From: an uncultured virus (IMG/VR IMGVR_UViG_3300034019_000699)
Taxonomy: Duplodnaviria; Heunggongvirae; Uroviricota; Caudoviricetes
Length of the DNA: 64,000 bases
Strand: one strand, 5' to 3'
Virus record (IMG/VR): IMGVR_UViG_3300034019_000699
Positions 1 through 64,000 of the stretch are shown piece by piece. A model generated the notes under the pieces. The model ran no database searches. It was given only the letters and a program-made list of their open reading frames with translations, and was not told the DNA's origin. The stretch's first letter is position 1; every line of letters begins with the position of its first letter. Made by a program: the position numbers and the translations under genes.

Positions 1-1302
1 GCAGGTTGTGACTATGCTGGAAATCCAAGAGTATGGGGACAAAATTTTAGTTGTAATCTTAATACATTTTCTTCTGGATCAGGACCAACTCAATCACAAA
101 TAAATGCTTACAATGATGCTGTTGCAGCACAGGCTATAGCACAAACAAACTATAACAATAAATTGGCAGTATACAATGACAAACTAAGCGTATACAACTC
201 TGAGAATACAACACTGTCATCAATGAATCAGGTTTTGCAAACCAAGACACAGGAACATCTTGATGCCATTTCAGATACAGAAGATGCTTTAGACTTGAAG
301 AATAGCAGAATAGAAATATATAATCAGTCAATAATTGATTTAAATAATGCTATTGGTGATGCATGGGATTATTATTATGAGCAGGCACAAAGAGAACTTA
401 ATGCTGCTATTGCTCAGGCAGCAGCCAATGCTGCAGCCAATCAGCCTACCCCAGAACCCACACCAGAACCTTCTCCAGAACCAACCGAAGAGCCAACAGA
501 TGAACCAACTCCAGAGCCTTCGCCAGATCCAACTGATGAGCCTACAGATGAACCAACGCCCGAACCTACCTCAGAGCCATCACCAGAGCCTACAGTAGAC
601 CCTACAGAAGAGCCTACACCTGAACCTACCCCAGAAGTTACCCCAGATCCAGAACCAACTGAAGAGCCAGTTGTAGAACCTACTGAAGAACCTACACCAG
701 AACCTTCACCAGAACCTGGACCAGATCCAGAGCCAGAAGATAATCCTTGGACTGAACCAGATGCAGAAATCAAAGATGAAGTATTAGCAGCCCTCATTCC
801 TGAAAAGGGAACTGGAACTTCAGAAGATTTATCTGGAGTTATTGCTAACCTTACAAGCAAGGATAATAAGTTAGTTACTCTTTCCCCTGAACAAATTACA
901 GCAGTAAGTCAAACACTCAAAGCATTGACGCAAGAAGCAAAAGTAGAAGTTGCAGAAGAACTTGGAATTGCTCCATCAGAAGTTGCAAAGATAGCAGAGA
1001 TAATGAAATCAGAACCTGCAGTAGCAGCAGCATTTGTTGAGTTCGCAGAAAGAGCAGGGGATGCAGGAGAAACACCAATGCCATTTACATTAGCAGATGC
1101 AGTAACAGAAGTACAAACAGAAGCATTCTTAGCAGATCCACTTGGAGCGGTATTCGAAGTGGATGTTACAGAACTCCTATCTAATTTCTCTGAGTTAGGT
1201 AGCGATATGACAGACGATCAGAGAGAAAAGGCCCAAGAAGTCATTATCCCAGTAATCATTGTTTCACAGATTGCAAATGTAATGATTGGGATGAGGAGGT
1301 AA
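1..1302 (+). CDS. 5'-truncated large protein with coiled-coil segment, Pro/Glu/Thr-rich (EPTP) linker and hydrophobic C-terminus
   Basis: Frame 1 is open from base 1 to the stop at 1302; EPTPEPS repeats at about 445-740; C-terminus VIIPVIIVSQIANVMIGMRR. Confidence 0.75.
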   Translation, partial: AGCDYAGNPRVWGQNFSCNLNTFSSGSGPTQSQINAYNDAVAAQAIAQTNYNNKLAVYNDKLSVYNSENTTLSSMNQVLQTKTQEHLDAISDTEDALDLKNSRIEIYNQSIIDLNNAIGDAWDYYYEQAQRELNAAIAQAAANAAANQPTPEPTPEPSPEPTEEPTDEPTPEPSPDPTDEPTDEPTPEPTSEPSPEPTVDPTEEPTPEPTPEVTPDPEPTEEPVVEPTEEPTPEPSPEPGPDPEPEDNPWTEPDAEIKDEVLAALIPEKGTGTSEDLSGVIANLTSKDNKLVTLSPEQITAVSQTLKALTQEAKVEVAEELGIAPSEVAKIAEIMKSEPAVAAAFVEFAERAGDAGETPMPFTLADAVTEVQTEAFLADPLGAVFEVDVTELLSNFSELGSDMTDDQREKAQEVIIPVIIVSQIANVMIGMRR

Positions 1303-1303
1303 T

Positions 1304-1510
1304 ATGAAAATAATCAAAAAGGTTGTGAAGGGATTCTTCACATGGCTTAAAGATGCAGGGGTGGAAGTAATTGCACAGGCCTTTACTCTCCTTGGCTTCT
1401 TCATCGCATGGCTAACTTTGACGGGATCAGCAAGAGACATTGTTGGTATTGCAGTACTTGCAACCACAGTGATATGGCTAATTACAATCCCGCTAAGAAA
1501 GGAGGACTAA
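1304..1510 (+). CDS. small two-TM membrane protein
   Basis: AGGAGG SD; two hydrophobic segments. Confidence 0.7.
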   Translation: MKIIKKVVKGFFTWLKDAGVEVIAQAFTLLGFFIAWLTLTGSARDIVGIAVLATTVIWLITIPLRKED

Positions 1511-1511
1511 A

Positions 1512-1724
1512 ATGAAAGATAAATTAATGTGGGTCATAACCCTAGGCATACTTGGCTTTATTGGCTTAGTAGTTCTTGGTGAATATGCCTCAATGCTCTT
1601 ACAGCAATCTTCAACGGGTGAAAAATTTGGAACCAATGAAGATGCTATCGCTTTAGTTCAAAATGCCTTAGTAGGTCTAATTGGAATTATTGGCGGATAT
1701 TTCGCTGGGAAAGGAGATAAATAA
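1512..1724 (+). CDS. small two-TM membrane protein
   Basis: GGAGG SD; two hydrophobic segments; stop overlaps next start. Confidence 0.7.
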   Translation: MKDKLMWVITLGILGFIGLVVLGEYASMLLQQSSTGEKFGTNEDAIALVQNALVGLIGIIGGYFAGKGDK

Positions 1725-2008
1725 TGGCAACTAAAAAGATAGTAGAAGCCCCTAAGAAAGAAAAACCACAAAAGGCTATATCAAATATATTGATGCGTAT
1801 AGTAGCAGTATTTGCTGCTTCAGGTTTATCAGTACTTGGTGCAGGAGCCGTAGTAGGAATTGACACCATACAAGCAGTAATGCTTGCAGGTCTATTAGGC
1901 GTAGCAACAGTCATTGAAAGGCTGGCAAGGGCTTTTTTGGACGATGGAAAACTCACATTGGCAGAGATCAATGATGCGTTTAAAACGGTAGACAAAAAGG
2001 CTAATTAG
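1724..2008 (+). CDS. holin-like membrane protein
   Basis: Two TM helices, charged C-terminus (DDGKLTLAEINDAF); holin function is inference. Confidence 0.55.
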   Translation: MATKKIVEAPKKEKPQKAISNILMRIVAVFAASGLSVLGAGAVVGIDTIQAVMLAGLLGVATVIERLARAFLDDGKLTLAEINDAFKTVDKKAN

Positions 2009-2024
2009 TCATTATTAAGCCTGC

Positions 2025-2054
2025 TTGACAGCCCCTTCAGGTGGATGGTATACT
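2025..2054 (+). promoter_or_regulatory. sigma70/SigA-type promoter
   Basis: TTGACA-N18-TATACT. Confidence 0.65.
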
Positions 2055-2083
2055 TAACTATACCTATCTGGAGGGGCTTTCGC

Positions 2084-2608
2084 ATGACCTGTATTGTTGT
2101 TTTAAAGCATGAAGACAAAGTTTATATGGCTGGAGATCGTGGAGCATCAGATGATGGAACCATTCTAGCACTTCAAGCACCAAAGGTTTGGAAGACTGGT
2201 CCCTATTTAATTGGGTATGCAGGATCAATGGACGGAGAAAGAATTCGTCACAACTTTAAACCAACTGCTCCTACTATTAAAGATACAGATAAATTTATGC
2301 ATACAAGATTTGTTAAAGAACTGCGTGACTTTTACAACGAGTTCTGGGTTGACACATCTAAAGAGGGAGACCTTGGTTTAATCATTGCAGTTCGTGGAGA
2401 ACTATACGAACACAGTTCTGGAGATATGTCTTTATCTAAGTACATGCTTCCTTATCTTGCCATGGGTTCTGGATCAGAGTATGCATATGGGGTTCTATAT
2501 GCAACAGATAAGCAAAAAAATGCAAGGAACAGAGTAATGCAAGCAGTAAATGCTGCTATCAAATTTAACCCATCATGTATGGGCCCAGTTGACATTGTCA
2601 GTGCTTAG
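2084..2608 (+). CDS. Ntn-hydrolase, proteasome beta/HslV-like protease
   Basis: Start revised to MTCIV (N-terminal Thr); AGDR, IGYAGS and AMGSGS motifs. Confidence 0.7.
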   Translation: MTCIVVLKHEDKVYMAGDRGASDDGTILALQAPKVWKTGPYLIGYAGSMDGERIRHNFKPTAPTIKDTDKFMHTRFVKELRDFYNEFWVDTSKEGDLGLIIAVRGELYEHSSGDMSLSKYMLPYLAMGSGSEYAYGVLYATDKQKNARNRVMQAVNAAIKFNPSCMGPVDIVSA

Positions 2609-2623
2609 GGGTATAATTATTAT

Positions 2624-2806
2624 ATGTTAGAAGAAATAGATCACGACGAATTTTCTATTTGGTTAGAAAATGGAATTGAGCGGGGATGGATAACAGAACC
2701 GTTCTGCAACACACACGATGGAGATCCATACATGACTGCTGAGGAACAGCAGGAATGGGAAGATGGCGGAGATCCATGTCAAGTAGTTTTTAAAATAAAA
2801 GAATAA
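2624..2806 (+). CDS. hypothetical acidic protein
   Basis: GGTATAAT 6 nt upstream of ATG (leaderless); CxxHDG motif. Confidence 0.65.
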   Translation: MLEEIDHDEFSIWLENGIERGWITEPFCNTHDGDPYMTAEEQQEWEDGGDPCQVVFKIKE

Positions 2807-2830
2807 ACAAACAACAAACAAGGAGAAAAA

Positions 2831-3703
2831 ATGAAGAAAGCACTACTAGCACTACTATCAGCATTACTTGTAATCACAGTAGTTCAGCCAGCACAGGCAC
2901 AAGATGAAAGAGTATTGGCAATTATTGACACTGCCATCAACTCTAATAACTTCCCTCAAATTATTCATGAGGTTTGCTTTACCACTGTAAAGTCAAAGGT
3001 TGTTTCTCAAAACATGTCTTGCCCTAATGGAGAACTATTTATGGAGGGCAAAGGAGCAGCATCTGCTCCATGGCCAACATCAATTAACAATGCTACCTAC
3101 CATGGTGATTCAATGGTAAAGTCTGCTCTTACCGTTAATCCAAATCTAAAAATTGTTTTCATTAGATTTAATGATGTTACAACACTTGGAAATTCAAGGG
3201 GAGATGCAAGAGCCTTAGCACTAGCATTTGATTGGGTATCAAAAAATGCTGCTAAGTATAGTATTGATGCTCTTTCAGTCAGTCAATCTTCAGTAAGTAC
3301 AGGAAACCTTAAACTATGCACAAGCGATACAGTAACTGTCAATGCAGTAGCATCTTTGACTGCAAATAATATTCCTGTTTTCGTTGCGGTAGGAAATGAT
3401 CGACGCAAAGATGTTGTAGGATTTCCTTCATGTGTTAATGGGGTCATCGGTGTAGGCGCATTAGGCAACGCAACGCAACTAGAAGGATTGACAAACACAG
3501 GTCCTGGACTTGATATGGTTGCTCCTGGTAAGGTTCGTATCACTAAGTACAATGGCTCTCCAACAGATACTGCTGGAAGTTCTGTGGCAACTGCAGTTTC
3601 TGCAGCCTCATATGTAAATCGCAACACCTTTAGCACTTTTGGAGAGTATTTGTCGTCTCTTTCAAAGATTGTAATAGGGTCTGCCTCTTACATTCGTAAT
3701 TAA
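2831..3703 (+). CDS. secreted subtilisin-like (S8) peptidase
   Basis: Signal peptide; IIDT, YHG, VAVGN and AGSSVATA motifs. Confidence 0.75.
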   Translation: MKKALLALLSALLVITVVQPAQAQDERVLAIIDTAINSNNFPQIIHEVCFTTVKSKVVSQNMSCPNGELFMEGKGAASAPWPTSINNATYHGDSMVKSALTVNPNLKIVFIRFNDVTTLGNSRGDARALALAFDWVSKNAAKYSIDALSVSQSSVSTGNLKLCTSDTVTVNAVASLTANNIPVFVAVGNDRRKDVVGFPSCVNGVIGVGALGNATQLEGLTNTGPGLDMVAPGKVRITKYNGSPTDTAGSSVATAVSAASYVNRNTFSTFGEYLSSLSKIVIGSASYIRN

Positions 3704-3708
3704 ATATC

Positions 3709-3735
3709 AGTCCTGGGTATGACTAAAAACTGCCC
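3709..3735 (+). ncRNA. conserved H-type pseudoknot motif, copy 1
   Basis: AGTC-CTGGGTAT-GACT-AAAAAC-TGCCC just after the peptidase stop. Confidence 0.6.
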
Positions 3736-3775
3736 ATGATATAATTATGGTGTCATATCAACAAGGAGGAATATT

Positions 3776-4396
3776 ATGGCAGTAAAAGGTTCAGTAGAAG
3801 CAATCGTTGAGGTTGCAAAGAAAGAAATAGGGACTATTGAAGGTCCTAAAGATAATGAAACAAAGTACGGTGCATGGATTAAGGTTAACTTCCAACCATG
3901 GTGCCAGTCCTTTGTTTCTTGGTGTGCATTTACTGCGGGAGTAAAATCATTCCCTAAGTCTGCATCAACAGTAGCAGCATCAGATTGGTTTAAGAAGGCT
4001 GAGCGTTGGTCAGATGCTCGTAACGATGATCCACAAGCAGGAGACTGGATTTATTTTGATTTCCCAGATGATGGTGTAAATCGTATTTCACATGTTGGTC
4101 TTTGCATTAAGAACAACGGTGATGGAACTATCCAAGTTATTGAAGGAAACACTTCAGGAACTGCAAAGGGAGATCAGCGCAACGGCGGAATGTGCGTAGA
4201 AAAAACTCGTGCATATGTAAAGAACAATAAGAAAAAGTTGATCAATGCTGTAGTTGGTTGGGGTCGTCCAGTTTATACTGGAGAAGAAAATGCTCCACTA
4301 CTAAGTAAAGCAGAAGCAACTACACCTACAAAGCCTGCTAAGAAAGCAGTAAAGAAGTCCGTTGGTGGCGGAGGAAAAGGTCATGTGGCACTATAA
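3776..4396 (+). CDS. CHAP/NlpC-P60 peptidoglycan amidase (endolysin-like)
   Basis: PWCQSFVSWC, SHVGL and IEGNT motifs; Lys-rich tail. Confidence 0.85.
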   Translation: MAVKGSVEAIVEVAKKEIGTIEGPKDNETKYGAWIKVNFQPWCQSFVSWCAFTAGVKSFPKSASTVAASDWFKKAERWSDARNDDPQAGDWIYFDFPDDGVNRISHVGLCIKNNGDGTIQVIEGNTSGTAKGDQRNGGMCVEKTRAYVKNNKKKLINAVVGWGRPVYTGEENAPLLSKAEATTPTKPAKKAVKKSVGGGGKGHVAL

Positions 4397-4614
4397 TGGA
4401 ATCTAAAAAGAAATCAGTACTAAAAACAATCAGTTGGCCATTTGTACATTTTACTTTTGTTGCTGGAATTTTATTTGCAGCAAGCCATATAATTTATGGT
4501 GAGGCTGAATGGGAGTATGTTGGACTATATGCACTTTCATACATGGCATTAGAAATGACATTCTATTACCTACATGAGAGAGTCTGGGCAAAGTTTGGAC
4601 ACAAGGTAAAATAA
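4396..4614 (+). CDS. DUF2061-like small membrane protein
   Basis: KSVLKTISW...YYLHERVW pattern. Confidence 0.7.
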   Translation: MESKKKSVLKTISWPFVHFTFVAGILFAASHIIYGEAEWEYVGLYALSYMALEMTFYYLHERVWAKFGHKVK

Positions 4615-4723
4615 TGCGTATTAAAATTATTAAGTTTGTAGTAAAGGCTTTAGGCTATGAATGGTCTGGAGATGAACTTAAACTGCCTGTTTGGTATGTG
4701 AAGGAAAAGAAAAAGAATAAATA

Positions 4724-5299
4724 ATGAAAATTATTGACAATAAAATTTTTATATTAGAAGATTTTATATCTCCTAATACTGCAAGTTTTATTGTAGAAAA
4801 TTTTTCTAAAGACTTAAAGCCAACACCACACACTGGTATTTATGGAAGTATTAGCAATAACGATGAGAATACACATAAAATTTGTGGCAAAAACAAGGTT
4901 ATAAATTATGATGGAACTAAAGATGTTGCAGTTGATCTACTTATGAGTCTTTTCCCTAGTATAGAAAAAACAATGTCTGAAATTTTTAAAAAAAATATCG
5001 TAATGAAATCCTTTTTTTATAGTCATATGAAATCTGGTGGGAAAAACTCTTTGCATTATGACAACTATGAGGATCAGTATACTAATGATTATTCTGGAAT
5101 ACTATATTTAGCAGACAGTTATACTGGAGGAGCAATAAATTTTCCCAACCAAGACTTAAAATTACATCCAAAGCCAGGAACATTTATATGTTTTCAGGGC
5201 ACGGAAGACATTCAACATGAGGTACAAGAAGTAATAGACGGAGATAGAGTAAATATTATATGTTTTTTTAAGGAAATGGATATATATGCCAGCATATGA
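4724..5299 (+). CDS. 2OG-Fe(II) oxygenase (prolyl-4-hydroxylase-like)
   Basis: LHYD...YLxDxYxGG...HEV...R. Confidence 0.85.
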   Translation: MKIIDNKIFILEDFISPNTASFIVENFSKDLKPTPHTGIYGSISNNDENTHKICGKNKVINYDGTKDVAVDLLMSLFPSIEKTMSEIFKKNIVMKSFFYSHMKSGGKNSLHYDNYEDQYTNDYSGILYLADSYTGGAINFPNQDLKLHPKPGTFICFQGTEDIQHEVQEVIDGDRVNIICFFKEMDIYASI

Positions 5300-5471
5300 G
5301 TATGACTGCATGGCCTGTGCCATGAGGTATACAAAAGTTAGAAGCATGTCAGAAGACGATCCAGGCTATAAATGTGATACTTGCAATAAAGACTTGGTTC
5401 GTGTATACTCAGATATAGGAGTTACATTCAATGGCTCTGGATTTTATAAAACCGACAATCGGAAGGTATAA
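5286..5471 (+). CDS. FmdB-family zinc-ribbon protein
   Basis: MPAYEYDCxxC...CxxC...FNGSGFYKTD. Confidence 0.85.
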   Translation: MPAYEYDCMACAMRYTKVRSMSEDDPGYKCDTCNKDLVRVYSDIGVTFNGSGFYKTDNRKV

Positions 5472-5472
5472 T

Positions 5473-5700
5473 ATGTTTACAATGCTTAAAGATGATGTAA
5501 AACCAGAATGGAAATTATCACCTTTAGATAGATGTGATAGGTGCAACGCAGAAGCCTTGGTTCAAGTAACTGGGCTAAATGGAGAACTATTGTTCTGTGG
5601 GCATCACTACAACAAGGTCATGGACAATGCTGTAGGATATGACAAAATGATGAAGTTTGCTATTACAATACTTGACGAACGAGAAAAGTTGGCGGTATAA
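5473..5700 (+). CDS. small Cys/His zinc-binding protein
   Basis: DRCDRC...LLFCGHH; start revised to ATG 5473. Confidence 0.65.
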   Translation: MFTMLKDDVKPEWKLSPLDRCDRCNAEALVQVTGLNGELLFCGHHYNKVMDNAVGYDKMMKFAITILDEREKLAV

Positions 5701-5702
5701 AA

Positions 5703-6110
5703 ATGTATGAATACTATGTAAGAAAAGTAGAGAACGTAGTAGATGGAGATACCATTGACGTTCTTATTGATTTAGGGTTTGATATTTTGTTTCAATCCCG
5801 TGTGAGATTGGCTGGTATTGATACCCCTGAGTCTCGTACGAAAGACCTAAAAGAAAAAGCACTTGGTCTTGAATCCAAAGAGTATTTAAAGAAGGCTCTA
5901 AAGGATGCTAAGTCTGTTGTAATTAAGACTGAAAAGATGAACTCATCTGAGAAGTATGGTCGCATTTTGGGCTGGCTATATGTTAATGGAGATACAGTGT
6001 CATTAAATGATATGATGATCAACGACGGCTATGCTTGGGGATACCTAGGTGATACTAAGGTAAAGGATTTTGACGCTTTGGTAAAGGCTAGAAAGAAGTC
6101 TGGCAAGTGA
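5703..6110 (+). CDS. thermonuclease (SNase-like)
   Basis: VVDGDTID, VRLAGIDTPE and EKYGRILG motifs. Confidence 0.85.
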   Translation: MYEYYVRKVENVVDGDTIDVLIDLGFDILFQSRVRLAGIDTPESRTKDLKEKALGLESKEYLKKALKDAKSVVIKTEKMNSSEKYGRILGWLYVNGDTVSLNDMMINDGYAWGYLGDTKVKDFDALVKARKKSGK

Positions 6111-6439
6111 GCGATGAAGATAAGATATTTAATAAGTTAATTTTAACTGGTGGACTTAAGTTTGCTGGCAAAGATCCAGATACGGGCGAAAATATGTATG
6201 TTAGAACAGAAATGTTAAAAGACATAGATCCTAATCTTGATCGAGAAATGACTTATTATTTTTCAGAGATAGCAATGAAGTTGTGGGAAAAAGGTTTTAT
6301 TGACATGGACATTACTTCCCCTAACCCAATTGTAAACATAAGCGAAAGGGCTTTTGATATAAACAAAATAAATGCCCTTGATCCTAACGAGAGAACAGCG
6401 CTTAAACAAATTATAAAAGTTCTTTTCGATAAACAATGA
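6107..6439 (+). CDS. hypothetical protein
   Basis: GTGA overlap with upstream stop. Confidence 0.6.
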   Translation: MSDEDKIFNKLILTGGLKFAGKDPDTGENMYVRTEMLKDIDPNLDREMTYYFSEIAMKLWEKGFIDMDITSPNPIVNISERAFDINKINALDPNERTALKQIIKVLFDKQ

Positions 6440-6451
6440 TAGAATTGTAGG

Positions 6452-6880
6452 ATGGATGCGTTTATGAATGGCGCTTTAGGGGCAGGATTGTTAAGTATAG
6501 TCATGCTTTTACTTTTGTCTGTTTATATAGTTAGGTTACGGTTAAACTCAAGGGAACCCCAGATAATTAGCCAAGCAATGCTTCAGCACAGGTTCTCTAG
6601 CGGAAATAGGTATTCAAGAAAATTTAATACGAAGAGTCAGTCTAAAAATCATGAAAAAGAAACAAATGTTAGAGTTATCATCGTAGATGGCCAGGCGTAC
6701 TGGATTAAAGATAACATTTTTTACAATGCCCCACTATTAAATGATATGGTTGATAAAGAGTCTGCACAAAGAGTTGACACAACTAACATGGATAAGGTAC
6801 AATTAGATCAGATGTTGTTCATACTGGACAAACTAAGAGAAGGGATAAGTGATGATAGTAGGGGTTCAAGGGACACCTAG
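6452..6880 (+). CDS. hypothetical protein with N-terminal TM
   Basis: TGATAGAAT upstream; hydrophobic N-terminus. Confidence 0.6.
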   Translation: MDAFMNGALGAGLLSIVMLLLLSVYIVRLRLNSREPQIISQAMLQHRFSSGNRYSRKFNTKSQSKNHEKETNVRVIIVDGQAYWIKDNIFYNAPLLNDMVDKESAQRVDTTNMDKVQLDQMLFILDKLREGISDDSRGSRDT

Positions 6881-7202
6881 TTTCAAAAACTATAATATTT
6901 TTCTTAGAGCAATGGCAGTTGCATTATCTGAATTAAAAGAAAACGAGAAAGATTTTTATTTATATACTGCTGGTCCAGGAAACATTAGTGCAATGGCATC
7001 AGAGTTTGTAAATCTTTCTGAAAGAGGAATGAAGGCTAGAGGAAAGTCTATTAAACTGTTTAGGGTTAGCCCTGAATGGATTGAAGAAAACATAGACAGT
7101 TTTAATCATTTTGCTTTTGTTGCTAATCCAAAAGAGCAAGTTTCTAAAGTAGTTAACTTGTCAAGATCAAAGAACATCAACACAAACGTATACAACTTTT
7201 AA
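6849..7202 (+). CDS. hypothetical protein, possible SLOG-like fold
   Basis: IVGVQGTPSFKNY N-terminus resembles SLOG/YspA families; weak. Confidence 0.5.
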   Translation: MMIVGVQGTPSFKNYNIFLRAMAVALSELKENEKDFYLYTAGPGNISAMASEFVNLSERGMKARGKSIKLFRVSPEWIEENIDSFNHFAFVANPKEQVSKVVNLSRSKNINTNVYNF

Positions 7203-7214
7203 GGAGTACACACA

Positions 7215-7427
7215 ATGATATCAATTAATTCTCTTGAAAAAATGGAAACAATCGTTTCTAAGAACAGCAACTTGTCCTGGGATGGGTGGGATGTTGTAGA
7301 GATGGTAAAGTCAAATAAGGCTTTTACATCAAAGCACGGAGCATTAAAAAATAATGCCTGGCATCTAAAAAAGATTTTTGTCGTTTCTAGAAGTGGATGG
7401 GAAATACCTGACAAGTATGTGAGGTAG
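7215..7427 (+). CDS. hypothetical protein
   Basis: AAGGAG SD; Trp-rich. Confidence 0.65.
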   Translation: MISINSLEKMETIVSKNSNLSWDGWDVVEMVKSNKAFTSKHGALKNNAWHLKKIFVVSRSGWEIPDKYVR

Positions 7428-7428
7428 T

Positions 7429-7710
7429 ATGAATAAGTATAAATGGAAAGACGATGCTGCATGCCTGGATTATGACACAAATGTGTTTTTTGACAAGTAT
7501 GAAGAAGATGAATTGCTAAGGCCTGCCGTAGATCTGTTATGTTCTACATGTCCTGTAAGAAAAGAATGTTTTTCTGTTGGTATTTCAGGAAAAGAATGGG
7601 GAGTTTGGGGCGGGGTATATTTAGAAAATGGAGAAATATCAAAAGAATTTTCTAGCCACAAGACAAAGACTGACTGGGGAACCACATGGCAATCCCTAAC
7701 AATGGAGTAA
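7429..7710 (+). CDS. whiB: WhiB-family Fe-S transcription factor
   Basis: W...AAC...FF...CxxCPVRKEC...WGVWGG. Confidence 0.93.
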   Translation: MNKYKWKDDAACLDYDTNVFFDKYEEDELLRPAVDLLCSTCPVRKECFSVGISGKEWGVWGGVYLENGEISKEFSSHKTKTDWGTTWQSLTME

Positions 7711-7711
7711 T

Positions 7712-7951
7712 ATGTATACAGATCAGATGAGAAGAGCCTTTAGGTCTTTGGACTGTCCAAAAGGATTTTCTTTGGAAGTAATAGATAACGACAGTTTTAT
7801 TACAGTCAAAGCAAAAGAAAAAGTTTTCATGTCTTTAGAAACAGTCGATCTTAAAAGACAGGCTGTAGAATATATGATTCGTGTTAAAAAGGCTTTAGAA
7901 GATAATGGGGCAATAGTCCTTTTAGTTAGAGAGGGTGGTAAAGAAGTATGA
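7712..7951 (+). CDS. hypothetical protein
   Basis: Coupled to whiB; GGAG SD. Confidence 0.65.
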   Translation: MYTDQMRRAFRSLDCPKGFSLEVIDNDSFITVKAKEKVFMSLETVDLKRQAVEYMIRVKKALEDNGAIVLLVREGGKEV

Positions 7952-8358
7952 TTGAATTAGTTTTAATTTTTATTCTGTCTATTCTTACTTCTTTGTTTTT
8001 ATATCTTTATTTAAAACAAATAAAAAATAACAAGGCTATTCTTGCCAATACACTAAAACTATTGCTGCATCAACAACAAGAACACGAAGCCAACAAAACA
8101 GATAAAGAAAAATCTAATGAAGATTTTTTAAAATTTGTTTCAGATTCTCGTGATTGGGCATATCAATACATAGAAGAAGTTCAGGCTGGCCTTAAGTCAT
8201 TTATTAATGAGGTTGGTCCCCAGGTTGAATACTATGATAGATATGGTGCAGCAGTAGATGGTATGGTTGCTCCACATGACTTCGCATTAAAAAAAATATC
8301 TTCAGAATTTAAAAAATTAAAAAACTTACTGCCAGAAGATTATGATAAAATAGTATAA
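7948..8358 (+). CDS. hypothetical membrane-anchored protein
   Basis: N-terminal TM; ATGA overlap. Confidence 0.65.
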   Translation: MIELVLIFILSILTSLFLYLYLKQIKNNKAILANTLKLLLHQQQEHEANKTDKEKSNEDFLKFVSDSRDWAYQYIEEVQAGLKSFINEVGPQVEYYDRYGAAVDGMVAPHDFALKKISSEFKKLKNLLPEDYDKIV

Positions 8359-9233
8359 TGAAATTTTATTATTTTGGTGGTGTGTTTCAAGAAGAAAGTC
8401 CTGAGTCAGCACACAATCTAGAAAAAAGCAATTTTTCTGGCGTGATGTATACTTATGATCCAACACAAGGGGACATGTTTATAAGGGTTGCAAGAGAAAT
8501 GAAACTAAACAAAAAAATAAAATATCTTATTGCAATCAGGCCACACACTATTTCTCCACAATACCTTAATGCAATTAGTCAATCAATGAGCGAAATAATG
8601 GAAAATAGGCTTCAAATAAATATTGTTCCAGGATACATCAAAGATCATGAACAGTCTATTGGTGGAATAGTTGGAAACGTAAATGATTTGTCTACTCCTT
8701 TAGAAAGATCAAAATATACTGTTGATTTTATTGAGTCTCTTGGCAAAATGATAAAAAGTATAGATCATTCTACTAACGCAGAAAACGAACCATTAAAAAA
8801 TAGCCTAGATATTTTTATTTCTACAACAAATAGTTATGTATTAGAAGCAGTAAAAAAGTATAATAACAAAATAATACTTCCATACCACATATATAAAAGA
8901 GGGTTTTGGTCAGATGTTCATAAAGATCCTTCATTAAAAATTCCTATCGATATCAAAGACACTGAAGTAATGATAACCATGACACCTATTATTAGAAAAA
9001 CTGAAGAAGAACTTAAATCATTGCACAACTACTCCTTAAGGCCAGTGTGGAGAAAAGGAGAAGTTCCAAAAGTAATAGATGACACGGAATACTTTACTCA
9101 TGAAAGTTTTGATGAGTTTGTTAATACTCTTGAGCAAGATGGCATAAACCATTTATTAATAAATGCTGTGCCAAGGCAAGAAAGGAATATTATTATTCCA
9201 TTTATCAAACAGTATTTGGATTCTAAACAATGA
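8358..9233 (+). CDS. luciferase-like (LLM) flavin monooxygenase-like protein, divergent
   Basis: IKYLIAIRPHTISPQYL...RLQINIVPG resembles SsuD/LLM N-terminal half. Confidence 0.6.
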   Translation: MKFYYFGGVFQEESPESAHNLEKSNFSGVMYTYDPTQGDMFIRVAREMKLNKKIKYLIAIRPHTISPQYLNAISQSMSEIMENRLQINIVPGYIKDHEQSIGGIVGNVNDLSTPLERSKYTVDFIESLGKMIKSIDHSTNAENEPLKNSLDIFISTTNSYVLEAVKKYNNKIILPYHIYKRGFWSDVHKDPSLKIPIDIKDTEVMITMTPIIRKTEEELKSLHNYSLRPVWRKGEVPKVIDDTEYFTHESFDEFVNTLEQDGINHLLINAVPRQERNIIIPFIKQYLDSKQ

Positions 9234-9391
9234 TAGAATTTAAGTCATACGACCAACTTTCTTTTGAACCATTAGGAACCTGCAGCGTTATTGGCTGCGA
9301 TGTTGATGGAGAAAAATTATTTAGCACTGAAACAAAAATTTTAGATATCTGTTTAAATCATTACACACAACTACAAAAATCGAGGGAATAA

Positions 9392-9577
9392 ATGAAAGAA
9401 ATATTACTATCACTATCAGTAGGGCTTACTTTAGGCATAATTATCCTATCAATAAGCGCAATATCCCCAATTAAGATTCCAATTCCTGCTCCCCCAGTTT
9501 TTGCTGGAGTTGCTGGTATAATTGGACTATGGCTTGCTCAACCAGTTTGGACAGCCATATCGAAGTTCATATCCTAG
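9392..9577 (+). CDS. XapX-domain (DUF1427-like) membrane protein
   Basis: LSLSVG...PIPAPPVFAGVAGIIGLWL. Confidence 0.75.
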   Translation: MKEILLSLSVGLTLGIIILSISAISPIKIPIPAPPVFAGVAGIIGLWLAQPVWTAISKFIS

Positions 9578-9587
9578 GAGGAATAAA

Positions 9588-9896
9588 ATGAATGAACAAA
9601 TTAAAAATGCACTAGCGTCATACGGACGATCAGTACTTGGAGCAGCAACAGCAATGTATGCCTCTGGTGTAACTGATCCACAGACACTAGCATACTCACT
9701 ACTTGGAGCACTTGTGCCCGTAGTATTGAGAGCAGCAAATCCATCTGATCCAGCGTTCGGTAGAATGCCATCAGTAAAAGACGTAGATGTTGCAGTTAAG
9801 AATGCAAAGGTAGTTAAGAAGACTGCCAAGAAGGCTCCAGCAAAGAAGTCAACTCGCAAGAGTGGCGGAGGCGGAACAAGCCATAACGTATTGTAA
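9588..9896 (+). CDS. membrane protein with Lys/Ala-rich tail (holin-like)
   Basis: AGGAGG SD before ATG 9588; ASYGRS...LRAANPSDPAFG. Confidence 0.6.
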   Translation: MNEQIKNALASYGRSVLGAATAMYASGVTDPQTLAYSLLGALVPVVLRAANPSDPAFGRMPSVKDVDVAVKNAKVVKKTAKKAPAKKSTRKSGGGGTSHNVL

Positions 9897-9917
9897 TCAA
9901 AAATACAAATAAGATTT

Positions 9918-9958
9918 GACGGTTGTTATTTGACAGCCGTCTTTTCTTATGCTATAAT
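9918..9958 (+). terminator. intrinsic terminator overlapping the hsp20 promoter
   Basis: GACGGTTGT/ACAGCCGTC hairpin plus TTTTCTT; contains TTGACA-N17-TATAAT. Confidence 0.6.
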
Positions 9959-10015
9959 ATTTATGCCTGCCCATATGGGGGGTAATTTAACTTATTCGCT
10001 TGAAAGGGGAATAAA

Positions 10016-10435
10016 ATGAAACAAACATGGTCAACACTGGATCTATTTAATGATCCTTTTTTTATTGGCTTCAACAGAGAGTTGAATCGCCTAAACAATG
10101 CATACAAAACAAACTCACAGTCATATCCACCTTATGATCTTATCAAACTAGATGAAGATACATATAGGATATCTCTTGCGGTTGCTGGTTTTTCCAAGGG
10201 AGATATTGATGTCTCAGTAGACAATGGAACTCTTATTATTAAGGGAGAGATTGTAGATGTAATAGATGCAGAGGTAGTCCATAAGGGTATAGCAGGACGA
10301 AAGTTCGTAAGATCTTTTGCTCTTGGTGAGTATATGGAAGTGACCTCGGCAGAACTAAAAGATGGCATGCTAAATGTAAATGTCATCAGGGTAGTTCCAG
10401 AAGAAAAGAAACCTAAGTCTATTAAAATTAAGTAG
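10016..10435 (+). CDS. hsp20: small heat-shock protein Hsp20 (IbpA-like)
   Basis: SYPPYDLIK...LAVAGF...HKGIAGRKFVRSF...DGML. Confidence 0.93.
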   Translation: MKQTWSTLDLFNDPFFIGFNRELNRLNNAYKTNSQSYPPYDLIKLDEDTYRISLAVAGFSKGDIDVSVDNGTLIIKGEIVDVIDAEVVHKGIAGRKFVRSFALGEYMEVTSAELKDGMLNVNVIRVVPEEKKPKSIKIK

Positions 10436-10450
10436 TATAATAGACAGTAT

Positions 10451-10551
10451 TCCGTCATGATACATGCAGTTGCTTATAGCAACCTTATTGCTGAGTACGG
10501 AGGACCAGGGTAATTACCTGGGGGACCTGAGCAAGTCTACTAAACTGCTCC
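10451..10551 (+). ncRNA. candidate structured RNA ending in pseudoknot copy 2
   Basis: TAGTATAAT upstream; stems TCCGT/ACGGA, GTTGCT/AGCAAC, CCAGG/CCTGG; GGAC-CTGAGCAA-GTCT-ACTAAAC-TGCTC at 10523-10550. Confidence 0.55.
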
Positions 10552-10573
10552 ATTATTATGTTACAATATAGTT

Positions 10574-10656
10574 GTCCCCATACAGGACCTTAGAGATGGC
10601 TTAGTTACCCATTGATATATACCGTGGCCTTCGTGCCTGAATTGCCTGTATGGGGC
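10574..10656 (+). ncRNA. candidate small RNA closed by an 11-bp stem
   Basis: TGTTACAAT upstream; CCCCATACAGG (10576) / CCTGTATGGGG (10645). Confidence 0.55.
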
Positions 10657-10694
10657 TTCTAATGCCCTTAAAAGGCTATATAATGGGTATATCT

Positions 10695-10970
10695 ATGACA
10701 GACAAAGAGTTGTCCGCTTACAATAAGAAACAGTTTAAGCAGAGACTTACAGAGATAAAAGAGGCTGCTGGTTGTGCTGATTGTGGGAATAAGAACCCTA
10801 TAGTCTTAGATTTTGATCACCTAGGAAATAAAAAATACAATGTTTCAAGGATGGTCCACGACGGGATGTCCTGGAAGGCCATTAAAAAAGAGATAGAAAA
10901 GTGCGAGGTAGTTTGTGCCAACTGCCACAGGATAAGGACTCATAATAGGTTTTTAGGTCTTACAAAGTGA
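10695..10970 (+). CDS. HNH endonuclease
   Basis: CADCG...LDFDH...CEVVCANCHRIRT. Confidence 0.85.
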   Translation: MTDKELSAYNKKQFKQRLTEIKEAAGCADCGNKNPIVLDFDHLGNKKYNVSRMVHDGMSWKAIKKEIEKCEVVCANCHRIRTHNRFLGLTK

Positions 10971-10982
10971 TATAATAGTTAG

Positions 10983-11960
10983 ATGTTAAAAGAAGGCGAC
11001 TTTGTTATGGGATCAACCTCTGAGGGGGTTATTCATGGCGTTATAGAGCACATTATGACTGAGGGTGGAATACTTGGTACTCCTGGATCAGAATATGCTT
11101 TGGTTTCAATGCCACCAGAAAACCCAGCAATGTCAGTTAGAATACACAAAGAAGAAAACGGTACATGGAAGCCAACAGCATACAGTATTGGCATGATGTA
11201 CAAGGATGCTGAAAAAGCAGATATGGATAATCATTCAATGGATTCAGAGGTTGCTATGGCAATGTACGATTCGCAGATGGGCAAGTCGTATAAAGAAGAA
11301 GAAAAGATTAAAAAAGAATACGAAGGCTGTGGCTGTCCAATGTGTAAAGAACTAAATGTTACATGCGAAGAATGTCCTCAGTGTCAGGCTGGAGAAATGA
11401 AATCAGATTGCTGTGGTAATGTAAGTAAGCAAGCACCTTGTTGGGATGGATATGTTCAAAGAGGAATGAAGCCAGGAGACAATGGTAAGCCAGTTCCTAA
11501 TTGTGTACCTGCTGCAAAAGCAGATGATCTATTTGAAGATGATGATACAGTTGAATACGAAACAGATTCAGTTTCAAAAGCGGACGGATACTCACCACCA
11601 GCAGGAGCAAGATCTGCTGCTCGTAGAGCAATTAAGTTTAAGGAAGATGGAAAAGCAAATGGTGCTGGAACTGCAGTTGGTTGGACTCGTGCAGGGCAGT
11701 TAGCAAGAGGAGAAACTATCTCTCTCAGTACTGTTAAGAGAATGTTCTCGTACTTCTCACGCCATGAAGTAGACAAGAAGGGTAAGGACTGGGGCAACTC
11801 AGCAAACCCATCTAACGGATATATTATGTGGCTTGCATGGGGTGGAGATGCAGGATTCTCTTGGTCAAGAGGAATTGTTAATCGTGAAAAAGATAAAGCA
11901 TTGTTTGCCGAATTTGGTAAAGATCATACCAAGGTACAAAGAGAAACACACACGATATAA
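10983..11960 (+). CDS. multi-module phage protein (Cys-rich; CWDGY..VPNCVP module; helical C-terminal module)
   Basis: Leaderless TGATATAAT promoter; C-terminal STVKRMFSYFSRHEVDK...WLAWGGDAG module recalled from phage head-associated proteins. Confidence 0.6.
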   Translation: MLKEGDFVMGSTSEGVIHGVIEHIMTEGGILGTPGSEYALVSMPPENPAMSVRIHKEENGTWKPTAYSIGMMYKDAEKADMDNHSMDSEVAMAMYDSQMGKSYKEEEKIKKEYEGCGCPMCKELNVTCEECPQCQAGEMKSDCCGNVSKQAPCWDGYVQRGMKPGDNGKPVPNCVPAAKADDLFEDDDTVEYETDSVSKADGYSPPAGARSAARRAIKFKEDGKANGAGTAVGWTRAGQLARGETISLSTVKRMFSYFSRHEVDKKGKDWGNSANPSNGYIMWLAWGGDAGFSWSRGIVNREKDKALFAEFGKDHTKVQRETHTI

Positions 11961-12287
11961 TGGGAAACAGAAAAGCATCTGGGAAGTTTAGGACAAAGCA
12001 TCCATTTAATCCTGTTCAGATTAAAGACGGAATGATTGTTCGTTTAAGAAAAGACGGGACAGTTAAAGCAGTCCTTGGTAAATATGGAGAGTATAAGAAG
12101 GATAAGGGCTAATTAGTTTTATTAAATAAGGCTATTAATTCAGCAGTGTATTTTTCATAATCCATTTCAACAATTAAGTTACCATCTATTAATTTATGAA
12201 TCTTGATGTCTTTTCCTATTTCAAAAAGAATATCTTTTATTTCTTTTTCTAGATCCATAAATCAATTATATCAGAGTAAAATTTAGG

Positions 12288-12350
12288 AGGGTGTGGTGTT
12301 GCAACATAGGCTATAAAAGTTTCCCGACAAATATAGGCTAACCACACCCT
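12288..12350 (-). ncRNA. candidate small RNA closed by a 10-bp stem
   Basis: Minus-strand TGATATAAT at 12358-12366; AGGGTGTGGT/ACCACACCCT; two AGCCTAT in the loop. Confidence 0.5.
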
Positions 12351-12368
12351 TGATACTATTATATCACC

Positions 12369-13793
12369 CTACCTACAGATTGTGAAGTTGTATTCTTTTT
12401 CCCATTTAACAATATCAGCCTCGTCATTTAGCAATGGCTGTCCCTTAATGTTAAGACTTGTGTTTAAAAGGACGGGAACACCAGTTTCAAGGTAAAATTT
12501 ATTGATTGCTCTCCATAGGCCACGGTGTTGATCTTTATTTACAGTCTGAACCCTTGAAGTTCCATCTGCATGAACTACAGATGGGATCTTTTCTGGTTGT
12601 AGACACTTGACGGTATATTGCATATAAGGGCTTGCAAAGTCCATATCAAACCATTTAGATGCACACTCTTCCATAACTACTGGAGCAAATGGACGAAACA
12701 ACTCTCTTTGTTTAATTAGATTGACTTTATCTTTAATGTTTGGATCTCTTGGATCTGCAAGTATGCTTCTATTTCCCAGTGCTCGTGGACCGTACTCGGC
12801 TCTACCTGTTGCTACTGCTACGATTCCATCTTTTAATATACCGTCCACAATTTGCTGAACAGGATACTTGCCTCCAAGATTATAGCCAAGATAAGGAGTC
12901 TTCCATTCAAGGTGCTTTCCGTATAGGGCTGCTGCTGCACCCAAAGAACTACCAGCATCTCCTGGGTTTGGCATGATCCAAATCATATCAAAAATATTCC
13001 ACAGCAATGTATTTGCTGAAGAGTTAAGGGCACAACCACCCATAAATACCAAATTCTTTTTACCAGTAATAGAGTATGCCATATGCATAAAGTCATTAAG
13101 TCTTTGTTGATATACTACTTGTACCGCTGCAGCAATATCAAACCTATCTTGTTCTGTAATAGTCATGCACCAGTCATTAATTCCTTTATGAAAGTTATAT
13201 TTTTGTTGATCATATTTTGGAAAATACTCATCTACTTCTTTATAATATCTTTTCCAATTTCCATAAGCAGCCATGCCCATCATAATATATTCTTCTTGAT
13301 TTGGCATTAGCCCAATCAACTTTGTAAATGCAGAATAAAATAATCCAAAACTAACAGGATAGTTTTGCTTATACTTTAGTTTAATCTTATCTCCTTCACC
13401 AACCCATATTGTAGATGTGTTGTATTCACCAATTGCATCAAGCACTACGATTGCAGCACTACTAAAGGCGCTTGTATAGTAGCCTGCTGCTGCATGGGAA
13501 TAGTGGTGGCTAAAAGATTTTCTTGGAATACTATCTATGCTAAACCTTGGCTTCCATTCCCCAGATCCACCCCTTAAAGCCAGCCTGGAGGCCTTTAGGA
13601 ATGGCTTTTCATAGTAGGCAATGTGATCTGGTCTACCATATTGTAAGGCATCTTTTATTAAACTATCATTCACATACCAGTCATTTTTTTGCTTGCTATA
13701 TCTTTCAGCATGCCCTGCAAAAAGTATCTCTCCATCTTCAATTAATGACACAGATGCGTCGTGAGAAGTTTCATTTATTCCCAATATTATCAT
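12369..13793 (-). CDS. carbamoyltransferase (NodU/CmcH/TobZ family)
   Basis: HDAS...AERYSK, HHYSHAA, GGCALN, EYGPRALGNRSIL, RPFAP, LLNTSLN. Confidence 0.93.
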   Translation of the reverse strand: MIILGINETSHDASVSLIEDGEILFAGHAERYSKQKNDWYVNDSLIKDALQYGRPDHIAYYEKPFLKASRLALRGGSGEWKPRFSIDSIPRKSFSHHYSHAAAGYYTSAFSSAAIVVLDAIGEYNTSTIWVGEGDKIKLKYKQNYPVSFGLFYSAFTKLIGLMPNQEEYIMMGMAAYGNWKRYYKEVDEYFPKYDQQKYNFHKGINDWCMTITEQDRFDIAAAVQVVYQQRLNDFMHMAYSITGKKNLVFMGGCALNSSANTLLWNIFDMIWIMPNPGDAGSSLGAAAALYGKHLEWKTPYLGYNLGGKYPVQQIVDGILKDGIVAVATGRAEYGPRALGNRSILADPRDPNIKDKVNLIKQRELFRPFAPVVMEECASKWFDMDFASPYMQYTVKCLQPEKIPSVVHADGTSRVQTVNKDQHRGLWRAINKFYLETGVPVLLNTSLNIKGQPLLNDEADIVKWEKEYNFTICR

Positions 13794-13871
13794 TAGTAAA
13801 TAAAGTTTTTCTTTTTTCTTTTTCTATTTTTAAAAAATAGAACTATTTTATAATACATCCATTTAATTTCA

Positions 13872-14855
13872 TTAATCATTTTTTATTTGTTCATACCTTT
13901 CAACAAATTTTTCTGCTATGTGCTGATGTACATGAATGCCCCAATGTCCCAATTTTTTTTTGCCATCATAATCCGCAGCCCAGTTATAGAGAACATTATC
14001 TTTAAAATCTTTATGACATTCTTTGTGTTTATTCTCCATTAAAAGATTAGTTTCAGAACTATATTTGTTTTTACTAAATACATTGTTTAAATATTGAAAT
14101 TCTCCCAATACATTTGATGTATTTATATAATTTTTTAATACATTTTTTGAGTTTTGTTTTATATGAGAGTTAATACCCTCATCGTCTTCATAAAAACTCC
14201 AAATTAGTTTTATATTATTAGACTCGCAATATTGTTCTAAAAATTTTACAAACATAAAATTATAAAACAAAACAAAATTTTTAGGAATTACACGAGACGG
14301 ATCGTGTGGCGCTTTAGAAAATTTTAATAAACCAGGTTCATAAAAATATGATACAGATATGCGAGGCGCTTCATCTTTTTTGGTTTCTAAAGAATTTCCT
14401 GTACTAAATTCAAATTTTCCTGGAGTTAAAACATATTCCATCCTATACAAAGGAAGTAGTGCTAGAATTATTTTAGGATTTCCTATTTCTTCAAAATATT
14501 TAAATGCTTTATATACCTGCCCCCCAGCGCTATCACCCATAATTGCCAATCTAGAATATTTTTTATTTAAATATTTGCAAACAAGATCAGGCCATGTGAA
14601 ATTATTTGGAATTCCAGTTCCAAATGTTTGAGAGCATCCTAATACTAAAACTTCGTTATCTTTGTCAAACTGATCCGACCTATACCCATGATTATTTATA
14701 TCATAATATACCACATCTACAGTATCAATCGGATTTGTCTGTCCTGCACCACGATCAATTTCTGCAACTGTAGATAATTGTGACAAGGTTCTATCAAATA
14801 AGCAAGTTTCTAAATAATTTTTTAAAAGTTCATCTTCTATAAGTATGGGATCCAT
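13872..14855 (-). CDS. SGNH/GDSL-like hydrolase-fold protein
   Basis: YDINNHGYRS...VLGCSQTFG...HWG; start revised to MDPIL. Confidence 0.6.
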   Translation of the reverse strand: MDPILIEDELLKNYLETCLFDRTLSQLSTVAEIDRGAGQTNPIDTVDVVYYDINNHGYRSDQFDKDNEVLVLGCSQTFGTGIPNNFTWPDLVCKYLNKKYSRLAIMGDSAGGQVYKAFKYFEEIGNPKIILALLPLYRMEYVLTPGKFEFSTGNSLETKKDEAPRISVSYFYEPGLLKFSKAPHDPSRVIPKNFVLFYNFMFVKFLEQYCESNNIKLIWSFYEDDEGINSHIKQNSKNVLKNYINTSNVLGEFQYLNNVFSKNKYSSETNLLMENKHKECHKDFKDNVLYNWAADYDGKKKLGHWGIHVHQHIAEKFVERYEQIKND

Positions 14856-14865
14856 TTTTTTTATT

Positions 14866-15291
14866 TTACAATTCTGATACCTGATAAGAACTAGGATAAT
14901 GGGTAATAGATCCATCTGTAGATATTAAAAATTTTTCAAAATTCCAGCCAATGTCTGCTCTACCAGTAACTTCTTTGCAGTACTTATATATTGGATGGGC
15001 ATTTGGTCCATTTACATCTACCTTTTTAGAAATTGTAAAGGTTACACCATAATTTGTTGTACAGAAATCTTTAATTTCTTGATCTGTACCTGGCTCTTGA
15101 TTGCCAAATTGATTACATGGAAACCCAATTACAACTGTATTTTCATTTTGTATTTTTTGCAAATCCGCATACTGTGTAGTATAGCCACAATGGCTTGCGG
15201 TATTTACTATTAATATATTTTTTCCTTTAAAATTATTTAGTTTTATTTCATTTCCAAAGTTATCAGTAAGTGATAAATCATATATGCTCAT
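14866..15291 (-). CDS. glutathione peroxidase family protein (Cys type)
   Basis: VNTASHCGYT, GFPCNQFGNQEP and WNFEKFL motifs. Confidence 0.93.
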   Translation of the reverse strand: MSIYDLSLTDNFGNEIKLNNFKGKNILIVNTASHCGYTTQYADLQKIQNENTVVIGFPCNQFGNQEPGTDQEIKDFCTTNYGVTFTISKKVDVNGPNAHPIYKYCKEVTGRADIGWNFEKFLISTDGSITHYPSSYQVSEL

Positions 15292-15358
15292 AAAAATTTC
15301 TCCTTTAAGGTCTATAGTTTAATTATACCATAAAGGAGAAATATTATATTTTAATATA

Positions 15359-16168
15359 TTAAACAGCAATTAGTTCTTGATCAACAGAATGAACATATGC
15401 TGGGTTTACAATTGATTTTTCTCCAGCCATCAATCTTTCGATATGATCACGAATAACTGCGTTTTCTTCGTTGAATATGTACTCAGATCTATCAGGACCC
15501 ATTTTAGGATCTTGTCCCTTTGCAATAAGGTCTTCTTTTAGTGTGCGCTCTACATCCCAGTTTAATGTTGTAGCAGGATAATGCTTAACTACATAACCAT
15601 CTTTGTCAATTAAATATTTTTCAAAGTTAGCATTCATCATAACTCCACCATCATGTTCGTTTAAGTAGCGTGATTCGTAATCTGTTTTTTCAACAATACC
15701 AAGTTCTTTTTTCTTTTCCATAATTGCTAAAACTTGTCTTGAAACTTCTAAATAAAGTTCGTGTCTTTCTCCAAATGGTTGACCATTTCCGTTAAGTCCT
15801 GGACCTTTGCCAAGCCATGGTGCTTCTAATGGAATATCTGCGGGATTAGATGTGATCATTTCTGAGAATGGGAATGTAACACCATAAACATCTTCTCCGT
15901 ATAACTTAGAATCCATACCACAAGTAATGCCTTGTGACCACTTTCCTTTTGTAATGCTTGGTCCACAAAAATCATTAGTAGGAATTGCTACAACGGTAAA
16001 GTCTTCTCCAGCCAGGTCTTCTTGAATCCATTCAATAGACTCCATTTGTCCAGCGTTACCACAACCAACAGTCGTATTGATTAATAGCACTGCCTTGCCC
16101 TTGAATTGCTGCAAAAAGTGTGGTTCTTTTTCTGCAGATGGTAATTCTATGTCATATATTGATTTCAT
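15359..16168 (-). CDS. divergent, extended glutathione peroxidase-like protein
   Basis: INTTVGCGNAGQ, AIPTNDFC and NFEKYLIDKDG motifs. Confidence 0.75.
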   Translation of the reverse strand: MKSIYDIELPSAEKEPHFLQQFKGKAVLLINTTVGCGNAGQMESIEWIQEDLAGEDFTVVAIPTNDFCGPSITKGKWSQGITCGMDSKLYGEDVYGVTFPFSEMITSNPADIPLEAPWLGKGPGLNGNGQPFGERHELYLEVSRQVLAIMEKKKELGIVEKTDYESRYLNEHDGGVMMNANFEKYLIDKDGYVVKHYPATTLNWDVERTLKEDLIAKGQDPKMGPDRSEYIFNEENAVIRDHIERLMAGEKSIVNPAYVHSVDQELIAV

Positions 16169-16210
16169 TTAAGACCTCCTAAAGGTTATGATAATATTAT
16201 AACACCCATT

Positions 16211-16894
16211 TTAGCAGTCTTCTGCGGTGCTAACTGGTGCCTTTTCAACATCTATAAACGAGTTTCCGTAAAGTGTGTGTCTTGAGTTAGGACCTAAAAC
16301 TCTTTTTACTCTGTGTTTGTATAGGTCTCCGTCTGCAATATGAGCAAGCATGCCAGCCTTTGGCTTAATTGTTATTGGAAGGTTTCCAAACTCTAACTCT
16401 CCACCATCAAAGTCGTCGTTAAGGTATAGGCTAAATGAACCCTGAATGTTTGCTTCAGCACCAGGATCCTGATGCCAATACATCGCAAAGTCTATATTTG
16501 TTGTATCAACTTTTGATTCTGTAAACCATTCTAAATCTAAGCGTTCTTGAATTTCTTCCTCTGTTAAATATTTAAATGTTTGTAGTGTTGCATGTCTTTT
16601 ATATCCTGGAGGTAAAACAGAATCAAGCCTATCCCAAATCCCCCCTGGATCAGAAAAAAGTGGAAGGCTGACTACTACTGAGTCCTTATCAGGAAATTTT
16701 ATATTTCCATCATCATGATAAGAAGGAACTATGTCTAAAAATTTGTTTAATATATTTTTGTATGGAGACCTCATTGTTGGGTACCATCCATTTGGGTCAT
16801 CGGTTTGTACTTTAAACCATGCCAACTCTTCTGTTGTTAAAAAATCTTCAATAACCCAAATTTTTTTGGCCTCGTCCAAATATATTTTATTCAT
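16211..16894 (-). CDS. 2OG-Fe(II) oxygenase
   Basis: WHQD...YLNDDFDGGEL...HRV...R. Confidence 0.85.
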   Translation of the reverse strand: MNKIYLDEAKKIWVIEDFLTTEELAWFKVQTDDPNGWYPTMRSPYKNILNKFLDIVPSYHDDGNIKFPDKDSVVVSLPLFSDPGGIWDRLDSVLPPGYKRHATLQTFKYLTEEEIQERLDLEWFTESKVDTTNIDFAMYWHQDPGAEANIQGSFSLYLNDDFDGGELEFGNLPITIKPKAGMLAHIADGDLYKHRVKRVLGPNSRHTLYGNSFIDVEKAPVSTAEDC

Positions 16895-16932
16895 AACAAT
16901 ATGATACCATAGTTTTTATTTTAAGCATTTTG

Positions 16933-17646
16933 TCAGCAGTCGTCCTTTGTGCTTAATGGAATTTCTGGTGTTGACCAGCATTGGCCATATAGCGTGTGCC
17001 TATCATTAGGGCCTAAAACTTTCTTAACTCTATGCTCAAACTCTTTTCCTACTGGTATATTTATTAGCATGCCAGCCTTTGGCTTGATAGCATGACCACT
17101 TTTAAACTCTATCTCTCCACCTTCAAAATCATCATTAAGATAAATAGAGTGTGAGGCTGTTCTGTTTTTATTTTTACCAGTGTCTTCCCAGTGCCAATCC
17201 ATCGCATAGTCAATGTCCTTAGCATCTTCTGGGTTAGATCTAATAGCATGCATTTCTGCATCACCAAGAGACATACTTTCGTCTCTATCTCTTTCTATTT
17301 CTTCATCAGTGCAATACTTAAAGGTTTGAATTCCGCTATTGGGTCCATAGCCTTCTGGGAGAACAGATTCTAATCTTTTCCAAATGCCGTCTTCTTTAGA
17401 AAAAATATCCCAAACTTCTTGAACTCTTACGCTATTTTCAGTGGGAATTGAAAGTGTCCCGTCTGGCTCATACTCTGGTATATGCATTGGCCATCTGTTT
17501 AATATGTTTTTGTATGGAGATCTCATAGTTTTGTACCAGGCACCTGGAGCATCCCAATATTTTTTTAATATATTTAGTTCTTCTTTAGTTAAAAAATCTT
17601 CTATAAACCAAACGCCATCGCCTTTATCTAAATATATTTTTTCCAT
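16933..17646 (-). CDS. 2OG-Fe(II) oxygenase, paralog of 16211-16894
   Basis: WHWE...YLNDDFEGGEI...HRV...R; shares TMRSPYKNILN. Confidence 0.85.
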   Translation of the reverse strand: MEKIYLDKGDGVWFIEDFLTKEELNILKKYWDAPGAWYKTMRSPYKNILNRWPMHIPEYEPDGTLSIPTENSVRVQEVWDIFSKEDGIWKRLESVLPEGYGPNSGIQTFKYCTDEEIERDRDESMSLGDAEMHAIRSNPEDAKDIDYAMDWHWEDTGKNKNRTASHSIYLNDDFEGGEIEFKSGHAIKPKAGMLINIPVGKEFEHRVKKVLGPNDRHTLYGQCWSTPEIPLSTKDDC

Positions 17647-17670
17647 TTATATATAATACCATACTTTTAG

Positions 17671-17743
17671 TATCTCCAACGGGATTCGAACCCGTGTTGC
17701 CACCGTGAAAGGGTGGAGTCCTAGGCCACTAGACCATGGAGAC
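17671..17743 (-). tRNA. tRNA-Glu(TTC)
   Basis: GTCTCCA...CCACC-CTTTCAC-GGTGG...GGTTCGAATCC; CCA not encoded. Confidence 0.93.
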
Positions 17744-17747
17744 ATAG

Positions 17748-17821
17748 TAGAGCAGGTAGGACTTGAACCTACGATAACCGAATTATGAGTTCGGGGCCTT
17801 AACCAACTTGGCTACTGCTCC
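17748..17821 (-). tRNA. tRNA with CAT anticodon (elongator Met or lysidine-modified Ile2)
   Basis: GGAGCAG...CCGAA-CTCATAA-TTCGG...GGTTCAAGTCC; lacks initiator GGG/CCC anticodon stem. Confidence 0.9.
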
Positions 17822-18021
17822 CCGTATTTTAGTTTGATATAGATCTTAGACCAGAAGAAATAATTTCTTGTCTTTTGGCAATTAGTTTGCGTTCATGTTT
17901 TGACAAGTATGGCTTATCTTTTAGTCTTTTCTTATTTTTTGCATAACGCTTTGCTTTGTGTTGAGATAACTTATTATTATTTTTTTTCATAGTCTAATCA
18001 TATCATAGTTGACTGTTCTAG

Positions 18022-18471
18022 TCAACCACGATCACCGTCCCAATCTCCTATTTTTGTAGTAGGAATTCCATTATCCTGCCACAATTTTATAACATATGGG
18101 TTGTCATCTATCGCATGAACAACATCCCAAAGTTCTGTAATCCTATTAAGGATATCCCTTTTGGTTTCGTAATCTGGCCTGTGATCATCGTCTGCCCTCA
18201 TAAAAAGTGCATGACACTTTATCTTATTTCTTGCAAGCCACAGAGAGGTTATACCACGATACTTTTCTTTTCTAGATGTAACAATTATTATAGAGTGGTC
18301 ATCACTAGCAGAATTATTTAGCATCTCAACAACTTCCACATTTGGCAGGGCATCAATAGAAGAATAATGAAAGGCATCGTAATCTTTATTGCCATTACGA
18401 ACATAGTGCAAGAACGGATCTACATTAGCAAGAGTTCCATCTACATCATAAATGTGTGCTGTAGGCTTCAA
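18022..18471 (-). CDS. HAD phosphatase (polynucleotide kinase 3'-phosphatase-like)
   Basis: YDVDGTL, VTSR, LFMR...RPDYETK, IDD. Confidence 0.85.
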   Translation of the reverse strand: MKPTAHIYDVDGTLANVDPFLHYVRNGNKDYDAFHYSSIDALPNVEVVEMLNNSASDDHSIIIVTSRKEKYRGITSLWLARNKIKCHALFMRADDDHRPDYETKRDILNRITELWDVVHAIDDNPYVIKLWQDNGIPTTKIGDWDGDRG

Positions 18472-18568
18472 TTATGCTCTTTCATATGTCTTGCTAGAGA
18501 CTCATTGGCCATGATTCCCCATCTTAGTTCCCACTCTTTTTTGCAAACAGAACATACAACCATTCTAC

Positions 18569-18925
18569 TCATATTCCGTTATCCTCCATATACTTTAATC
18601 TTTCTTCTGTGTCATTCACAGGACCACCTTCGTCTTCCCACTTTTCCCAATACGCAATACCATTTTCATCATAGTCATCCCACTCAGGACCAGACATGTC
18701 TACTTTAAAAGACAAAAGGTCTACCATATAGTATGTGCCCCATTTTTCATAAGGTTTGTTTAAATAGTGCCAAACTTTTGTATGAAACTTAAAACGAGGT
18801 CCAAAGTTTTCATCATCTTGTAGGTTAAATGCTTTAACTAAACTATTGCTTGAAATTTGACCACACAGATTTCCAATCCATCTTAATGGAACGATCTTAG
18901 TTTTTTCTACTCTTTGTGATATCAC
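18569..18925 (-). CDS. hypothetical protein
   Basis: 118-aa ORF in a minus-strand run. Confidence 0.55.
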   Translation of the reverse strand: MISQRVEKTKIVPLRWIGNLCGQISSNSLVKAFNLQDDENFGPRFKFHTKVWHYLNKPYEKWGTYYMVDLLSFKVDMSGPEWDDYDENGIAYWEKWEDEGGPVNDTEERLKYMEDNGI

Positions 18926-19202
18926 CTGTTACTCAAAATCTTTTTGGTTTTCAAACATGTTGGTCATATAATTGTTTTTGCCTCTTGCTATGTGTGCAGC
19001 AGCCATTCGCATGCCTATTGCATTTGTTACTGATGATTCAATAGGAAGGGCTTCAATCTCTCTTGCTATTTCTTCTCTTAGTGCCATTTCATCTATGCTC
19101 ATACTGTTTCCAATCTTTAGTTCTGATCAACTTTGTATGTCATTACAAAATAGCATACAACATATCCAGCAATAAAAGCAGGGATAAGAAAAAATAAACT
19201 AA

Positions 19203-19460
19203 TCATGTGCGTTCTCCTAAAGTATCTGTTTTGTGTAATTGTTTCCAATAAAAGTATGACCTCATATATACAATGGTATATGCAATTGCAGCAAAGATAA
19301 ATCCATACTGCTTAGTAACTATTGCGTAGTAGATCCACATAGCCTCATTAAGAGTGGCCCATAGCCATGCCCATATTTGTTTTCTGCCAATAAAATAGAT
19401 TGCTGCTACACCACTAGAAGCAAGTACCCATGAGGCATAGTCGTTCATCCATTGTTCCAT
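19203..19460 (-). CDS. PnuC-like small membrane protein
   Basis: Three TMs; GRKQIWAWLW...MWIYYA. Confidence 0.55.
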   Translation of the reverse strand: MEQWMNDYASWVLASSGVAAIYFIGRKQIWAWLWATLNEAMWIYYAIVTKQYGFIFAAIAYTIVYMRSYFYWKQLHKTDTLGERT

Positions 19461-20340
19461 ATGTCCAGTATACCTTACTTCAGTGGTTTGGTCAAGTTCT
19501 TCCCTTGGTTTTAAACCAAGAGCCTATAAATCCATTGATCACTCTTTGTCTTAGTTCTTCTGCAAATTTACCATGAGGAATTTCTGATCCTAGATACTCT
19601 TGTCCTGTTTCAAGGTCTATTAGTTTCCACTTAGCAGGAGCCTTAGTATGAATAATTAAATCAATTGGCTTGTCGTAGGAATCAACTTCTGATCCATCTT
19701 TAAGTTTTCTTTTGTTAATTTTTTAATCCTACCCTAAGACACTAGAGATACAGTAAAGTGCTTACCACAGACATCAGCAACGATGTATTTTTCATTTTTA
19801 ATGACTATATCGTAATACATTGCTTCTTGATCACAGAAAAAACATTTTGTTTTGGTCATAACCTTATTATATCATGAATAATACTATTTATTATCTGTAT
19901 CTACTTTATCTTTAGGAACCCAGACTTTTTTTCCATCTTTATAGACAGGCCAATAGCCCAAGGCTCTCCAGTCCATCTTCGTAATCTTAGGCTCTCTTGG
20001 CACACCACACCTTGTAATCACTCATAGTTTGATGAGTATCCCAGTACTCAATGTTTTCTTTGTCCATCCCGCAGGTTTTGCAGATCATTGTCTATGCCGT
20101 TTCTTATTGCCAAACTTAGCCTTTATGTCAGCCTTGGCTTTATCCACAATAGCCTTCGTAATCTCTTCAACAGTAAACTCTTGATCAAACTCTGCCTCGT
20201 TCATTTAAATAAATCCAATCCTATGTACCACTTAAATAAGTATAGACCAATCTCCCATTCATGTTTAATTGGATAGCCCCAGTCATGAACATATATTCCT
20301 AAAGAATAGTTGGCAGTCATCTTACCATAATGAAGTTTCA

Positions 20341-20547
20341 TTAGTATCCTCCAAGACACTCATTGCGTGTGTGATATAGTCTAATCTTTGTCAAAATTTT
20401 GCGGGATGGAGCAAACAAATCTTCCTTACAGCATCCACACTTCATATGCCATTCTCTAGCAAAGAAGTCATACACAGCACCCTTAGCGTTGGCGTACTTG
20501 TTGGCTACAAAGGTTTGAAATGGATCTGGTATTTCCATGTTTATCAT
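20341..20547 (-). CDS. hypothetical Cys/His protein
   Basis: CGCC...HTRNECLGGY. Confidence 0.55.
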   Translation of the reverse strand: MINMEIPDPFQTFVANKYANAKGAVYDFFAREWHMKCGCCKEDLFAPSRKILTKIRLYHTRNECLGGY

Positions 20548-20586
20548 ATATACATTGTATCTAATATATAACTATAAGTCAAGCCT

Positions 20587-21393
20587 TTATTCATAATGTT
20601 TATTTAACCAATCATTCTCTTTATATCTTGTTATGCTGTTGCCAACGACATAATTATCATATTTTTCTTTTCTTATTTGTGTCATTTCATCAACTGTATA
20701 GTCTATGATTTCAGATGACCAGGACTCATTCTTAATTGGAATTACCTGTGCATAAGGTGTACCTGCTGGGATTGTCCCATACCAGCCATCTTTAATGTAA
20801 AAAGGATAGTTTCCAGAAACTAAATACTTTGTTGCGGCATCGCTAAAGCCTGATATAGTTTTAAATGGAAGATCCTGTATGTTTATTGGGTGCGTAAAGA
20901 ACACAGTGTACCCTTTTGGAACTTCAAACCACCATGTTGGTCTCCAAACAAGAGTATATGGAGAGTAACCATCTGGGTGTGGTAAACCATCTTCAATCCC
21001 CCTATAGTCGCAAAAGCCTCTTGCTGGTCCACAATCTTTCCATTTTTCATCATACTCTATCATAGATTTTCCTCTTTGATGGTGATGAAGTCCTTCTTGA
21101 ATAGAACCATCATTTGGCTTAACCATTATATCGCAAGGAGTAAATAGATAATATCCAGACATAAAAATATCTAGCATTGCTGGACACGATTTCCAGGTTG
21201 GCATTCTATGAATTTTATCTCCATACCTATACAACTGATAAGTACCATCTTGATTTTTTTTAAACTTTTCTTTATCTAAAAACCATTGGGGAATATTATC
21301 TTTGACTGGCTCTGGCCTATAGTCCTTAGTAGTATTATTTGATGGGTGATATGAATGAAATTTTATTACATTGCTCATAACTAATTGTACCAA
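20587..21393 (-). CDS. conserved phage protein (TWKxCPA...IPAGTP family), paralog of 58804-59571
   Basis: Shared TWK.CPA.D, TPCD, P.GY...FT.P.N..DLPF and IPAGTPY.QV.P. Confidence 0.7.
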   Translation of the reverse strand: MVQLVMSNVIKFHSYHPSNNTTKDYRPEPVKDNIPQWFLDKEKFKKNQDGTYQLYRYGDKIHRMPTWKSCPAMLDIFMSGYYLFTPCDIMVKPNDGSIQEGLHHHQRGKSMIEYDEKWKDCGPARGFCDYRGIEDGLPHPDGYSPYTLVWRPTWWFEVPKGYTVFFTHPINIQDLPFKTISGFSDAATKYLVSGNYPFYIKDGWYGTIPAGTPYAQVIPIKNESWSSEIIDYTVDEMTQIRKEKYDNYVVGNSITRYKENDWLNKHYE

Positions 21394-21514
21394 ATTGTAT
21401 CAGGGTATGTCAAGCAAGTATGGCTGTAAGAAGAACAACGGCAACAACTAATATAAGTAAGTATTTAACGCCCTTTTCGGCTTTTTCTGTATTCATATAA
21501 CTATTATACCCTAT

Positions 21515-21754
21515 TTAAAGTTCTACGCTTTCTGTCCATATTAAACCACATTTGGTGCAGGTAATACCAGCATCTCTCATGTAGAAGGTATGTTTGCATG
21601 GAGCAAAGACAGTGTGATCCTTGTAGCCTTTATTGCGTTGTTGAATCTTAAACTTTCCATTCGGGTCATGGACATGGCACAAACCATTTTTGCGAAAATC
21701 CTCAACATCTATGTTGCAAGGAGTTTTCTTTTTGGTTAGTGCTTTACATCTCAT
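21515..21754 (-). CDS. small zinc-binding protein
   Basis: RCKALTKKKTPC...CHVH; CTKC. Confidence 0.55.
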   Translation of the reverse strand: MRCKALTKKKTPCNIDVEDFRKNGLCHVHDPNGKFKIQQRNKGYKDHTVFAPCKHTFYMRDAGITCTKCGLIWTESVEL

Positions 21755-21802
21755 AAATCAAGTATCTCAGATTTTGCGGGGGATGTCAAGTATAATAGAA
21801 CT

Positions 21803-22114
21803 ATGACCCTACTATATATACTCTATAGCCCCATATACAAGGCTATCAAGATAGGTATATCAGATGTCTCAGGCAGAAGGTTTGCAAGCCATAGGACCAA
21901 GGGTTGGATATTGATCAAGTATTGGGCATTTTCCGAACGGGATATGGCAAGAAGAGTCGAATCTACAGTACTAAAAACACTAAGGGAAAGATATGGTTAC
22001 TTTCTGGATAAGGCGGATATGCCTCAAAATGGATACACAGAGACCTTTGATGCTTCAAAGATAACCCGTAGGGCTTTGATCCGTATGGTTAACAAAACCA
22101 TAAAAAGTATTTAA
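21803..22114 (+). CDS. GIY-YIG/T5orf172-like nuclease-domain protein
   Basis: LYILY...IKIGIS...RR...E...GYTETF; leaderless TATAAT. Confidence 0.7.
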   Translation: MTLLYILYSPIYKAIKIGISDVSGRRFASHRTKGWILIKYWAFSERDMARRVESTVLKTLRERYGYFLDKADMPQNGYTETFDASKITRRALIRMVNKTIKSI

Positions 22115-22117
22115 TAT

Positions 22118-22726
22118 TTATATTTTTTCAATGCTTATATTGACAACCATGCTAAGCCTGTAGTCATGATGTTTTGGGTGTTCCCAGGTGTGAAAATAGT
22201 CTCCATCAAAAATTACTGCATGGCCTGCACCTGGAGAAAACCTTTTTTTCTCTAAGAGTTCTTCTTGAGTGTGTGGATGACCATCTGCTTTTAAATCAAA
22301 CATTATAGTATCTCCATCAGAGTCGTTAACAAAAAATAAAAAAATATAGTGTTTTTCTTTTCCTCTAAGATCTACATGAGGCATTGTAGGTCTTGGGTCA
22401 TTAGACATAAAGGTCATGTTAGTTCTAGTCCTATATATCTCTAAAAGTTTAAAGCCATGCTTTAGACAAAATTTTTCTACTAGCATTTTTGCCATCGGTC
22501 TTAATTGATCTGGAATGTGTAGATGATTATTTCCAGAAATCATTATAAGTCTATCAAAAAACCTATCACCAGTTATTCCAGTTATCCCATCCTCAGATGT
22601 TCCAATGGTATTATTTGGATCAAAATTAAATGGTGCCTGAGATATCTCTAAAAAAACACTATTTAACTCTTCTTTAGTTAAAAACTCTGTGTCGATAATA
22701 TAATCTGGAAAATTATTATCTATCAA
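22118..22726 (-). CDS. 2OG-Fe(II) oxygenase
   Basis: PHVD...FVNDSDGDT...FDGDYFH...R. Confidence 0.75.
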   Translation of the reverse strand: MIDNNFPDYIIDTEFLTKEELNSVFLEISQAPFNFDPNNTIGTSEDGITGITGDRFFDRLIMISGNNHLHIPDQLRPMAKMLVEKFCLKHGFKLLEIYRTRTNMTFMSNDPRPTMPHVDLRGKEKHYIFLFFVNDSDGDTIMFDLKADGHPHTQEELLEKKRFSPGAGHAVIFDGDYFHTWEHPKHHDYRLSMVVNISIEKI

Positions 22727-22796
22727 TTTTTACCCCTAATTCTTGCTTAACCAACAGTTTAAATTATATCACAATGCCTCACTTAAAGGTATCCAA

Positions 22797-22910
22797 TATC
22801 ATGATAAGTCAGATATGCCACAGGGGGGGTATACAGAAACATTTGATGCTAGTAGGATAACTCGTAAGGGTTTAATCCGTATGGTCAATAAGTTAATTAA
22901 AGATCAGTAA
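22797..22910 (+). pseudogene. 3' remnant of a second GIY-YIG-like gene
   Basis: Reads DKSDMPQGGYTETFDASRITRKGLIRMVNK versus DKADMPQNGYTETFDASKITRRALIRMVNK in 21803-22114. Confidence 0.8.
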
Positions 22911-23481
22911 ATCCTGCTCTTTTTAAAATGCCCCAATATTCTTTTGAATATACAAACCCAGAATAGGCTATCCTATCTTTGCCAATAACTTGTTTCACTG
23001 CATGACTGTACTCTTCGCTTGCTGGAAACACAATGAGAGTTCCTTTTTTAGGCATAAACTCAATTGGCTTATGCTCAAAGACTAACTCGCCTCCAGAGTA
23101 TCCATCATTTAAATATAACACAACTCCAAGAGTAATCCATCTTGATTCGTAATCGCATTCTGGGTGATTCTCGTAATGATATCCTAGCGCTAGGTGGTCA
23201 GATGTGGCTGGGCTGTACTTAGTCAGCATGTTTGTTCGTCTTAGTTTTTGATTTTCGTCATCAGTTACGAACCTAATCTTATCTTCTATGTTTTCTTTAA
23301 AATATTTAATTGATTCTTCTGACTTAAAAACAGATGTGTATATCTTTTCGTGCTGATCGTCTGCACCTCTTAACTTCCACTCTATGTCAGATGTAAGAAG
23401 TTCGTCGATTTCGGATTCGGCGATAAAATTGTCGATATAAAAAATGTTTTCTTCTATGTATGTTTTTTCGTGAATGTCCAT
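22897..23481 (-). CDS. 2OG-Fe(II) oxygenase
   Basis: YHYE...LYLNDGYSGGEL...HAV...R. Confidence 0.85.
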   Translation of the reverse strand: MDIHEKTYIEENIFYIDNFIAESEIDELLTSDIEWKLRGADDQHEKIYTSVFKSEESIKYFKENIEDKIRFVTDDENQKLRRTNMLTKYSPATSDHLALGYHYENHPECDYESRWITLGVVLYLNDGYSGGELVFEHKPIEFMPKKGTLIVFPASEEYSHAVKQVIGKDRIAYSGFVYSKEYWGILKRAGFTDL

Positions 23482-23567
23482 ATAATTTAATTATAGCATA
23501 GGGTCTTTAGAGTTCGGCGCAAAATAGAGATAACAAACCTTCCCATGCCCTAAAAGGGCAATATCGG

Positions 23568-23771
23568 TTAGTATTCTGTATCTGGCGCTTTACATTTACG
23601 AAGATAGTCCGCTCCATAATGATCTAGCATAAATAGGGTGATCTCAGCCTTATCGTTTGTAACCACAAAATCGTTACATTTATGGCAGTCCATTAATAGT
23701 CTTTCTTTTAGGGGTATTTCCCAGTCTACCTTATTGTCCAAATATTTGCGGGGATCAAAAGGTTTCATCAT
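23568..23771 (-). CDS. hypothetical protein
   Basis: 67-aa ORF with CxxC. Confidence 0.45.
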   Translation of the reverse strand: MMKPFDPRKYLDNKVDWEIPLKERLLMDCHKCNDFVVTNDKAEITLFMLDHYGADYLRKCKAPDTEY

Positions 23772-23816
23772 AATACCTATTATTCATATATCAATTATAC
23801 ATGATAGAATCAGGGT

Positions 23817-24137
23817 ATGAATAATGAAGTAAGACATATAGGTAGTAAAGTCATTATAGATATCGCTAATGCCGAAGATAGTCTAAGTGAAAGAAAGCCC
23901 CAAGGATGTAAGGCAAATGCCACCAATAGCCATGATGGCCAATGGGGTAAGATAGGGTTTTGCCCATGTGGAGAGTATATTGCTCATCAGAGCGATAGGC
24001 CATGCAAGGTTGCTGACACTATAACCAATGAGGAGTTTCTTCCTAAGCCAGATAACTGTACATGTAGGACAGAGGCATGTCCATGTGGTTCATTTGTGTC
24101 ACATAAGGCCATTGATCCATGTACCGCCAAAGAATAG
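23817..24137 (+). CDS. Cys-rich protein with two CPCG modules
   Basis: TGATAGAAT leaderless promoter; CPCG...H...PC twice. Confidence 0.6.
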   Translation: MNNEVRHIGSKVIIDIANAEDSLSERKPQGCKANATNSHDGQWGKIGFCPCGEYIAHQSDRPCKVADTITNEEFLPKPDNCTCRTEACPCGSFVSHKAIDPCTAKE

Positions 24138-24302
24138 GCTACTGGGACTCTGATAGGCCTTCGTAATACTCTGCAGATGCCTCAATAATCTGGTTTGCTA
24201 ATTTGATAGACAGGGCATCTTTATGCTTACCCTTTAAATGATCGTATAAGATGTCTGCAATAATCTCATGTAAGTTCATACCTACCCATTATAGCATTAT
24301 AG

Positions 24303-24958
24303 TTATCCACAGGCAAAACGATAATTTAGATAGGCTGAATTAGCCGAATTTCCAATCCCAAGCAGGATTATCTGGTAATCCCGTTACGTTTCCTGATCCC
24401 CCAGTTGATGGGTTCATGTGAACATGTGGTGCAAACATTGCGTGGTTCACATAGTGTTCATGATGCCAAGCCCAATGTGCGCCCATTGTAGTATCACTAA
24501 GAAGAATTAGAGCATAACATATACCACATAAGCCCACTGGTCCGACATAACCAAAATTAGGATTAGGGTTTTCAAATACAACTTGGCATGAAGATTTGAA
24601 CGCTTCCCAATCTCCAGTTATTAGATCACTCATTTTACTATTGTATCATATTAGGGTTTGTCAATATCCACCATATGGGGAGGTGTCTGGTGTATCGTAA
24701 TGTTTATATACCCTGGCATTTTGGACACTGCTTCGTAATGTCTTTTGTACCATAGGCTACTTGGAACATAGCCCCACAGTCAAAGCATAGGACATCTAAC
24801 ATTATCCAGTCATCCTAATTTGTTGGAGATAGGCCATATAGTTAAGAAAGATAAATAGGCCAAGCATTATGATCAGAAAAGGTTTCATGGTTTAATTATA
24901 GCAGTTATCCACAGGTTTGATAGCATAAAAATGTTAGTTATCCACAGGTTTATCCACA
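24303..24958 (+). promoter_or_regulatory. DnaA boxes (4)
   Basis: TTATCCACA at 24303, 24905, 24938, 24950. Confidence 0.65.
24340..24633 (-). CDS. hypothetical His/Cys protein
   Basis: TGATACAAT leaderless promoter; CGIC...HWAWHHEH. Confidence 0.55.
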   Translation of the reverse strand: MSDLITGDWEAFKSSCQVVFENPNPNFGYVGPVGLCGICYALILLSDTTMGAHWAWHHEHYVNHAMFAPHVHMNPSTGGSGNVTGLPDNPAWDWKFG

Positions 24959-25726
24959 GATAAATGTTACTGATTATTTAAATAGATAGTCTAGAAGTGG
25001 AGTGAAGTGGAGGATAGTGGAGAATGGCGCACTTTTATAGAAGGCGTTCGTAATGCCAAACCACCAAACCTCACACCTCCAAACCTCATACCACATATGC
25101 CCGATATTGTCAAACCTCACATCCCATTGTAAGGTTTGGGCATTATACATGCAAAACCTTGGTTTGTCAAGTCCTTGTATGCATGATTTTGCCCATAAAA
25201 AATCTCCCAAAACCAGGGAGAAATTGTCGATAATCGTAATGTTATTTTATAAAACCAATATGAAATTTATAGAAAACCAGGATAAAAGGTTTGTTATTCT
25301 ATAGGGGGTTGTTTTGTTCTTCTTGATCCCCCGCAATTTGCGACGGCATTGGGTAAGGCGCATCAATGATAGTACTATTAACGATTTCGGCAGGGGATCT
25401 AAAGAAAGGAAAGAACACCTTTAAGGTTACTATACTATATAACATACCTGTTATAGTACCTACTTTGTTTTCAATACGCTTTTCCATATCTCTTTCTTTT
25501 TCAGAGACATGATAGTGGTTTGAATATAGTTTAGCAAAGTGGTGTGGCATATATTAATTATACACCTGGTTTGACAAACCAAGGTTTCTATGGTATAAGG
25601 TTTGGGGATATAAAGGTTTGGATCGTAATGCTTCAGTGGGGGCTACGGTTTTGGGGTTCGTAATGTCTTTTCGTAATAAGGTTTAGAGGTTTGGTACTTG
25701 ACAAATATCCAAAAATATGTCACGTG
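24690..25726. repeat. low-coding region rich in TCGTAATG and AGGTTT/AAACC short repeats
   Basis: About six TCGTAATG and more than 15 GGTTT/AAACC occurrences in about 1 kb. Confidence 0.55.
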
Positions 25727-25732
25727 CGCTTT

Positions 25733-25996
25733 TCACTCATCATCTTCTAAAAGATCGGTGATATCTTCAAACCCTGTATCCTCAATATCTAAACCTAAGA
25801 TAAGCAGATCAAATGATTCGTTTATATATTTCTCTAGTGTTGGTGTGCTATTAATTATCCCCTCGGCATATGCAAAAGCAAGTGGCAAACCAAGATCATT
25901 GTATACAAAGAAATCTGCCAACTCTTCATCATCTTTATAATTTAACCAGAGTTGTCCTAAGATCAGGGCCTTACTTTCAAAAGTTGTTTTTGGCAT
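25733..25996 (-). CDS. hypothetical protein
   Basis: 87 aa, acidic C-terminus; overlaps upstream ORF. Confidence 0.65.
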   Translation of the reverse strand: MPKTTFESKALILGQLWLNYKDDEELADFFVYNDLGLPLAFAYAEGIINSTPTLEKYINESFDLLILGLDIEDTGFEDITDLLEDDE

Positions 25997-26183
25997 AATT
26001 TGTACCTTCCTTAGTCTCTTTGGCTGATTCTGCTATTACCTGTAATCTATTATACACGACATTGGGTTGGGACTTTGCTAAGTATTCCCCCACTAATTCC
26101 AAATCAACTCTGAGGTCGGAAATCTCATTGCCAAGTTTATTAGCAACCTTTTCCTCCGCTGTCAGTATTCGTCTTATACGCAT
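25977..26183 (-). CDS. hypothetical protein
   Basis: GGAGGAGG SD. Confidence 0.7.
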   Translation of the reverse strand: MRIRRILTAEEKVANKLGNEISDLRVDLELVGEYLAKSQPNVVYNRLQVIAESAKETKEGTNYAKNNF

Positions 26184-26271
26184 AGTCCTCCTCCATTATC
26201 TATTGTATCAAAAAGTAGGGGAAAGGGCAACCCCACGCTGCCCCTCCCCTGTAGGTCTAGGAGACCCAGTC

Positions 26272-26637
26272 CTAGACCTGCTCAACTAAAACTTTTGGAG
26301 CATATGCATTAATAAAGTCAACCCAGCCAATAACATTTCTATTATTGTCAATGATAGTTTCTTTAGCAATGTCGATGACTACCGTCGTTTCCCCCAGGTC
26401 ATAGTTACTCCCAGTGATTGAATAAATTCCAAACCCTGTCTCATCAAGAATAGAATCTTGCATAAGGTAACTAATCATCATACGATTGAAGTAAGCATAG
26501 TCTGACCACCTAGGCTTTGCATGCTGCAGGGCCATTGCTAGGTCCCGCTGCCATTCAGTCTCACCCCAGTGGCTATATAGGACCACATGGGCCTCATCTT
26601 CAACATCCTTAAATACAAAATTAATACGGGCTCCCAT
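26272..26637 (-). CDS. conserved phage hypothetical protein
   Basis: MGARINF...LYSHWG; AGGAG SD. Confidence 0.7.
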   Translation of the reverse strand: MGARINFVFKDVEDEAHVVLYSHWGETEWQRDLAMALQHAKPRWSDYAYFNRMMISYLMQDSILDETGFGIYSITGSNYDLGETTVVIDIAKETIIDNNRNVIGWVDFINAYAPKVLVEQV

Positions 26638-26782
26638 TAGTCATTCTCCTTAAAAGATACGATTGATAGTTGGCTTAGTACTTCATTGAGCAGCGCTTCT
26701 TCATCTTCTGCCTCTGCTTCATATCTAAATGTCATGTAATCGCCTGTTGGCTCAAAGATAACTTCTACTTTAAATTCTGACA

Positions 26783-27106
26783 TTATTCAATCTCACCTTC
26801 GAAATCAATAACTACCTTGCTAACTCGTCCGTCCTCGTTGAGTTGAACATAGACAGGGTAAAGTCCGTCACCATAGCCTGTGTTGAATACAACAGCAGAA
26901 CCGATACCAAGTTCGCCATAAGAATTAGAAATGGTTGTGGCGCAAGCGCCGTGATAAGAATAGTCGCCTTGCTTTCCGTCTAACTCGAATGCTTCTCCGT
27001 CATTGGTATTCCATTGGTCAAGGTAGCAGGGGTCGCCTACCATTGCTTGTCCGCTATCTACCGCAAATGAACCTGCTAATACAAGTTCGTCTAATACATA
27101 CTTCAT
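26783..27106 (-). CDS. DUF4241-like protein
   Basis: VDSGQAMVGDPCY...TGYGDGLYPVY. Confidence 0.7.
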   Translation of the reverse strand: MKYVLDELVLAGSFAVDSGQAMVGDPCYLDQWNTNDGEAFELDGKQGDYSYHGACATTISNSYGELGIGSAVVFNTGYGDGLYPVYVQLNEDGRVSKVVIDFEGEIE

Positions 27107-27558
27107 TGGGTCTCCTTTATTGTTAGTCCTACTAAGGTCATTTCATCAAGTGTAGCACATTCTGTGCATTTTTCCAAATCGTGGTCTTGGAAGGAATCTC
27201 TAATAAGATTATCAGGGTCTTCCAGTTCAGCATGGCAGTTCTCACAGAAGTACCAGTTATAGCCAATACGGATTTGAATGGTAGTGTCAGGTGGGCACGG
27301 TACCTCAGTAATGAAGTATCCTAATCTATTTACAAATCCCCAGCCAGACCAGATATAGGAGCCACCGTCATCGCCATCCCCATACATCCAGATTTTGTCA
27401 GGGGATTGAGATTTAACAAACTCTACCTCATCACCATATGTCTCAAACATAATGCCACCCTCCCCATTATCAAATGAGGCATTTGGGTCTATATGATTAG
27501 TGATTGGTTTGTATGTAGTTAGCCATTCATCAAATTCCATTTCAATAAACTTATCCAT
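27103..27558 (-). CDS. hypothetical protein with C-terminal CxxC pairs
   Basis: FETYG...GFVNRLGYFITE; CENC, CTEC. Confidence 0.65.
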   Translation of the reverse strand: MDKFIEMEFDEWLTTYKPITNHIDPNASFDNGEGGIMFETYGDEVEFVKSQSPDKIWMYGDGDDGGSYIWSGWGFVNRLGYFITEVPCPPDTTIQIRIGYNWYFCENCHAELEDPDNLIRDSFQDHDLEKCTECATLDEMTLVGLTIKETQ

Positions 27559-27823
27559 TTTTCTTAGCCCTATCACTAATAGCAAAGGATAGTTGATATG
27601 TTAGGGCATATACCCATGACAGAGCGTCCATTTGGCCTTCCCAGTATTTACGCTCCATAGAATCCATTGCCTCTTCTGTATATTCTTCTTGCTCAACAGC
27701 GGCATTGTATTCTTTTTCAGCCTCAAGCATGAGGTTCTTAAGTTCACCATGGAGGATGTCTGTGCCTGATTCTCCAAGGTCAATGAGTTTCTGTAGTCGT
27801 GGTTCTAGGTCTGTTGTCATCAT
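27551..27823 (-). CDS. hypothetical acidic protein
   Basis: ATG 6 nt after TATACT of the 27830 promoter. Confidence 0.65.
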   Translation of the reverse strand: MMTTDLEPRLQKLIDLGESGTDILHGELKNLMLEAEKEYNAAVEQEEYTEEAMDSMERKYWEGQMDALSWVYALTYQLSFAISDRAKKNG

Positions 27824-28029
27824 TACTCTAGTATACCCTCGGCCACTGACAAAATGTGGGAGGTGGCAATCATCTGTCCATTTAGAGATATATCCTCTAT
27901 CTCCAAGTCCCAGTATTCATCTGAGTTCATATCTTCAATTAGTATCATTTCAGATTTGAGTTTCTCAGAATCTTGCTCCAGCGATAGGAGGTGCAGTTTC
28001 ATGTATTCTTTAAGTGTGTTTAGGTCCAT
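27823..28029 (-). CDS. hypothetical acidic protein
   Basis: 68-aa ORF coupled to its neighbours. Confidence 0.55.
   Translation of the reverse strand: MDLNTLKEYMKLHLLSLEQDSEKLKSEMILIEDMNSDEYWDLEIEDISLNGQMIATSHILSVAEGILE
27830..27851 (-). promoter_or_regulatory. RecA-NDp/PafBC-type promoter
   Basis: TGTCAG-TGGCCGAGGG-TATACT. Confidence 0.7.
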
Positions 28030-28032
28030 ATA

Positions 28033-28272
28033 TTAATTATAGGGGTTTGAGTTGATTTTTACAACTTGGCGGGGTGTGACTTTAATCACAGGTTCATAGT
28101 CAGGGGTAGGATCCTCATCTACATGTGTAACAGTAGCATCCCATTTGCTTAATAGGATTACATGAGATGATGCATGGCAAATGCAGGCGGGATCAATCTG
28201 AGGCTCAACTGATGCAGTAATCTCTATAAGAGCATCACAGTCAGTACATAGATAAGTAAACTTAGTCCACAT
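28033..28272 (-). CDS. small zinc-ribbon-like protein
   Basis: YLCTDCD...CIC. Confidence 0.55.
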   Translation of the reverse strand: MWTKFTYLCTDCDALIEITASVEPQIDPACICHASSHVILLSKWDATVTHVDEDPTPDYEPVIKVTPRQVVKINSNPYN

Positions 28273-28509
28273 TAGCAGTCCTCACAAGTAGTATCGCCAT
28301 AGGTAATAGATACTCCACAGTCAGAGCACCAGGATTCATCATACATTCCCATTACTCACCCCAATACTTTATAATAGTATTCATAGTCATATGGAGATTA
28401 CAATCGCAATCCCCACCATTCATGTTCTCCATGAATTCAAAGTGCGATAGGTTGTCCTCATAGATTTCTGTTACCAGTTCATCTATGGTGTATGGTTTGT
28501 GGGTTGTGG

Positions 28510-28740
28510 TCATACTGTACAAGACTCCTGACATATGTGATAGGCTTTTAGAGATGATACTGTCAATTCTAACATTTCGTCAGGGTATCTGTCAAGCACC
28601 CAATTAAGTGCTTCACCAGCAGTATTGAAGTCAGAGGCAGTGCTACTTTCTCCATAGCCTTGTATAGTTGCTTCCCAGCAGTCAACGCCACCAGGGGAGC
28701 AGGAGTATTCCATTTCGTATATTTCTACATTTAGGGTCAT
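28510..28740 (-). CDS. hypothetical protein
   Basis: Leaderless behind TTGACA-N17-CATAAT (28747-28775). Confidence 0.6.
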   Translation of the reverse strand: MTLNVEIYEMEYSCSPGGVDCWEATIQGYGESSTASDFNTAGEALNWVLDRYPDEMLELTVSSLKAYHICQESCTV

Positions 28741-28900
28741 GTATTAATTATGACAGGAATCCTGGGAAATGTCAAGTCTATCGTAAAGATTTTTTGGTTT
28801 GATATTTTTGGGGATTTTTAATAGTCTTCGTAAAGATTTTTTAATTTGACATTTTTATGTCCGATATGTCTGAATTGTCCACACGTGCGGATTTTCTTTG

Positions 28901-28976
28901 CGATTCCGATGGGATTTGAACCCACGATCTCTACAGTGACAGTGTAGCGATTTAAACCAGACTAATCTACGGAACC
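28901..28976 (-). tRNA. tRNA-Asp(GTC)
   Basis: GGTTCCG...CTACA-CTGTCAC-TGTAG...GGTTCAAATCC...CGGAATCG. Confidence 0.9.
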
Positions 28977-28983
28977 AAATGGT

Positions 28984-29010
28984 GAGCAGTTTTTATTCTT
29001 ACTCAGGAAT
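28984..29010 (-). ncRNA. pseudoknot motif, copy 3
   Basis: ATTC-CTGAGTAA-GAAT-AAAAAC-TGCTC. Confidence 0.6.
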
Positions 29011-29018
29011 TTTTTTAA

Positions 29019-30035
29019 TTATGCAATCTGCAAAACATTTTGCACAACTTTTAGCAAACGATTCTTTTCTGCATTGATAGCAGGGTCAAATCCGCTTGCG
29101 CTTGCAAGGATAGATTCGTTAGAACCACCACGAGCAGAACGATACCAATCAAGGCGTTCAGTTAGTGCATTGAAAGCACCCCACGCATTACCAGCAATCA
29201 TTCCATTGAATTCGCCAGTGTAGATGTCATTGATAACATCAACCTTGTTTTCCCATTTCTTGAAAGCACCCTTAGAATCTTTTTCAGGCTTAGGGTATGC
29301 AGCAAGAATGATGTTGTTGAAATCTTGTGCGGTGATTTCTTTTTGAATCATAGCGTTAGCCATAACATCAAAAGAGTCCATGTACTTATGGGCAAGACCC
29401 AAAGTTTCACGAGCAACGGCAACCTTACCAGAAGCGGTCTGAGTGTGGCGAATCTTGAAAGATTGCTTGACACCATTCTTTTTCTTAGTAGTGTTTAGTG
29501 CAAGGTTAAGAGTGTTAGCGCATACAACACGAACAGGTGTGATACTTGCTTGAATAGCGATTGAGCCATCGTGTGATGTATTGATAAGTAGATAAGTCTT
29601 GACCTTATCTGCAACACCGCTAGGGTCTAAGATTGTTTCACGCTCTAGTGCTAATGCACCGAATACGACACGACCACCCTTGATTGAACCAGCGGTTTCC
29701 CAACGACCTCCGCCATCGAGAATGTTATCACCGAATGAAAATAAATCTTCATTCTGCATAACATGATAACGCTCACCAACGACACCAAGAATGTCGGTCT
29801 GAGAGTTGTCAGTAGGATTGGTACGCAATACATACTGATAGTTTTTGTCACTTGTTAAGTGTGATGGGGTTTCCAAATCCTCAAGACGAACATTCCAATT
29901 AGAAAGGCTTGCTAGGTCTAGCATTTCTTTTGTTGTTTTTTCCTCTGTGAATACGGTACCCAATCCATGCCAAGCGGGTTCACGAAATGATGCGAATGAA
30001 GCCTTACCATTTTGTGTTTCGATTTCATGTGCCAT
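29019..30035 (-). CDS. DUF932 family protein
   Basis: MAHEIE...PAWHGLG...ETAGSIKGG...NTSHDGS...TPVRVVCANTL...IRHT; AAAAAGGAG SD. Confidence 0.88.
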   Translation of the reverse strand: MAHEIETQNGKASFASFREPAWHGLGTVFTEEKTTKEMLDLASLSNWNVRLEDLETPSHLTSDKNYQYVLRTNPTDNSQTDILGVVGERYHVMQNEDLFSFGDNILDGGGRWETAGSIKGGRVVFGALALERETILDPSGVADKVKTYLLINTSHDGSIAIQASITPVRVVCANTLNLALNTTKKKNGVKQSFKIRHTQTASGKVAVARETLGLAHKYMDSFDVMANAMIQKEITAQDFNNIILAAYPKPEKDSKGAFKKWENKVDVINDIYTGEFNGMIAGNAWGAFNALTERLDWYRSARGGSNESILASASGFDPAINAEKNRLLKVVQNVLQIA

Positions 30036-30066
30036 GAGTTTTCTCCTTTTTTGTTGTTGAATTTTA

Positions 30067-30088
30067 AGTATAGCAGGACGGGCTGACA
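30067..30088 (-). promoter_or_regulatory. RecA-NDp/PafBC-type promoter
   Basis: TGTCAG-CCCGTCCTGC-TATACT. Confidence 0.7.
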
Positions 30089-30113
30089 AATGCAAATCGG
30101 GATAGTTAAACAT

Positions 30114-30196
30114 GGGACAAATTGGACATTCCTTAATGTGATTAAATTCACATGATCGTAAAAGTTATCCACAGACTTATCCACAGGCCCCACGTG
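30114..30196. promoter_or_regulatory. operator block: GGACA-N4-GGACA, CRP-type site, two DnaA boxes, CACGTG
   Basis: TGTGATTAAATTCACA 30137; TTATCCACA 30165 and 30177; CACGTG 30191. Confidence 0.7.
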
Positions 30197-30220
30197 TAAA
30201 TTTTGCGGGAATTAAAAGTT

Positions 30221-30247
30221 GAGCAGTTTTAAAACATGCTCAGGTTT
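30221..30247 (-). ncRNA. pseudoknot motif, copy 4
   Basis: AAAC-CTGAGCAT-GTTT-TAAAAC-TGCTC. Confidence 0.6.
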
Positions 30248-30262
30248 ATTAGTAGCCCCCTA

Positions 30263-30691
30263 CTAAATATCTATACGGTCCACACTGGATGATAACCATG
30301 TGACATCATCTGAATTGTAAGATACAGTATCGAAATCAATATCATGAATTAGATTCTGTGCACTTTCTTCATCTCGTGCATTGACTGTAATTGAATAAAG
30401 AACTGTGACTTCCAATTCAAATTCTTTTGTTAACTCAAATCCGCAAATATCTGCAATTGCTTGTGCAGTCTCTTCTGAAATGGTACCGTCGTCCAAGTTT
30501 TCTAAGGTCCACTCTTGCATTTCATTACGCATACGAGAGCGCTCTGCAGCCTCACCATATGAGCGCTGAGTTACTTTTTGAATGTGCTCTTCAAGTTGTT
30601 GAATGCGTTCTTTGTTTTGTACTAGAGTAGTTTCTAAAAACTCTCGTGTCATATAGTGTGTGTCTGTTGCTACTGTGATTGGTTGGTCCAT
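30263..30691 (-). CDS. hypothetical coiled-coil/acidic protein
   Basis: AGAGG SD; follows the 30723 promoter. Confidence 0.7.
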   Translation of the reverse strand: MDQPITVATDTHYMTREFLETTLVQNKERIQQLEEHIQKVTQRSYGEAAERSRMRNEMQEWTLENLDDGTISEETAQAIADICGFELTKEFELEVTVLYSITVNARDEESAQNLIHDIDFDTVSYNSDDVTWLSSSVDRIDI

Positions 30692-30722
30692 GGGGGCCTC
30701 TTTCTGTTAGTTGGTTAATTCA

Positions 30723-30744
30723 ATTGTACTGGGTGCCACTGACA
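30723..30744 (-). promoter_or_regulatory. RecA-NDp/PafBC-type promoter
   Basis: TGTCAG-TGGCACCCAG-TACAAT. Confidence 0.7.
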
Positions 30745-30765
30745 TTTGTCAAGATCCCTTGCGGG

Positions 30766-30792
30766 GAGTAGTTTATACACATACTCAGGTGT
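30766..30792 (-). ncRNA. pseudoknot motif, copy 5
   Basis: ACAC-CTGAGTAT-GTGT-ATAAAC-TACTC. Confidence 0.6.
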
Positions 30793-30847
30793 CTTATCTC
30801 AGGCATACCTACACATCAAGGCGTAGGGCTTAGCAGAGATAAATTAT

Positions 30848-31273
30848 TTAGAGATAACGAGCAACCGCATTGTAAGTGCTGGTGCTAACTACTTCCTCAT
30901 CTGTCATCTTGAGAATACGAATTGCGTTAGACATTTCATCTACCATCTCGTTGTAGGTGTGTCTGTGGATTTGCTCAAAATTACGCTCAGGTTCAGCAGG
31001 AAAGTTTGTTCCGCTTTCTACCTTGATGTCAAAATCAACATTGAGAGTTTTGTTCCACTCACGATAGTTCGTGCGTAGATTTTCTGCCTTTGAGATTTGA
31101 CTAATAGCATACTTTACTAATTGTTCGTTCCAAGCCTTTTGTGCTTCTTGGAACTTTGCTTCGTTCTCATCTTGTGTTTTGTAGTTAGCCTCTAGTTCTG
31201 CTAACTTAGTTTCTAGTGCGTTGATAACTCTCTGTGTAGGTATCTTTACGCTAATTGCTTTTCCTCTTGCCAT
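30848..31273 (-). CDS. conserved hypothetical coiled-coil protein
   Basis: AAAGGA SD; 141 aa. Confidence 0.7.
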   Translation of the reverse strand: MARGKAISVKIPTQRVINALETKLAELEANYKTQDENEAKFQEAQKAWNEQLVKYAISQISKAENLRTNYREWNKTLNVDFDIKVESGTNFPAEPERNFEQIHRHTYNEMVDEMSNAIRILKMTDEEVVSTSTYNAVARYL

Positions 31274-31314
31274 TGGGTCTGTTTCCTTTTCTTTGTTTTG
31301 TTAGGGGGTTGGTT

Positions 31315-31350
31315 GAGCAGTTTATTTATTATCTCATGCTCAGGAGATAA
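31315..31350 (-). ncRNA. pseudoknot motif, copy 6
   Basis: TTATCTC-CTGAGCAT-GAGATAA-TAAATAAAC-TGCTC. Confidence 0.62.
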
Positions 31351-31358
31351 TTGTCAAA

Positions 31359-31523
31359 CTACTTGGCTGTCCAAGTTGTGTATCGTGGCTTGCCATTTAC
31401 ATCTAACTTGACACGAACATTTCCGTTAGCCTGTGGTGTGATTTCTGTGATGATACCACTTACCTTTGACTTTTGAGTTGTGTAGGTGTCGCCTACTTTG
31501 TAAGTTGCGGTTGCTACTGACAT
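31359..31523 (-). CDS. small basic beta-rich protein (54 aa, absent from the ORF track)
   Basis: MSVATATYKVGDTYTTQKSKVSGII...; GAAGGA SD; TTGACA-N17-CATAAT upstream. Confidence 0.7.
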   Translation of the reverse strand: MSVATATYKVGDTYTTQKSKVSGIITEITPQANGNVRVKLDVNGKPRYTTWTAK

Positions 31524-31621
31524 TTGTTTCCTTCTTTCTGTTAGGGTTTTGCTTACTATCTAATTATGACATTTCTTGGGAAAAATGTCAAGTCTAATTT
31601 GAGATTTCTCAAATAGTGAGA

Positions 31622-31792
31622 TTACTTGCTGGTCTTGACCATAGCCAAACGGCGTGAGCCATTTGCTAGAACTAGACTAACTCTGGTAAGTTTATTAGAC
31701 ATTGGCTCAAAACTAGCAATACGACCTGTAATGCCTGTCTTGCTTGTCGTGAATAAATCACCAATTTGGTATTGGTATCCTCCAAGGGTCAT
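31622..31792 (-). CDS. small basic protein, paralog of 31359-31523 (56 aa, absent from the ORF track)
   Basis: MTLGGYQYQIGDLFTTSKTGITGRI...; same leader TAGATAGTAAGCAAAACCC. Confidence 0.7.
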   Translation of the reverse strand: MTLGGYQYQIGDLFTTSKTGITGRIASFEPMSNKLTRVSLVLANGSRRLAMVKTSK

Positions 31793-32026
31793 TGTTCTGC
31801 CTTTCTGTTGTGGGGTTTTGCTTACTATCTAATTCTAGCAGAAAAATGTCAAAAATACCAATTCAGCGGAGGATTTGGGGTGTGTCCTTAATCACATCTT
31901 AAAGGCGTGTCGTGACTTGACAGATCAAAGATTTTGCCCACGTGCCCTTTCGGGATTACTACTGATACAAAAATAAAATAAATAAAAAAAATGCTAAGAA
32001 CATCCATTGTGTTGAATTCATTTATC

Positions 32027-32749
32027 TCATTTCTTACTCGCAGAAAAAATTATGTCACTCTTAGAGTATACACAAAGTGAGCAAGAAACGCAAGCGCTTC
32101 CATTTGTTGAGATAAGCGGAATTTGTTTATTATTCTCAGGACACTTAGCAGCAGGCTTACCAATCATTTCTTTTACATCTGCTTGACCAATAGCAAAATT
32201 CTTAGCAAGGTATGCCATGCGTACGCCACTATTAATTTTTAGGTCTACTGCGGTTTTTACATTCTCGCTATCTGCAGAAAAGTATAGGCTTAGATTATCA
32301 ATACCCTTGAGCATTAGAGCAGCACTTGCTACACGAGTATAAACCCAAAATTGAATTTCAGGATGATTAAGTATTACATGCTTCCATGCGAATGTGTAGG
32401 TATCGTTAAAAAAGTCTCCGTCCCAATGAATACGGAATAGTTTAGGAGCGTCTTTCTTATTGCAGTCTGCAACAAAATCAACAATCATTTCTTCAAGCAA
32501 TGCTTTCATAGTATCATGGTCTGCGTCTTTAAGCAATGCCCAATTGTGTAATAGATTAGTTTTTACTGCGGGGAATAGTCTTTCGAGTTTTCCTGCGTAG
32601 CATACGCTTTCACATACGCTAGTGGCACCAGGGCACGAGAAAGCCTTTCCAGCAGGTAATCCAAATGTGTTTGCGATACTTGCTTGTTTTCCATTTTTTG
32701 TGACAAGGTTAGCCACCTTCCTATCTTTAGAGCGTTTTAGTTTAGTCAT
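32027..32749 (-). CDS. GP88-like protein (Cys-motif, radical-SAM-like)
   Basis: FGLPAG..SCPGAT..C...CYA; FRIHWDGDF; FWVYTR; C..C..C. Confidence 0.75.
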   Translation of the reverse strand: MTKLKRSKDRKVANLVTKNGKQASIANTFGLPAGKAFSCPGATSVCESVCYAGKLERLFPAVKTNLLHNWALLKDADHDTMKALLEEMIVDFVADCNKKDAPKLFRIHWDGDFFNDTYTFAWKHVILNHPEIQFWVYTRVASAALMLKGIDNLSLYFSADSENVKTAVDLKINSGVRMAYLAKNFAIGQADVKEMIGKPAAKCPENNKQIPLISTNGSACVSCSLCVYSKSDIIFSASKK

Positions 32750-32771
32750 GGGGTTCTACTTTCTTTCTTTA

Positions 32772-32793
32772 ATTATAGCGGAGGGGTCTGACA
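32772..32793 (-). promoter_or_regulatory. RecA-NDp/PafBC-type promoter
   Basis: TGTCAG-ACCCCTCCGC-TATAAT. Confidence 0.7.
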
Positions 32794-32944
32794 ATTTTTT
32801 TCTATTGTAGGTTTTCTTTGACGGAACACTTGAGGCAGCATTAGATCTACGCAACTCCATAAGTCTGCGTAATTCCTCGGGTGTTTTCTTTTGTGTCATA
32901 AACTAATCTTAGCATACATGGGATAAAAATGTCAAATCTTAAAA

Positions 32945-32971
32945 TGTGATAAAGATCACACGACGCACGTG
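32945..32971. promoter_or_regulatory. CRP-type palindrome and CACGTG upstream of a TTGACA promoter
   Basis: TGTGATAAAGATCACA 32945; CACGTG 32966. Confidence 0.65.
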
Positions 32972-33010
32972 GGCATTTTTATGCGGGGAAGTGCATAAAA
33001 ATACTTTTAG

Positions 33011-33253
33011 TTATTCTATTGTTTCAATAAAAACATACAACGGAATTAAATCAGTGTAAGAATAATTGGCAAAGTCTAATTCATCAAATTCATTCTTAGT
33101 CTGAATACTCCAATTATCTGCAGTTGAATCACTTTCAATAAACATAACTTCAACAATGTCATCACCGACTTTAATTAAATCGCCAATCATTAATTGATCT
33201 GGCTTGAGTTCATCTGCAAAGATTAGTTCCATGCTATTTATTGTATCAGACAT
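33011..33253 (-). CDS. hypothetical acidic protein
   Basis: GGAGG SD. Confidence 0.6.
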   Translation of the reverse strand: MSDTINSMELIFADELKPDQLMIGDLIKVGDDIVEVMFIESDSTADNWSIQTKNEFDELDFANYSYTDLIPLYVFIETIE

Positions 33254-33471
33254 TTTACTTTCCTCCTACTTTTCCGTCACGATAAAAAATCTTGGTGTGC
33301 ATTTTGCCATTAGGCTCTGAAAAATTGTAGGTTGCATAGTCATCTGCAAATCCCCAATCCACAATTTTATTCCACTCGGTCACTGCGCTAATTGCGTCTG
33401 AATAACGACCAACCCAATGAGGTGAAGTATCATTATCATAGGTTGCAGTAATTGCGTATGAGTATTCCATT

Positions 33472-33768
33472 TTAGTATTCCCTTTCAATAAGCCACGCAT
33501 TTAGGTGGTGTTGTTCAATTATTGCATAAGCGGGGGCAGTAGTCAAACCCTTATAGGTTATTCCTTCGGGCATAGGTATTTCCAAGTCCCATAGTCCTGC
33601 GTCATTTACTGCGTCAATAGCCTCAATACATACCGATACCATAGACTTAGGCACTGGCGGGTAGTGATTAGCAGATAAGTGAATACCTATCTGAGTTTCT
33701 AAATCAAGATGAATACCAAGATTATCAAGTGTTCCGTCTGCCATTTCTGTTGCAAAATTACTTCCCAT
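33472..33768 (-). CDS. hypothetical protein
   Basis: HLSANHYPPVP...IIEQHHLNAWL. Confidence 0.65.
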   Translation of the reverse strand: MGSNFATEMADGTLDNLGIHLDLETQIGIHLSANHYPPVPKSMVSVCIEAIDAVNDAGLWDLEIPMPEGITYKGLTTAPAYAIIEQHHLNAWLIEREY

Positions 33769-34001
33769 TATCGTGCTTCTCCGCTCATTAGTAGTTCAGG
33801 CTCACTTAGTAGCCCATTATCCCAAATAACACTTCCGTCATAGTCTAATAGTAATTCGTAGGGATTACACTCGCAAGTTTCTGAGTCAAAATCCTCGCCA
33901 TTTCCCCAATACAAATTACCTTGACCATTACAAGCATTACAATTCTGTATCGCTCTTAGTGCGTATTCTAATTTATCCATTTTTTCCTTCTTTCTGTTCA
34001 T
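33768..34001 (-). CDS. small zinc-finger protein (CxxCxGxG...CxC)
   Basis: CNACNGQG...TCECN. Confidence 0.6.
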   Translation of the reverse strand: MNRKKEKMDKLEYALRAIQNCNACNGQGNLYWGNGEDFDSETCECNPYELLLDYDGSVIWDNGLLSEPELLMSGEAR

Positions 34002-34007
34002 ACTGAA

Positions 34008-34029
34008 ATCCTATCAGATAGGGCTGACA
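34008..34029 (-). promoter_or_regulatory. RecA-NDp/PafBC-type promoter
   Basis: TGTCAG-CCCTATCTGA-TAGGAT. Confidence 0.7.
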
Positions 34030-34050
34030 TTTTCAACCCTACCCAACCAC

Positions 34051-34548
34051 TCACCAAGACGAATGGTACGAAAAGGACAAATTGGACAATTCGGGTAGAG
34101 CAAGAATACGCTCTAATTGTTCAATAGTATTCTCTAGGTCACGCCAATACCATTGATCGATATCTGTTCCACCAAAGAAAAATCCTTCTTGTGGTGGCAA
34201 TAGGCTAGGGTCTTTATTTTCTAAAGAGTGCTTACAAATCGCAAGCAATTCTATTAATTTATCTTGTGATACATAGTAGTCACCGCAGTCGTCAATTCCT
34301 TTTTGTACATTTTTGACAAACCAATTATGAATCTGATTAGCCTTGCGCCAATAAGCACAAGTCACTTCTACGCTTGCGCCATAGATATCTGTTGCGACAT
34401 TGGATAATTGTGTTAATTCCATTAGGTTGTTGAATTGCGGATATACCGCTTCAGGTGAGTCATAAGATAATTCGTCATTATCTCTTAGTGCGTTCCAATT
34501 CACTTTTTCCAAGTGTTTCTTGGCTAGTAAGTACATATCTAATCCCAT
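34051..34548 (-). CDS. conserved phage protein (MGLDMY...YWRKANQIHNWF)
   Basis: Motifs typical of a widespread uncharacterised phage family; GAAGG SD. Confidence 0.75.
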   Translation of the reverse strand: MGLDMYLLAKKHLEKVNWNALRDNDELSYDSPEAVYPQFNNLMELTQLSNVATDIYGASVEVTCAYWRKANQIHNWFVKNVQKGIDDCGDYYVSQDKLIELLAICKHSLENKDPSLLPPQEGFFFGGTDIDQWYWRDLENTIEQLERILALPELSNLSFSYHSSW

Positions 34549-34576
34549 TGGATTACCTTCTTTCTTTTAGGCTTCT

Positions 34577-34687
34577 AGCCTATCATTTCCTACTGACAAA
34601 ATCAAACCGACACGCCGTAAAATCTGGGGGAATATTAAAATGTGTCGTAAATCACCCTGTGTATAACCCTGTGGATAACCCCACGTG
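34577..34687 (-). promoter_or_regulatory. PafBC-type promoter plus operator block
   Basis: TGTCAG-TAGGAAATGA-TAGGCT 34577-34598; CGACACGCC 34608; CRP-like 34641; DnaA boxes 34658 and 34670; CACGTG 34682. Confidence 0.72.
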
Positions 34688-34695
34688 AAATTTTT

Positions 34696-34722
34696 GAGCA
34701 GTTTTAGATCATGCTCAGGATT
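34696..34722 (-). ncRNA. pseudoknot motif, copy 7
   Basis: ATC-CTGAGCAT-GAT-CTAAAAC-TGCTC. Confidence 0.6.
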
Positions 34723-34826
34723 TGAAAACTAGAATCCGTTTTCTTTTATGTCTTTAATTGCTAATCGCAATAAATAAAATGTTGAAATTAGCAAAGCAAG
34801 TTGCACAAGTGTTGTTAAAAATCTGC

Positions 34827-35027
34827 TCACGCATTTACCTCAATTCCTTTATAGCAAGCAAGAGCAAATCTATTTGCGTCAAATCTTGGATTATCAGTTT
34901 CAAACATTAGAGAAAATTCATCTACCAAATCAGCAAATAAAATTTCTCCTTGCTCATCAAAAACAGAAGTAGCAAAGTAATTGCTAAGAATTTCAGCAGT
35001 TGCGACATAGTCTTTTCGTGTCATCAT
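34827..35027 (-). CDS. hypothetical protein (TRKDY...DNPRFD..RF family)
   Basis: Similar motif at the C-terminus of 60971-61426 (SKEDY...DNWRFNADRF). Confidence 0.65.
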   Translation of the reverse strand: MMTRKDYVATAEILSNYFATSVFDEQGEILFADLVDEFSLMFETDNPRFDANRFALACYKGIEVNA

Positions 35028-35115
35028 TTATGAGCACACTCGCTTTCTATTTCGTGTCCAAATTCATCTACTAATTCCTCGTAGATTTCGTCTAAGTATT
35101 CTAAGTAATCGCTCA

Positions 35116-35322
35116 TTATTCAGCCACCTTTAGAGTAGCCCAAGAATTGCCCTTATTGACTTCATCAAGGACAGGACCGAGAGCAGGCGCAAGCAAATCT
35201 TTTAGCATACTTTCAAGAAAGTGAATTTGAATTTCACTATCTAATTCTAATAGTTGCTTAGCAGTTGGATTATTTTCATCTACCTCAGTTATGAAGTGGA
35301 GAGAGTGTTTAATTGTTTTCAT
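35116..35322 (-). CDS. hypothetical protein
   Basis: AGGA SD. Confidence 0.6.
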   Translation of the reverse strand: MKTIKHSLHFITEVDENNPTAKQLLELDSEIQIHFLESMLKDLLAPALGPVLDEVNKGNSWATLKVAE

Positions 35323-35341
35323 TTATTTTATTTCCTATTCT

Positions 35342-35533
35342 TTAATTTGAGGGGATAAGTGTGCCACGAAGTGTGCCACGAATTGAGAGAGTGTCGCAAG
35401 ACATTTTGACCGCAACGCCTACTGGTAATTGAGTAGGATAAGTTGAGATAAATTGAGCAACCGCACCTTTAGAGGGCAGGCTAATTTTTTTAGTAGAACC
35501 ATTAAAGGTTTCTAGTGTTATAGTGTAAGTCAT
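35342..35533 (-). CDS. hypothetical protein, paralog of 37793-37984
   Basis: TITLETFNGSTK...LPVGVAV; AAAGGAAG SD. Confidence 0.65.
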   Translation of the reverse strand: MTYTITLETFNGSTKKISLPSKGAVAQFISTYPTQLPVGVAVKMSCDTLSIRGTLRGTLIPSN

Positions 35534-35565
35534 TTTGACTTCCTTTCGTTTTTAGGTATAAGACT

Positions 35566-35587
35566 ATCTTATACTATGGGGCTGACA
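35566..35587 (-). promoter_or_regulatory. RecA-NDp/PafBC-type promoter
   Basis: TGTCAG-CCCCATAGTA-TAAGAT. Confidence 0.7.
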
Positions 35588-35588
35588 A

Positions 35589-35801
35589 TTAGTCTGCGTT
35601 TTTTACCGCTAGATAGCGATAGGTATCCTTTAGGTTAAATATTGAGGGATAGTGTGGGCGAACCTGAACCCGATAAGTATCACAATTAGCATACCAAACC
35701 TTATCGGTTTTTTCTGCGTCGATTATTTCGCCATTTATTGAGCGAGAATTGTAAGTCTTGCCAATTAGCAGACTTTCTACATTATAGACATTTGCTGACA
35801 T
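35589..35801 (-). CDS. hypothetical protein, paralog of 36458-36658
   Basis: YNVESLLIGKTY..RS..NGEI. Confidence 0.65.
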   Translation of the reverse strand: MSANVYNVESLLIGKTYNSRSINGEIIDAEKTDKVWYANCDTYRVQVRPHYPSIFNLKDTYRYLAVKNAD

Positions 35802-35832
35802 AGTGTCACTTCCTTTTTTTCTTTAGATAGTA

Positions 35833-36053
35833 AGTATAGCATTTTTGGCTGACATTATCAAATCCAAATTCGGACATTTCCGACATTTTGAATGTGATAC
35901 TCATCACACCGATTTTGCTATTTATTTAATTGTATAAGAGAATACTACCAGATAAATCTCAAAAAGTCAAGGCGACACGCCGTAAATGCGAGATTTATTT
36001 ATGTGACCTTAAACACATTTTGCTTGTGGATAACCTGTGGATAAGTGCACGTG
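35833..36053 (-). promoter_or_regulatory. PafBC-type promoter plus double operator block
   Basis: TGTCAG-CCAAAAATGC-TATACT 35833-35854; GGACA-N4-CGACA about 35872; CRP-type 35893 and 36002; CGACACGCC 35973; DnaA boxes 36025 and 36036; CACGTG 36048. Confidence 0.72.
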
Positions 36054-36269
36054 CAAAATTTGCAAAGTTTTTCTCTGCAATTTTGTTTTTATTTATTTTA
36101 TTTCTTTACACTTAAGTAGTCGCTAATATTTACATACACAATGTATGCAACATAGGCTAATACTGAAACAAAAATAATTTTCATTTATGATCTCCAATTT
36201 CATCTAGCAATTCCCAAAGTATTGGCTCTAATTCTTTAGCAACCAAATCTAATTTATCTTGTAAGTTTT

Positions 36270-36458
36270 TCATAGTGGCAAAATCTCTTTTCCATAGTAT
36301 CCAACTGCTTCAACTAAGTTAATTACACTTTTGTATTCATTACAATTAAAGCAAATTCTATTTTCTTTATTCATAGTGGTTGAGCAATAAACGCAGATAT
36401 TATCTTGAAGGTTAAATCCTAACGCTTCAATTTCATTAAGGGACATAGATATTTTCAT
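36270..36458 (-). CDS. small zinc-ribbon protein
   Basis: CVYC...CFNC. Confidence 0.55.
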   Translation of the reverse strand: MKISMSLNEIEALGFNLQDNICVYCSTTMNKENRICFNCNEYKSVINLVEAVGYYGKEILPL

Positions 36459-36658
36459 TAGTTATCCTCAACCTTCACGCTAATAGTAGCCCAATTATTG
36501 CCATTAAAGCGAATAGCAAAAGCCTTATAGCCTTCGGGAGTATAGACATCGCTTCTCTCAGTAGAGTAGTTAATTTCACCATTAAGGTGTTTTCTCACAA
36601 GAGAGCGAGGATAGTATTGCTGACCATAGAGCAGGTCATTTATTGAATAAGTTTTCAT
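36458..36658 (-). CDS. hypothetical protein
   Basis: GAAAGG SD; follows the 36692 promoter. Confidence 0.65.
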   Translation of the reverse strand: MKTYSINDLLYGQQYYPRSLVRKHLNGEINYSTERSDVYTPEGYKAFAIRFNGNNWATISVKVEDN

Positions 36659-36691
36659 TTAAGTTATTACCTTTCTTTTCTTTACTTAGTA

Positions 36692-36713
36692 AGTCTATCA
36701 GAAGCCTCTGACA
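36692..36713 (-). promoter_or_regulatory. RecA-NDp/PafBC-type promoter
   Basis: TGTCAG-AGGCTTCTGA-TAGACT. Confidence 0.7.
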
Positions 36714-36857
36714 TTTCCTTACACTTATTAGGGTTATCCCACCAAGGGAAGCCCTCATGGTAGGTAGCAGGGGCAAGGACTACCTGACCGCAAGGGCATA
36801 GGTTCATCATGCCTTTAGGGTAGTCGTGTATAGTAGCGAACCTATTCCAAATACTCA

Positions 36858-37064
36858 TTAGTTAGCAACCTGACAAGAACCGCTAAGAGATTTCCAAGCA
36901 GACCAACCGCTAAGGCGGTCTGGGTCTTCTACCCAATAAGAGGTTATGTCTAATTCGCAATTAGAGCAAGTCGCATAGCGGTCATACTCATCACTTACGA
37001 TAGATGATTTAATTGCTTCGTGTGTAGAGAAGCCTAGTTTTTTTAGTAGTGTTTGTTCGTTCAT
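36858..37064 (-). CDS. small Cys/Trp protein, paralog of 37476-37655
   Basis: CSNCELDITSYWVEDPDRLSGWSAW. Confidence 0.65.
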   Translation of the reverse strand: MNEQTLLKKLGFSTHEAIKSSIVSDEYDRYATCSNCELDITSYWVEDPDRLSGWSAWKSLSGSCQVAN

Positions 37065-37098
37065 TTTAGAACCAACCTTTCTTTTTCTTTATGTAGCA

Positions 37099-37120
37099 AG
37101 TCTAGCAGAGGGGTCTGACA
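37099..37120 (-). promoter_or_regulatory. RecA-NDp/PafBC-type promoter
   Basis: TGTCAG-ACCCCTCTGC-TAGACT. Confidence 0.7.
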
Positions 37121-37130
37121 AATCGGGGCA

Positions 37131-37184
37131 TTTATTCGCTAGGCTCACTGTGATTTATCTCACATTTATTTGCTAGGCTCACTG
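37131..37184. repeat. 20-bp direct repeat flanking a CRP-type palindrome
   Basis: TTTATTCGCTAGGCTCACTG (37131) and TTTATTTGCTAGGCTCACTG (37165). Confidence 0.8.
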
Positions 37185-37221
37185 CCCGATTTATCCCTTA
37201 TTTAGTTTTTCTTACTCCGTA

Positions 37222-37427
37222 AGTCTAACATAAAAATCTCAAAAAAGCAAATCGACACGCCGTACTACAAGTGTGTTTCTTATCACATTAGTTATCAACA
37301 GCCTGTGGATAAGTCCACGTGTGACACGTGCAAATTCGGACATTATGGACATGTGATTAGTATCACAAAAATAGTTTTCCGACACGCCCGAGAAACAGGT
37401 CAAAATGTCAGTGGTCTGTGTTAGACT
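37222..37427. promoter_or_regulatory. divergent control hub between the two early arms
   Basis: CGACACGCC 37253 and 37380; CRP-type 37272 and 37352; DnaA boxes 37292 (1 mismatch) and 37304; CACGTG 37316 and 37325; GGACA-N4-GGACA 37338; + strand TGTCAG-TGGTCTGTGT-TAGACT 37406-37427. Confidence 0.72.
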
Positions 37428-37475
37428 TACAGTAGTAAGAAAATGAGAAACTCTCATTAAGAAAGGTGGTCTCAA

Positions 37476-37655
37476 ATGACTACACTAACAATAACAAAAT
37501 GCGTAGAGCATAAGCCTATGCTATCCGCTATCTCCAATGTAGGAGATGAGCAATTCACTTTCTGTATGGATTGTGAAAATAACATAGAGCGTTGGTATAA
37601 CGATACCGACCCTGAAAGACTACCAATGTGGTCAGATTGGAGTGTATCTCTATGA
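37476..37655 (+). CDS. small Cys/Trp protein (59 aa, absent from the ORF track)
   Basis: GAAAGGTGG SD; CMDCENNIERWYNDTDPERLPMWSDW. Confidence 0.7.
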   Translation: MTTLTITKCVEHKPMLSAISNVGDEQFTFCMDCENNIERWYNDTDPERLPMWSDWSVSL

Positions 37656-37792
37656 TAAACTCAGTTAAAACTATTGATTGCTCTACCTGTTATGGTAGAG
37701 GCTACATATTTTTCGGGGACAATGATGATTGTGCCATTGAAACATGTGATTGCGTATTAAATGATGAACTAAATGTAGATTGGATTAACTAA
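37652..37792 (+). CDS. small zinc-finger protein, paralog of 33768-34001 (absent from the ORF track)
   Basis: ATGA overlap; CSTCYGRGYIFFGDNDDCAIETCDC. Confidence 0.65.
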   Translation: MINSVKTIDCSTCYGRGYIFFGDNDDCAIETCDCVLNDELNVDWIN

Positions 37793-37984
37793 ATGATAAA
37801 TGTAACACTAACAACAACAACAGGCTCCACTAAGGGCATGAGGTTTGATACTAAGAATGATGTCCTGCTATTCATTGAGAAGATGTCCGATACACTGCCT
37901 ATCGGTACAGCAGTGAATATTGACGCACCACTCATTGGAATACATAGTGGGTGGATACAGGGTAAGCGTCTACAAAACACATAG
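37793..37984 (+). CDS. hypothetical protein
   Basis: VTLTTTTGSTK...LPIGTAV. Confidence 0.65.
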   Translation: MINVTLTTTTGSTKGMRFDTKNDVLLFIEKMSDTLPIGTAVNIDAPLIGIHSGWIQGKRLQNT

Positions 37985-38001
37985 CCTTATCTATTAAAAG
38001 A

Positions 38002-38032
38002 TTAGTGGGTCTATGGGCTCACTATTTTTTTT
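38002..38032 (+). terminator. intrinsic terminator
   Basis: TAGTGGGTC-TATG-GGCTCACTA plus T8. Confidence 0.7.
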
Positions 38033-38136
38033 GATCATTTTTTGTTTATTTATGTATCATACATCTAAACAAAATATTCCAATTTACTCTAATTAAGAAA
38101 TCTGAAAACAAATCTGAATTATGATATACTTAAACC

Positions 38137-38709
38137 ATGAGAAAACAATACACACGAGTCCAATACGACGAAAACGGTTTAAAGCAATGCACAAATTGCC
38201 AGGAATACAAAGAGACATCTAACTTCCATAAATACTCTAAGGCTCAAGATAGTTTGAAACCTTGGTGTAAGGTTTGTGTAAGAGAATACGACTTGGCAGA
38301 AGATGATCCAAAAAGGGTTATGCCTAGAAAAAAGCAGGGGGAATTAATTCATTGTCGTAGATGTGAAAAATATCTAGATAAATCTAACTTCTGGCGTGGC
38401 TCAACATATTGTCGTCCATGCAAGGTTTATATAGGTATAAACTCTAACCTTAGAAATAAAAACCTGACTATAGAAAAATATTCAGAATTAGAAAAATCTC
38501 AAAATGGGGTTTGTAAAATTTGCGGGAATACAGATTATAAGCGTTTATCCGTAGACCATGATCATGCATGCTGTCCTGGAGAAAAAACTTGTGGAAACTG
38601 CACAAGAGGCTTATTGTGCTCTAGATGCAATAGAGCCCTAGGCTCTGTTAATGATGATGTAAAACTGTTACAAACTATGATACGATATTTAAATGGGGAT
38701 ATTAAATAA
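38137..38709 (+). CDS. endonuclease VII-domain protein with N-terminal zinc ribbons
   Basis: QNGVCKIC...LSVDHDH...RGLLCSRCNRALG. Confidence 0.88.
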   Translation: MRKQYTRVQYDENGLKQCTNCQEYKETSNFHKYSKAQDSLKPWCKVCVREYDLAEDDPKRVMPRKKQGELIHCRRCEKYLDKSNFWRGSTYCRPCKVYIGINSNLRNKNLTIEKYSELEKSQNGVCKICGNTDYKRLSVDHDHACCPGEKTCGNCTRGLLCSRCNRALGSVNDDVKLLQTMIRYLNGDIK

Positions 38710-38866
38710 CCTAGAAAATGCCTGTGGGGTTTATAGGGTTTTTCAGAATTGTGCTATAATAAGATCATGACAGAAGAAACCACATCTTTAAAACTTTGCT
38801 GTGATGCATGCACATGCACCAACTCTCACAGTTCTAAGCCACCAGTAGAAGAAGTAGAGTAATTCC

Positions 38867-39064
38867 ATGGGCATAGGGTTTTTAGATAACCTAGAAAATG
38901 CCTGGGATGAAAATCTATTTCTGGAATCAAAACCAATACCTGAAACAGACAACATGGGTAGAGAAAAGTTTTGGGAAGATCTAGGAAGACCAGAATATGA
39001 AAACCTGGCTGTAAAAATATTTTCAGAAACTTGTTGCAAAGATTGTAGTTGCAAAAATGGATAG
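38867..39064 (+). CDS. hypothetical protein
   Basis: 65 aa, CCKDCSC. Confidence 0.5.
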   Translation: MGIGFLDNLENAWDENLFLESKPIPETDNMGREKFWEDLGRPEYENLAVKIFSETCCKDCSCKNG

Positions 39065-39470
39065 CGATCAACAACAACTAACTATAGAGCAAGCACAAGC
39101 AATTTTATTATTTCAGATTGAGCAAAAACTCAGGGTACATATAGCAAAACAAGTTGAGAACAAATTCCACGGAATGTATCATGACGCATCACACGTAATA
39201 GCACAATACATACGTAACATGGTCTAAAAGTATTTAGATCCGTCTGACTCTTCTAAGTTTCCAGGGCAAGAAAATTAATCTTCAACTCTATCCAACTCCC
39301 ACATTCTAATATCTATAAACCCAATTCTAGATTTATCTGCTACTTCTTGGGAATCAGCCTCTATTGCAATACGAACACTTGTCTCTATATCAATTCCAGA
39401 GTTAAGTTTAGTGCCAGCATTCTTTTCATACATTTCCTCTATTACAGATAATATTGGTTTGTAATAATAC

Positions 39471-39662
39471 TTAGGCAATTGCTCCACCCTCTTTAAGTTT
39501 GTCATAAATGTTTGACATCATAAAACCAAGACTAGCCTGGCTCTGCTCAATTTGTTTTTCAAGATCTGCTGCATTTAATCCAGCCTGAAGACCCATTGCT
39601 CGGTTATCCTCATTAATGCTATTTAGCATAATATTTACTGCTTCGTCTTTTGTCATACCCAT
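39471..39662 (-). CDS. hypothetical protein
   Basis: Coupled to the upstream ORF; AAAAGGA SD. Confidence 0.55.
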   Translation of the reverse strand: MGMTKDEAVNIMLNSINEDNRAMGLQAGLNAADLEKQIEQSQASLGFMMSNIYDKLKEGGAIA

Positions 39663-40423
39663 TCCTTTTCTTGGTCGTAAGTTACAGAGTACTCCCCTGT
39701 AAATATTTCGGCGTACGAAATGATATCTCTATTATACCGTATAACGGTTTCTATGCCAACTTTGTCACATACATACTTAATACCCTTGACTAGTGGCTCA
39801 AACTTCATCCCCTGCCCTTCTAGGGCCTTATTTAAGGTATCCAGATATCTTTCCTTGCCATAACGTTTTGACACAAATGCTTGATCAACATATTCAAACC
39901 TTGCATCCCTATCATTATCTTTTGCAATGTCCGAATTGTCCATTATATACCTTAATGCAGGATGATCCATCCTATCAGACCAGTTTCGCATGTTAGGCTC
40001 ATATTTTTCCATATTGCGTAGTGTTGAATCAGCAAAGGCCATGCGTATTAGGTCTGTATTGGAGGTTTGAACCTCTGTTGCGAACGAAATCAAAAAAGCG
40101 GTTGCGAAAGGAAACTTGTCGCTATAAGTCGTTATGCCGAAATGTACATTCGGATTGAAAGACTCAGTTGACATACCGTCTTCTAATCGGCGCATATGAT
40201 TTCCGAGAGATACAAACTCTTGTCGATTCATATCGCAGTCGACGAACAAGCATTGCTCTGGATCTATCCCGTCGGCGAGACACAAAATGTTTTTGTCATA
40301 TGAACCCACTATTTTCGAACCGTTAAAACGCTCTATTAATTTTGCGGTCATAAAACCATCCATGTCGGGAGATATAATTAAATTTTGAGAATGCTCCAGT
40401 GTATCAAGTATGTCCGTTTTCAT
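39653..40423 (-). CDS. DHH-like phosphoesterase-fold protein
   Basis: ISPDMDG, LFVDCD and LGNH motifs; tentative. Confidence 0.55.
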   Translation of the reverse strand: MKTDILDTLEHSQNLIISPDMDGFMTAKLIERFNGSKIVGSYDKNILCLADGIDPEQCLFVDCDMNRQEFVSLGNHMRRLEDGMSTESFNPNVHFGITTYSDKFPFATAFLISFATEVQTSNTDLIRMAFADSTLRNMEKYEPNMRNWSDRMDHPALRYIMDNSDIAKDNDRDARFEYVDQAFVSKRYGKERYLDTLNKALEGQGMKFEPLVKGIKYVCDKVGIETVIRYNRDIISYAEIFTGEYSVTYDQEKEWV

Positions 40424-40457
40424 TTTTGTTAAATATACCCCTTATAATAATCTTATT

Positions 40458-40724
40458 ATGACAGTACAAGACTGGGCTTCGCTAATCGTAGCCATCTTAA
40501 CAATTGTATCATCAATCGCTTTTGGAATCAAGTGGCTAGTAAAACACTATCTAATCGAACTTAAACCAAATTCTGGATCCAGTCTAAGAGATGCTGTCAC
40601 AAGGCTAGAAATGGCTTTGGACGAACAAAGAGTTGACTCAATTAAATCCAGAAATCGTCAAGAAGAAAAGTTGGACGAGATGTATAAAATTTTAATTGAT
40701 CATATCGCTAACACTAAAAAATAA
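40458..40724 (+). CDS. TM plus coiled-coil protein
   Basis: Leaderless; TM then LKPNSGSSLRDAVTRLE. Confidence 0.7.
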   Translation: MTVQDWASLIVAILTIVSSIAFGIKWLVKHYLIELKPNSGSSLRDAVTRLEMALDEQRVDSIKSRNRQEEKLDEMYKILIDHIANTKK

Positions 40725-40927
40725 TTTGCTATATACTATATATAATATATAAAGATAGTTTTTAAAACTATAAAGATATCTTTCTTTCTTATATATATTT
40801 AAGTATACACTATCGCAATCCTGGCATATAAGACAAACCTTGACAAATCGGACATTACCTATTATAACAATTTGATAAACTTTTTATATCATGTCCGTTT
40901 TGTCCTTTATGGTATAATTTTCTTGTT

Positions 40928-40974
40928 GGCTAATACCTTGGTTTGTCCTATACCCACCGACCTTGGTATTAGTC
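40928..40974 (+). ncRNA. candidate small stem-closed RNA
   Basis: TGGTATAAT upstream; GGCTAATACC/GGTATTAGTC stem. Confidence 0.4.
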
Positions 40975-40997
40975 AATTTTTATGGTATAATCACAGT

Positions 40998-41393
40998 ATG
41001 CCTATTCACTCTTCTCTTGCTTTTGGTGCCGATCCAGTCACTATGCAGTGGAGCGTTGTTAGAGGAGATACTGGGACTCTAAGAGTAGAGTTCTATGAGG
41101 ATAATGAAGTAGATTATTATGATACTACTGGGTGGATTTTTAGAGCAACTGCTTATGATCAATCTGGTAATGTTTTAGATGCCCTGGATTGTGAGCCTTC
41201 AGATGGTTTTGTAGATATTACAGCCCATCCTTCGGTTACAAAAAATTGGGGATCTAAATATTCATCAATCGTGGCTCAACTACCATTTGATTTACAGGTA
41301 ATAATTCCACAAAATATTGAAGACACTGTTTGGACTCCTGTTATTGGAACCATTCAAGTATTAGGCGATGTTACCCCAGGAGGTACACTATAA
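40998..41393 (+). CDS. virion/tail-associated protein, paralog of 51883-52266
   Basis: FGADPVTMQWSVVRGDT; leaderless start revised to 40998. Confidence 0.65.
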   Translation: MPIHSSLAFGADPVTMQWSVVRGDTGTLRVEFYEDNEVDYYDTTGWIFRATAYDQSGNVLDALDCEPSDGFVDITAHPSVTKNWGSKYSSIVAQLPFDLQVIIPQNIEDTVWTPVIGTIQVLGDVTPGGTL

Positions 41394-41998
41394 TGGCAGT
41401 TATTAAGATTGTTCCAATGCCAGGCGCAGTTGGAGACAAGGGAGACGAAGGAGCCGTAGGCCCTCAAGGTCCACAAGGACAAACAGGACAAACAGGACAA
41501 AACGGACAAGATGCACTATGGTCATATCAAGGTGCATACAACCCATCTGCTGCTTATGCAGTTGGAGATGTCGTAGTTTATCAAGGACAACTTTATTATA
41601 CAAAGTCAGTAACAACTGCTGGAACACTTCCAACAGATACTGCAAAGTTTGATTTAATTGCATCAAAGGGTGCAGATGGACAACCAGGAACTGATGGTGC
41701 CCCAGGTGCAGATGGTTCAACTCCATTTACTTTGGTAGGTGCATATGACAATGGTGCATCTTACAATTTAGGAATTGCTGTTTATTATAATGGCGGTACA
41801 TATGTAAGAACTGGTAATCCACTTAATCCTGGATACCCTCCAGAAGTAGGTGCTATCAATGCTTCATGGACACCTATTGCAGAAAAAGGCGCAGATGCTG
41901 AATTGCCAACGGGAGCAACAGGAACATTCCAAACCTCAGACAGTAAAATAGTTTCAGTAGTCAACGGAATCATTACATCTATAGAGCCACTGACTTAA
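41393..41998 (+). CDS. collagen-repeat fibre protein with carbohydrate-binding-like modules
   Basis: GXY runs; YNPSAAYAVGDVVVYQGQLY. Confidence 0.75.
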   Translation: MAVIKIVPMPGAVGDKGDEGAVGPQGPQGQTGQTGQNGQDALWSYQGAYNPSAAYAVGDVVVYQGQLYYTKSVTTAGTLPTDTAKFDLIASKGADGQPGTDGAPGADGSTPFTLVGAYDNGASYNLGIAVYYNGGTYVRTGNPLNPGYPPEVGAINASWTPIAEKGADAELPTGATGTFQTSDSKIVSVVNGIITSIEPLT

Positions 41999-42018
41999 TA
42001 TAGTGAGATAATAACTCC

Positions 42019-42756
42019 ATGGCTGTTTCTAAATCTATGGACTTTCCAGGTGCAAAAAAATCATCTTATGCTGCACAAGTAGTTAGCCAAACCTCTCAAG
42101 TTACAGAAACACAGTTATACCCAGATTCTGCATTAAACTTTGTTCCAGTCCCTGGACCACAAGGCCCACCTGGGCCAGCAGGAAGAGATGGAGAAAGAGG
42201 CGAACAAGGTTCCACGGGAAACATTGGACCCAAAGGCGAAAGAGGCCTGCCAGGCAAAGATGGAGAAAGTTCTTTATCGGCATCTGGACAGCAGGCAGGT
42301 TGGGCATCATATACAAACAACGCAACCAAGCCTATAAAATTAGGAATTACCCAAGGTGATGATGGATGGGTCACTATTTGGCTTGACACTAAAGATAAAA
42401 CCCAGAATGAAAAATATATGCCAAAAGGCTGTACCAGTCTTTGGAACAGCCATCAACGAATGCTAAACTTTCACGGTATAAAAGAAGGGTCCCAAGTATT
42501 CGTAACATACAACTTCGAACTAACCACCTATACACCTAATACTGAGGTTTGGCTAAGGACATATTTTGCAAGCAAGGATCAGGAGTTTGTCCAGTTTGTT
42601 GGATCTTTAAAATATCAGAATGTTTATAATCTTTCTGCTACCCAGCAATTTTTTATAGAAGATTCTGTCATGTGGGGCAATGGTGCTATACCACAGATTA
42701 GAACAGACTTTGATGCATCAGTAATACTCAATTCTATCTACGTCAGCGTGGTATAA
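42019..42756 (+). CDS. collagen-repeat protein
   Basis: GPQGPPGPAGRDGERGEQG... then a globular domain. Confidence 0.8.
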   Translation: MAVSKSMDFPGAKKSSYAAQVVSQTSQVTETQLYPDSALNFVPVPGPQGPPGPAGRDGERGEQGSTGNIGPKGERGLPGKDGESSLSASGQQAGWASYTNNATKPIKLGITQGDDGWVTIWLDTKDKTQNEKYMPKGCTSLWNSHQRMLNFHGIKEGSQVFVTYNFELTTYTPNTEVWLRTYFASKDQEFVQFVGSLKYQNVYNLSATQQFFIEDSVMWGNGAIPQIRTDFDASVILNSIYVSVV

Positions 42757-42763
42757 TAAAACC

Positions 42764-43216
42764 ATGGCATTTCCAGCGACCTATGACTTTAACTACTATA
42801 AGGGTGATACTTTTGAATTTCGTATCTACCCGAAAAAGAACGATGGAACGGTTTTTGATTTAAGTACTTTTTATATTCCAACAAACTATGCCAACACTCC
42901 AGATGATGTAACAGATACTGTTGCTCCATATGATAGTGCTCAGTTTACTATTGCAAATGTTCGTGGTTCAGCAGGAGTCCCAATTAAATGTTTTGCTAGG
43001 GTATCAGATGACAATACTTTTGTCCAGTGTGCAATTAGACCAGCAGAAGGAAATCAATTAGTTGCTGGAACAGAATATGTGTATGACGTTGAAGTTAAAA
43101 AGCCAGCAGGTTCTGCAGGTAGCGGACAATATGAAATTGTTCAAACCTTGTTAACTGGAACAATAACAATTACAGATCAGGTTACAGGCGCTACGTCTGC
43201 AACTTCAGGTGCTTAA
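42764..43216 (+). CDS. virion/tail-associated protein
   Basis: YYKGDTF...YVYDVEV...LLTGTITITDQVT. Confidence 0.65.
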   Translation: MAFPATYDFNYYKGDTFEFRIYPKKNDGTVFDLSTFYIPTNYANTPDDVTDTVAPYDSAQFTIANVRGSAGVPIKCFARVSDDNTFVQCAIRPAEGNQLVAGTEYVYDVEVKKPAGSAGSGQYEIVQTLLTGTITITDQVTGATSATSGA

Positions 43217-43797
43217 TGGCAGACATCCTATTATCTACCGACGACTTAACAATTTTTGGGGGACCAGAAAACATAAGCCTTGACCTAGACATAGGACCAC
43301 AGGGTGATCGTGGAAGTATAATCATTGGTGTTCTTGGAGATCCAAGAGATACAGGTGTTGCATCTACTATTGTTCAAGATACCCAGGCTCTTGACATTGC
43401 TATAGACTATAACCCTTATTCGACAACTTATAAGACAGTTTTTCAAAAAGTTTCTACTGGAGGAGCATTACAGTGGACCCCTCTACTTACTTTAAAAACA
43501 AATTATTATTCATCTGTTAAAGATGTAACGGCTGTAAATGGAATTCTTACAATACCGCCAATTAATTTGACAGACATTGCAGACGAGATAAACCTTACAT
43601 CTGCAAACTTTAGTATTCAATATTCTATTTCATCACCAACAGGAGGACCTGCTTCAACAAGCCTTGTAGTCAGTGATGTAATAGATAGTCCAATTAGAGC
43701 ACTACCACTTCAAATAAAGGGTGTAGAATATATTGATAACACTTGGCAGCCAATGGCTGGTCCAAAGCGTGTTCATTTATTTATTACGGTGGTATAA
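43216..43797 (+). CDS. virion/tail-associated protein
   Basis: Coupled gene; DIGPQGDRGS. Confidence 0.6.
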   Translation: MADILLSTDDLTIFGGPENISLDLDIGPQGDRGSIIIGVLGDPRDTGVASTIVQDTQALDIAIDYNPYSTTYKTVFQKVSTGGALQWTPLLTLKTNYYSSVKDVTAVNGILTIPPINLTDIADEINLTSANFSIQYSISSPTGGPASTSLVVSDVIDSPIRALPLQIKGVEYIDNTWQPMAGPKRVHLFITVV

Positions 43798-43816
43798 TGG
43801 CAAGAGGTGATTTATA

Positions 43817-45859
43817 GTGGCAGAAGAGAATATTGACAACACCGTTAGTGGTAGCGGACTCTTCAATACCAAAATCCCTGGACTTTCAGACGCAGCCGAT
43901 ATTCAGGCAGCCCTAAGACTTTATCACTATGGATCTTATACTTATGATGGCGCCAACACAGATACTGGGCTTCTTTTAAATCCATCAATTGCAAAACACC
44001 TTCAAAACCTTGTAGATGCAGATACAGCCACTAATACATCACTAACAAACCACATATCAAATACCGAAAATGTCCACGGTATTGAGGATACAGCAGATTT
44101 AGCAACACAATCATTTGTCAATACAGCAATTACTAATGCTATAAGTGGTGCTACTGGAGGATACCCAGCCCTAGCAGGAGACGGTATTGATTGGAATTCT
44201 GTTGATTTACGATTTGATCTTGAACCACAACTATTAAATAATAATACTGTAATAACTAAGTCATCTGGATTTACTTTAGATCCCGTCGATGTTAATAAAA
44301 CTATTTTGCTTTCTACATCATCTCCAATGAATTTAACTATCCCACTAAACTCTTCTGTTAATATTCCTGTTGGATATAAGTACACTTTAGTTGAAATAGG
44401 ATCTGGTAAAACAACTTTTGTTCCAGCATCAGGTGTAACAATTAACAGCAAAAACTCACAACTATTTATTGATACACAGTATGGTCAGGCAACATTGGTA
44501 AAGGTTGATACAAATAGTTGGGTTGCTTATGGAGATATTTATGAAGGTGCTTCAAGCCCAACACCTGTAGCACCTACACCAGTTGCTCCTACTCCTGTAG
44601 CCCCTACTCCTACGCCTACTCCTGTAGCGCCTACTCCTGTAGCACCTACACCAGTTGCTCCTACTCCTGTAGCACCTACACCAGTTGCTCCTACTCCTGT
44701 AGCACCTACACCAGTAGCGCCTACTCCAGTAGCGCCTACTCCAGTAGCGCCTACTCCAGTAGCGCCTACTCCAGTAGCGCCTACTCCAGTAGCACCTACT
44801 CCAGTTGCTCCTACTCCTGTAGCACCTACACCAGTAGCGCCTACTCCAGTAGCACCTAATAATTTTGCTTATGCAACATTCTGTACTGATTCAGGACCAG
44901 ACCAAGCAGGAGAAGGTCTCAACTTTACAGATTGTGGAAGTTTAGAAGCCTTTATTAATGGAAACTTTGTTGGTGTAAATAGTCTTGTATGTCAGATAGG
45001 TTCTTACCCAGCACTTCCTACAAATTGCGGGGAAACTTCAGGAATTTGGTATACATTCTGTGGTAACGTATCAGCAGGATATAATCCAGGAACTGTTATC
45101 GGACCAATATTTGATTCATCACAAACATGTTCTCAAGCACTAGCAGAACAAACATCATATGGAGAAATTGGGTCAGGCTGGAACTGTGCAACTGGAACTT
45201 CTGGATCTTCTTCTGTACCAGCAGCAAATTGTGGAGCCACTCCTACTCCTGTAGCGCCTACACCAGTTGCTCCAACACCAGTAGCACCTACTCCAGTAGC
45301 ACCAACACCAGTTGCTCCAACACCAGTTGCTCCAACACCAGTTGCACCTACTCCTGTAGCGCCTACTCCAGTAGCACCAAGTTGTGTTCCAGCCGATGCA
45401 TGGTCATACAACCAGTCTAAGTGTCAGTCATGCGGATATTACTTCAGCACAGAATTTGGAGAGTGCTCAACAACTCCTTGGAACACGCCAACACCAGTTG
45501 CTCCAACACCAGTTGCTCCAACACCAGTTGCTCCAACACCAGTTGCACCTACTCCTGTAGCGCCTACTCCTGTAGCACCTACTCCTGTAGCGCCTACTCC
45601 TGTAGCACCTACACCAGTTGCTCCAACACCAGTAGCACCTACTCCAGTAGCACCTACACCTGTAGCCCCTACGCCAGTAGCACCTACACCAGTTGCTCCA
45701 ACACCAGTAGCACCTACACCTGTAGCAGCAACAGGAGTTCAGTGCACAGCCTTTGACATAAGTATTGGTGCATGCACTGGTGGAGGTTGCGATAATAGTG
45801 GCTGTGCTTCAGGTGGATCATGTAGTAATCCACAAAATTTTGCGGGATCAGGATGCTAA
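43817..45859 (+). CDS. tail fibre-like protein with (PTPVA)n blocks and Cys-rich domains
   Basis: N-terminal half shares VHGI.DTA and LTIPLNSS..PVG modules with 55101-56651; three PTPVA blocks, about 45 units. Confidence 0.8.
   Translation: MAEENIDNTVSGSGLFNTKIPGLSDAADIQAALRLYHYGSYTYDGANTDTGLLLNPSIAKHLQNLVDADTATNTSLTNHISNTENVHGIEDTADLATQSFVNTAITNAISGATGGYPALAGDGIDWNSVDLRFDLEPQLLNNNTVITKSSGFTLDPVDVNKTILLSTSSPMNLTIPLNSSVNIPVGYKYTLVEIGSGKTTFVPASGVTINSKNSQLFIDTQYGQATLVKVDTNSWVAYGDIYEGASSPTPVAPTPVAPTPVAPTPTPTPVAPTPVAPTPVAPTPVAPTPVAPTPVAPTPVAPTPVAPTPVAPTPVAPTPVAPTPVAPTPVAPTPVAPTPVAPTPVAPNNFAYATFCTDSGPDQAGEGLNFTDCGSLEAFINGNFVGVNSLVCQIGSYPALPTNCGETSGIWYTFCGNVSAGYNPGTVIGPIFDSSQTCSQALAEQTSYGEIGSGWNCATGTSGSSSVPAANCGATPTPVAPTPVAPTPVAPTPVAPTPVAPTPVAPTPVAPTPVAPTPVAPSCVPADAWSYNQSKCQSCGYYFSTEFGECSTTPWNTPTPVAPTPVAPTPVAPTPVAPTPVAPTPVAPTPVAPTPVAPTPVAPTPVAPTPVAPTPVAPTPVAPTPVAPTPVAPTPVAATGVQCTAFDISIGACTGGGCDNSGCASGGSCSNPQNFAGSGC
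44558..45727 (+). repeat. 15-bp coding tandem repeats (PTPVA)
   Basis: CCTACwCCwGTwGCn units at about 44558-44857, 45238-45380 and 45488-45727. Confidence 0.9.
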
Positions 45860-45877
45860 TAAAATGAAGGAGACAAT

Positions 45878-46288
45878 ATGTTAACAGACTCAAGTATTCT
45901 ATATTCTAGTTACGAAAATGGACCAGGAGGAGTTCCTTTAGTCTGGGTTATAGATGGTCAGTGTGTATATGATATTCCCACCTCAAATGAGCATGCAGAA
46001 ATGTTTGTGTTGAGTGATGAAGTTTTGGATATTTCTGAAGATTATCCAGACCATGAAGGCATTACCGTTAGATTTGTTAAAGATGGAGAAACGGTTAATG
46101 AACTTCAAACATCTGAGTATTTTGGAAGCATACTTCTTAGCAACCCACAGGTCTTAAGTCTTTTTGACTACCCTTATGGAAGATACGTAGTATCTCCAAA
46201 TGCTACATTTGATGGAGAAAAATTTATTATTTTGGGCAGAGATACTTCGTTGCTTATGCCGTGGCATCCAAGTCAAAATAAAGACTAA
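45878..46288 (+). CDS. hypothetical protein directly after the PTPVA fibre
   Basis: AAGGAG SD. Confidence 0.7.
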   Translation: MLTDSSILYSSYENGPGGVPLVWVIDGQCVYDIPTSNEHAEMFVLSDEVLDISEDYPDHEGITVRFVKDGETVNELQTSEYFGSILLSNPQVLSLFDYPYGRYVVSPNATFDGEKFIILGRDTSLLMPWHPSQNKD

Positions 46289-46334
46289 TAACTTTTAGTG
46301 TATAATAGTTTTATAACGACTAAAGGGGACAATA

Positions 46335-46565
46335 ATGTCAAAATCAAAATGGCAAGAATATAAAGAAAAAAATGGAGTTACTCCATTAGACATACTTAAT
46401 CCAAACACAAAACATGCCTCTGAAGATTTGGCAACCACAAGACTATCTATTTGTAAAGTATGTCCAGAATTAATTAAATTAACCACACAATGCAAAAAGT
46501 GTGGCTGCTTTATGGCTGCAAAAACAAAATTAGAAGCGGCAAAGTGTCCAATTGGAAAATGGTAA
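46335..46565 (+). CDS. small Cys-rich protein (DUF6171-like)
   Basis: RLSICKVCP...QCKKCGCFM..KT....A.CP.GKW. Confidence 0.7.
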   Translation: MSKSKWQEYKEKNGVTPLDILNPNTKHASEDLATTRLSICKVCPELIKLTTQCKKCGCFMAAKTKLEAAKCPIGKW

Positions 46566-46566
46566 A

Positions 46567-47169
46567 ATGGAAAAAAACGAATTATGCCCTGGAATTTTTG
46601 TTTATAGTAATGTTATAGAAAATTTTATTTTTGATTCTTTGATTGAAGATATTGAAGAAGGGATGAAATATCTCAATATACAGTGGCAACAGTCTCAGGT
46701 AGAACACAAAGAAGGCGTAACAGTTGACACTAATTCAAGAGATACACAAATTATTGGTGTAGAATATCGAGATCATATTGTTGAAAATTTTTCAACACCA
46801 CACGAAGCGTTTTACTTAAATCTTTCAAATATATTTTTTAAAGCGTTTAATCCAAGAGAACATGATTACAAGTCTATGTTTGGCTGCCAGACTACTTGGC
46901 ACGATCAGTACGGAATTTTAAAATACGGTGTTGGTCAAAAATTTACTAATCATATAGATGATCACATAAATCATCATAGAAGAATTTCTACAACGTTTTA
47001 TTTAAATGAAAATTATGAAGGTGGAGAAATTATTTTCCCTAGGTTTAATGTAAAATATAAACCGAAAAAAAATGAATTATTAGTTTTTCCTTCTACGTTT
47101 GTTTATAATCATTCAGTATCTCCAGTTCTTGAAGGAGAAAGATACGCAGTTGTTAGTTGGATGCGATGA
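46567..47169 (+). CDS. 2OG-Fe(II) oxygenase (prolyl-4-hydroxylase-like)
   Basis: LKYGVGQKFTNHID...YLNENYEGGEI...HSVSPV..GERY. Confidence 0.88.
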   Translation: MEKNELCPGIFVYSNVIENFIFDSLIEDIEEGMKYLNIQWQQSQVEHKEGVTVDTNSRDTQIIGVEYRDHIVENFSTPHEAFYLNLSNIFFKAFNPREHDYKSMFGCQTTWHDQYGILKYGVGQKFTNHIDDHINHHRRISTTFYLNENYEGGEIIFPRFNVKYKPKKNELLVFPSTFVYNHSVSPVLEGERYAVVSWMR

Positions 47170-47738
47170 AAGAGCCACAACTAGTTGATAAGATTTTAAG
47201 CAAAGAAGATTATGACAGGCTAAAGGATGCTTTGGTAAATCCTAAGAGTTTTGGGTTTGATCCTGGCTTTAGTAGATATTGTATTGGGGATGGTGGACTT
47301 CCGATTCTAAAAGAATTAGCAGACAAACTGGTTCCTATTGCAAGAGAAGCCTTTGATAGCGAAAGATTATTACCTACATATACATTATTTGCTCATTATG
47401 AGGGGCAAAATCCAGAACCAAGTTTGTACAAACACAAAGACGACAACGCATGCACCTACACTCTTGATATGTGTGTTTATCAGGTAGAGCCATGGGATAT
47501 TTACGTTGATGACAAGGCCTATACTCTTTATCCAAATCAAGCCTTGGCATACTATGGAAACGATCAGTTCCATTGGAGAGAAAAGTTTCCAAATCCCGAA
47601 ACAAATCATGTTGCAATGATTTTCTTTCATTTTGCAGAACCAGATCACTGGTGGTTTGTCAAGGGTCCAGAATATTTGCAGGTAGTAAGAAAACAAATTA
47701 CAGAAGAACAATGGAGACTCCAGTATGAAAACAAATAA
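47166..47738 (+). CDS. 2OG-Fe(II) oxygenase-like protein
   Basis: LYKHKD..AC...HWRE...IFFHF. Confidence 0.7.
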   Translation: MKEPQLVDKILSKEDYDRLKDALVNPKSFGFDPGFSRYCIGDGGLPILKELADKLVPIAREAFDSERLLPTYTLFAHYEGQNPEPSLYKHKDDNACTYTLDMCVYQVEPWDIYVDDKAYTLYPNQALAYYGNDQFHWREKFPNPETNHVAMIFFHFAEPDHWWFVKGPEYLQVVRKQITEEQWRLQYENK

Positions 47739-48762
47739 GATATTTTTTCAACACTGGAATCCTTGCGGGTTAATAAATCAAGTAATGAGTCTAGAGTTAG
47801 CAATAGGTATTTCACATGAAACAAATGCAACTGTTGTAGTTCATAATGCAAGCAACAAGGGTGATCATTTATTTGATTTTAGGACTGTTCCAATTCACAC
47901 TCCTTCAAGATTTCATAACATTCAAAGAAAAGGATTTACAAATCCAGACCAGTTTCCACATCTATTAGATTTATTAGACTTTGATTCAAATTTAATTGTA
48001 ATTGATCAAAAAATAGACAACTTTAAGCAAGAAGAATTAATAGTAGACGATATGTTAAATAACTACTACTACAGTAATAGCCCAGAAATAACAGAAGATG
48101 AACTGGCATTCGCTGAAGGTAGACAAAGATTGCCACTAGATAGACCAATACATCTAAAAGGAACATTAGGATGGTACTCAAGATTCTTCTATAACAGAAG
48201 CCCTGAACTAGACAAGGCATTATCTTTAGTTAGGTTTAAGAAAGAGTACACAGACTTGGCCAAAAAGATATCTAATTCTTTAGGCAGATTTCAAGGTATG
48301 CATTTAAGACTAACTGACCATGTGCACATGTTTGAAACTACTCAAGAAATGTTTGAGTCTTGGATTAATAACTTTGAGAAAAATAACTTGCCAATAGTTT
48401 TGTCAACAGATGAACCAGGGCATAAAATGGTTGAAGATAATAAGCATAGATTTATGCTATTAGATGAATACATTGTTAATAACTTTGCAGAAGACTTCAA
48501 ATCCTTACAATTTCAGGATGAAGTAGTTTTTGGTTTAATCTGTAATCTAGTTATGCATGATTCAGAAACTTTTGTTGGTACATCAGGAAGCACCTATACT
48601 GCATATATCCATAGAAATAGAAATCAAACTGGTATTGAAACTTGGAATTTCTTTGATAATCCAGAAACAACAGAAGGTCACCCATATTCTTGGAATGGTT
48701 ATCCACTAAACCCTGGCAGAAAAATGTGGTGGAGAGAATGGAAGGAGTCTAGATTAACATGA
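47725..48762 (+). CDS. O-fucosyltransferase-like glycosyltransferase (GT-B)
   Basis: GLINQ, GMHLRLTD, LSTD and FVGTSGSTYT motifs. Confidence 0.72.
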   Translation: MKTNKIFFQHWNPCGLINQVMSLELAIGISHETNATVVVHNASNKGDHLFDFRTVPIHTPSRFHNIQRKGFTNPDQFPHLLDLLDFDSNLIVIDQKIDNFKQEELIVDDMLNNYYYSNSPEITEDELAFAEGRQRLPLDRPIHLKGTLGWYSRFFYNRSPELDKALSLVRFKKEYTDLAKKISNSLGRFQGMHLRLTDHVHMFETTQEMFESWINNFEKNNLPIVLSTDEPGHKMVEDNKHRFMLLDEYIVNNFAEDFKSLQFQDEVVFGLICNLVMHDSETFVGTSGSTYTAYIHRNRNQTGIETWNFFDNPETTEGHPYSWNGYPLNPGRKMWWREWKESRLT

Positions 48763-49781
48763 AAACAGCATTAGTGCTTGGAGCAGGGGGCTTCATTGGA
48801 AGTCATATGGTAAAGCGTTTAAAGTCTGAAGGATATTGGGTTAGAGGTGTTGACTTAAAGAATCCAGATTTTTCAGATACTTATGCTGACGAGTTTATAG
48901 AAAGAGATCTATCTCTATATGATAATATGGAAAAAGTGATTCAGTTTAAAGGATATTCTGGTAACTTTTATAATGAAATTCCTTATAAGTTAATAGCATC
49001 CTTTGATGAAATATATCAGTTTGCAGCAGATATGGGCGGAGCAGGATATATTTTTACTGGAAATAATGATTCTCAAATTATGGAAAACTCTGCACTTATA
49101 AACCTTAATCTTTTAAGAGCACAATCAAGATTTAATGAAAAATATGCAATTAATAAAACCAAGATATTTTATTCAAGTTCTGCCTGCATGTATCCTGACT
49201 ACAAACAGTTAGATGTTAATAATCCTGGACTTAAAGAGTCTGATGCATACCCTGCAGATCCTGACAGCGAGTATGGCTGGGAGAAACTATTTAGTGAGAG
49301 AATGTTCTTAGCATTTAATAGAAACAACAAGATCCCTGTAGCCATTGCCAGATATCATAATATTTATGGACCAGAAGGAACTTGGGATGGTGGAAAAGAA
49401 AAAGCACCAGCAGCAATATGTAGAAAAGTTATTCAGTCAGATGGATTTATAGAAATTTGGGGGGATGGAGAACAAACCCGTTCATTCCTATATATAGATG
49501 AATGCATAGAGGCAACAAGAAGACTGATGGAATCAGATTTTACTGGGCCTGTTAATATTGGTTCTGAGGAAATGGTTACCATTAATCAACTTGTAGATAT
49601 TGCTTGTAGTATTGAAGGAAAAACTTTAAGCAAGATGCATATCCCAGGTCCTTTGGGTGTTAGAGGAAGAAACTCCAATAATGACTTAGTTAGAGATAAG
49701 TTAGATTGGGACTATTCCATGTCTCTTAAAGATGGAATAGAAAAAACTTATAACTGGATCAAGGATCAAATAAATGGATAA
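48759..49781 (+). CDS. NAD-dependent epimerase, GDP-mannose 3,5-epimerase-like
   Basis: GAGGFIG; FAADMGGAGYI; YSSSACMYP; YGWEK; EKAPAAICRK; GVRGRNS. Confidence 0.88.
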   Translation: MKTALVLGAGGFIGSHMVKRLKSEGYWVRGVDLKNPDFSDTYADEFIERDLSLYDNMEKVIQFKGYSGNFYNEIPYKLIASFDEIYQFAADMGGAGYIFTGNNDSQIMENSALINLNLLRAQSRFNEKYAINKTKIFYSSSACMYPDYKQLDVNNPGLKESDAYPADPDSEYGWEKLFSERMFLAFNRNNKIPVAIARYHNIYGPEGTWDGGKEKAPAAICRKVIQSDGFIEIWGDGEQTRSFLYIDECIEATRRLMESDFTGPVNIGSEEMVTINQLVDIACSIEGKTLSKMHIPGPLGVRGRNSNNDLVRDKLDWDYSMSLKDGIEKTYNWIKDQING

Positions 49782-50601
49782 GCAAGAAGTTGTAAAAGAA
49801 GTTTTTCTTCAAGATGGTATTGGAGCACAATTATGGAGAAAACTATACTTAATGTCCTATGCAAAATATTATAATTTGTTATTTGAAGATACACCAATTA
49901 CAGATTTCTTAATTCATGAGTCTGACAAAGTACACAGTGAAGAAGAAAAAATTGAATTTATAAATAAATTTAATACTATAATAAAAAATCCATGGGAAGG
50001 TATAGATTTTTCTAATCAAGACAATTTTGTTCTTTCCGAAAAGGTTGGACTGGGATACGAAAAACTACATCTAAATGCAGGAGTAGCCCCAGGACCCTGG
50101 CCATTTTTAGAAGTTGCCAAAGAATTTAGCACAATAGAACAAACTGAAAACAATGTAGTTATTCACATACGAAGAGGCAATGTGATTCCAGAAAATCCAA
50201 GGTGGGTAGATGAGTCTGTCTATATAGAAATGCTAAAACAATTACCAAACTTTCTAAAGAAAATAAACTTTGTTCCAGACAGAGTAATAATTTTAACAGA
50301 TGCTCCAGATTCAAACAAAAAGTTTAAGCCTATAAATCAAAATCAATTAGATAAGTGGAGACAGCCTTATTTGCACAAAGACGAAAACAATTCTTTTGAC
50401 ACAATTTCCTTAAACTTTGAATTACTTAAAGATGCTTATCTAGGTATTGAAATTTTAAATAGTTTAGATACTTACACAGCATTTACTATGATGGTGATGG
50501 CAAAAGTCTTAATAACTGGAAGATCTGCATTTAGTCAATCTGCTGGTCTGCTATCAAAAAATACTGTTTTGTCAGTTGACAACTATAGAAGTTTCTTTTA
50601 A
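49774..50601 (+). CDS. GT11-like (alpha-1,2-fucosyltransferase-like) glycosyltransferase
   Basis: DGIGAQL; IHIRRGN; ILTD; SAFS..A. Confidence 0.65.
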   Translation: MDKQEVVKEVFLQDGIGAQLWRKLYLMSYAKYYNLLFEDTPITDFLIHESDKVHSEEEKIEFINKFNTIIKNPWEGIDFSNQDNFVLSEKVGLGYEKLHLNAGVAPGPWPFLEVAKEFSTIEQTENNVVIHIRRGNVIPENPRWVDESVYIEMLKQLPNFLKKINFVPDRVIILTDAPDSNKKFKPINQNQLDKWRQPYLHKDENNSFDTISLNFELLKDAYLGIEILNSLDTYTAFTMMVMAKVLITGRSAFSQSAGLLSKNTVLSVDNYRSFF

Positions 50602-50657
50602 AGTGTGCAATAAAACACCCCCAGGGATTTCTCCAAGGGGGCATTTTTTTTTATATA

Positions 50658-51221
50658 TTACTTAGGAAATTTAGCCATCCACTCTTTGGTCCTTGGGGTA
50701 ATACCCTTCCATGAAGACCAGTCTTCTCCGCCCCTAGACATGTAGTATGCAATCTCAGCATTTTTGACGGGATTGAACAATTCAGCATTAGAGTCCAAAT
50801 CAAACTTATCCCTGCGGTCTGGGCCCAGTCTATCAATCATATTAATTTGGAACATTCCATAAGAGGAGTCCCCAGTCTTATGGTTGCCATTAAACGCCAA
50901 AGGCCTACCATTAGATTCTTTCTTGGCAATGGCCCAAGCCACTACAAGATCTTGCCCCTTAAACCCTATAAGGGAAAGGAGTTGCTTTAGTTCAATGTCG
51001 GTCAGAGATGTCTTATTCTCAAAACTCTCTAGCCTTTTTGCCTTAGAAACCAAAAAAACCTCTTTCGAGGCGTTTCCTTGCTCTTGAGCCTGTTCTATGC
51101 TCAAACTATTTTTGTCACCTATTCGTGTTTCAGCATTAGCAGCGTTTGACAAAGTCGCTACTAAAGTCAGTATGCTGAGTATGCTAATGATCTCTTTGTT
51201 TCTTTCGATAAATTTAATCAT
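50658..51221 (-). CDS. secreted lysozyme-like/lytic transglycosylase
   Basis: Signal/TM; AIAKKESNG...SYGMFQIN...NAEIA...WSSW; AAGGAGG SD before ATG 51221. Confidence 0.85.
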   Translation of the reverse strand: MIKFIERNKEIISILSILTLVATLSNAANAETRIGDKNSLSIEQAQEQGNASKEVFLVSKAKRLESFENKTSLTDIELKQLLSLIGFKGQDLVVAWAIAKKESNGRPLAFNGNHKTGDSSYGMFQINMIDRLGPDRRDKFDLDSNAELFNPVKNAEIAYYMSRGGEDWSSWKGITPRTKEWMAKFPK

Positions 51222-51324
51222 AGTTTCCTCCTTAGAAAACAATAACACCTTGGTAGGTGTTACTACCAAGTATAACATGAAATTTATTGAAAAGTCAAGT
51301 TTATAGGGTGGTATAATAAAGATT

Positions 51325-51870
51325 ATGCCACAAGCGTCATCTAACTATCCTACTATGCAATATCCTATTGCTTCAGATCCCGTGAATGTACACGGAGATT
51401 TTAAAGTATTAGTTGATGCTTTAAATAATATTCTTCCTCCCCTGGGATACGGCGCAGCATATCTTGATGTTAGAAATACTACAGGCACAGCAATTTCTCA
51501 GGGCATTCCAGTATTTATTAGTGGTAGTCTTTCTGGAAAATCATTAATTCAAAAATATGATCCATCAAGTGTATCTCATAATCCAGATGTTCCAATTTTA
51601 GGTTTAGTAAAAAATGATATTCCAAATAATTCTAATGGTTTGGTTATTGTCTCTGGAGTTATTCAAATGAATACAACAGGTTTGGGTTCTGCTGGAACAA
51701 AAATTTATGTAGACAATACTGGAACCCTTGTTGCGGGTCGTCCATCAACTGGTCCAGCAAGATATATAGCAGTTGTTGCTATTCAGGCAACGCTTGCTGA
51801 AGGTGGAATGCTAATTGTTCAAACAAAGGGTAACGGTACATGGGGAGCCCTTAAAGACGGGTTGTCGTGA
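51325..51870 (+). CDS. virion structural protein
   Basis: Leaderless; VRNTTG.AI..G.PVFISG module. Confidence 0.6.
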   Translation: MPQASSNYPTMQYPIASDPVNVHGDFKVLVDALNNILPPLGYGAAYLDVRNTTGTAISQGIPVFISGSLSGKSLIQKYDPSSVSHNPDVPILGLVKNDIPNNSNGLVIVSGVIQMNTTGLGSAGTKIYVDNTGTLVAGRPSTGPARYIAVVAIQATLAEGGMLIVQTKGNGTWGALKDGLS

Positions 51871-51882
51871 TATAATAACATT

Positions 51883-52266
51883 ATGGCTACCTTTAGAAAC
51901 CAACCCACAGACTCTTATGCATTAGGTGCAGCACCTCCAGAAATTCGTTGGACTGTTGTTCGTGGAGATTCTGCAGCATTTCGTGTTTATGTAACTAACG
52001 ATGCAAGAGAGCCACTGCTTCTTGATGACTGGGAAGTTGATATGGACATTCGTCGTAATGGAGCACTTATTGTTTCTTTATCTCCTCAGCCAATTGAGTT
52101 TCAAGATACAGAGGGGAGTTTCACGGTAAACATTACATCTTCTCAATCAGAACTTCTTGAGACGGGAGACATCTTTGACATCCAACTTACAGAACTTTTA
52201 TCAGAGGGCAGAGTTTGGACGGTAGCCAAAGGGTCAATGGTTATCATTGAAGATGTAACAAATTAA
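51883..52266 (+). CDS. virion/tail-associated protein
   Basis: WTVVRGDS...FDIQL...WTVAKG. Confidence 0.65.
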   Translation: MATFRNQPTDSYALGAAPPEIRWTVVRGDSAAFRVYVTNDAREPLLLDDWEVDMDIRRNGALIVSLSPQPIEFQDTEGSFTVNITSSQSELLETGDIFDIQLTELLSEGRVWTVAKGSMVIIEDVTN

Positions 52267-52511
52267 TGACAACAAACCTAACCCCACTATCACAAGAGTT
52301 TTACAGAACAACACATAGGCTTGCTCACACACAAATCAAAGACCTTGATGTCAAAAGAATAAGGATAGATCACTTCCAGCCAAAGGCTAGAGTTGAAGAG
52401 GTTTTGCCATTTAGAGTTCAGTTTATTAACGTAAGTGTGTTTGGATATTCTAAAACTAATCCCCCGCCAATTCCGCTACAGGTAATTGGCTATAGCAACT
52501 ATATTCTTTAA
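52266..52511 (+). CDS. hypothetical protein
   Basis: Coupled start; PPPIPLQVIG. Confidence 0.6.
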   Translation: MTTNLTPLSQEFYRTTHRLAHTQIKDLDVKRIRIDHFQPKARVEEVLPFRVQFINVSVFGYSKTNPPPIPLQVIGYSNYIL

Positions 52512-52544
52512 TAGTATTATTAAAAGGGGTGTTATAATTACCAC

Positions 52545-52991
52545 ATGGCGAAAATATCAATTTCAAACGTAAAGTCTCTCTTTGAAACAGGAGATAGGCC
52601 TACTCAAGAAAATTATGAAGATTTAATTGATACCGCAACTGCCCAAGCAACAGATTTGGGTTCTTATGGTAACAATGAAAATACAATCACTGGTATTGAG
52701 AACGTAACTGTAATTGATAACTTTGATGCTACAGTTTGGCGTATGGTTAAGTATATTATTTCAATATCCAAGACCACAGCAGGGGACAACAAGTTCTATG
52801 CAACCGAACTAACAATTCTCGTTGACGGTGCAAATGTATCAGTCAGCGAATACGGAACAATAGACAATGATGGGAATATTGGCACCATAAGCGTCTCTCG
52901 CACTGGAAATACCGTGGCTATTACAGTCACTCCAGATCCTGCGATCAAGCCAGTCACTGCACGGTTCGCCCGTATAGGACTTAAGGCATAA
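52545..52991 (+). CDS. tail-associated protein
   Basis: FETGDRPTQENYEDLID; C-terminal module related to the end of 53008-54561. Confidence 0.65.
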   Translation: MAKISISNVKSLFETGDRPTQENYEDLIDTATAQATDLGSYGNNENTITGIENVTVIDNFDATVWRMVKYIISISKTTAGDNKFYATELTILVDGANVSVSEYGTIDNDGNIGTISVSRTGNTVAITVTPDPAIKPVTARFARIGLKA

Positions 52992-53007
52992 CTAAGGAGA
53001 TAATAAA

Positions 53008-54561
53008 ATGGCAACAGTAGTAAAAGACTTTAAAGTAAAGAATGGTCTCATTGTCGAAGGCACAACAGCAACAGTAAACAATTTTGACGTTCTTACTAAG
53101 AAAACAGACGATCAAACATACATCGTCAATTTAATTGGTGGTACAGCCACCTCAGCAAACGAAGCAAACAAGGTTGTAAAGCGTGATGCTTCAGGCAACT
53201 TTGCAGCAGGAACAATTACAGCAAACCTAACTGGTGCTGTAACTGGTAACGCTTCAACAGCAACAACTCTTGAAACTTCTCGTACAATTGAACTTACTGG
53301 AGATGTAACTGGTCAAGTTAACTTCAATGGTTCACAAAATGTTCAAATTTCAACAACTCTTAATGGCTCTTTTGCAACAGATGCAGAAGTTGCTACAGCA
53401 AAGGGCGAAGCAATTGATGCTGCAGCAGCATACACAGACACTCGTGAAGGTCTAATCACAACTGCTTATCAGTCATACGCTGACACAGCAGAAGCAGATG
53501 CTAAGGCATACACAGACACTCGTGAAGGTCTAATCACAACTGCTTATCAGTCATACGCTGACACAGCAGAAGCAGATGCAGTAACAACTGCAAACGCTTA
53601 CACAGATGCTGAAATTGCAGCACTTGTAGATTCAGCACCAGAACTTCTTGATACACTCAATGAACTGGCAGCAGCAATTGGAGACAATCCAAACTATGCA
53701 ACAGATCTTGCTACATCAGTAGGAACAAAGGTTTCAAAGGCTGGCGATACAATGACTGGACTTCTTGTCCTTTCAGCAGATCCATCAGCAAACCTTGGAG
53801 CAGCAACTAAGCAGTATGTAGATACAGCAGAATCAGACGCAAATGCATACACAGACACTCGTGAAGGTCTAATCACAACTGCTTATCAGTCATACGCTGA
53901 CACAGCAGAAGCAGATGCTAAGACATATGCAGATGGTCTTGCTTCAACAATTAACGGAACTATTGCAGCACTTGATACAGACGATGTAGCAGAAGGTTCA
54001 AACTTTTACTACACTGCTGCTCGTGCAAAGGCAGAGGCAGCAACGCTTCTTGCAAATGCAATAAAGACAAACATTACAATTACCAAGGATGGATCAGATA
54101 ATCTAACAATTACCGCAGAAAACGGTGTTGCAGATTCTTCAACTACAGACCTTGCAGAAGGAACAAACCTTTATTTTACAAATGCTCGTGCAGTAACCGC
54201 TCTTGAGGCAGTCACACCTGACTTCCCTGCAGTAGAGATTGCAAGCATTGCAAAGCAGGTAGCAGCAGAAGCATCTGTTGAAACTGCAAGCACAAACACA
54301 GCAGTGTCATGGGCCAAGGCTTCATATCGCTCTGCTGAATTCTTGGTTAAGATTGCTAATGGATCTCACACAGATGTTTCAAAGGTTATCCTAACACTTG
54401 ACACTTCAGACAATGTCGCTATCACAGAATACGCAATGGTTGGAACAAATGGTTCTCTTGGATCAGTTTCAGCAGATGTTTCTGGTAACGATGTTCGTCT
54501 TCGTGTTACAACAGCCAACAACACCTCAGTAGTAGGCGTTGTCGGAACACTTTTAAAGTAA
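53008..54561 (+). CDS. tail fibre protein with internal repeats
   Basis: KDFKVKNGL; LDTLNELAAAIGD; three copies of AYTDTREGLITTAYQSYADTAEADA. Confidence 0.8.
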   Translation: MATVVKDFKVKNGLIVEGTTATVNNFDVLTKKTDDQTYIVNLIGGTATSANEANKVVKRDASGNFAAGTITANLTGAVTGNASTATTLETSRTIELTGDVTGQVNFNGSQNVQISTTLNGSFATDAEVATAKGEAIDAAAAYTDTREGLITTAYQSYADTAEADAKAYTDTREGLITTAYQSYADTAEADAVTTANAYTDAEIAALVDSAPELLDTLNELAAAIGDNPNYATDLATSVGTKVSKAGDTMTGLLVLSADPSANLGAATKQYVDTAESDANAYTDTREGLITTAYQSYADTAEADAKTYADGLASTINGTIAALDTDDVAEGSNFYYTAARAKAEAATLLANAIKTNITITKDGSDNLTITAENGVADSSTTDLAEGTNLYFTNARAVTALEAVTPDFPAVEIASIAKQVAAEASVETASTNTAVSWAKASYRSAEFLVKIANGSHTDVSKVILTLDTSDNVAITEYAMVGTNGSLGSVSADVSGNDVRLRVTTANNTSVVGVVGTLLK

Positions 54562-54595
54562 TAAAAAAATAAATAGTTGGAAGAAGGAGTAGTAA

Positions 54596-55045
54596 ATGGC
54601 AACAGTCAATAAGGACTTTAAAGTCAAGAATGGACTCCAGGTCGCAGGATCTGGTAGTTTTGGAGGGACTTTAACAGTCGCAGAGCCAACAGAGGCTACA
54701 CATGTAGCAACTAAGGCATATGTTGACAATCGCTCAATGGCTGTTGGCAGCACTGCTCCTTCTTCACCAACTAATGGAACAATGTGGTTAGACACTCTAA
54801 CAAATAGAGTGAACTTTTATTACAATGGAGTTTGGTATACCCAAGCAACTATTGATGATACAAACAATCTTCCACAACATATTCACGATACTGCAATTGA
54901 TGGAACTGGTTTCATAGTATCTCAGTTTTATGAAGGCGGATCGTTTAATAGCCCATTGGGCATAGGTTTGGATGCAGGTGGCCCCTCTACAACAGAGTGG
55001 ACAGTTGTATTCGATGGCGGTAGTGTAGTAGATAACTTTAATTAA
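54596..55045 (+). CDS. tail fibre-associated protein
   Basis: KDFKVKNGL; ATKAYVD; APSSPTNGTMWLDT. Confidence 0.7.
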   Translation: MATVNKDFKVKNGLQVAGSGSFGGTLTVAEPTEATHVATKAYVDNRSMAVGSTAPSSPTNGTMWLDTLTNRVNFYYNGVWYTQATIDDTNNLPQHIHDTAIDGTGFIVSQFYEGGSFNSPLGIGLDAGGPSTTEWTVVFDGGSVVDNFN

Positions 55046-55100
55046 AAAATTGATGTTATAATAAGACTAGTTCATGGGCAGACCCCATAAGGAGATATAA

Positions 55101-56651
55101 ATGGCAACAAGAATGCAACAGCGCAGAGGTACTGCAGCCCAATGGACGGCTGCCAATCCAGTATTAGCAGCAGGTGAAATCGGTTTTGAAACCGACACAA
55201 GTAAATTTAAAATGGGTAACGGGTCCTCAGCATGGACTGCTCTAACATATTTTGCTAACGCAGCAGAATTAGCAGCCATTATTGATGGTGCCCCAGATCT
55301 TCTAAATACTCTTAATGAACTAGCAGCATCCATTGGAGATGACCCAGCATTTTTAACAACAATAGCAACAAATCTGAGCAATCACGCAACAGATACAACA
55401 GTAATTCACGGAATTGCAGATACAGCACAACTTGCAACCTTGTCTTCAGTTAATGAAGCAATTTCTGATTCACTTGGGACACACACTGCAGACACAACCC
55501 TTGTTCATGGTATTGCCGATACTTCACTTCTTGTAACAACAGCAGATCTCAACACATCGGTTGGTACAACAGCAAGTGATGCAGCAGCAGCACTTTCTGC
55601 ACATAATTCAGATACAACTCTAGTTCATGGTATTGCTGATACATCTCTTCTTGCAACTACAGGAGATGTTGAAACAGCATCATCCGATGCAGCAGCAGCA
55701 CTTTCTGCACATAATTCAGATACAACTCTAGTTCATGGTATTGCTGATACATCTCTTCTTGCAACTACAGGAGATGTTGAAACAGCATCATCCGATGCAG
55801 CAGCAGCACTTCTTGCACACGGACTATTAACTGAAAATGTTCATGGAATTTTAAATACAGCAGATCTAGCAACAACATCATTTGTTACAGACGCAGTCGA
55901 AGGCGCAGCAGTAGATCAGTCATCACTGGCTGGAACTGGAATTGACTGGAACTCTGTTGACATTAGATTTGATATTGATTCAACTGTAGCAACTAAGACA
56001 TACGCAGATGATGCAGTATCAACACACAATGACGACACAACAAATGTACACGGCATTGCAGACACATCACTTCTTGCAACAACTGCAGATGTAGCAGCAG
56101 TTACAAAAACCACTCTAGGTCTTGGAAATGTTGACAATACATCAGATGCTGACAAGCCAGTTTCAACAGCAACTGTAACAGCAATCGCAACAGCAAAGTC
56201 TGAAGCAATTGCAGAAGTAACAGCAGTTATTGATGGTGCACCAAACGCACTTAACACCCTTAACGAACTTGCTGCAGCACTTGGCGATGATGCTAACTTT
56301 GCTTCAACAGTTACAACATCACTTGCAACAAAGGTAGATTCATACACACCAATTACACAAAAGACAGCATCTTATACTCTATCAACGCTAGATCACAGAG
56401 ATGATTTAATTGAAATGGGTTCAGCATCAGCACTTACATTAACAATCCCACTAAATTCATCAATTGCTTACCCAGTTGGAACATCACTAGATATCCTTCA
56501 AACTGGTGCAGGTCAAGTAACGATTGCTGGAGCAGCAGGAGTTACCGTAAATGCAACACCAGGTCTTAAGTTGAGAACTCAGTGGTCATCTGCAACTCTT
56601 TTCAAGAGAGCAGAAAACACATGGGTTGTCTACGGCGACTTGACAGCGTAA
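55101..56651 (+). CDS. tail fibre protein with Mtd/hyaluronidase-type N-terminal domain
   Basis: RMQQRRGTAAQW.AANPVLAAGEIGFETDT; VHGIADT repeats including an exact 108-bp duplication. Confidence 0.82.
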   Translation: MATRMQQRRGTAAQWTAANPVLAAGEIGFETDTSKFKMGNGSSAWTALTYFANAAELAAIIDGAPDLLNTLNELAASIGDDPAFLTTIATNLSNHATDTTVIHGIADTAQLATLSSVNEAISDSLGTHTADTTLVHGIADTSLLVTTADLNTSVGTTASDAAAALSAHNSDTTLVHGIADTSLLATTGDVETASSDAAAALSAHNSDTTLVHGIADTSLLATTGDVETASSDAAAALLAHGLLTENVHGILNTADLATTSFVTDAVEGAAVDQSSLAGTGIDWNSVDIRFDIDSTVATKTYADDAVSTHNDDTTNVHGIADTSLLATTADVAAVTKTTLGLGNVDNTSDADKPVSTATVTAIATAKSEAIAEVTAVIDGAPNALNTLNELAAALGDDANFASTVTTSLATKVDSYTPITQKTASYTLSTLDHRDDLIEMGSASALTLTIPLNSSIAYPVGTSLDILQTGAGQVTIAGAAGVTVNATPGLKLRTQWSSATLFKRAENTWVVYGDLTA

Positions 56652-56683
56652 TACAAAATTCAATAAGAAATTAGGAGATACAA

Positions 56684-57556
56684 ATGGCAGCAGGTAAGAA
56701 ATCAGGGAGAAAGTCCCAAGCGTCAAATGACTTTTTGGAGCCATTAAAGCCAACAATTACTAGTGCTACAAACGTAGGAACAGGTCGTGCGTTTAATAAT
56801 GGTGCAGTTACTGTTGCATTTTCTTTGCCTGCACTTTCTCCAGCAGCCACATCTTTTACAGTAACAGCAAGCACAGGACAGACAGCAACTGGAGCATCTT
56901 CTCCACTAACCGTAACTGGAATTGCTTCTTCAGCAGCACCAACATTTACAGTAACAGCAACTAACGCAGCAGGAACCTCTGCTGCTTCTGATCCATCTGC
57001 TGCAGTAACGGTAACAACAGTTCCAGCAACTCCCTCTGCTCCTACTGCTACGACTGGAGTAGACTTAGATACAGTATCTTGGACAGCCCCTAATAATGGT
57101 GGATCTGCGATTACTTCGTATACTTGGGCGTCTTCAGATGGGAAGGGTGCAACTCTTAATGCAACCTCTACCACTGTAGTTCAAGAAGGAAGCACTTCAC
57201 AAACATATACTGTTTATGCAACAAATGCAAATGGAAACTCTTTGGTTTCTCCTGCATCTAATTCTGTTACCACTACCCCGCCATTTTTCCCTCCATTCTT
57301 CCCACCATTCTTCCCATTCTTCCCTCCATTTTTCCCTCCATTCTTCCCATTCTTCCCACCGTTCTTCCCATTCTTCCCATTCTTCCCATTCTTCCCACCG
57401 TTCTTCCCATTCTTCCCATTCTTCCCACCATTCTTCCCGTTCTTCCCATTCTTCCCATTCTTCCCACCGTTCTTCCCATTCTTCCCATTCTTCCCACCAT
57501 TTTTCCCACCACGCTTTGGAGGATGCGACTGCGTCTGTAATGGACTCTGTGTCTAA
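56684..57556 (+). CDS. fibronectin-III-like protein with a 78-aa Pro/Phe-only tract and Cys tail
   Basis: TVTATNAAGTS, VSWTAP.NGGSAITSY, ATNANGNS; (PPFF/PFF)n; RFGGCDCVCNGLCV. Confidence 0.8.
   Translation: MAAGKKSGRKSQASNDFLEPLKPTITSATNVGTGRAFNNGAVTVAFSLPALSPAATSFTVTASTGQTATGASSPLTVTGIASSAAPTFTVTATNAAGTSAASDPSAAVTVTTVPATPSAPTATTGVDLDTVSWTAPNNGGSAITSYTWASSDGKGATLNATSTTVVQEGSTSQTYTVYATNANGNSLVSPASNSVTTTPPFFPPFFPPFFPFFPPFFPPFFPFFPPFFPFFPFFPFFPPFFPFFPFFPPFFPFFPFFPFFPPFFPFFPFFPPFFPPRFGGCDCVCNGLCV
57278..57511 (+). repeat. CCATTCTTC-type coding microrepeat (PFF/PPFF)
   Basis: 9- and 12-bp units; synonymous variation keeps P/F. Confidence 0.9.
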
Positions 57557-57591
57557 CATGGTATACTTTATTAAAATAAAAGGAGATAAAA

Positions 57592-58038
57592 ATGTATAGT
57601 GCAATAGTAAAAAATGATGATCAAACCTGGGATATATTTTTTGATTTTAATTATTATTCAATGGTTAGGTTGTCATCCCTAAAAGAAGCATGGGATAGCG
57701 AATTGCCTATAGTTCCTATGGAAATAACTGCATACAAAAACACAGCGTTGATAGGTGCTTTCTGGGACGGATCTTCTTTTTCTGGAGGTCATGAGTTAGA
57801 TGGCATACACTATAAAGCGCTACCAGATACAGTAGAGTTTTGGGAATCTCATAAAGTTTACGGATTTTTGTGTGATAATGTTTTGATTGCTATGATAGTT
57901 ACAACAAATGATACAGATTTTGCAGAACTTGTTGCTGCTGCTTTTGAAGGAGAAGTTAAATTTATTAAGCATGAAGGGCTTCCTTTTGGCAAAAGCATTA
58001 AGTATAATACTGAAACGAGAGAGAGTTCTTTAGCATAA
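57592..58038 (+). CDS. hypothetical protein directly after the PFF protein
   Basis: AAGGAG SD; IGAFWDGSSFSGG. Confidence 0.7.
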   Translation: MYSAIVKNDDQTWDIFFDFNYYSMVRLSSLKEAWDSELPIVPMEITAYKNTALIGAFWDGSSFSGGHELDGIHYKALPDTVEFWESHKVYGFLCDNVLIAMIVTTNDTDFAELVAAAFEGEVKFIKHEGLPFGKSIKYNTETRESSLA

Positions 58039-58090
58039 ATTATTATTTCCTATTTGTGATATAATATATACATAGAGTAAAGGAAAAAGT

Positions 58091-58804
58091 ATGACAATTT
58101 ATGATGAAAATGAAACTCCATGGTTTACTAAAGATAGATCAGAAACATCACTAAATAGGTATTCATCAAGGAATATCGGCAACAACATCTTAGTTGAAAA
58201 TCCAGCCCTAGGAATTAATTTATACAGAAATGTATTTTCAAAAGAAGATTCTGAAAGATATATTAAAATTCTTGAATCTAATTTAGGCGGTAATGGTAAA
58301 TACAAATGGTCAGAGGCAAAAGTAACCAACTCTGATGTTCCAATTAAAAAGGCTAGAGATGCTGTAGACTTTAGATTTAAGCAAGAAAACTTAGGTCCAA
58401 GAGACGAACACAATGCTGAACTTTTAGACTTACATGAAGAAATATATCAAAAGTTAAAGTTTTGCGTTGATGATTATGCACGGTATTGGGGAATAAATGT
58501 CATATACTATGAAGCCTTTAACTTTGTAAAATATGAAGGAGAAGGAACACACTTCAATATTCATGCAGACCATGGACCAATGTATAACTGTACAGTGTCT
58601 GCCGTTGTCTATATAAATGAAGATTACGAGGGGGGAGAGATTAGGTTTCCGAGAATGGATAACTACACTCATACTCCAAAAATAGGAGACATTGTTCTTT
58701 GTCCATCTAACTATATTTATGAGCATGCATCTTTGCCAATGAAAGAAGGAACTAAATATTGTGTTGTCGTAATGACAGACATTAATGAACTGGGACACAA
58801 GTAG
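58091..58804 (+). CDS. 2OG-Fe(II) oxygenase
   Basis: HADHG...YINEDYEGGEI...HAS. Confidence 0.88.
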   Translation: MTIYDENETPWFTKDRSETSLNRYSSRNIGNNILVENPALGINLYRNVFSKEDSERYIKILESNLGGNGKYKWSEAKVTNSDVPIKKARDAVDFRFKQENLGPRDEHNAELLDLHEEIYQKLKFCVDDYARYWGINVIYYEAFNFVKYEGEGTHFNIHADHGPMYNCTVSAVVYINEDYEGGEIRFPRMDNYTHTPKIGDIVLCPSNYIYEHASLPMKEGTKYCVVVMTDINELGHK

Positions 58805-59571
58805 TGTCTTTAGTTGCAAAGTTTACAGCATTCAGGCCTTGGATAAACAAAGAGGATATCTCTGTTCCTGTTCCTACACAAAAAGAAATACCAGACTGGT
58901 ATAAGGATGCAGATAGATTTGCAAAAATGCCAAACGGAGAATACTATAAAGCAACAAAAGAGGTTTGTCCATTTCCCAAAGAAGGAACAACAGATGACTA
59001 TGGAAAGATCCCAACATGGAAAGCGTGTCCTGCAATTATGGATGCGTTTGCGACAGGATATGTATTTAAAACTCCTTGTGATCTAACATTTGCTAAAAAT
59101 TCTCAGGGAATAATTAATGTAACAATTAATGACCCTAAGTATAAAGACTTTTGTACTCAAAGACCTCCAATGCCACAATTCGAACATCCAAAAGGATACT
59201 ACCAACACCATTTTGCCTGGAGTTCTCCGTGGGGCCTAGAACTTCCAGAAGGATATAGTGCATTATTTATGACTCCAATGAACAGGTTTGATCTTCCATT
59301 TTTAAATACAACTGGAATTGTTGACTCTGACAAAGTTCATCTTCTTGGAAGTTTTCCATTTTTTATTGCAGATGGTTGGGAAGGCACTATTCCAGCAGGA
59401 ACCCCATATTTGCAAGTCCTTCCATTTAAAAGAGAAAATTGGGATCATGATATAGAGATTTCAGATCAATCTTCTATATATGGTAAAATGGTAGATAACG
59501 CAAAGTTCTATCGTCAACCTGACGGGGGCGTATATATTAAAAAAGTTTGGTCACGCAGAGAGTATAAATAG
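58804..59571 (+). CDS. conserved phage protein (TWKACPA family)
   Basis: Paralog of 20587-21393. Confidence 0.7.
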   Translation: MSLVAKFTAFRPWINKEDISVPVPTQKEIPDWYKDADRFAKMPNGEYYKATKEVCPFPKEGTTDDYGKIPTWKACPAIMDAFATGYVFKTPCDLTFAKNSQGIINVTINDPKYKDFCTQRPPMPQFEHPKGYYQHHFAWSSPWGLELPEGYSALFMTPMNRFDLPFLNTTGIVDSDKVHLLGSFPFFIADGWEGTIPAGTPYLQVLPFKRENWDHDIEISDQSSIYGKMVDNAKFYRQPDGGVYIKKVWSRREYK

Positions 59572-59580
59572 GAGATACAA

Positions 59581-60264
59581 ATGCAAACATGGACAGATAA
59601 AGAAAGTCTTGGAAATGGAATAACCTGTTATAGAGGGGTTATTAAAAAAGAGTTTGATGTAGTCAATAGGCTTGAAAATACTTTAGGTTCTGTTGCTGGG
59701 TACGGAGAGTTGTCTACAGAAGGTAAAAGATATCACTGGATGCCAGCATATGTTGGTTATCAACAACTTATGCCAGACTACAGAGACTGTGTAGATTTTA
59801 AATTTAAAAAAACAGACATTGAACAAGATAAAAGTGAAGAGTCTTTAAAGTTGCAGTCTCTTTGGCAGGACATCTATGATGCACAATCTGCAGCAGTAGA
59901 GGACTACAGACGAGACTACAACATTATGCCACTTAAATATTGGGAAGCCTTTAATTTTATTAAATATGGTCCAGGCCAACACTTTAAAGAGCATCATGAT
60001 CATGGATACTCCTACAACTGTACTGTTTCGTTGGTCGCTTATGTAAATGATGACTATGAGGGTGGAGAGTTATTTTTTAGACTACAGGGTTTAAACATTA
60101 AGCCAAAGGCTGGAGATCTTTACATCTTCCCATCTAACTTTATGTATCCTCATCAGGCTATGCCAGTTCATTCTGGAACTAAATACTCTATTGTTACCAT
60201 GCTTGACTATAGTAAAAAGTATCATACGCCAGACATGTATGATCCTAAATGGGATAATGAATAG
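59581..60264 (+). CDS. 2OG-Fe(II) oxygenase
   Basis: HHDHG...YVNDDYEGGEL...HQA. Confidence 0.88.
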   Translation: MQTWTDKESLGNGITCYRGVIKKEFDVVNRLENTLGSVAGYGELSTEGKRYHWMPAYVGYQQLMPDYRDCVDFKFKKTDIEQDKSEESLKLQSLWQDIYDAQSAAVEDYRRDYNIMPLKYWEAFNFIKYGPGQHFKEHHDHGYSYNCTVSLVAYVNDDYEGGELFFRLQGLNIKPKAGDLYIFPSNFMYPHQAMPVHSGTKYSIVTMLDYSKKYHTPDMYDPKWDNE

Positions 60265-60974
60265 TGTATAACATAATAGTTGAAAAAATGCCAGGGTGTA
60301 TTTTTGAAATAAATCCAATGTCAATAAAAAGAGATTGGATGGATGCTACATCAGAAAACCATGCTTATAGATGTTTCCCAGTAACGCAAGCAAATGTCGT
60401 TGGCTACAGTCTTTCTTGTAAAGAGGATATTGAGTTTATTTGGGACGGGATAAACGATCAAACTCAAGATCATGTAACAATATTTAATCCAGAAAGATCA
60501 TATTCTGGAAGAGGTCAGTCATCAGTAAGCCTAGACACAGGGTTAATATTTAGAACTATAGAAGAACTCAGCATCCTCACTATAAATCCAGTAAATTATT
60601 TTAATGATGAGTTTGAAACGATGTCATCCTTAATAAGTACTTCTTTTTATGACAACCCCTTGCCGTTAGCAATTAAAGCAAGGTTTGCAAATAAAAGGGT
60701 AACAATTAAGGCTGGAACTCCAGTAGCAACAATAATACCAATATCCTTAACAGGCTTAAACAATACTGAAATTAATATTATAAAGTATCAAGATAATGAC
60801 AAAAAAAGAGAGCAAGCAAACAGGTCTTATGGAGAGGCTGCACAAGTTCTTAATTCTTCGGGAGAATGGACAGACTGGTATAGAAACGCTGTAAATGAAA
60901 AACAAGAATCTCTGGGCTCTCATGAAACAAAAACTTTAAAACTCATTGTAAAAGATAGTTCTGGTGAGTTATGA
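60264..60974 (+). CDS. DUF6065-like protein
   Basis: RDWMD....HAYRCFP..AN..G. Confidence 0.65.
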   Translation: MYNIIVEKMPGCIFEINPMSIKRDWMDATSENHAYRCFPVTQANVVGYSLSCKEDIEFIWDGINDQTQDHVTIFNPERSYSGRGQSSVSLDTGLIFRTIEELSILTINPVNYFNDEFETMSSLISTSFYDNPLPLAIKARFANKRVTIKAGTPVATIIPISLTGLNNTEINIIKYQDNDKKREQANRSYGEAAQVLNSSGEWTDWYRNAVNEKQESLGSHETKTLKLIVKDSSGEL

Positions 60975-61426
60975 GTGAACTAAATCCAACACATGAAGAT
61001 ATAGTAAGCGAATATATAAAAAATGCCAAAGAAGGAAAGGTTGGCCATTACATGATAACAGTTGCTAGAGATGGGGAGTCTCCAGTACGGTCTATAATAT
61101 CATTTGACAACATAGACGAGGCATTTAAAGGTTACTCAATGTATGAAGATGCTGGGTTTGCAAAAGATTATCTTACAGTTTCCCTATATCAGCCATCAGG
61201 AATAGTCACTACAAAAGTTTTAAAAAGAAATCATGCTGGAGATCCTTCGTTTGTTAGGCAAAATTATATTGATACGGTTGAAGCCTTGCACTCTGTTAAA
61301 CATAAGTTAAGCAAAGAAGACTACGAAGAGATGTGTATTAAAATTGTTACCTCATTTGCAAAAGACAACTGGAGATTTAATGCAGACAGGTTTTTAAAAC
61401 AACTAGAAATAGAAAGGACATTGTAG
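60971..61426 (+). CDS. hypothetical protein
   Basis: ATGA overlap; DNWRFNADRF C-terminus. Confidence 0.65.
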   Translation: MSELNPTHEDIVSEYIKNAKEGKVGHYMITVARDGESPVRSIISFDNIDEAFKGYSMYEDAGFAKDYLTVSLYQPSGIVTTKVLKRNHAGDPSFVRQNYIDTVEALHSVKHKLSKEDYEEMCIKIVTSFAKDNWRFNADRFLKQLEIERTL

Positions 61427-61452
61427 GATAAACCCTATGATATAATCTTATT

Positions 61453-62127
61453 ATGGACAAAGAAAAAGCCACTGTTGTAGTTAGAAAGCCATCGATAACC
61501 CCGTCTGGCTGGTTTGGCGATAGTAAAGATATGATCGTAGAGTTAGAAAACTTTATGACACAAGAAGAGATTGAGTTTTTAGAAAAGGCTGCAAAGTCTT
61601 TAACTATTTGGGATGTAACAGAAAGCCATGTAAACGAAAATGGAACTGTTGTTTATGATTCAGAATACTGGAAAGACAGAGTTGCAACCAGTCCAACACT
61701 TAACAAAAATGATCCATCAATTGCTCCAGTAATCGCAGGACTTTTTGAAAGGTTAAAGCCTATAGTAGAAGATTTTTATAAAGTAAAGGTTATCCCTACT
61801 GGAACAACAATTGTAAAATGGCTTCCAGGACAATTTCAAAAACCGCATGCAGACAAAGAGTTGCACGAAGGCCCAGATGCTGGCCTACCAAATGATTTTC
61901 CAAACTATGATCTTTCAAGTTTGTTTTATTTAAACGATGACTACGAAGGTGGAGAACTATACTTTCCACTGCAAGAAGTGCAGTTTAAACCTAAAAAAGG
62001 CGCTGCATACTTTTTCCCAGGTGACAAGAACTATATCCACGGGGTAACAGAAATTAAAAGTGGTTTAAGATTTACCTGTCCTTTCTTTTGGGAAATTACA
62101 GAGCATACAGGAGATCGAAAGCCATGA
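61453..62127 (+). CDS. 2OG-Fe(II) oxygenase
   Basis: PHADKE...YLNDDYEGGELYF...HGV...R. Confidence 0.9.
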   Translation: MDKEKATVVVRKPSITPSGWFGDSKDMIVELENFMTQEEIEFLEKAAKSLTIWDVTESHVNENGTVVYDSEYWKDRVATSPTLNKNDPSIAPVIAGLFERLKPIVEDFYKVKVIPTGTTIVKWLPGQFQKPHADKELHEGPDAGLPNDFPNYDLSSLFYLNDDYEGGELYFPLQEVQFKPKKGAAYFFPGDKNYIHGVTEIKSGLRFTCPFFWEITEHTGDRKP

Positions 62128-62993
62128 TAGCAATGTCTTCAAAAAGTTTGGATTCTGTTGAGTTGTATCCTAAAATAATTGTGTATAAGAATTTATTTAA
62201 AGATATTGCAAAAACTACAAAATTACTTGAAGAAGAAAGCGAAGACGGTTTGTTTTCGCCATGGACAAAATGGTCTAATTTTGGAGAATATCTCAATCCG
62301 TTGTTTAAAAATGACCCTTTCCAACTATTAATAGGCATGATAAGAGTAATAAAAACAACAAATTTAAAACAAGAAGAACATAAAAATGCAATATTGGAAC
62401 TTTATGAAAATTTCTATATAGCAACAAAAGACTACGCAAATAGGTTTGATATTGAGATAGATGATCAAAAAATTGTAAAAACACACGAGGGCCAAGACAT
62501 AAAAGAATGGGTGATTAATGGTCCATCAATAGCAAGATACAGAACAGACATCACAGATCCAGTTGCAATGACGTATCATTCTGACTATATCCGTGAGCCA
62601 ATCACTAGTCCAGGGCATAAATATGTCATAACGGCCCTGACATACTTTAATGATAATTATTCTGGCGGTGAAATTGATTTTATTGTTGATGGAGAAGCCT
62701 ACATGTATAAACCACAGGCTGGAGATGTTTTGGTATTTCCTTCAGGGCATCCACAAATTTTAACTAAAGAGGGAAAGATATACCTACACGGAGTTATGCC
62801 AGCGCAAGGTTTTAAGAAGTATATCTCCAGAATGTATTGGATGAAATACGAACCAGGAGAATCCGCATGGTTTGAACAAGAAGAAAAGTTTGGAAAAGAA
62901 GTCTGGAACAAAATGCAAGAAAAGATTATGGAAGAGTTTAGAAATGCTCATCCAAATAAACATAGTGCTGAAAGGGAGAAAAGAATATCATGA
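62124..62993 (+). CDS. 2OG-Fe(II) oxygenase
   Basis: YHSD...YFNDNYSGGEI...HGV. Confidence 0.85.
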   Translation: MIAMSSKSLDSVELYPKIIVYKNLFKDIAKTTKLLEEESEDGLFSPWTKWSNFGEYLNPLFKNDPFQLLIGMIRVIKTTNLKQEEHKNAILELYENFYIATKDYANRFDIEIDDQKIVKTHEGQDIKEWVINGPSIARYRTDITDPVAMTYHSDYIREPITSPGHKYVITALTYFNDNYSGGEIDFIVDGEAYMYKPQAGDVLVFPSGHPQILTKEGKIYLHGVMPAQGFKKYISRMYWMKYEPGESAWFEQEEKFGKEVWNKMQEKIMEEFRNAHPNKHSAEREKRIS

Positions 62994-63739
62994 ATCTAGA
63001 AAACAAAAACAGAATAACTAAAGATATAGTTGTTTATGAAAACTTCATTGATGCAGATACTGCTGAAAAACTTGTAAAAGTTTTAGATAAACATGTCGAG
63101 GTTGGAACAATCACATGGATGCCAATATCATTCTACGAATCCTATTCTTCTGTATTACCACAAGATGATGATGAGCATGTTATTGCAGAAGGTCTTCCTA
63201 CTACTATTTTTTCAGACATGAAGCAGGGGATAATTGAAGCAGTAGCAAGTGTTCATGACCTTGATCCAAAGATAATTTCTCAAATTGGATATCATACTCA
63301 AAAGTGGGAGCCAGGAGCATACGCAAGAAAACATTCCGACAATACCGATGAGCACGGACACTCTGGTGCCTTTACAAGGAGTAGATATGCTGCATTCTTA
63401 TATCTAAATGATAATTTTGAAGGAGGAATGTTGCAGTTCCCAGATCAAGACATAAGCATACAGCCCAAAGTTGGAATGCTTGCTGCATTTGACGGGGGAT
63501 TTAACAACATGCACGAAGTAACCCTTATCACTAGTGGAGTTAGATACACCATAGGTTCTTTTTGGGATGATCGAGAAGAAGATGCATACCCACAAGAAGT
63601 AAGAGATGCATGGGCAGCAGAAATGAAAGAAACTAGAGCGCATCAAGAAATTGAAAGAGCCGAGTGGCAAGAACTCTTAAAACAGGGTTGGAAACTTGAT
63701 GCTAATGGAAATAAATATAAAGCAGATGATTTAAAATGA
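62990..63739 (+). CDS. 2OG-Fe(II) oxygenase
   Basis: KHSDN...YLNDNFEGG...HEV...RY. Confidence 0.9.
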   Translation: MNLENKNRITKDIVVYENFIDADTAEKLVKVLDKHVEVGTITWMPISFYESYSSVLPQDDDEHVIAEGLPTTIFSDMKQGIIEAVASVHDLDPKIISQIGYHTQKWEPGAYARKHSDNTDEHGHSGAFTRSRYAAFLYLNDNFEGGMLQFPDQDISIQPKVGMLAAFDGGFNNMHEVTLITSGVRYTIGSFWDDREEDAYPQEVRDAWAAEMKETRAHQEIERAEWQELLKQGWKLDANGNKYKADDLK

Positions 63740-64000
63740 ATGTTTTTTTAAAAAAAGAGTTCGATGATGCTGGATATAACACTGAGGTTTTCCATGACCA
63801 GGTTTTGTTTATTTATGATTTTTTAAAAGACGGAGAGTTAGAAATTTTATGGAACATAATTAATACCACTGACAACGCAGACTGGTCAATAGAGTATACT
63901 AAAAATCTTGCCAGGTTTTGCATGGAAAAATTTGGAAGGGACGATGTTGAAAATTTAATTTCAGAAGGTAAATTTGAAAAAACTCTTGGATGGGAAGATA
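63736..64000 (+). CDS. 3'-truncated ORF, probably another oxygenase
   Basis: ATGA overlap; VLFIYDFL..E resembles the N-termini of neighbouring oxygenases. Confidence 0.5.
   Translation, partial: MNVFLKKEFDDAGYNTEVFHDQVLFIYDFLKDGELEILWNIINTTDNADWSIEYTKNLARFCMEKFGRDDVENLISEGKFEKTLGWED

Follow-up and report, generated by a model that had tools for sequence, protein, structure and literature searches.

Several described systems combine proline hydroxylation with glycosylation, or place one of these modifications under the control of a virus. In extensins and arabinogalactan proteins, hydroxylation of X-Pro repeats precedes their O-glycosylation, and rigid rods result. In bacterial viruses, mycobacteriophage glycosyltransferases encoded beside structural genes reportedly decorate virion proteins, namely capsid and tail-tube proteins (this is said to be the work of Freeman et al., Cell Host Microbe, 2023), and we know of no hydroxylase or sugar-nucleotide epimerase of the type considered below in that virion glycosylation. 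The virus PBCV-1, which has a eukaryotic algal host, possesses Pro-rich repeats and its own prolyl 4-hydroxylase (P4H), vCPH, for which to our knowledge no link to glycosylation of hydroxyproline (Hyp) is known. According to PMC3634087, vCPH hydroxylates (Pro-Ala-Pro-Lys)n, prolines before Ala being the best substrates. In the Skp1 pathway of Dictyostelium and Toxoplasma, as outlined in PMC3515798, the prolyl 4-hydroxylase PhyA is followed by Gnt1, PgtA and AgtA; hydroxylated Skp1 is the substrate of Gnt1, and thus a soluble cytoplasmic P4H creates the acceptor on which soluble glycosyltransferases act, a fucose-adding enzyme among them. Our literature searches found no published account of such a system in phages.

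The window, a stretch of 64,000 nt from an uncultured virus, contains a run of genes which the first-pass annotation had proposed to be co-oriented and to build a glycosylated stalk. All eight plus-strand ORFs were confirmed at the coordinates below, including the two small proteins that had been claimed to follow the fibre (p136 and a Cys-rich DUF6171 protein).

43817-50601, plus strand: tightly packed run of eight genes
43817..45859, plus strand: fibre-tip protein, 680 aa; fibre domain at the N-terminus (aa 1-247), plus three linkers of (PTPVA)n and three segments rich in Cys
44558..44857, plus strand: linker 1, 19 PTPVA units, aa 248-347 (TRF, unit count)
45236..45379, plus strand: linker 2, 9 PTPVA units, aa 474-521 (TRF, unit count)
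45485..45727, plus strand: linker 3, 16 PTPVA units, aa 557-637 (TRF, unit count)
45878..46288, plus strand: p136, ORF of 136 aa, family unassigned
46335..46565, plus strand: DUF6171 (PF19668), small Cys-rich protein, opens the conserved trio of core genes
46552..47169, plus strand: OG1, 2OG/Fe(II) oxygenase of a P4H-type Pfam family (PF13640)
47157..47738, plus strand: OG2, divergent 2OG oxygenase (by fold), more widespread than any other cassette gene
47725..48762, plus strand: GT1, glycosyltransferase, assigned as a divergent branch to the GDP-fucose protein O-fucosyltransferase superfamily (PF10250, sub-threshold)
48759..49781, plus strand: GME, GDP-mannose 3,5-epimerase homologue (match to Arabidopsis GME 2c59)
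49774..50601, plus strand: GT2, GT-B glycosyltransferase of fucosyltransferase fold, in which the motif H-I-R-R-G is invariant (fold and motif)
50658-51278, convergent to the run: SLT lysozyme, next gene after GT2

The gaps are 18 nt between the fibre gene and p136 and 46 nt between p136 and DUF6171. From DUF6171 to GT2 neighbouring genes overlap by 4-14 nt each and are translationally coupled. The slot between the fibre and SLT genes is a swap site, which harbours many different gene sets across relatives.

Since a PTPVA fibre is encoded in the same operon as P4H-type, fucosyltransferase-type and epimerase genes, the fibre is probably hydroxylated and coated with sugar by the phage's own enzymes, an interpretation based on gene context and homology. 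We give a probability of roughly 0.5 to the reading that the product of the first gene is tailored by the operon itself, as a self-contained system; if true, this would be chemistry so far not shown for any bacterial virus. All steps would take place in the cytoplasm of the infected cell. There linker prolines would be hydroxylated by OG1 and OG2, for which the DUF6171 protein may be a partner, while the GME homologue, for which the homology is strong, would convert host GDP-D-mannose to GDP-L-galactose or GDP-L-gulose. GT1 and GT2, whose relatives use GDP-L-fucose, a close relative of the proposed donor, would then attach the L-sugar to the linker and elongate the chain. The presumptive acceptor is Hyp or possibly the Thr of PTPVA, and the sugar may be, for example, L-galactose. 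The outcome would be a stiff, hydrophilic, protease-resistant glycosylated stalk bearing the distal beads. We consider it quite likely that the repeat protein next to the cassette is its substrate, and hydroxylation of proline is somewhat favoured; attachment of a sugar to Hyp in this phage is a tentative proposal which falls a little short of even odds.

In comparison to Skp1, a folded regulatory protein modified at one proline, the phage candidate is a structural protein with about 44 repeat units. The window lacks GT60, the family (GT60/PF11397) of which Gnt1 is presumably a member; it encodes instead two enzymes with the fucosyltransferase fold, along with a GDP-L-sugar epimerase of its own. 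Relatives come closer to the Skp1 arrangement, with a GT60/PF11397 gene behind the oxygenases (L103) or GT60/PF11397 as a fusion partner of OG2 (P0396, with 15 members on 8 contigs). PBCV-1 vCPH shares with the phage candidate the combination of a virus-encoded P4H and short X-Pro repeats, but there enzyme and substrate are not encoded in one operon. Hyp-glycosylation in plants takes place in the ER/Golgi with UDP-sugars (arabinose, galactose), whereas the phage has no such context and the proposed donor is a GDP-L-sugar.

The 44 PTPVA units of the fibre-tip protein (about 45 had been estimated) form blocks of 19, 9 and 16 with TRF scores of 374, 141-197 and 257, respectively, and are encoded by 15 synonymous DNA versions. 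The Cys-rich segments, here called beads, contain 8, 4 and 6 Cys, and the overall arrangement is a fibre domain followed by small beads spaced by the three linkers. Residues 135-241 match the PHROG tail/virion families phrog_21978 (E 4.9e-14), phrog_8780 (minor tail protein, E 1.3e-12) and phrog_18179 (virion structural protein, E 1.2e-10), and by this homology the protein is predicted to be located on the virion.

Both genes claimed as 2OG-Fe(II) oxygenases were confirmed as such, OG1 by its match to PF13640 (E 1e-17) and OG2, which is divergent in sequence, by fold. The best solved relatives of OG1 are bacterial and animal prolyl hydroxylases, headed by Bacillus anthracis prolyl 4-hydroxylase (3itq, E 2.4e-7), and 12 orthologues all retain its residues H134-x-D136, H187 and R197. 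PBCV-1 vCPH (5c5t) was found at rank 6 of the Foldseek ranking for OG2; in structural alignments it is distant from OG1 and OG2 (10-15% identity). Besides OG1, nine further PF13640 paralogues exist in the window, and therefore the adjacency of OG1 to the fibre gene is, here alone, weak evidence.

Among the sugar enzymes, the epimerase assignment of the first-pass annotation was borne out: GME matches Arabidopsis GME 2c59 over its full length (residues 6-339, E 6.5e-92), its next-best family reaching only E 1.4e-23. The segments S-S-A-C, Y-G-x-E-K and G-G-x-E-K-A-P-A-A are conserved, and the two proteins differ by an insertion of 18 residues that follows the NAD-binding part. As judged from these matches, the assignment as a true GDP-mannose 3,5-epimerase homologue is solid. 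The plant enzyme serves ascorbate and cell-wall synthesis, whereas the phage product would serve protein glycosylation. For the two glycosyltransferases the earlier assignments held in part. GT1 had been called O-fucosyltransferase-like and scores 21.3 bits against PF10250, below the cut-off of 31.5; six of 13 orthologues match sub-threshold, and of 45 remote relatives 33 match, five of them above the cut-off. A GT1 profile aligned the H-L-R and G-T-S-x-S-T motifs with POFUT2 (4ap5, E 0.037). By these profile comparisons GT1 is a distant relative of the O-fucosyltransferases, below the Pfam cut-off. GT2 can be placed in the fucosyltransferase superfamily only; the previously claimed likeness to GT11, a family with the motif H-x-R-R-G-D, is not established as such. 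GT1 and GT2 are both below the curated Pfam cut-offs and show 10-17% identity to POFUT1/POFUT2 (GT65/GT68) and the wider GT-B superfamily (FUT8, NodZ).

Natural fusions of these enzymes occur among remote relatives. Among the 45 remote GT1 relatives scanned, GT1-like domains are fused to PF13640 in five, to PqqD in two, to PF11397 in one and to the Hyp arabinosyltransferase family HPAT (PF23452) of plant and algal Hyp-rich glycoproteins in two (P0252 and P0260). In addition to the GT60 fusion, OG2 is found fused to PF13640 and to JmjC. These fusions link both the OG2 and GT1 families to families of protein or Hyp glycosylation.

An OG2-seeded search yielded 473 relatives. The best 80 of these were retained and combined with GT1-seeded loci to a set of 112 loci with 67 distinct OG2 sequences. 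Assessable were 51 distinct loci, each with at least 2 kb upstream, and stretches on the same strand, at most 4.5 kb upstream, were considered Pro-rich when 30 aa included 9 Pro or more. A Pro-rich repeat is present just upstream in 50 of the 51 distinct loci (from the best 80 of 473 OG2 relatives and the GT1-seeded loci), a count of non-independent events, since gene order is shared by descent in most related loci. In the remaining locus (L055), a VTPPP-repeat protein lies beside a second, paralogous cassette. The upstream zone contains 170 Pro-rich stretches in 226 kb, compared to 6 in 502 kb elsewhere. The cassette is kept with varying repeat units (PTPVA, PAPVA, PVAPS, PAPAP, IIATP, TPTPT, PQPTP and VTPPP among them). 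The proteins that carry the repeats vary as well; some stand alone and are 107-193 aa long, and others include a fusion to a fibre, a protein with fn3 and one of 842 aa. The core DUF6171-OG1-OG2 is more widespread than the glycosyl part, an optional addition to it.

An independent sample was obtained via an unrelated flanking gene (52545-52991), resulting in 30 whole-interval loci, 26 of them distinct. A Pro-rich linker and a P4H-type oxygenase occur together in 23 of the 26 and are both absent from three, a split with a chance of 1 in 2600 by hand calculation uncorrected for shared ancestry. OG1/OG2 accompany the Pro-rich linker in 22 of the 26, and L176 has a VTPP linker with a different PF13640 oxygenase. 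In L134, L151 and L160 the linkers are poor in Pro (xYTFTP, poly-Thr/Ala), and the interval contains no 2OG oxygenase. Beads are homologous throughout the 26 loci; those of L151 and L176 show 43-65% identity to the window's beads, while the enzyme sets differ, and thus the enzymes follow the linkers and not the beads. These observations support that the oxygenases track Pro-rich linkers, and neither beads nor carrier protein. Lack of such co-occurrence in relatives had been named beforehand as grounds for refutation; the co-occurrence is strong in both samples.

Alternatively, GT1 and GT2 could attach the L-sugar to the Thr of PTPVA, as in mucins, with OG1 and OG2 hydroxylating proline or another residue independently, e.g. 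for linker stiffening, and Hyp not serving as the glycan anchor. The linkers offer 44 Thr, and protist GT60 enzymes are described in PMC8724618 as starting mucin-type O-GlcNAc on Ser/Thr. L134 combines a GT1-like gene and GME with a Thr-bearing xYTFTP linker, and L151 combines GT60 with poly-Thr/Ala; both are devoid of an oxygenase, so the transferases may use Thr, and L134 in particular makes a Thr-linked sugar a live rival. Furthermore, 11 distinct loci with downstream flank have oxygenases and none of the queried glycosyl genes, which implies a sugar-independent role of hydroxylation. On the other hand, L075, L076 and L082 harbour the full glycosyl set (GT1, X318, GT2, carbamoyltransferase and GME) behind linkers of 3-6% Ser+Thr, the linker of L075 containing one Thr and zero Ser in about 120 aa. 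OG2 adjoins GT1 in 39/39 assessable GT1-seeded loci (21/21 distinct), and the fusions of GT1 relatives to P4H-type oxygenases and HPAT, and of OG2 to GT60, also argue against Thr, which we regard as a rather unlikely anchor. The self-built glycosylated stalk of the first-pass annotation is partly supported, by linker-enzyme co-occurrence, fusions and GME; its anchor may be Hyp or Thr.

It is improbable that the enzymes leave the fibre alone and are auxiliary genes remodelling host envelope glycans or making a small molecule, in a hypervariable island located behind the fibre gene by chance. The exchange of gene sets in the slot would fit this, as would marine cyanophages, in which GME homologues belong to sugar-biosynthesis islands away from fibres (e.g. 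S-SM2). But the cassette accompanies the Pro-repeat module across genomic contexts and carriers (L037, L042, L044, L055, L072-L077), oxygenase presence matches linker composition, and fusions to HPAT, GT60 and the peptide-binding PqqD domain exist. Moreover, the same slot in relatives contains radical SAM/SPASM genes, whose products are typical peptide maturases. Quite improbable is modification of the beads by POFUT-like O-glycosylation and 2OG hydroxylation, as in animal EGF/thrombospondin repeats. POFUT1 and POFUT2, the best solved relatives of GT2 and GT1, act on Ser/Thr of folded Cys-knot domains, and a C-terminal Cys-rich knot ends every carrier protein examined. POFUTs work in the ER. 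However, disulfide-knotted folds would be unexpected in the reducing cytoplasm, in which the signal-less phage enzymes would act; further, the homologous beads of the window, L151 and L176 coexist with three enzyme sets which change with the linker, and L134, L151 and L160 retain beads without oxygenases. Finally, OG1 and OG2 could act on nucleic acids, in repair or modification, or on small molecules, like many phage 2OG oxygenases. PF13640 is broad, PHROG labels of relatives include 'DNA endonuclease', and AlkB homologues, SnoN and amino-acid halogenases/hydroxylases match the OG2 fold as well as prolyl hydroxylases do; the tight association with Pro-rich linkers, the OG2-GT60 fusion and the prolyl hydroxylase relatives of OG1 render this very improbable.

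Of the two small proteins behind the fibre gene, p136 has no match in Pfam, PHROG or NCBIfam and is unrelated to the 148-aa protein at 57592-58038 with which it was compared. By tblastn across loci, p136 is restricted to a part of the relatives, and wherever present it immediately follows the repeat protein. The DUF6171 protein matches PF19668 (E 1.6e-6) and phrog_13558 (E 1.6e-17), and for its residues C40, C43, C53, C56, C58 and C71 conservation across 61 distinct copies is 95% or higher.

Eight ORFs, all in the same orientation, fill positions 43817-50601 and are followed by a convergent gene:

43817-45859 (+): fibre gene, then a gap of 18 nt
45878-46288 (+): 136-aa ORF, then a gap of 46 nt
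46335-46565 (+): 76-aa ORF for the small Cys-rich protein DUF6171
46552-47169 (+): OG1, 2OG/Fe(II) oxygenase
47157-47738 (+): OG2, 2OG/Fe(II) oxygenase
47725-48762 (+): GT1, glycosyltransferase
48759-49781 (+): GME, GDP-mannose 3,5-epimerase homologue
49774-50601 (+): GT2, glycosyltransferase
50658-51278 (convergent): gene with an SLT lysozyme domain

From the 76-aa ORF onward all neighbouring genes overlap by 4-14 nt, and since the next gene is convergent, the run ends at 50601. A consensus scan of 40500-52000 for promoters and terminators gave 38 and 6 matches versus 39.4 and 7.9 in shuffled sequences and is therefore silent on operon structure. The operon lies among structural genes, namely collagen-like fibre genes (41330-42756), a cement protein gene (51325-51870) and further fibre genes (53008-56651). 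Thus, it places phage-encoded glycosyltransferases in a structural gene module, which is the arrangement looked for in phage virion glycosylation. The record G001 is identical to the window over 8.5 kb.

The fibre protein has 680 residues with 44 PTPVA units in blocks of 19, 9 and 16 (aa 248-347, 474-521 and 557-637). Its architecture is a fibre domain, a linker, one or more beads, a linker, a bead, a linker and a last bead, and the segments between and after the linkers contain 8, 4 and 6 Cys. Residues 135-241 match tail and virion protein families in PHROG (E 1e-10 to 5e-14). The units are encoded by 15 different synonymous versions of the 15-nt sequence, which indicates that it is the protein sequence of the repeat that is maintained.

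OG1 matches the PF13640 profile with 65.3 bits (cut-off 27, E 1e-17). Its H134-x-D136, H187 and R197 do not vary among 12 orthologues and fit the iron triad and the basic 2OG-binding residue, which in 2OG oxygenases lies about 10 residues past the distal His. The nearest solved structure is the prolyl 4-hydroxylase (P4H) of Bacillus anthracis (E 2.4e-7). OG2 has the double-stranded beta-helix fold and an invariant H93-x-D95, with H139, H158 or H164 as candidates for the distal His. It has no Pfam match, its profile found nothing usable among PDB sequences, and profile comparison with OG1 (hhalign) revealed no detectable relation (probability 0.2). Among its structural matches, prolyl hydroxylases do not stand above other 2OG oxygenases. 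By tblastn against 50,697 deposited phage records, OG2 was found in four records (corresponding to two cyanophages) at 26-28% identity, while GT1 and GT2 had no match. PADLOC gave only the generic '2OG' model on OG1 and no sign of a defence system. The predicted complex of OG1, OG2 and fibre residues 236-300 scored 0.02 against a mark of 0.32 and carries no weight either way.

The GME homologue was called GDP-mannose-3,5-epimerase-like in the first-pass annotation, and this is confirmed by a full-length match to plant GDP-mannose 3',5'-epimerase with E 6.5e-92, clearly above the next family (1.4e-23). The aligned segments conserve the SDR Ser/Tyr/Lys and the Cys/Lys acid-base pair, which we take to be the catalytic residues. 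NCBIfam lacks a GME model, and the best match there is GDP-L-fucose synthase, far under the cut-off. GT1 reaches 21.3 bits against PF10250 (cut-off 31.5), and six of 13 orthologues match this family, all under the cut-off. Of 45 remote GT1 relatives (profile E<=1e-16), 33 match PF10250, five of them above the cut-off, and the GT1 profile aligns with POFUT2 (E 0.037) including the motifs H-L-R and G-T-S-x-S-T. Judged by sequence, intermediate relatives and conserved donor-binding motifs connect GT1 to the PF10250 family. GT2 could not be placed in GT11 (PF01531): it has no Pfam match, its profile has no match among PDB sequences, PF01531 is present in only 14-20% of the members of its Atlas neighbours, and one of 120 homologues carries a precomputed match to NodZ (PF05830). 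Its GT-B fold is closest to GDP-fucose-using enzymes and it contains the motif H-x-R-R-G, which assigns it to the fucosyltransferase GT-B superfamily. At the profile level no relation to GT1 was detected (hhalign probability 0.16). Thus, the gene list of the first-pass annotation was right, except that 'GT11-like' holds for GT2 only in the wider sense of this superfamily.

Do the enzymes follow the Pro-rich linkers? The neighbourhood in the window alone is not meaningful, since the 64 kb encode nine PF13640 paralogues in addition to OG1, and in marine cyanophages the GME homologues are located in sugar islands at a distance from fibres. Therefore, relatives were compared using three seedings, and the co-occurrence of Pro-repeat proteins with these genes, on which the proposed pathway had been made to depend, was borne out. 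The search seeded on GT1 yielded 45 loci. Six of them are incomplete upstream and were left out of the adjacency count; in the remaining 39 (21 distinct) OG2 always adjoins GT1. The search seeded on OG2 yielded 473 relatives, and the top 80 were retained; together with the GT1-seeded set they make up 112 OG2 loci with 67 distinct OG2 sequences. A Pro-rich stretch was defined as at least 9 Pro per 30 aa on the same strand within 4.5 kb upstream. In this combined set it is present in 50 of the 51 distinct OG2 loci with at least 2 kb of upstream DNA, and in the 51st (L055) a VTPPP-repeat protein adjoins a second, paralogous cassette. The upstream zone contains 170 such stretches in 226 kb, compared to six in 502 kb elsewhere.

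The repeat units in the relatives are diverse (PTPVA, PAPVA, PVAPS, PAPAP, IIATP, PTPVP, TPTPT, PQPTP and VTPPP), and so are the proteins bearing them, which may be the fibre itself, a stand-alone protein of 107-193 aa, an fn3 protein or a protein of 842 aa. All these carriers end with a Cys-rich knot. The conserved core of the cassette is DUF6171-OG1-OG2, while the glycosyl part is optional: GT1 is present in 35 of the 67 distinct OG2 loci, and 11 distinct loci with the downstream flank present contain none of the queried glycosyl genes. Other loci have JmjC, X318 or a carbamoyltransferase, and L103 has a GT60, a methyltransferase and two SDR enzymes. The idea that the glycosyl genes track the Ser/Thr content of the Pro-rich linkers was dropped because there was no clear trend, sets with GT1 being found at 3% to 48% Ser+Thr.

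The third sampling was seeded on an unrelated conserved flanking gene (52545-52991) and thus avoids sampling through the cassette. The whole interval was recovered in 30 loci, 26 of them distinct, and 22 of the 26 have a Pro-rich linker and OG1/OG2 together. In L176 the linker is VTPP, and the enzymes are a different PF13640 oxygenase, a cupin, a pair of GT61 and a radical SAM/SPASM enzyme. The other three loci lack a 2OG oxygenase in the interval, and their linkers are poor in Pro: in L134 (linker xYTFTP) GME and a GT1-like gene follow the cement gene, L151 (poly-Thr/Ala) has a radical SAM/SPASM enzyme, a GT60 and an SDR, and L160 (xYxFTP) has no enzyme in the slot behind the fibre-tip gene. 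The chance of such a perfect 23/3 split is 1 in 2600, calculated by hand and ignoring shared ancestry. The beads of L151 and L176 share 43-65% identity with those of the window, so it is the linker with which the enzymes change, rather than the beads or the fibre domain. Protein-tailoring enzymes are swapped in and out of the slot behind the fibre tip.

Three further observations concern the slot and its surroundings. The radical SAM/SPASM gene (L151:5326-6330 and L176:3456-4310) is the first one after the fibre gene and is accompanied by GT60 or GT61. X318 is a conserved protein with a length of 310-318 aa, which in many relatives is encoded between GT1 and either GT2 or the carbamoyltransferase (for instance L024:9118-10050, L027:9112-10068, L039:8346-9302 and L044:5456-6412); it is absent from the window, had no Pfam match in the three copies scanned (L024, L039 and L044) and is possibly a third transferase. 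The fibre-tip proteins with xY(T/S)FTP linkers contain PASTA domains (L134:3981-6032, E 9e-7; L160:7069-8100, E 1.9e-12), which by their Pfam name bind peptidoglycan and give a hint to the target of the distal fibre part.

Gene fusions were also found. In a search for longer OG2 proteins, OG2 was fused to PF13640 in P0394 and P0397, to JmjC in P0395, and in P0396 (15 members, 8 contigs) to GT60/PF11397, with OG2 at residues 6-174 (46% identical) and the transferase at residues 242-446. Fusions also occur among the 45 remote GT1 relatives, the partner being a PF13640 oxygenase in five, a member of the hydroxyproline O-arabinosyltransferase family in two, PF11397 in one and a peptide-binding PqqD domain in two. 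These fusions tie the OG2 and GT1 families to each other and to the glycosylation of protein, possibly of hydroxyproline.

The co-occurrence with Pro-rich linkers and the P4H as nearest solved relative make OG1 a candidate peptidyl-proline hydroxylase. In the mechanism we propose, OG1 and OG2 would hydroxylate prolines of the linker, GME would convert host GDP-mannose to GDP-L-galactose or GDP-L-gulose, and GT1 and GT2 would place the L-sugar on the linker; we give this whole chain a probability of about one half. Alternatively, the sugar could be attached to Thr and hydroxylation be a separate event, as Thr is present in every PTPVA unit, and L134 and L151 have transferases without oxygenases beside Thr-bearing linkers. 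However, the full glycosyl set in L075, L076 and L082 stands behind linkers with 3-6% Ser+Thr, which, like the fusions, favours hydroxyproline as the acceptor, and we consider attachment to Thr less probable. Returning to the hydroxyproline mechanism, it is tempting to speculate, though with some doubt, that an abundant lineage of uncultured phages of approximately 105-120 kb carries a plug-and-play tailoring slot behind the fibre-tip gene, where linker chemistry and enzyme set change together. Here it would produce extensin-like rods in the bacterial cytoplasm, in which 4-hydroxyproline of (PTPVA)n bears L-galactose or L-gulose oligosaccharides. POFUT-like enzymes would build these, using a GDP-L-sugar made by the phage, and DUF6171 would act as substrate-recognition or assembly subunit.

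Plant hydroxyproline-rich glycoproteins follow the same logic, and hydroxyproline modification is regarded as characteristic of plants, algae and protists, along with a single algal virus. The logic proposed for the operon is also that of the protist Skp1 pathway (PMC3515798). However, none of the operon proteins of the window is a starter enzyme of the Skp1 type (GT60, PF11397), while GT60 is present in the relatives L103 and L151 and in the fusion with OG2. Among viral P4Hs, peptide substrates are known only for that of chlorovirus PBCV-1 (PMC3634087), virion glycosylation is reported for mycobacteriophages (cited in PMC12582341), and P4H-type 2OG oxygenase genes are counted among the commonest 'auxiliary' genes of aquatic phages, their use being called 'cryptic' (PMC9301287, a review of viral AMGs). 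For the latter, the operon and its relatives would offer a concrete substrate encoded next door. Our literature search, with most subscription journals outside its coverage, found no report of a phage P4H acting on fibre repeats or of hydroxyproline glycosylation by a phage. If the mechanism is true, phages make hydroxyproline, and perhaps hydroxyproline-linked L-sugars, in the bacterial cytoplasm, and the fibre is the first hydroxyproline glycoprotein of a bacterial virus. This would account for the 'prolyl 4-hydroxylase' genes of aquatic phages, which have long lacked an explanation, bear on protease resistance, reach and host recognition of the fibre, and provide a compact set of soluble enzymes with which hydroxylated and glycosylated repeat proteins could be made in bacteria. 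Further substrates for P4H-type enzymes are conceivable just upstream:

41330-41998 (+): fibre protein with collagen repeats (G-X-Y)
42019-42756 (+): fibre protein with collagen repeats (G-X-Y)

One of the two has a match to the carbohydrate-binding domain CBM_5_12.

A T4-like cyanomyovirus was considered as the phage type and dropped, since three complete genomes of relatives are 105-120 kb long with terminal repeats, and psbA is absent from five of five records searched (control positive). A linear relative record of 101 kb is 92% complete. The search for gp23 gave no signal in its own control and carries no weight. A DUF932 protein has its matches mostly in actinophages, with an identity of about 51%. 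Megablast of window positions 20000-40000 gave no match.

A second module with the same logic is located at 56684-63739 (+); it contains no glycosyltransferase:

56684-57556 (+): 290-aa protein with two fn3-like domains, about 20 (P)PFF units and a C-terminal Cys knot
57592-58038 (+): 148-aa ORF following it
58091, 59581, 61453, 62088 and 62990 (+): five PF13640 oxygenases
58804, 60264 and 60971: interleaved phrog_7084 protein, DUF6065 plus phrog_7084, and 151-aa ORF

In its N-terminal half the 290-aa protein shares 50% identity with the carrier of L044, a locus with PQPTP repeats and the glycosyltransferase cassette. A third Pro-rich repeat protein of the window comes from an ORF at 1-1302 (+) whose 5' end is open; about 110 of its residues form an acidic (P-E-P-T/S)n repeat (Pfam PT repeat, E 1.2e-8). 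Four PF13640 paralogues lie outside both modules, at 4724-5299 (+), 16211-16894 (-), 16933-17646 (-) and 22897-23481 (-); together with OG1 and the five at 58-64 kb the 64 kb contain ten, plus OG2.

A carbamoyltransferase of the NodU/CmcH type is encoded at 12369-13793 (-) (PF16861, E 6.5e-53; PF02543, E 3.2e-34). Since a homologue lies inside the glycosyl cassette in L042, L044, L072-L077 and L082, the glycan may be carbamoylated. Candidate auxiliary genes encode an Hsp20 (10016-10435, +), two glutathione-peroxidase-like proteins (14866-15291 and 15359-16168, both -) and a small cytochrome c552-like ORF (10650-10970, +; E 6.6e-7). Three tRNA genes, for Glu (ttc), Met (cat) and Asp (gtc), are located at 17670-17821 (-) and 28900-28976 (-).
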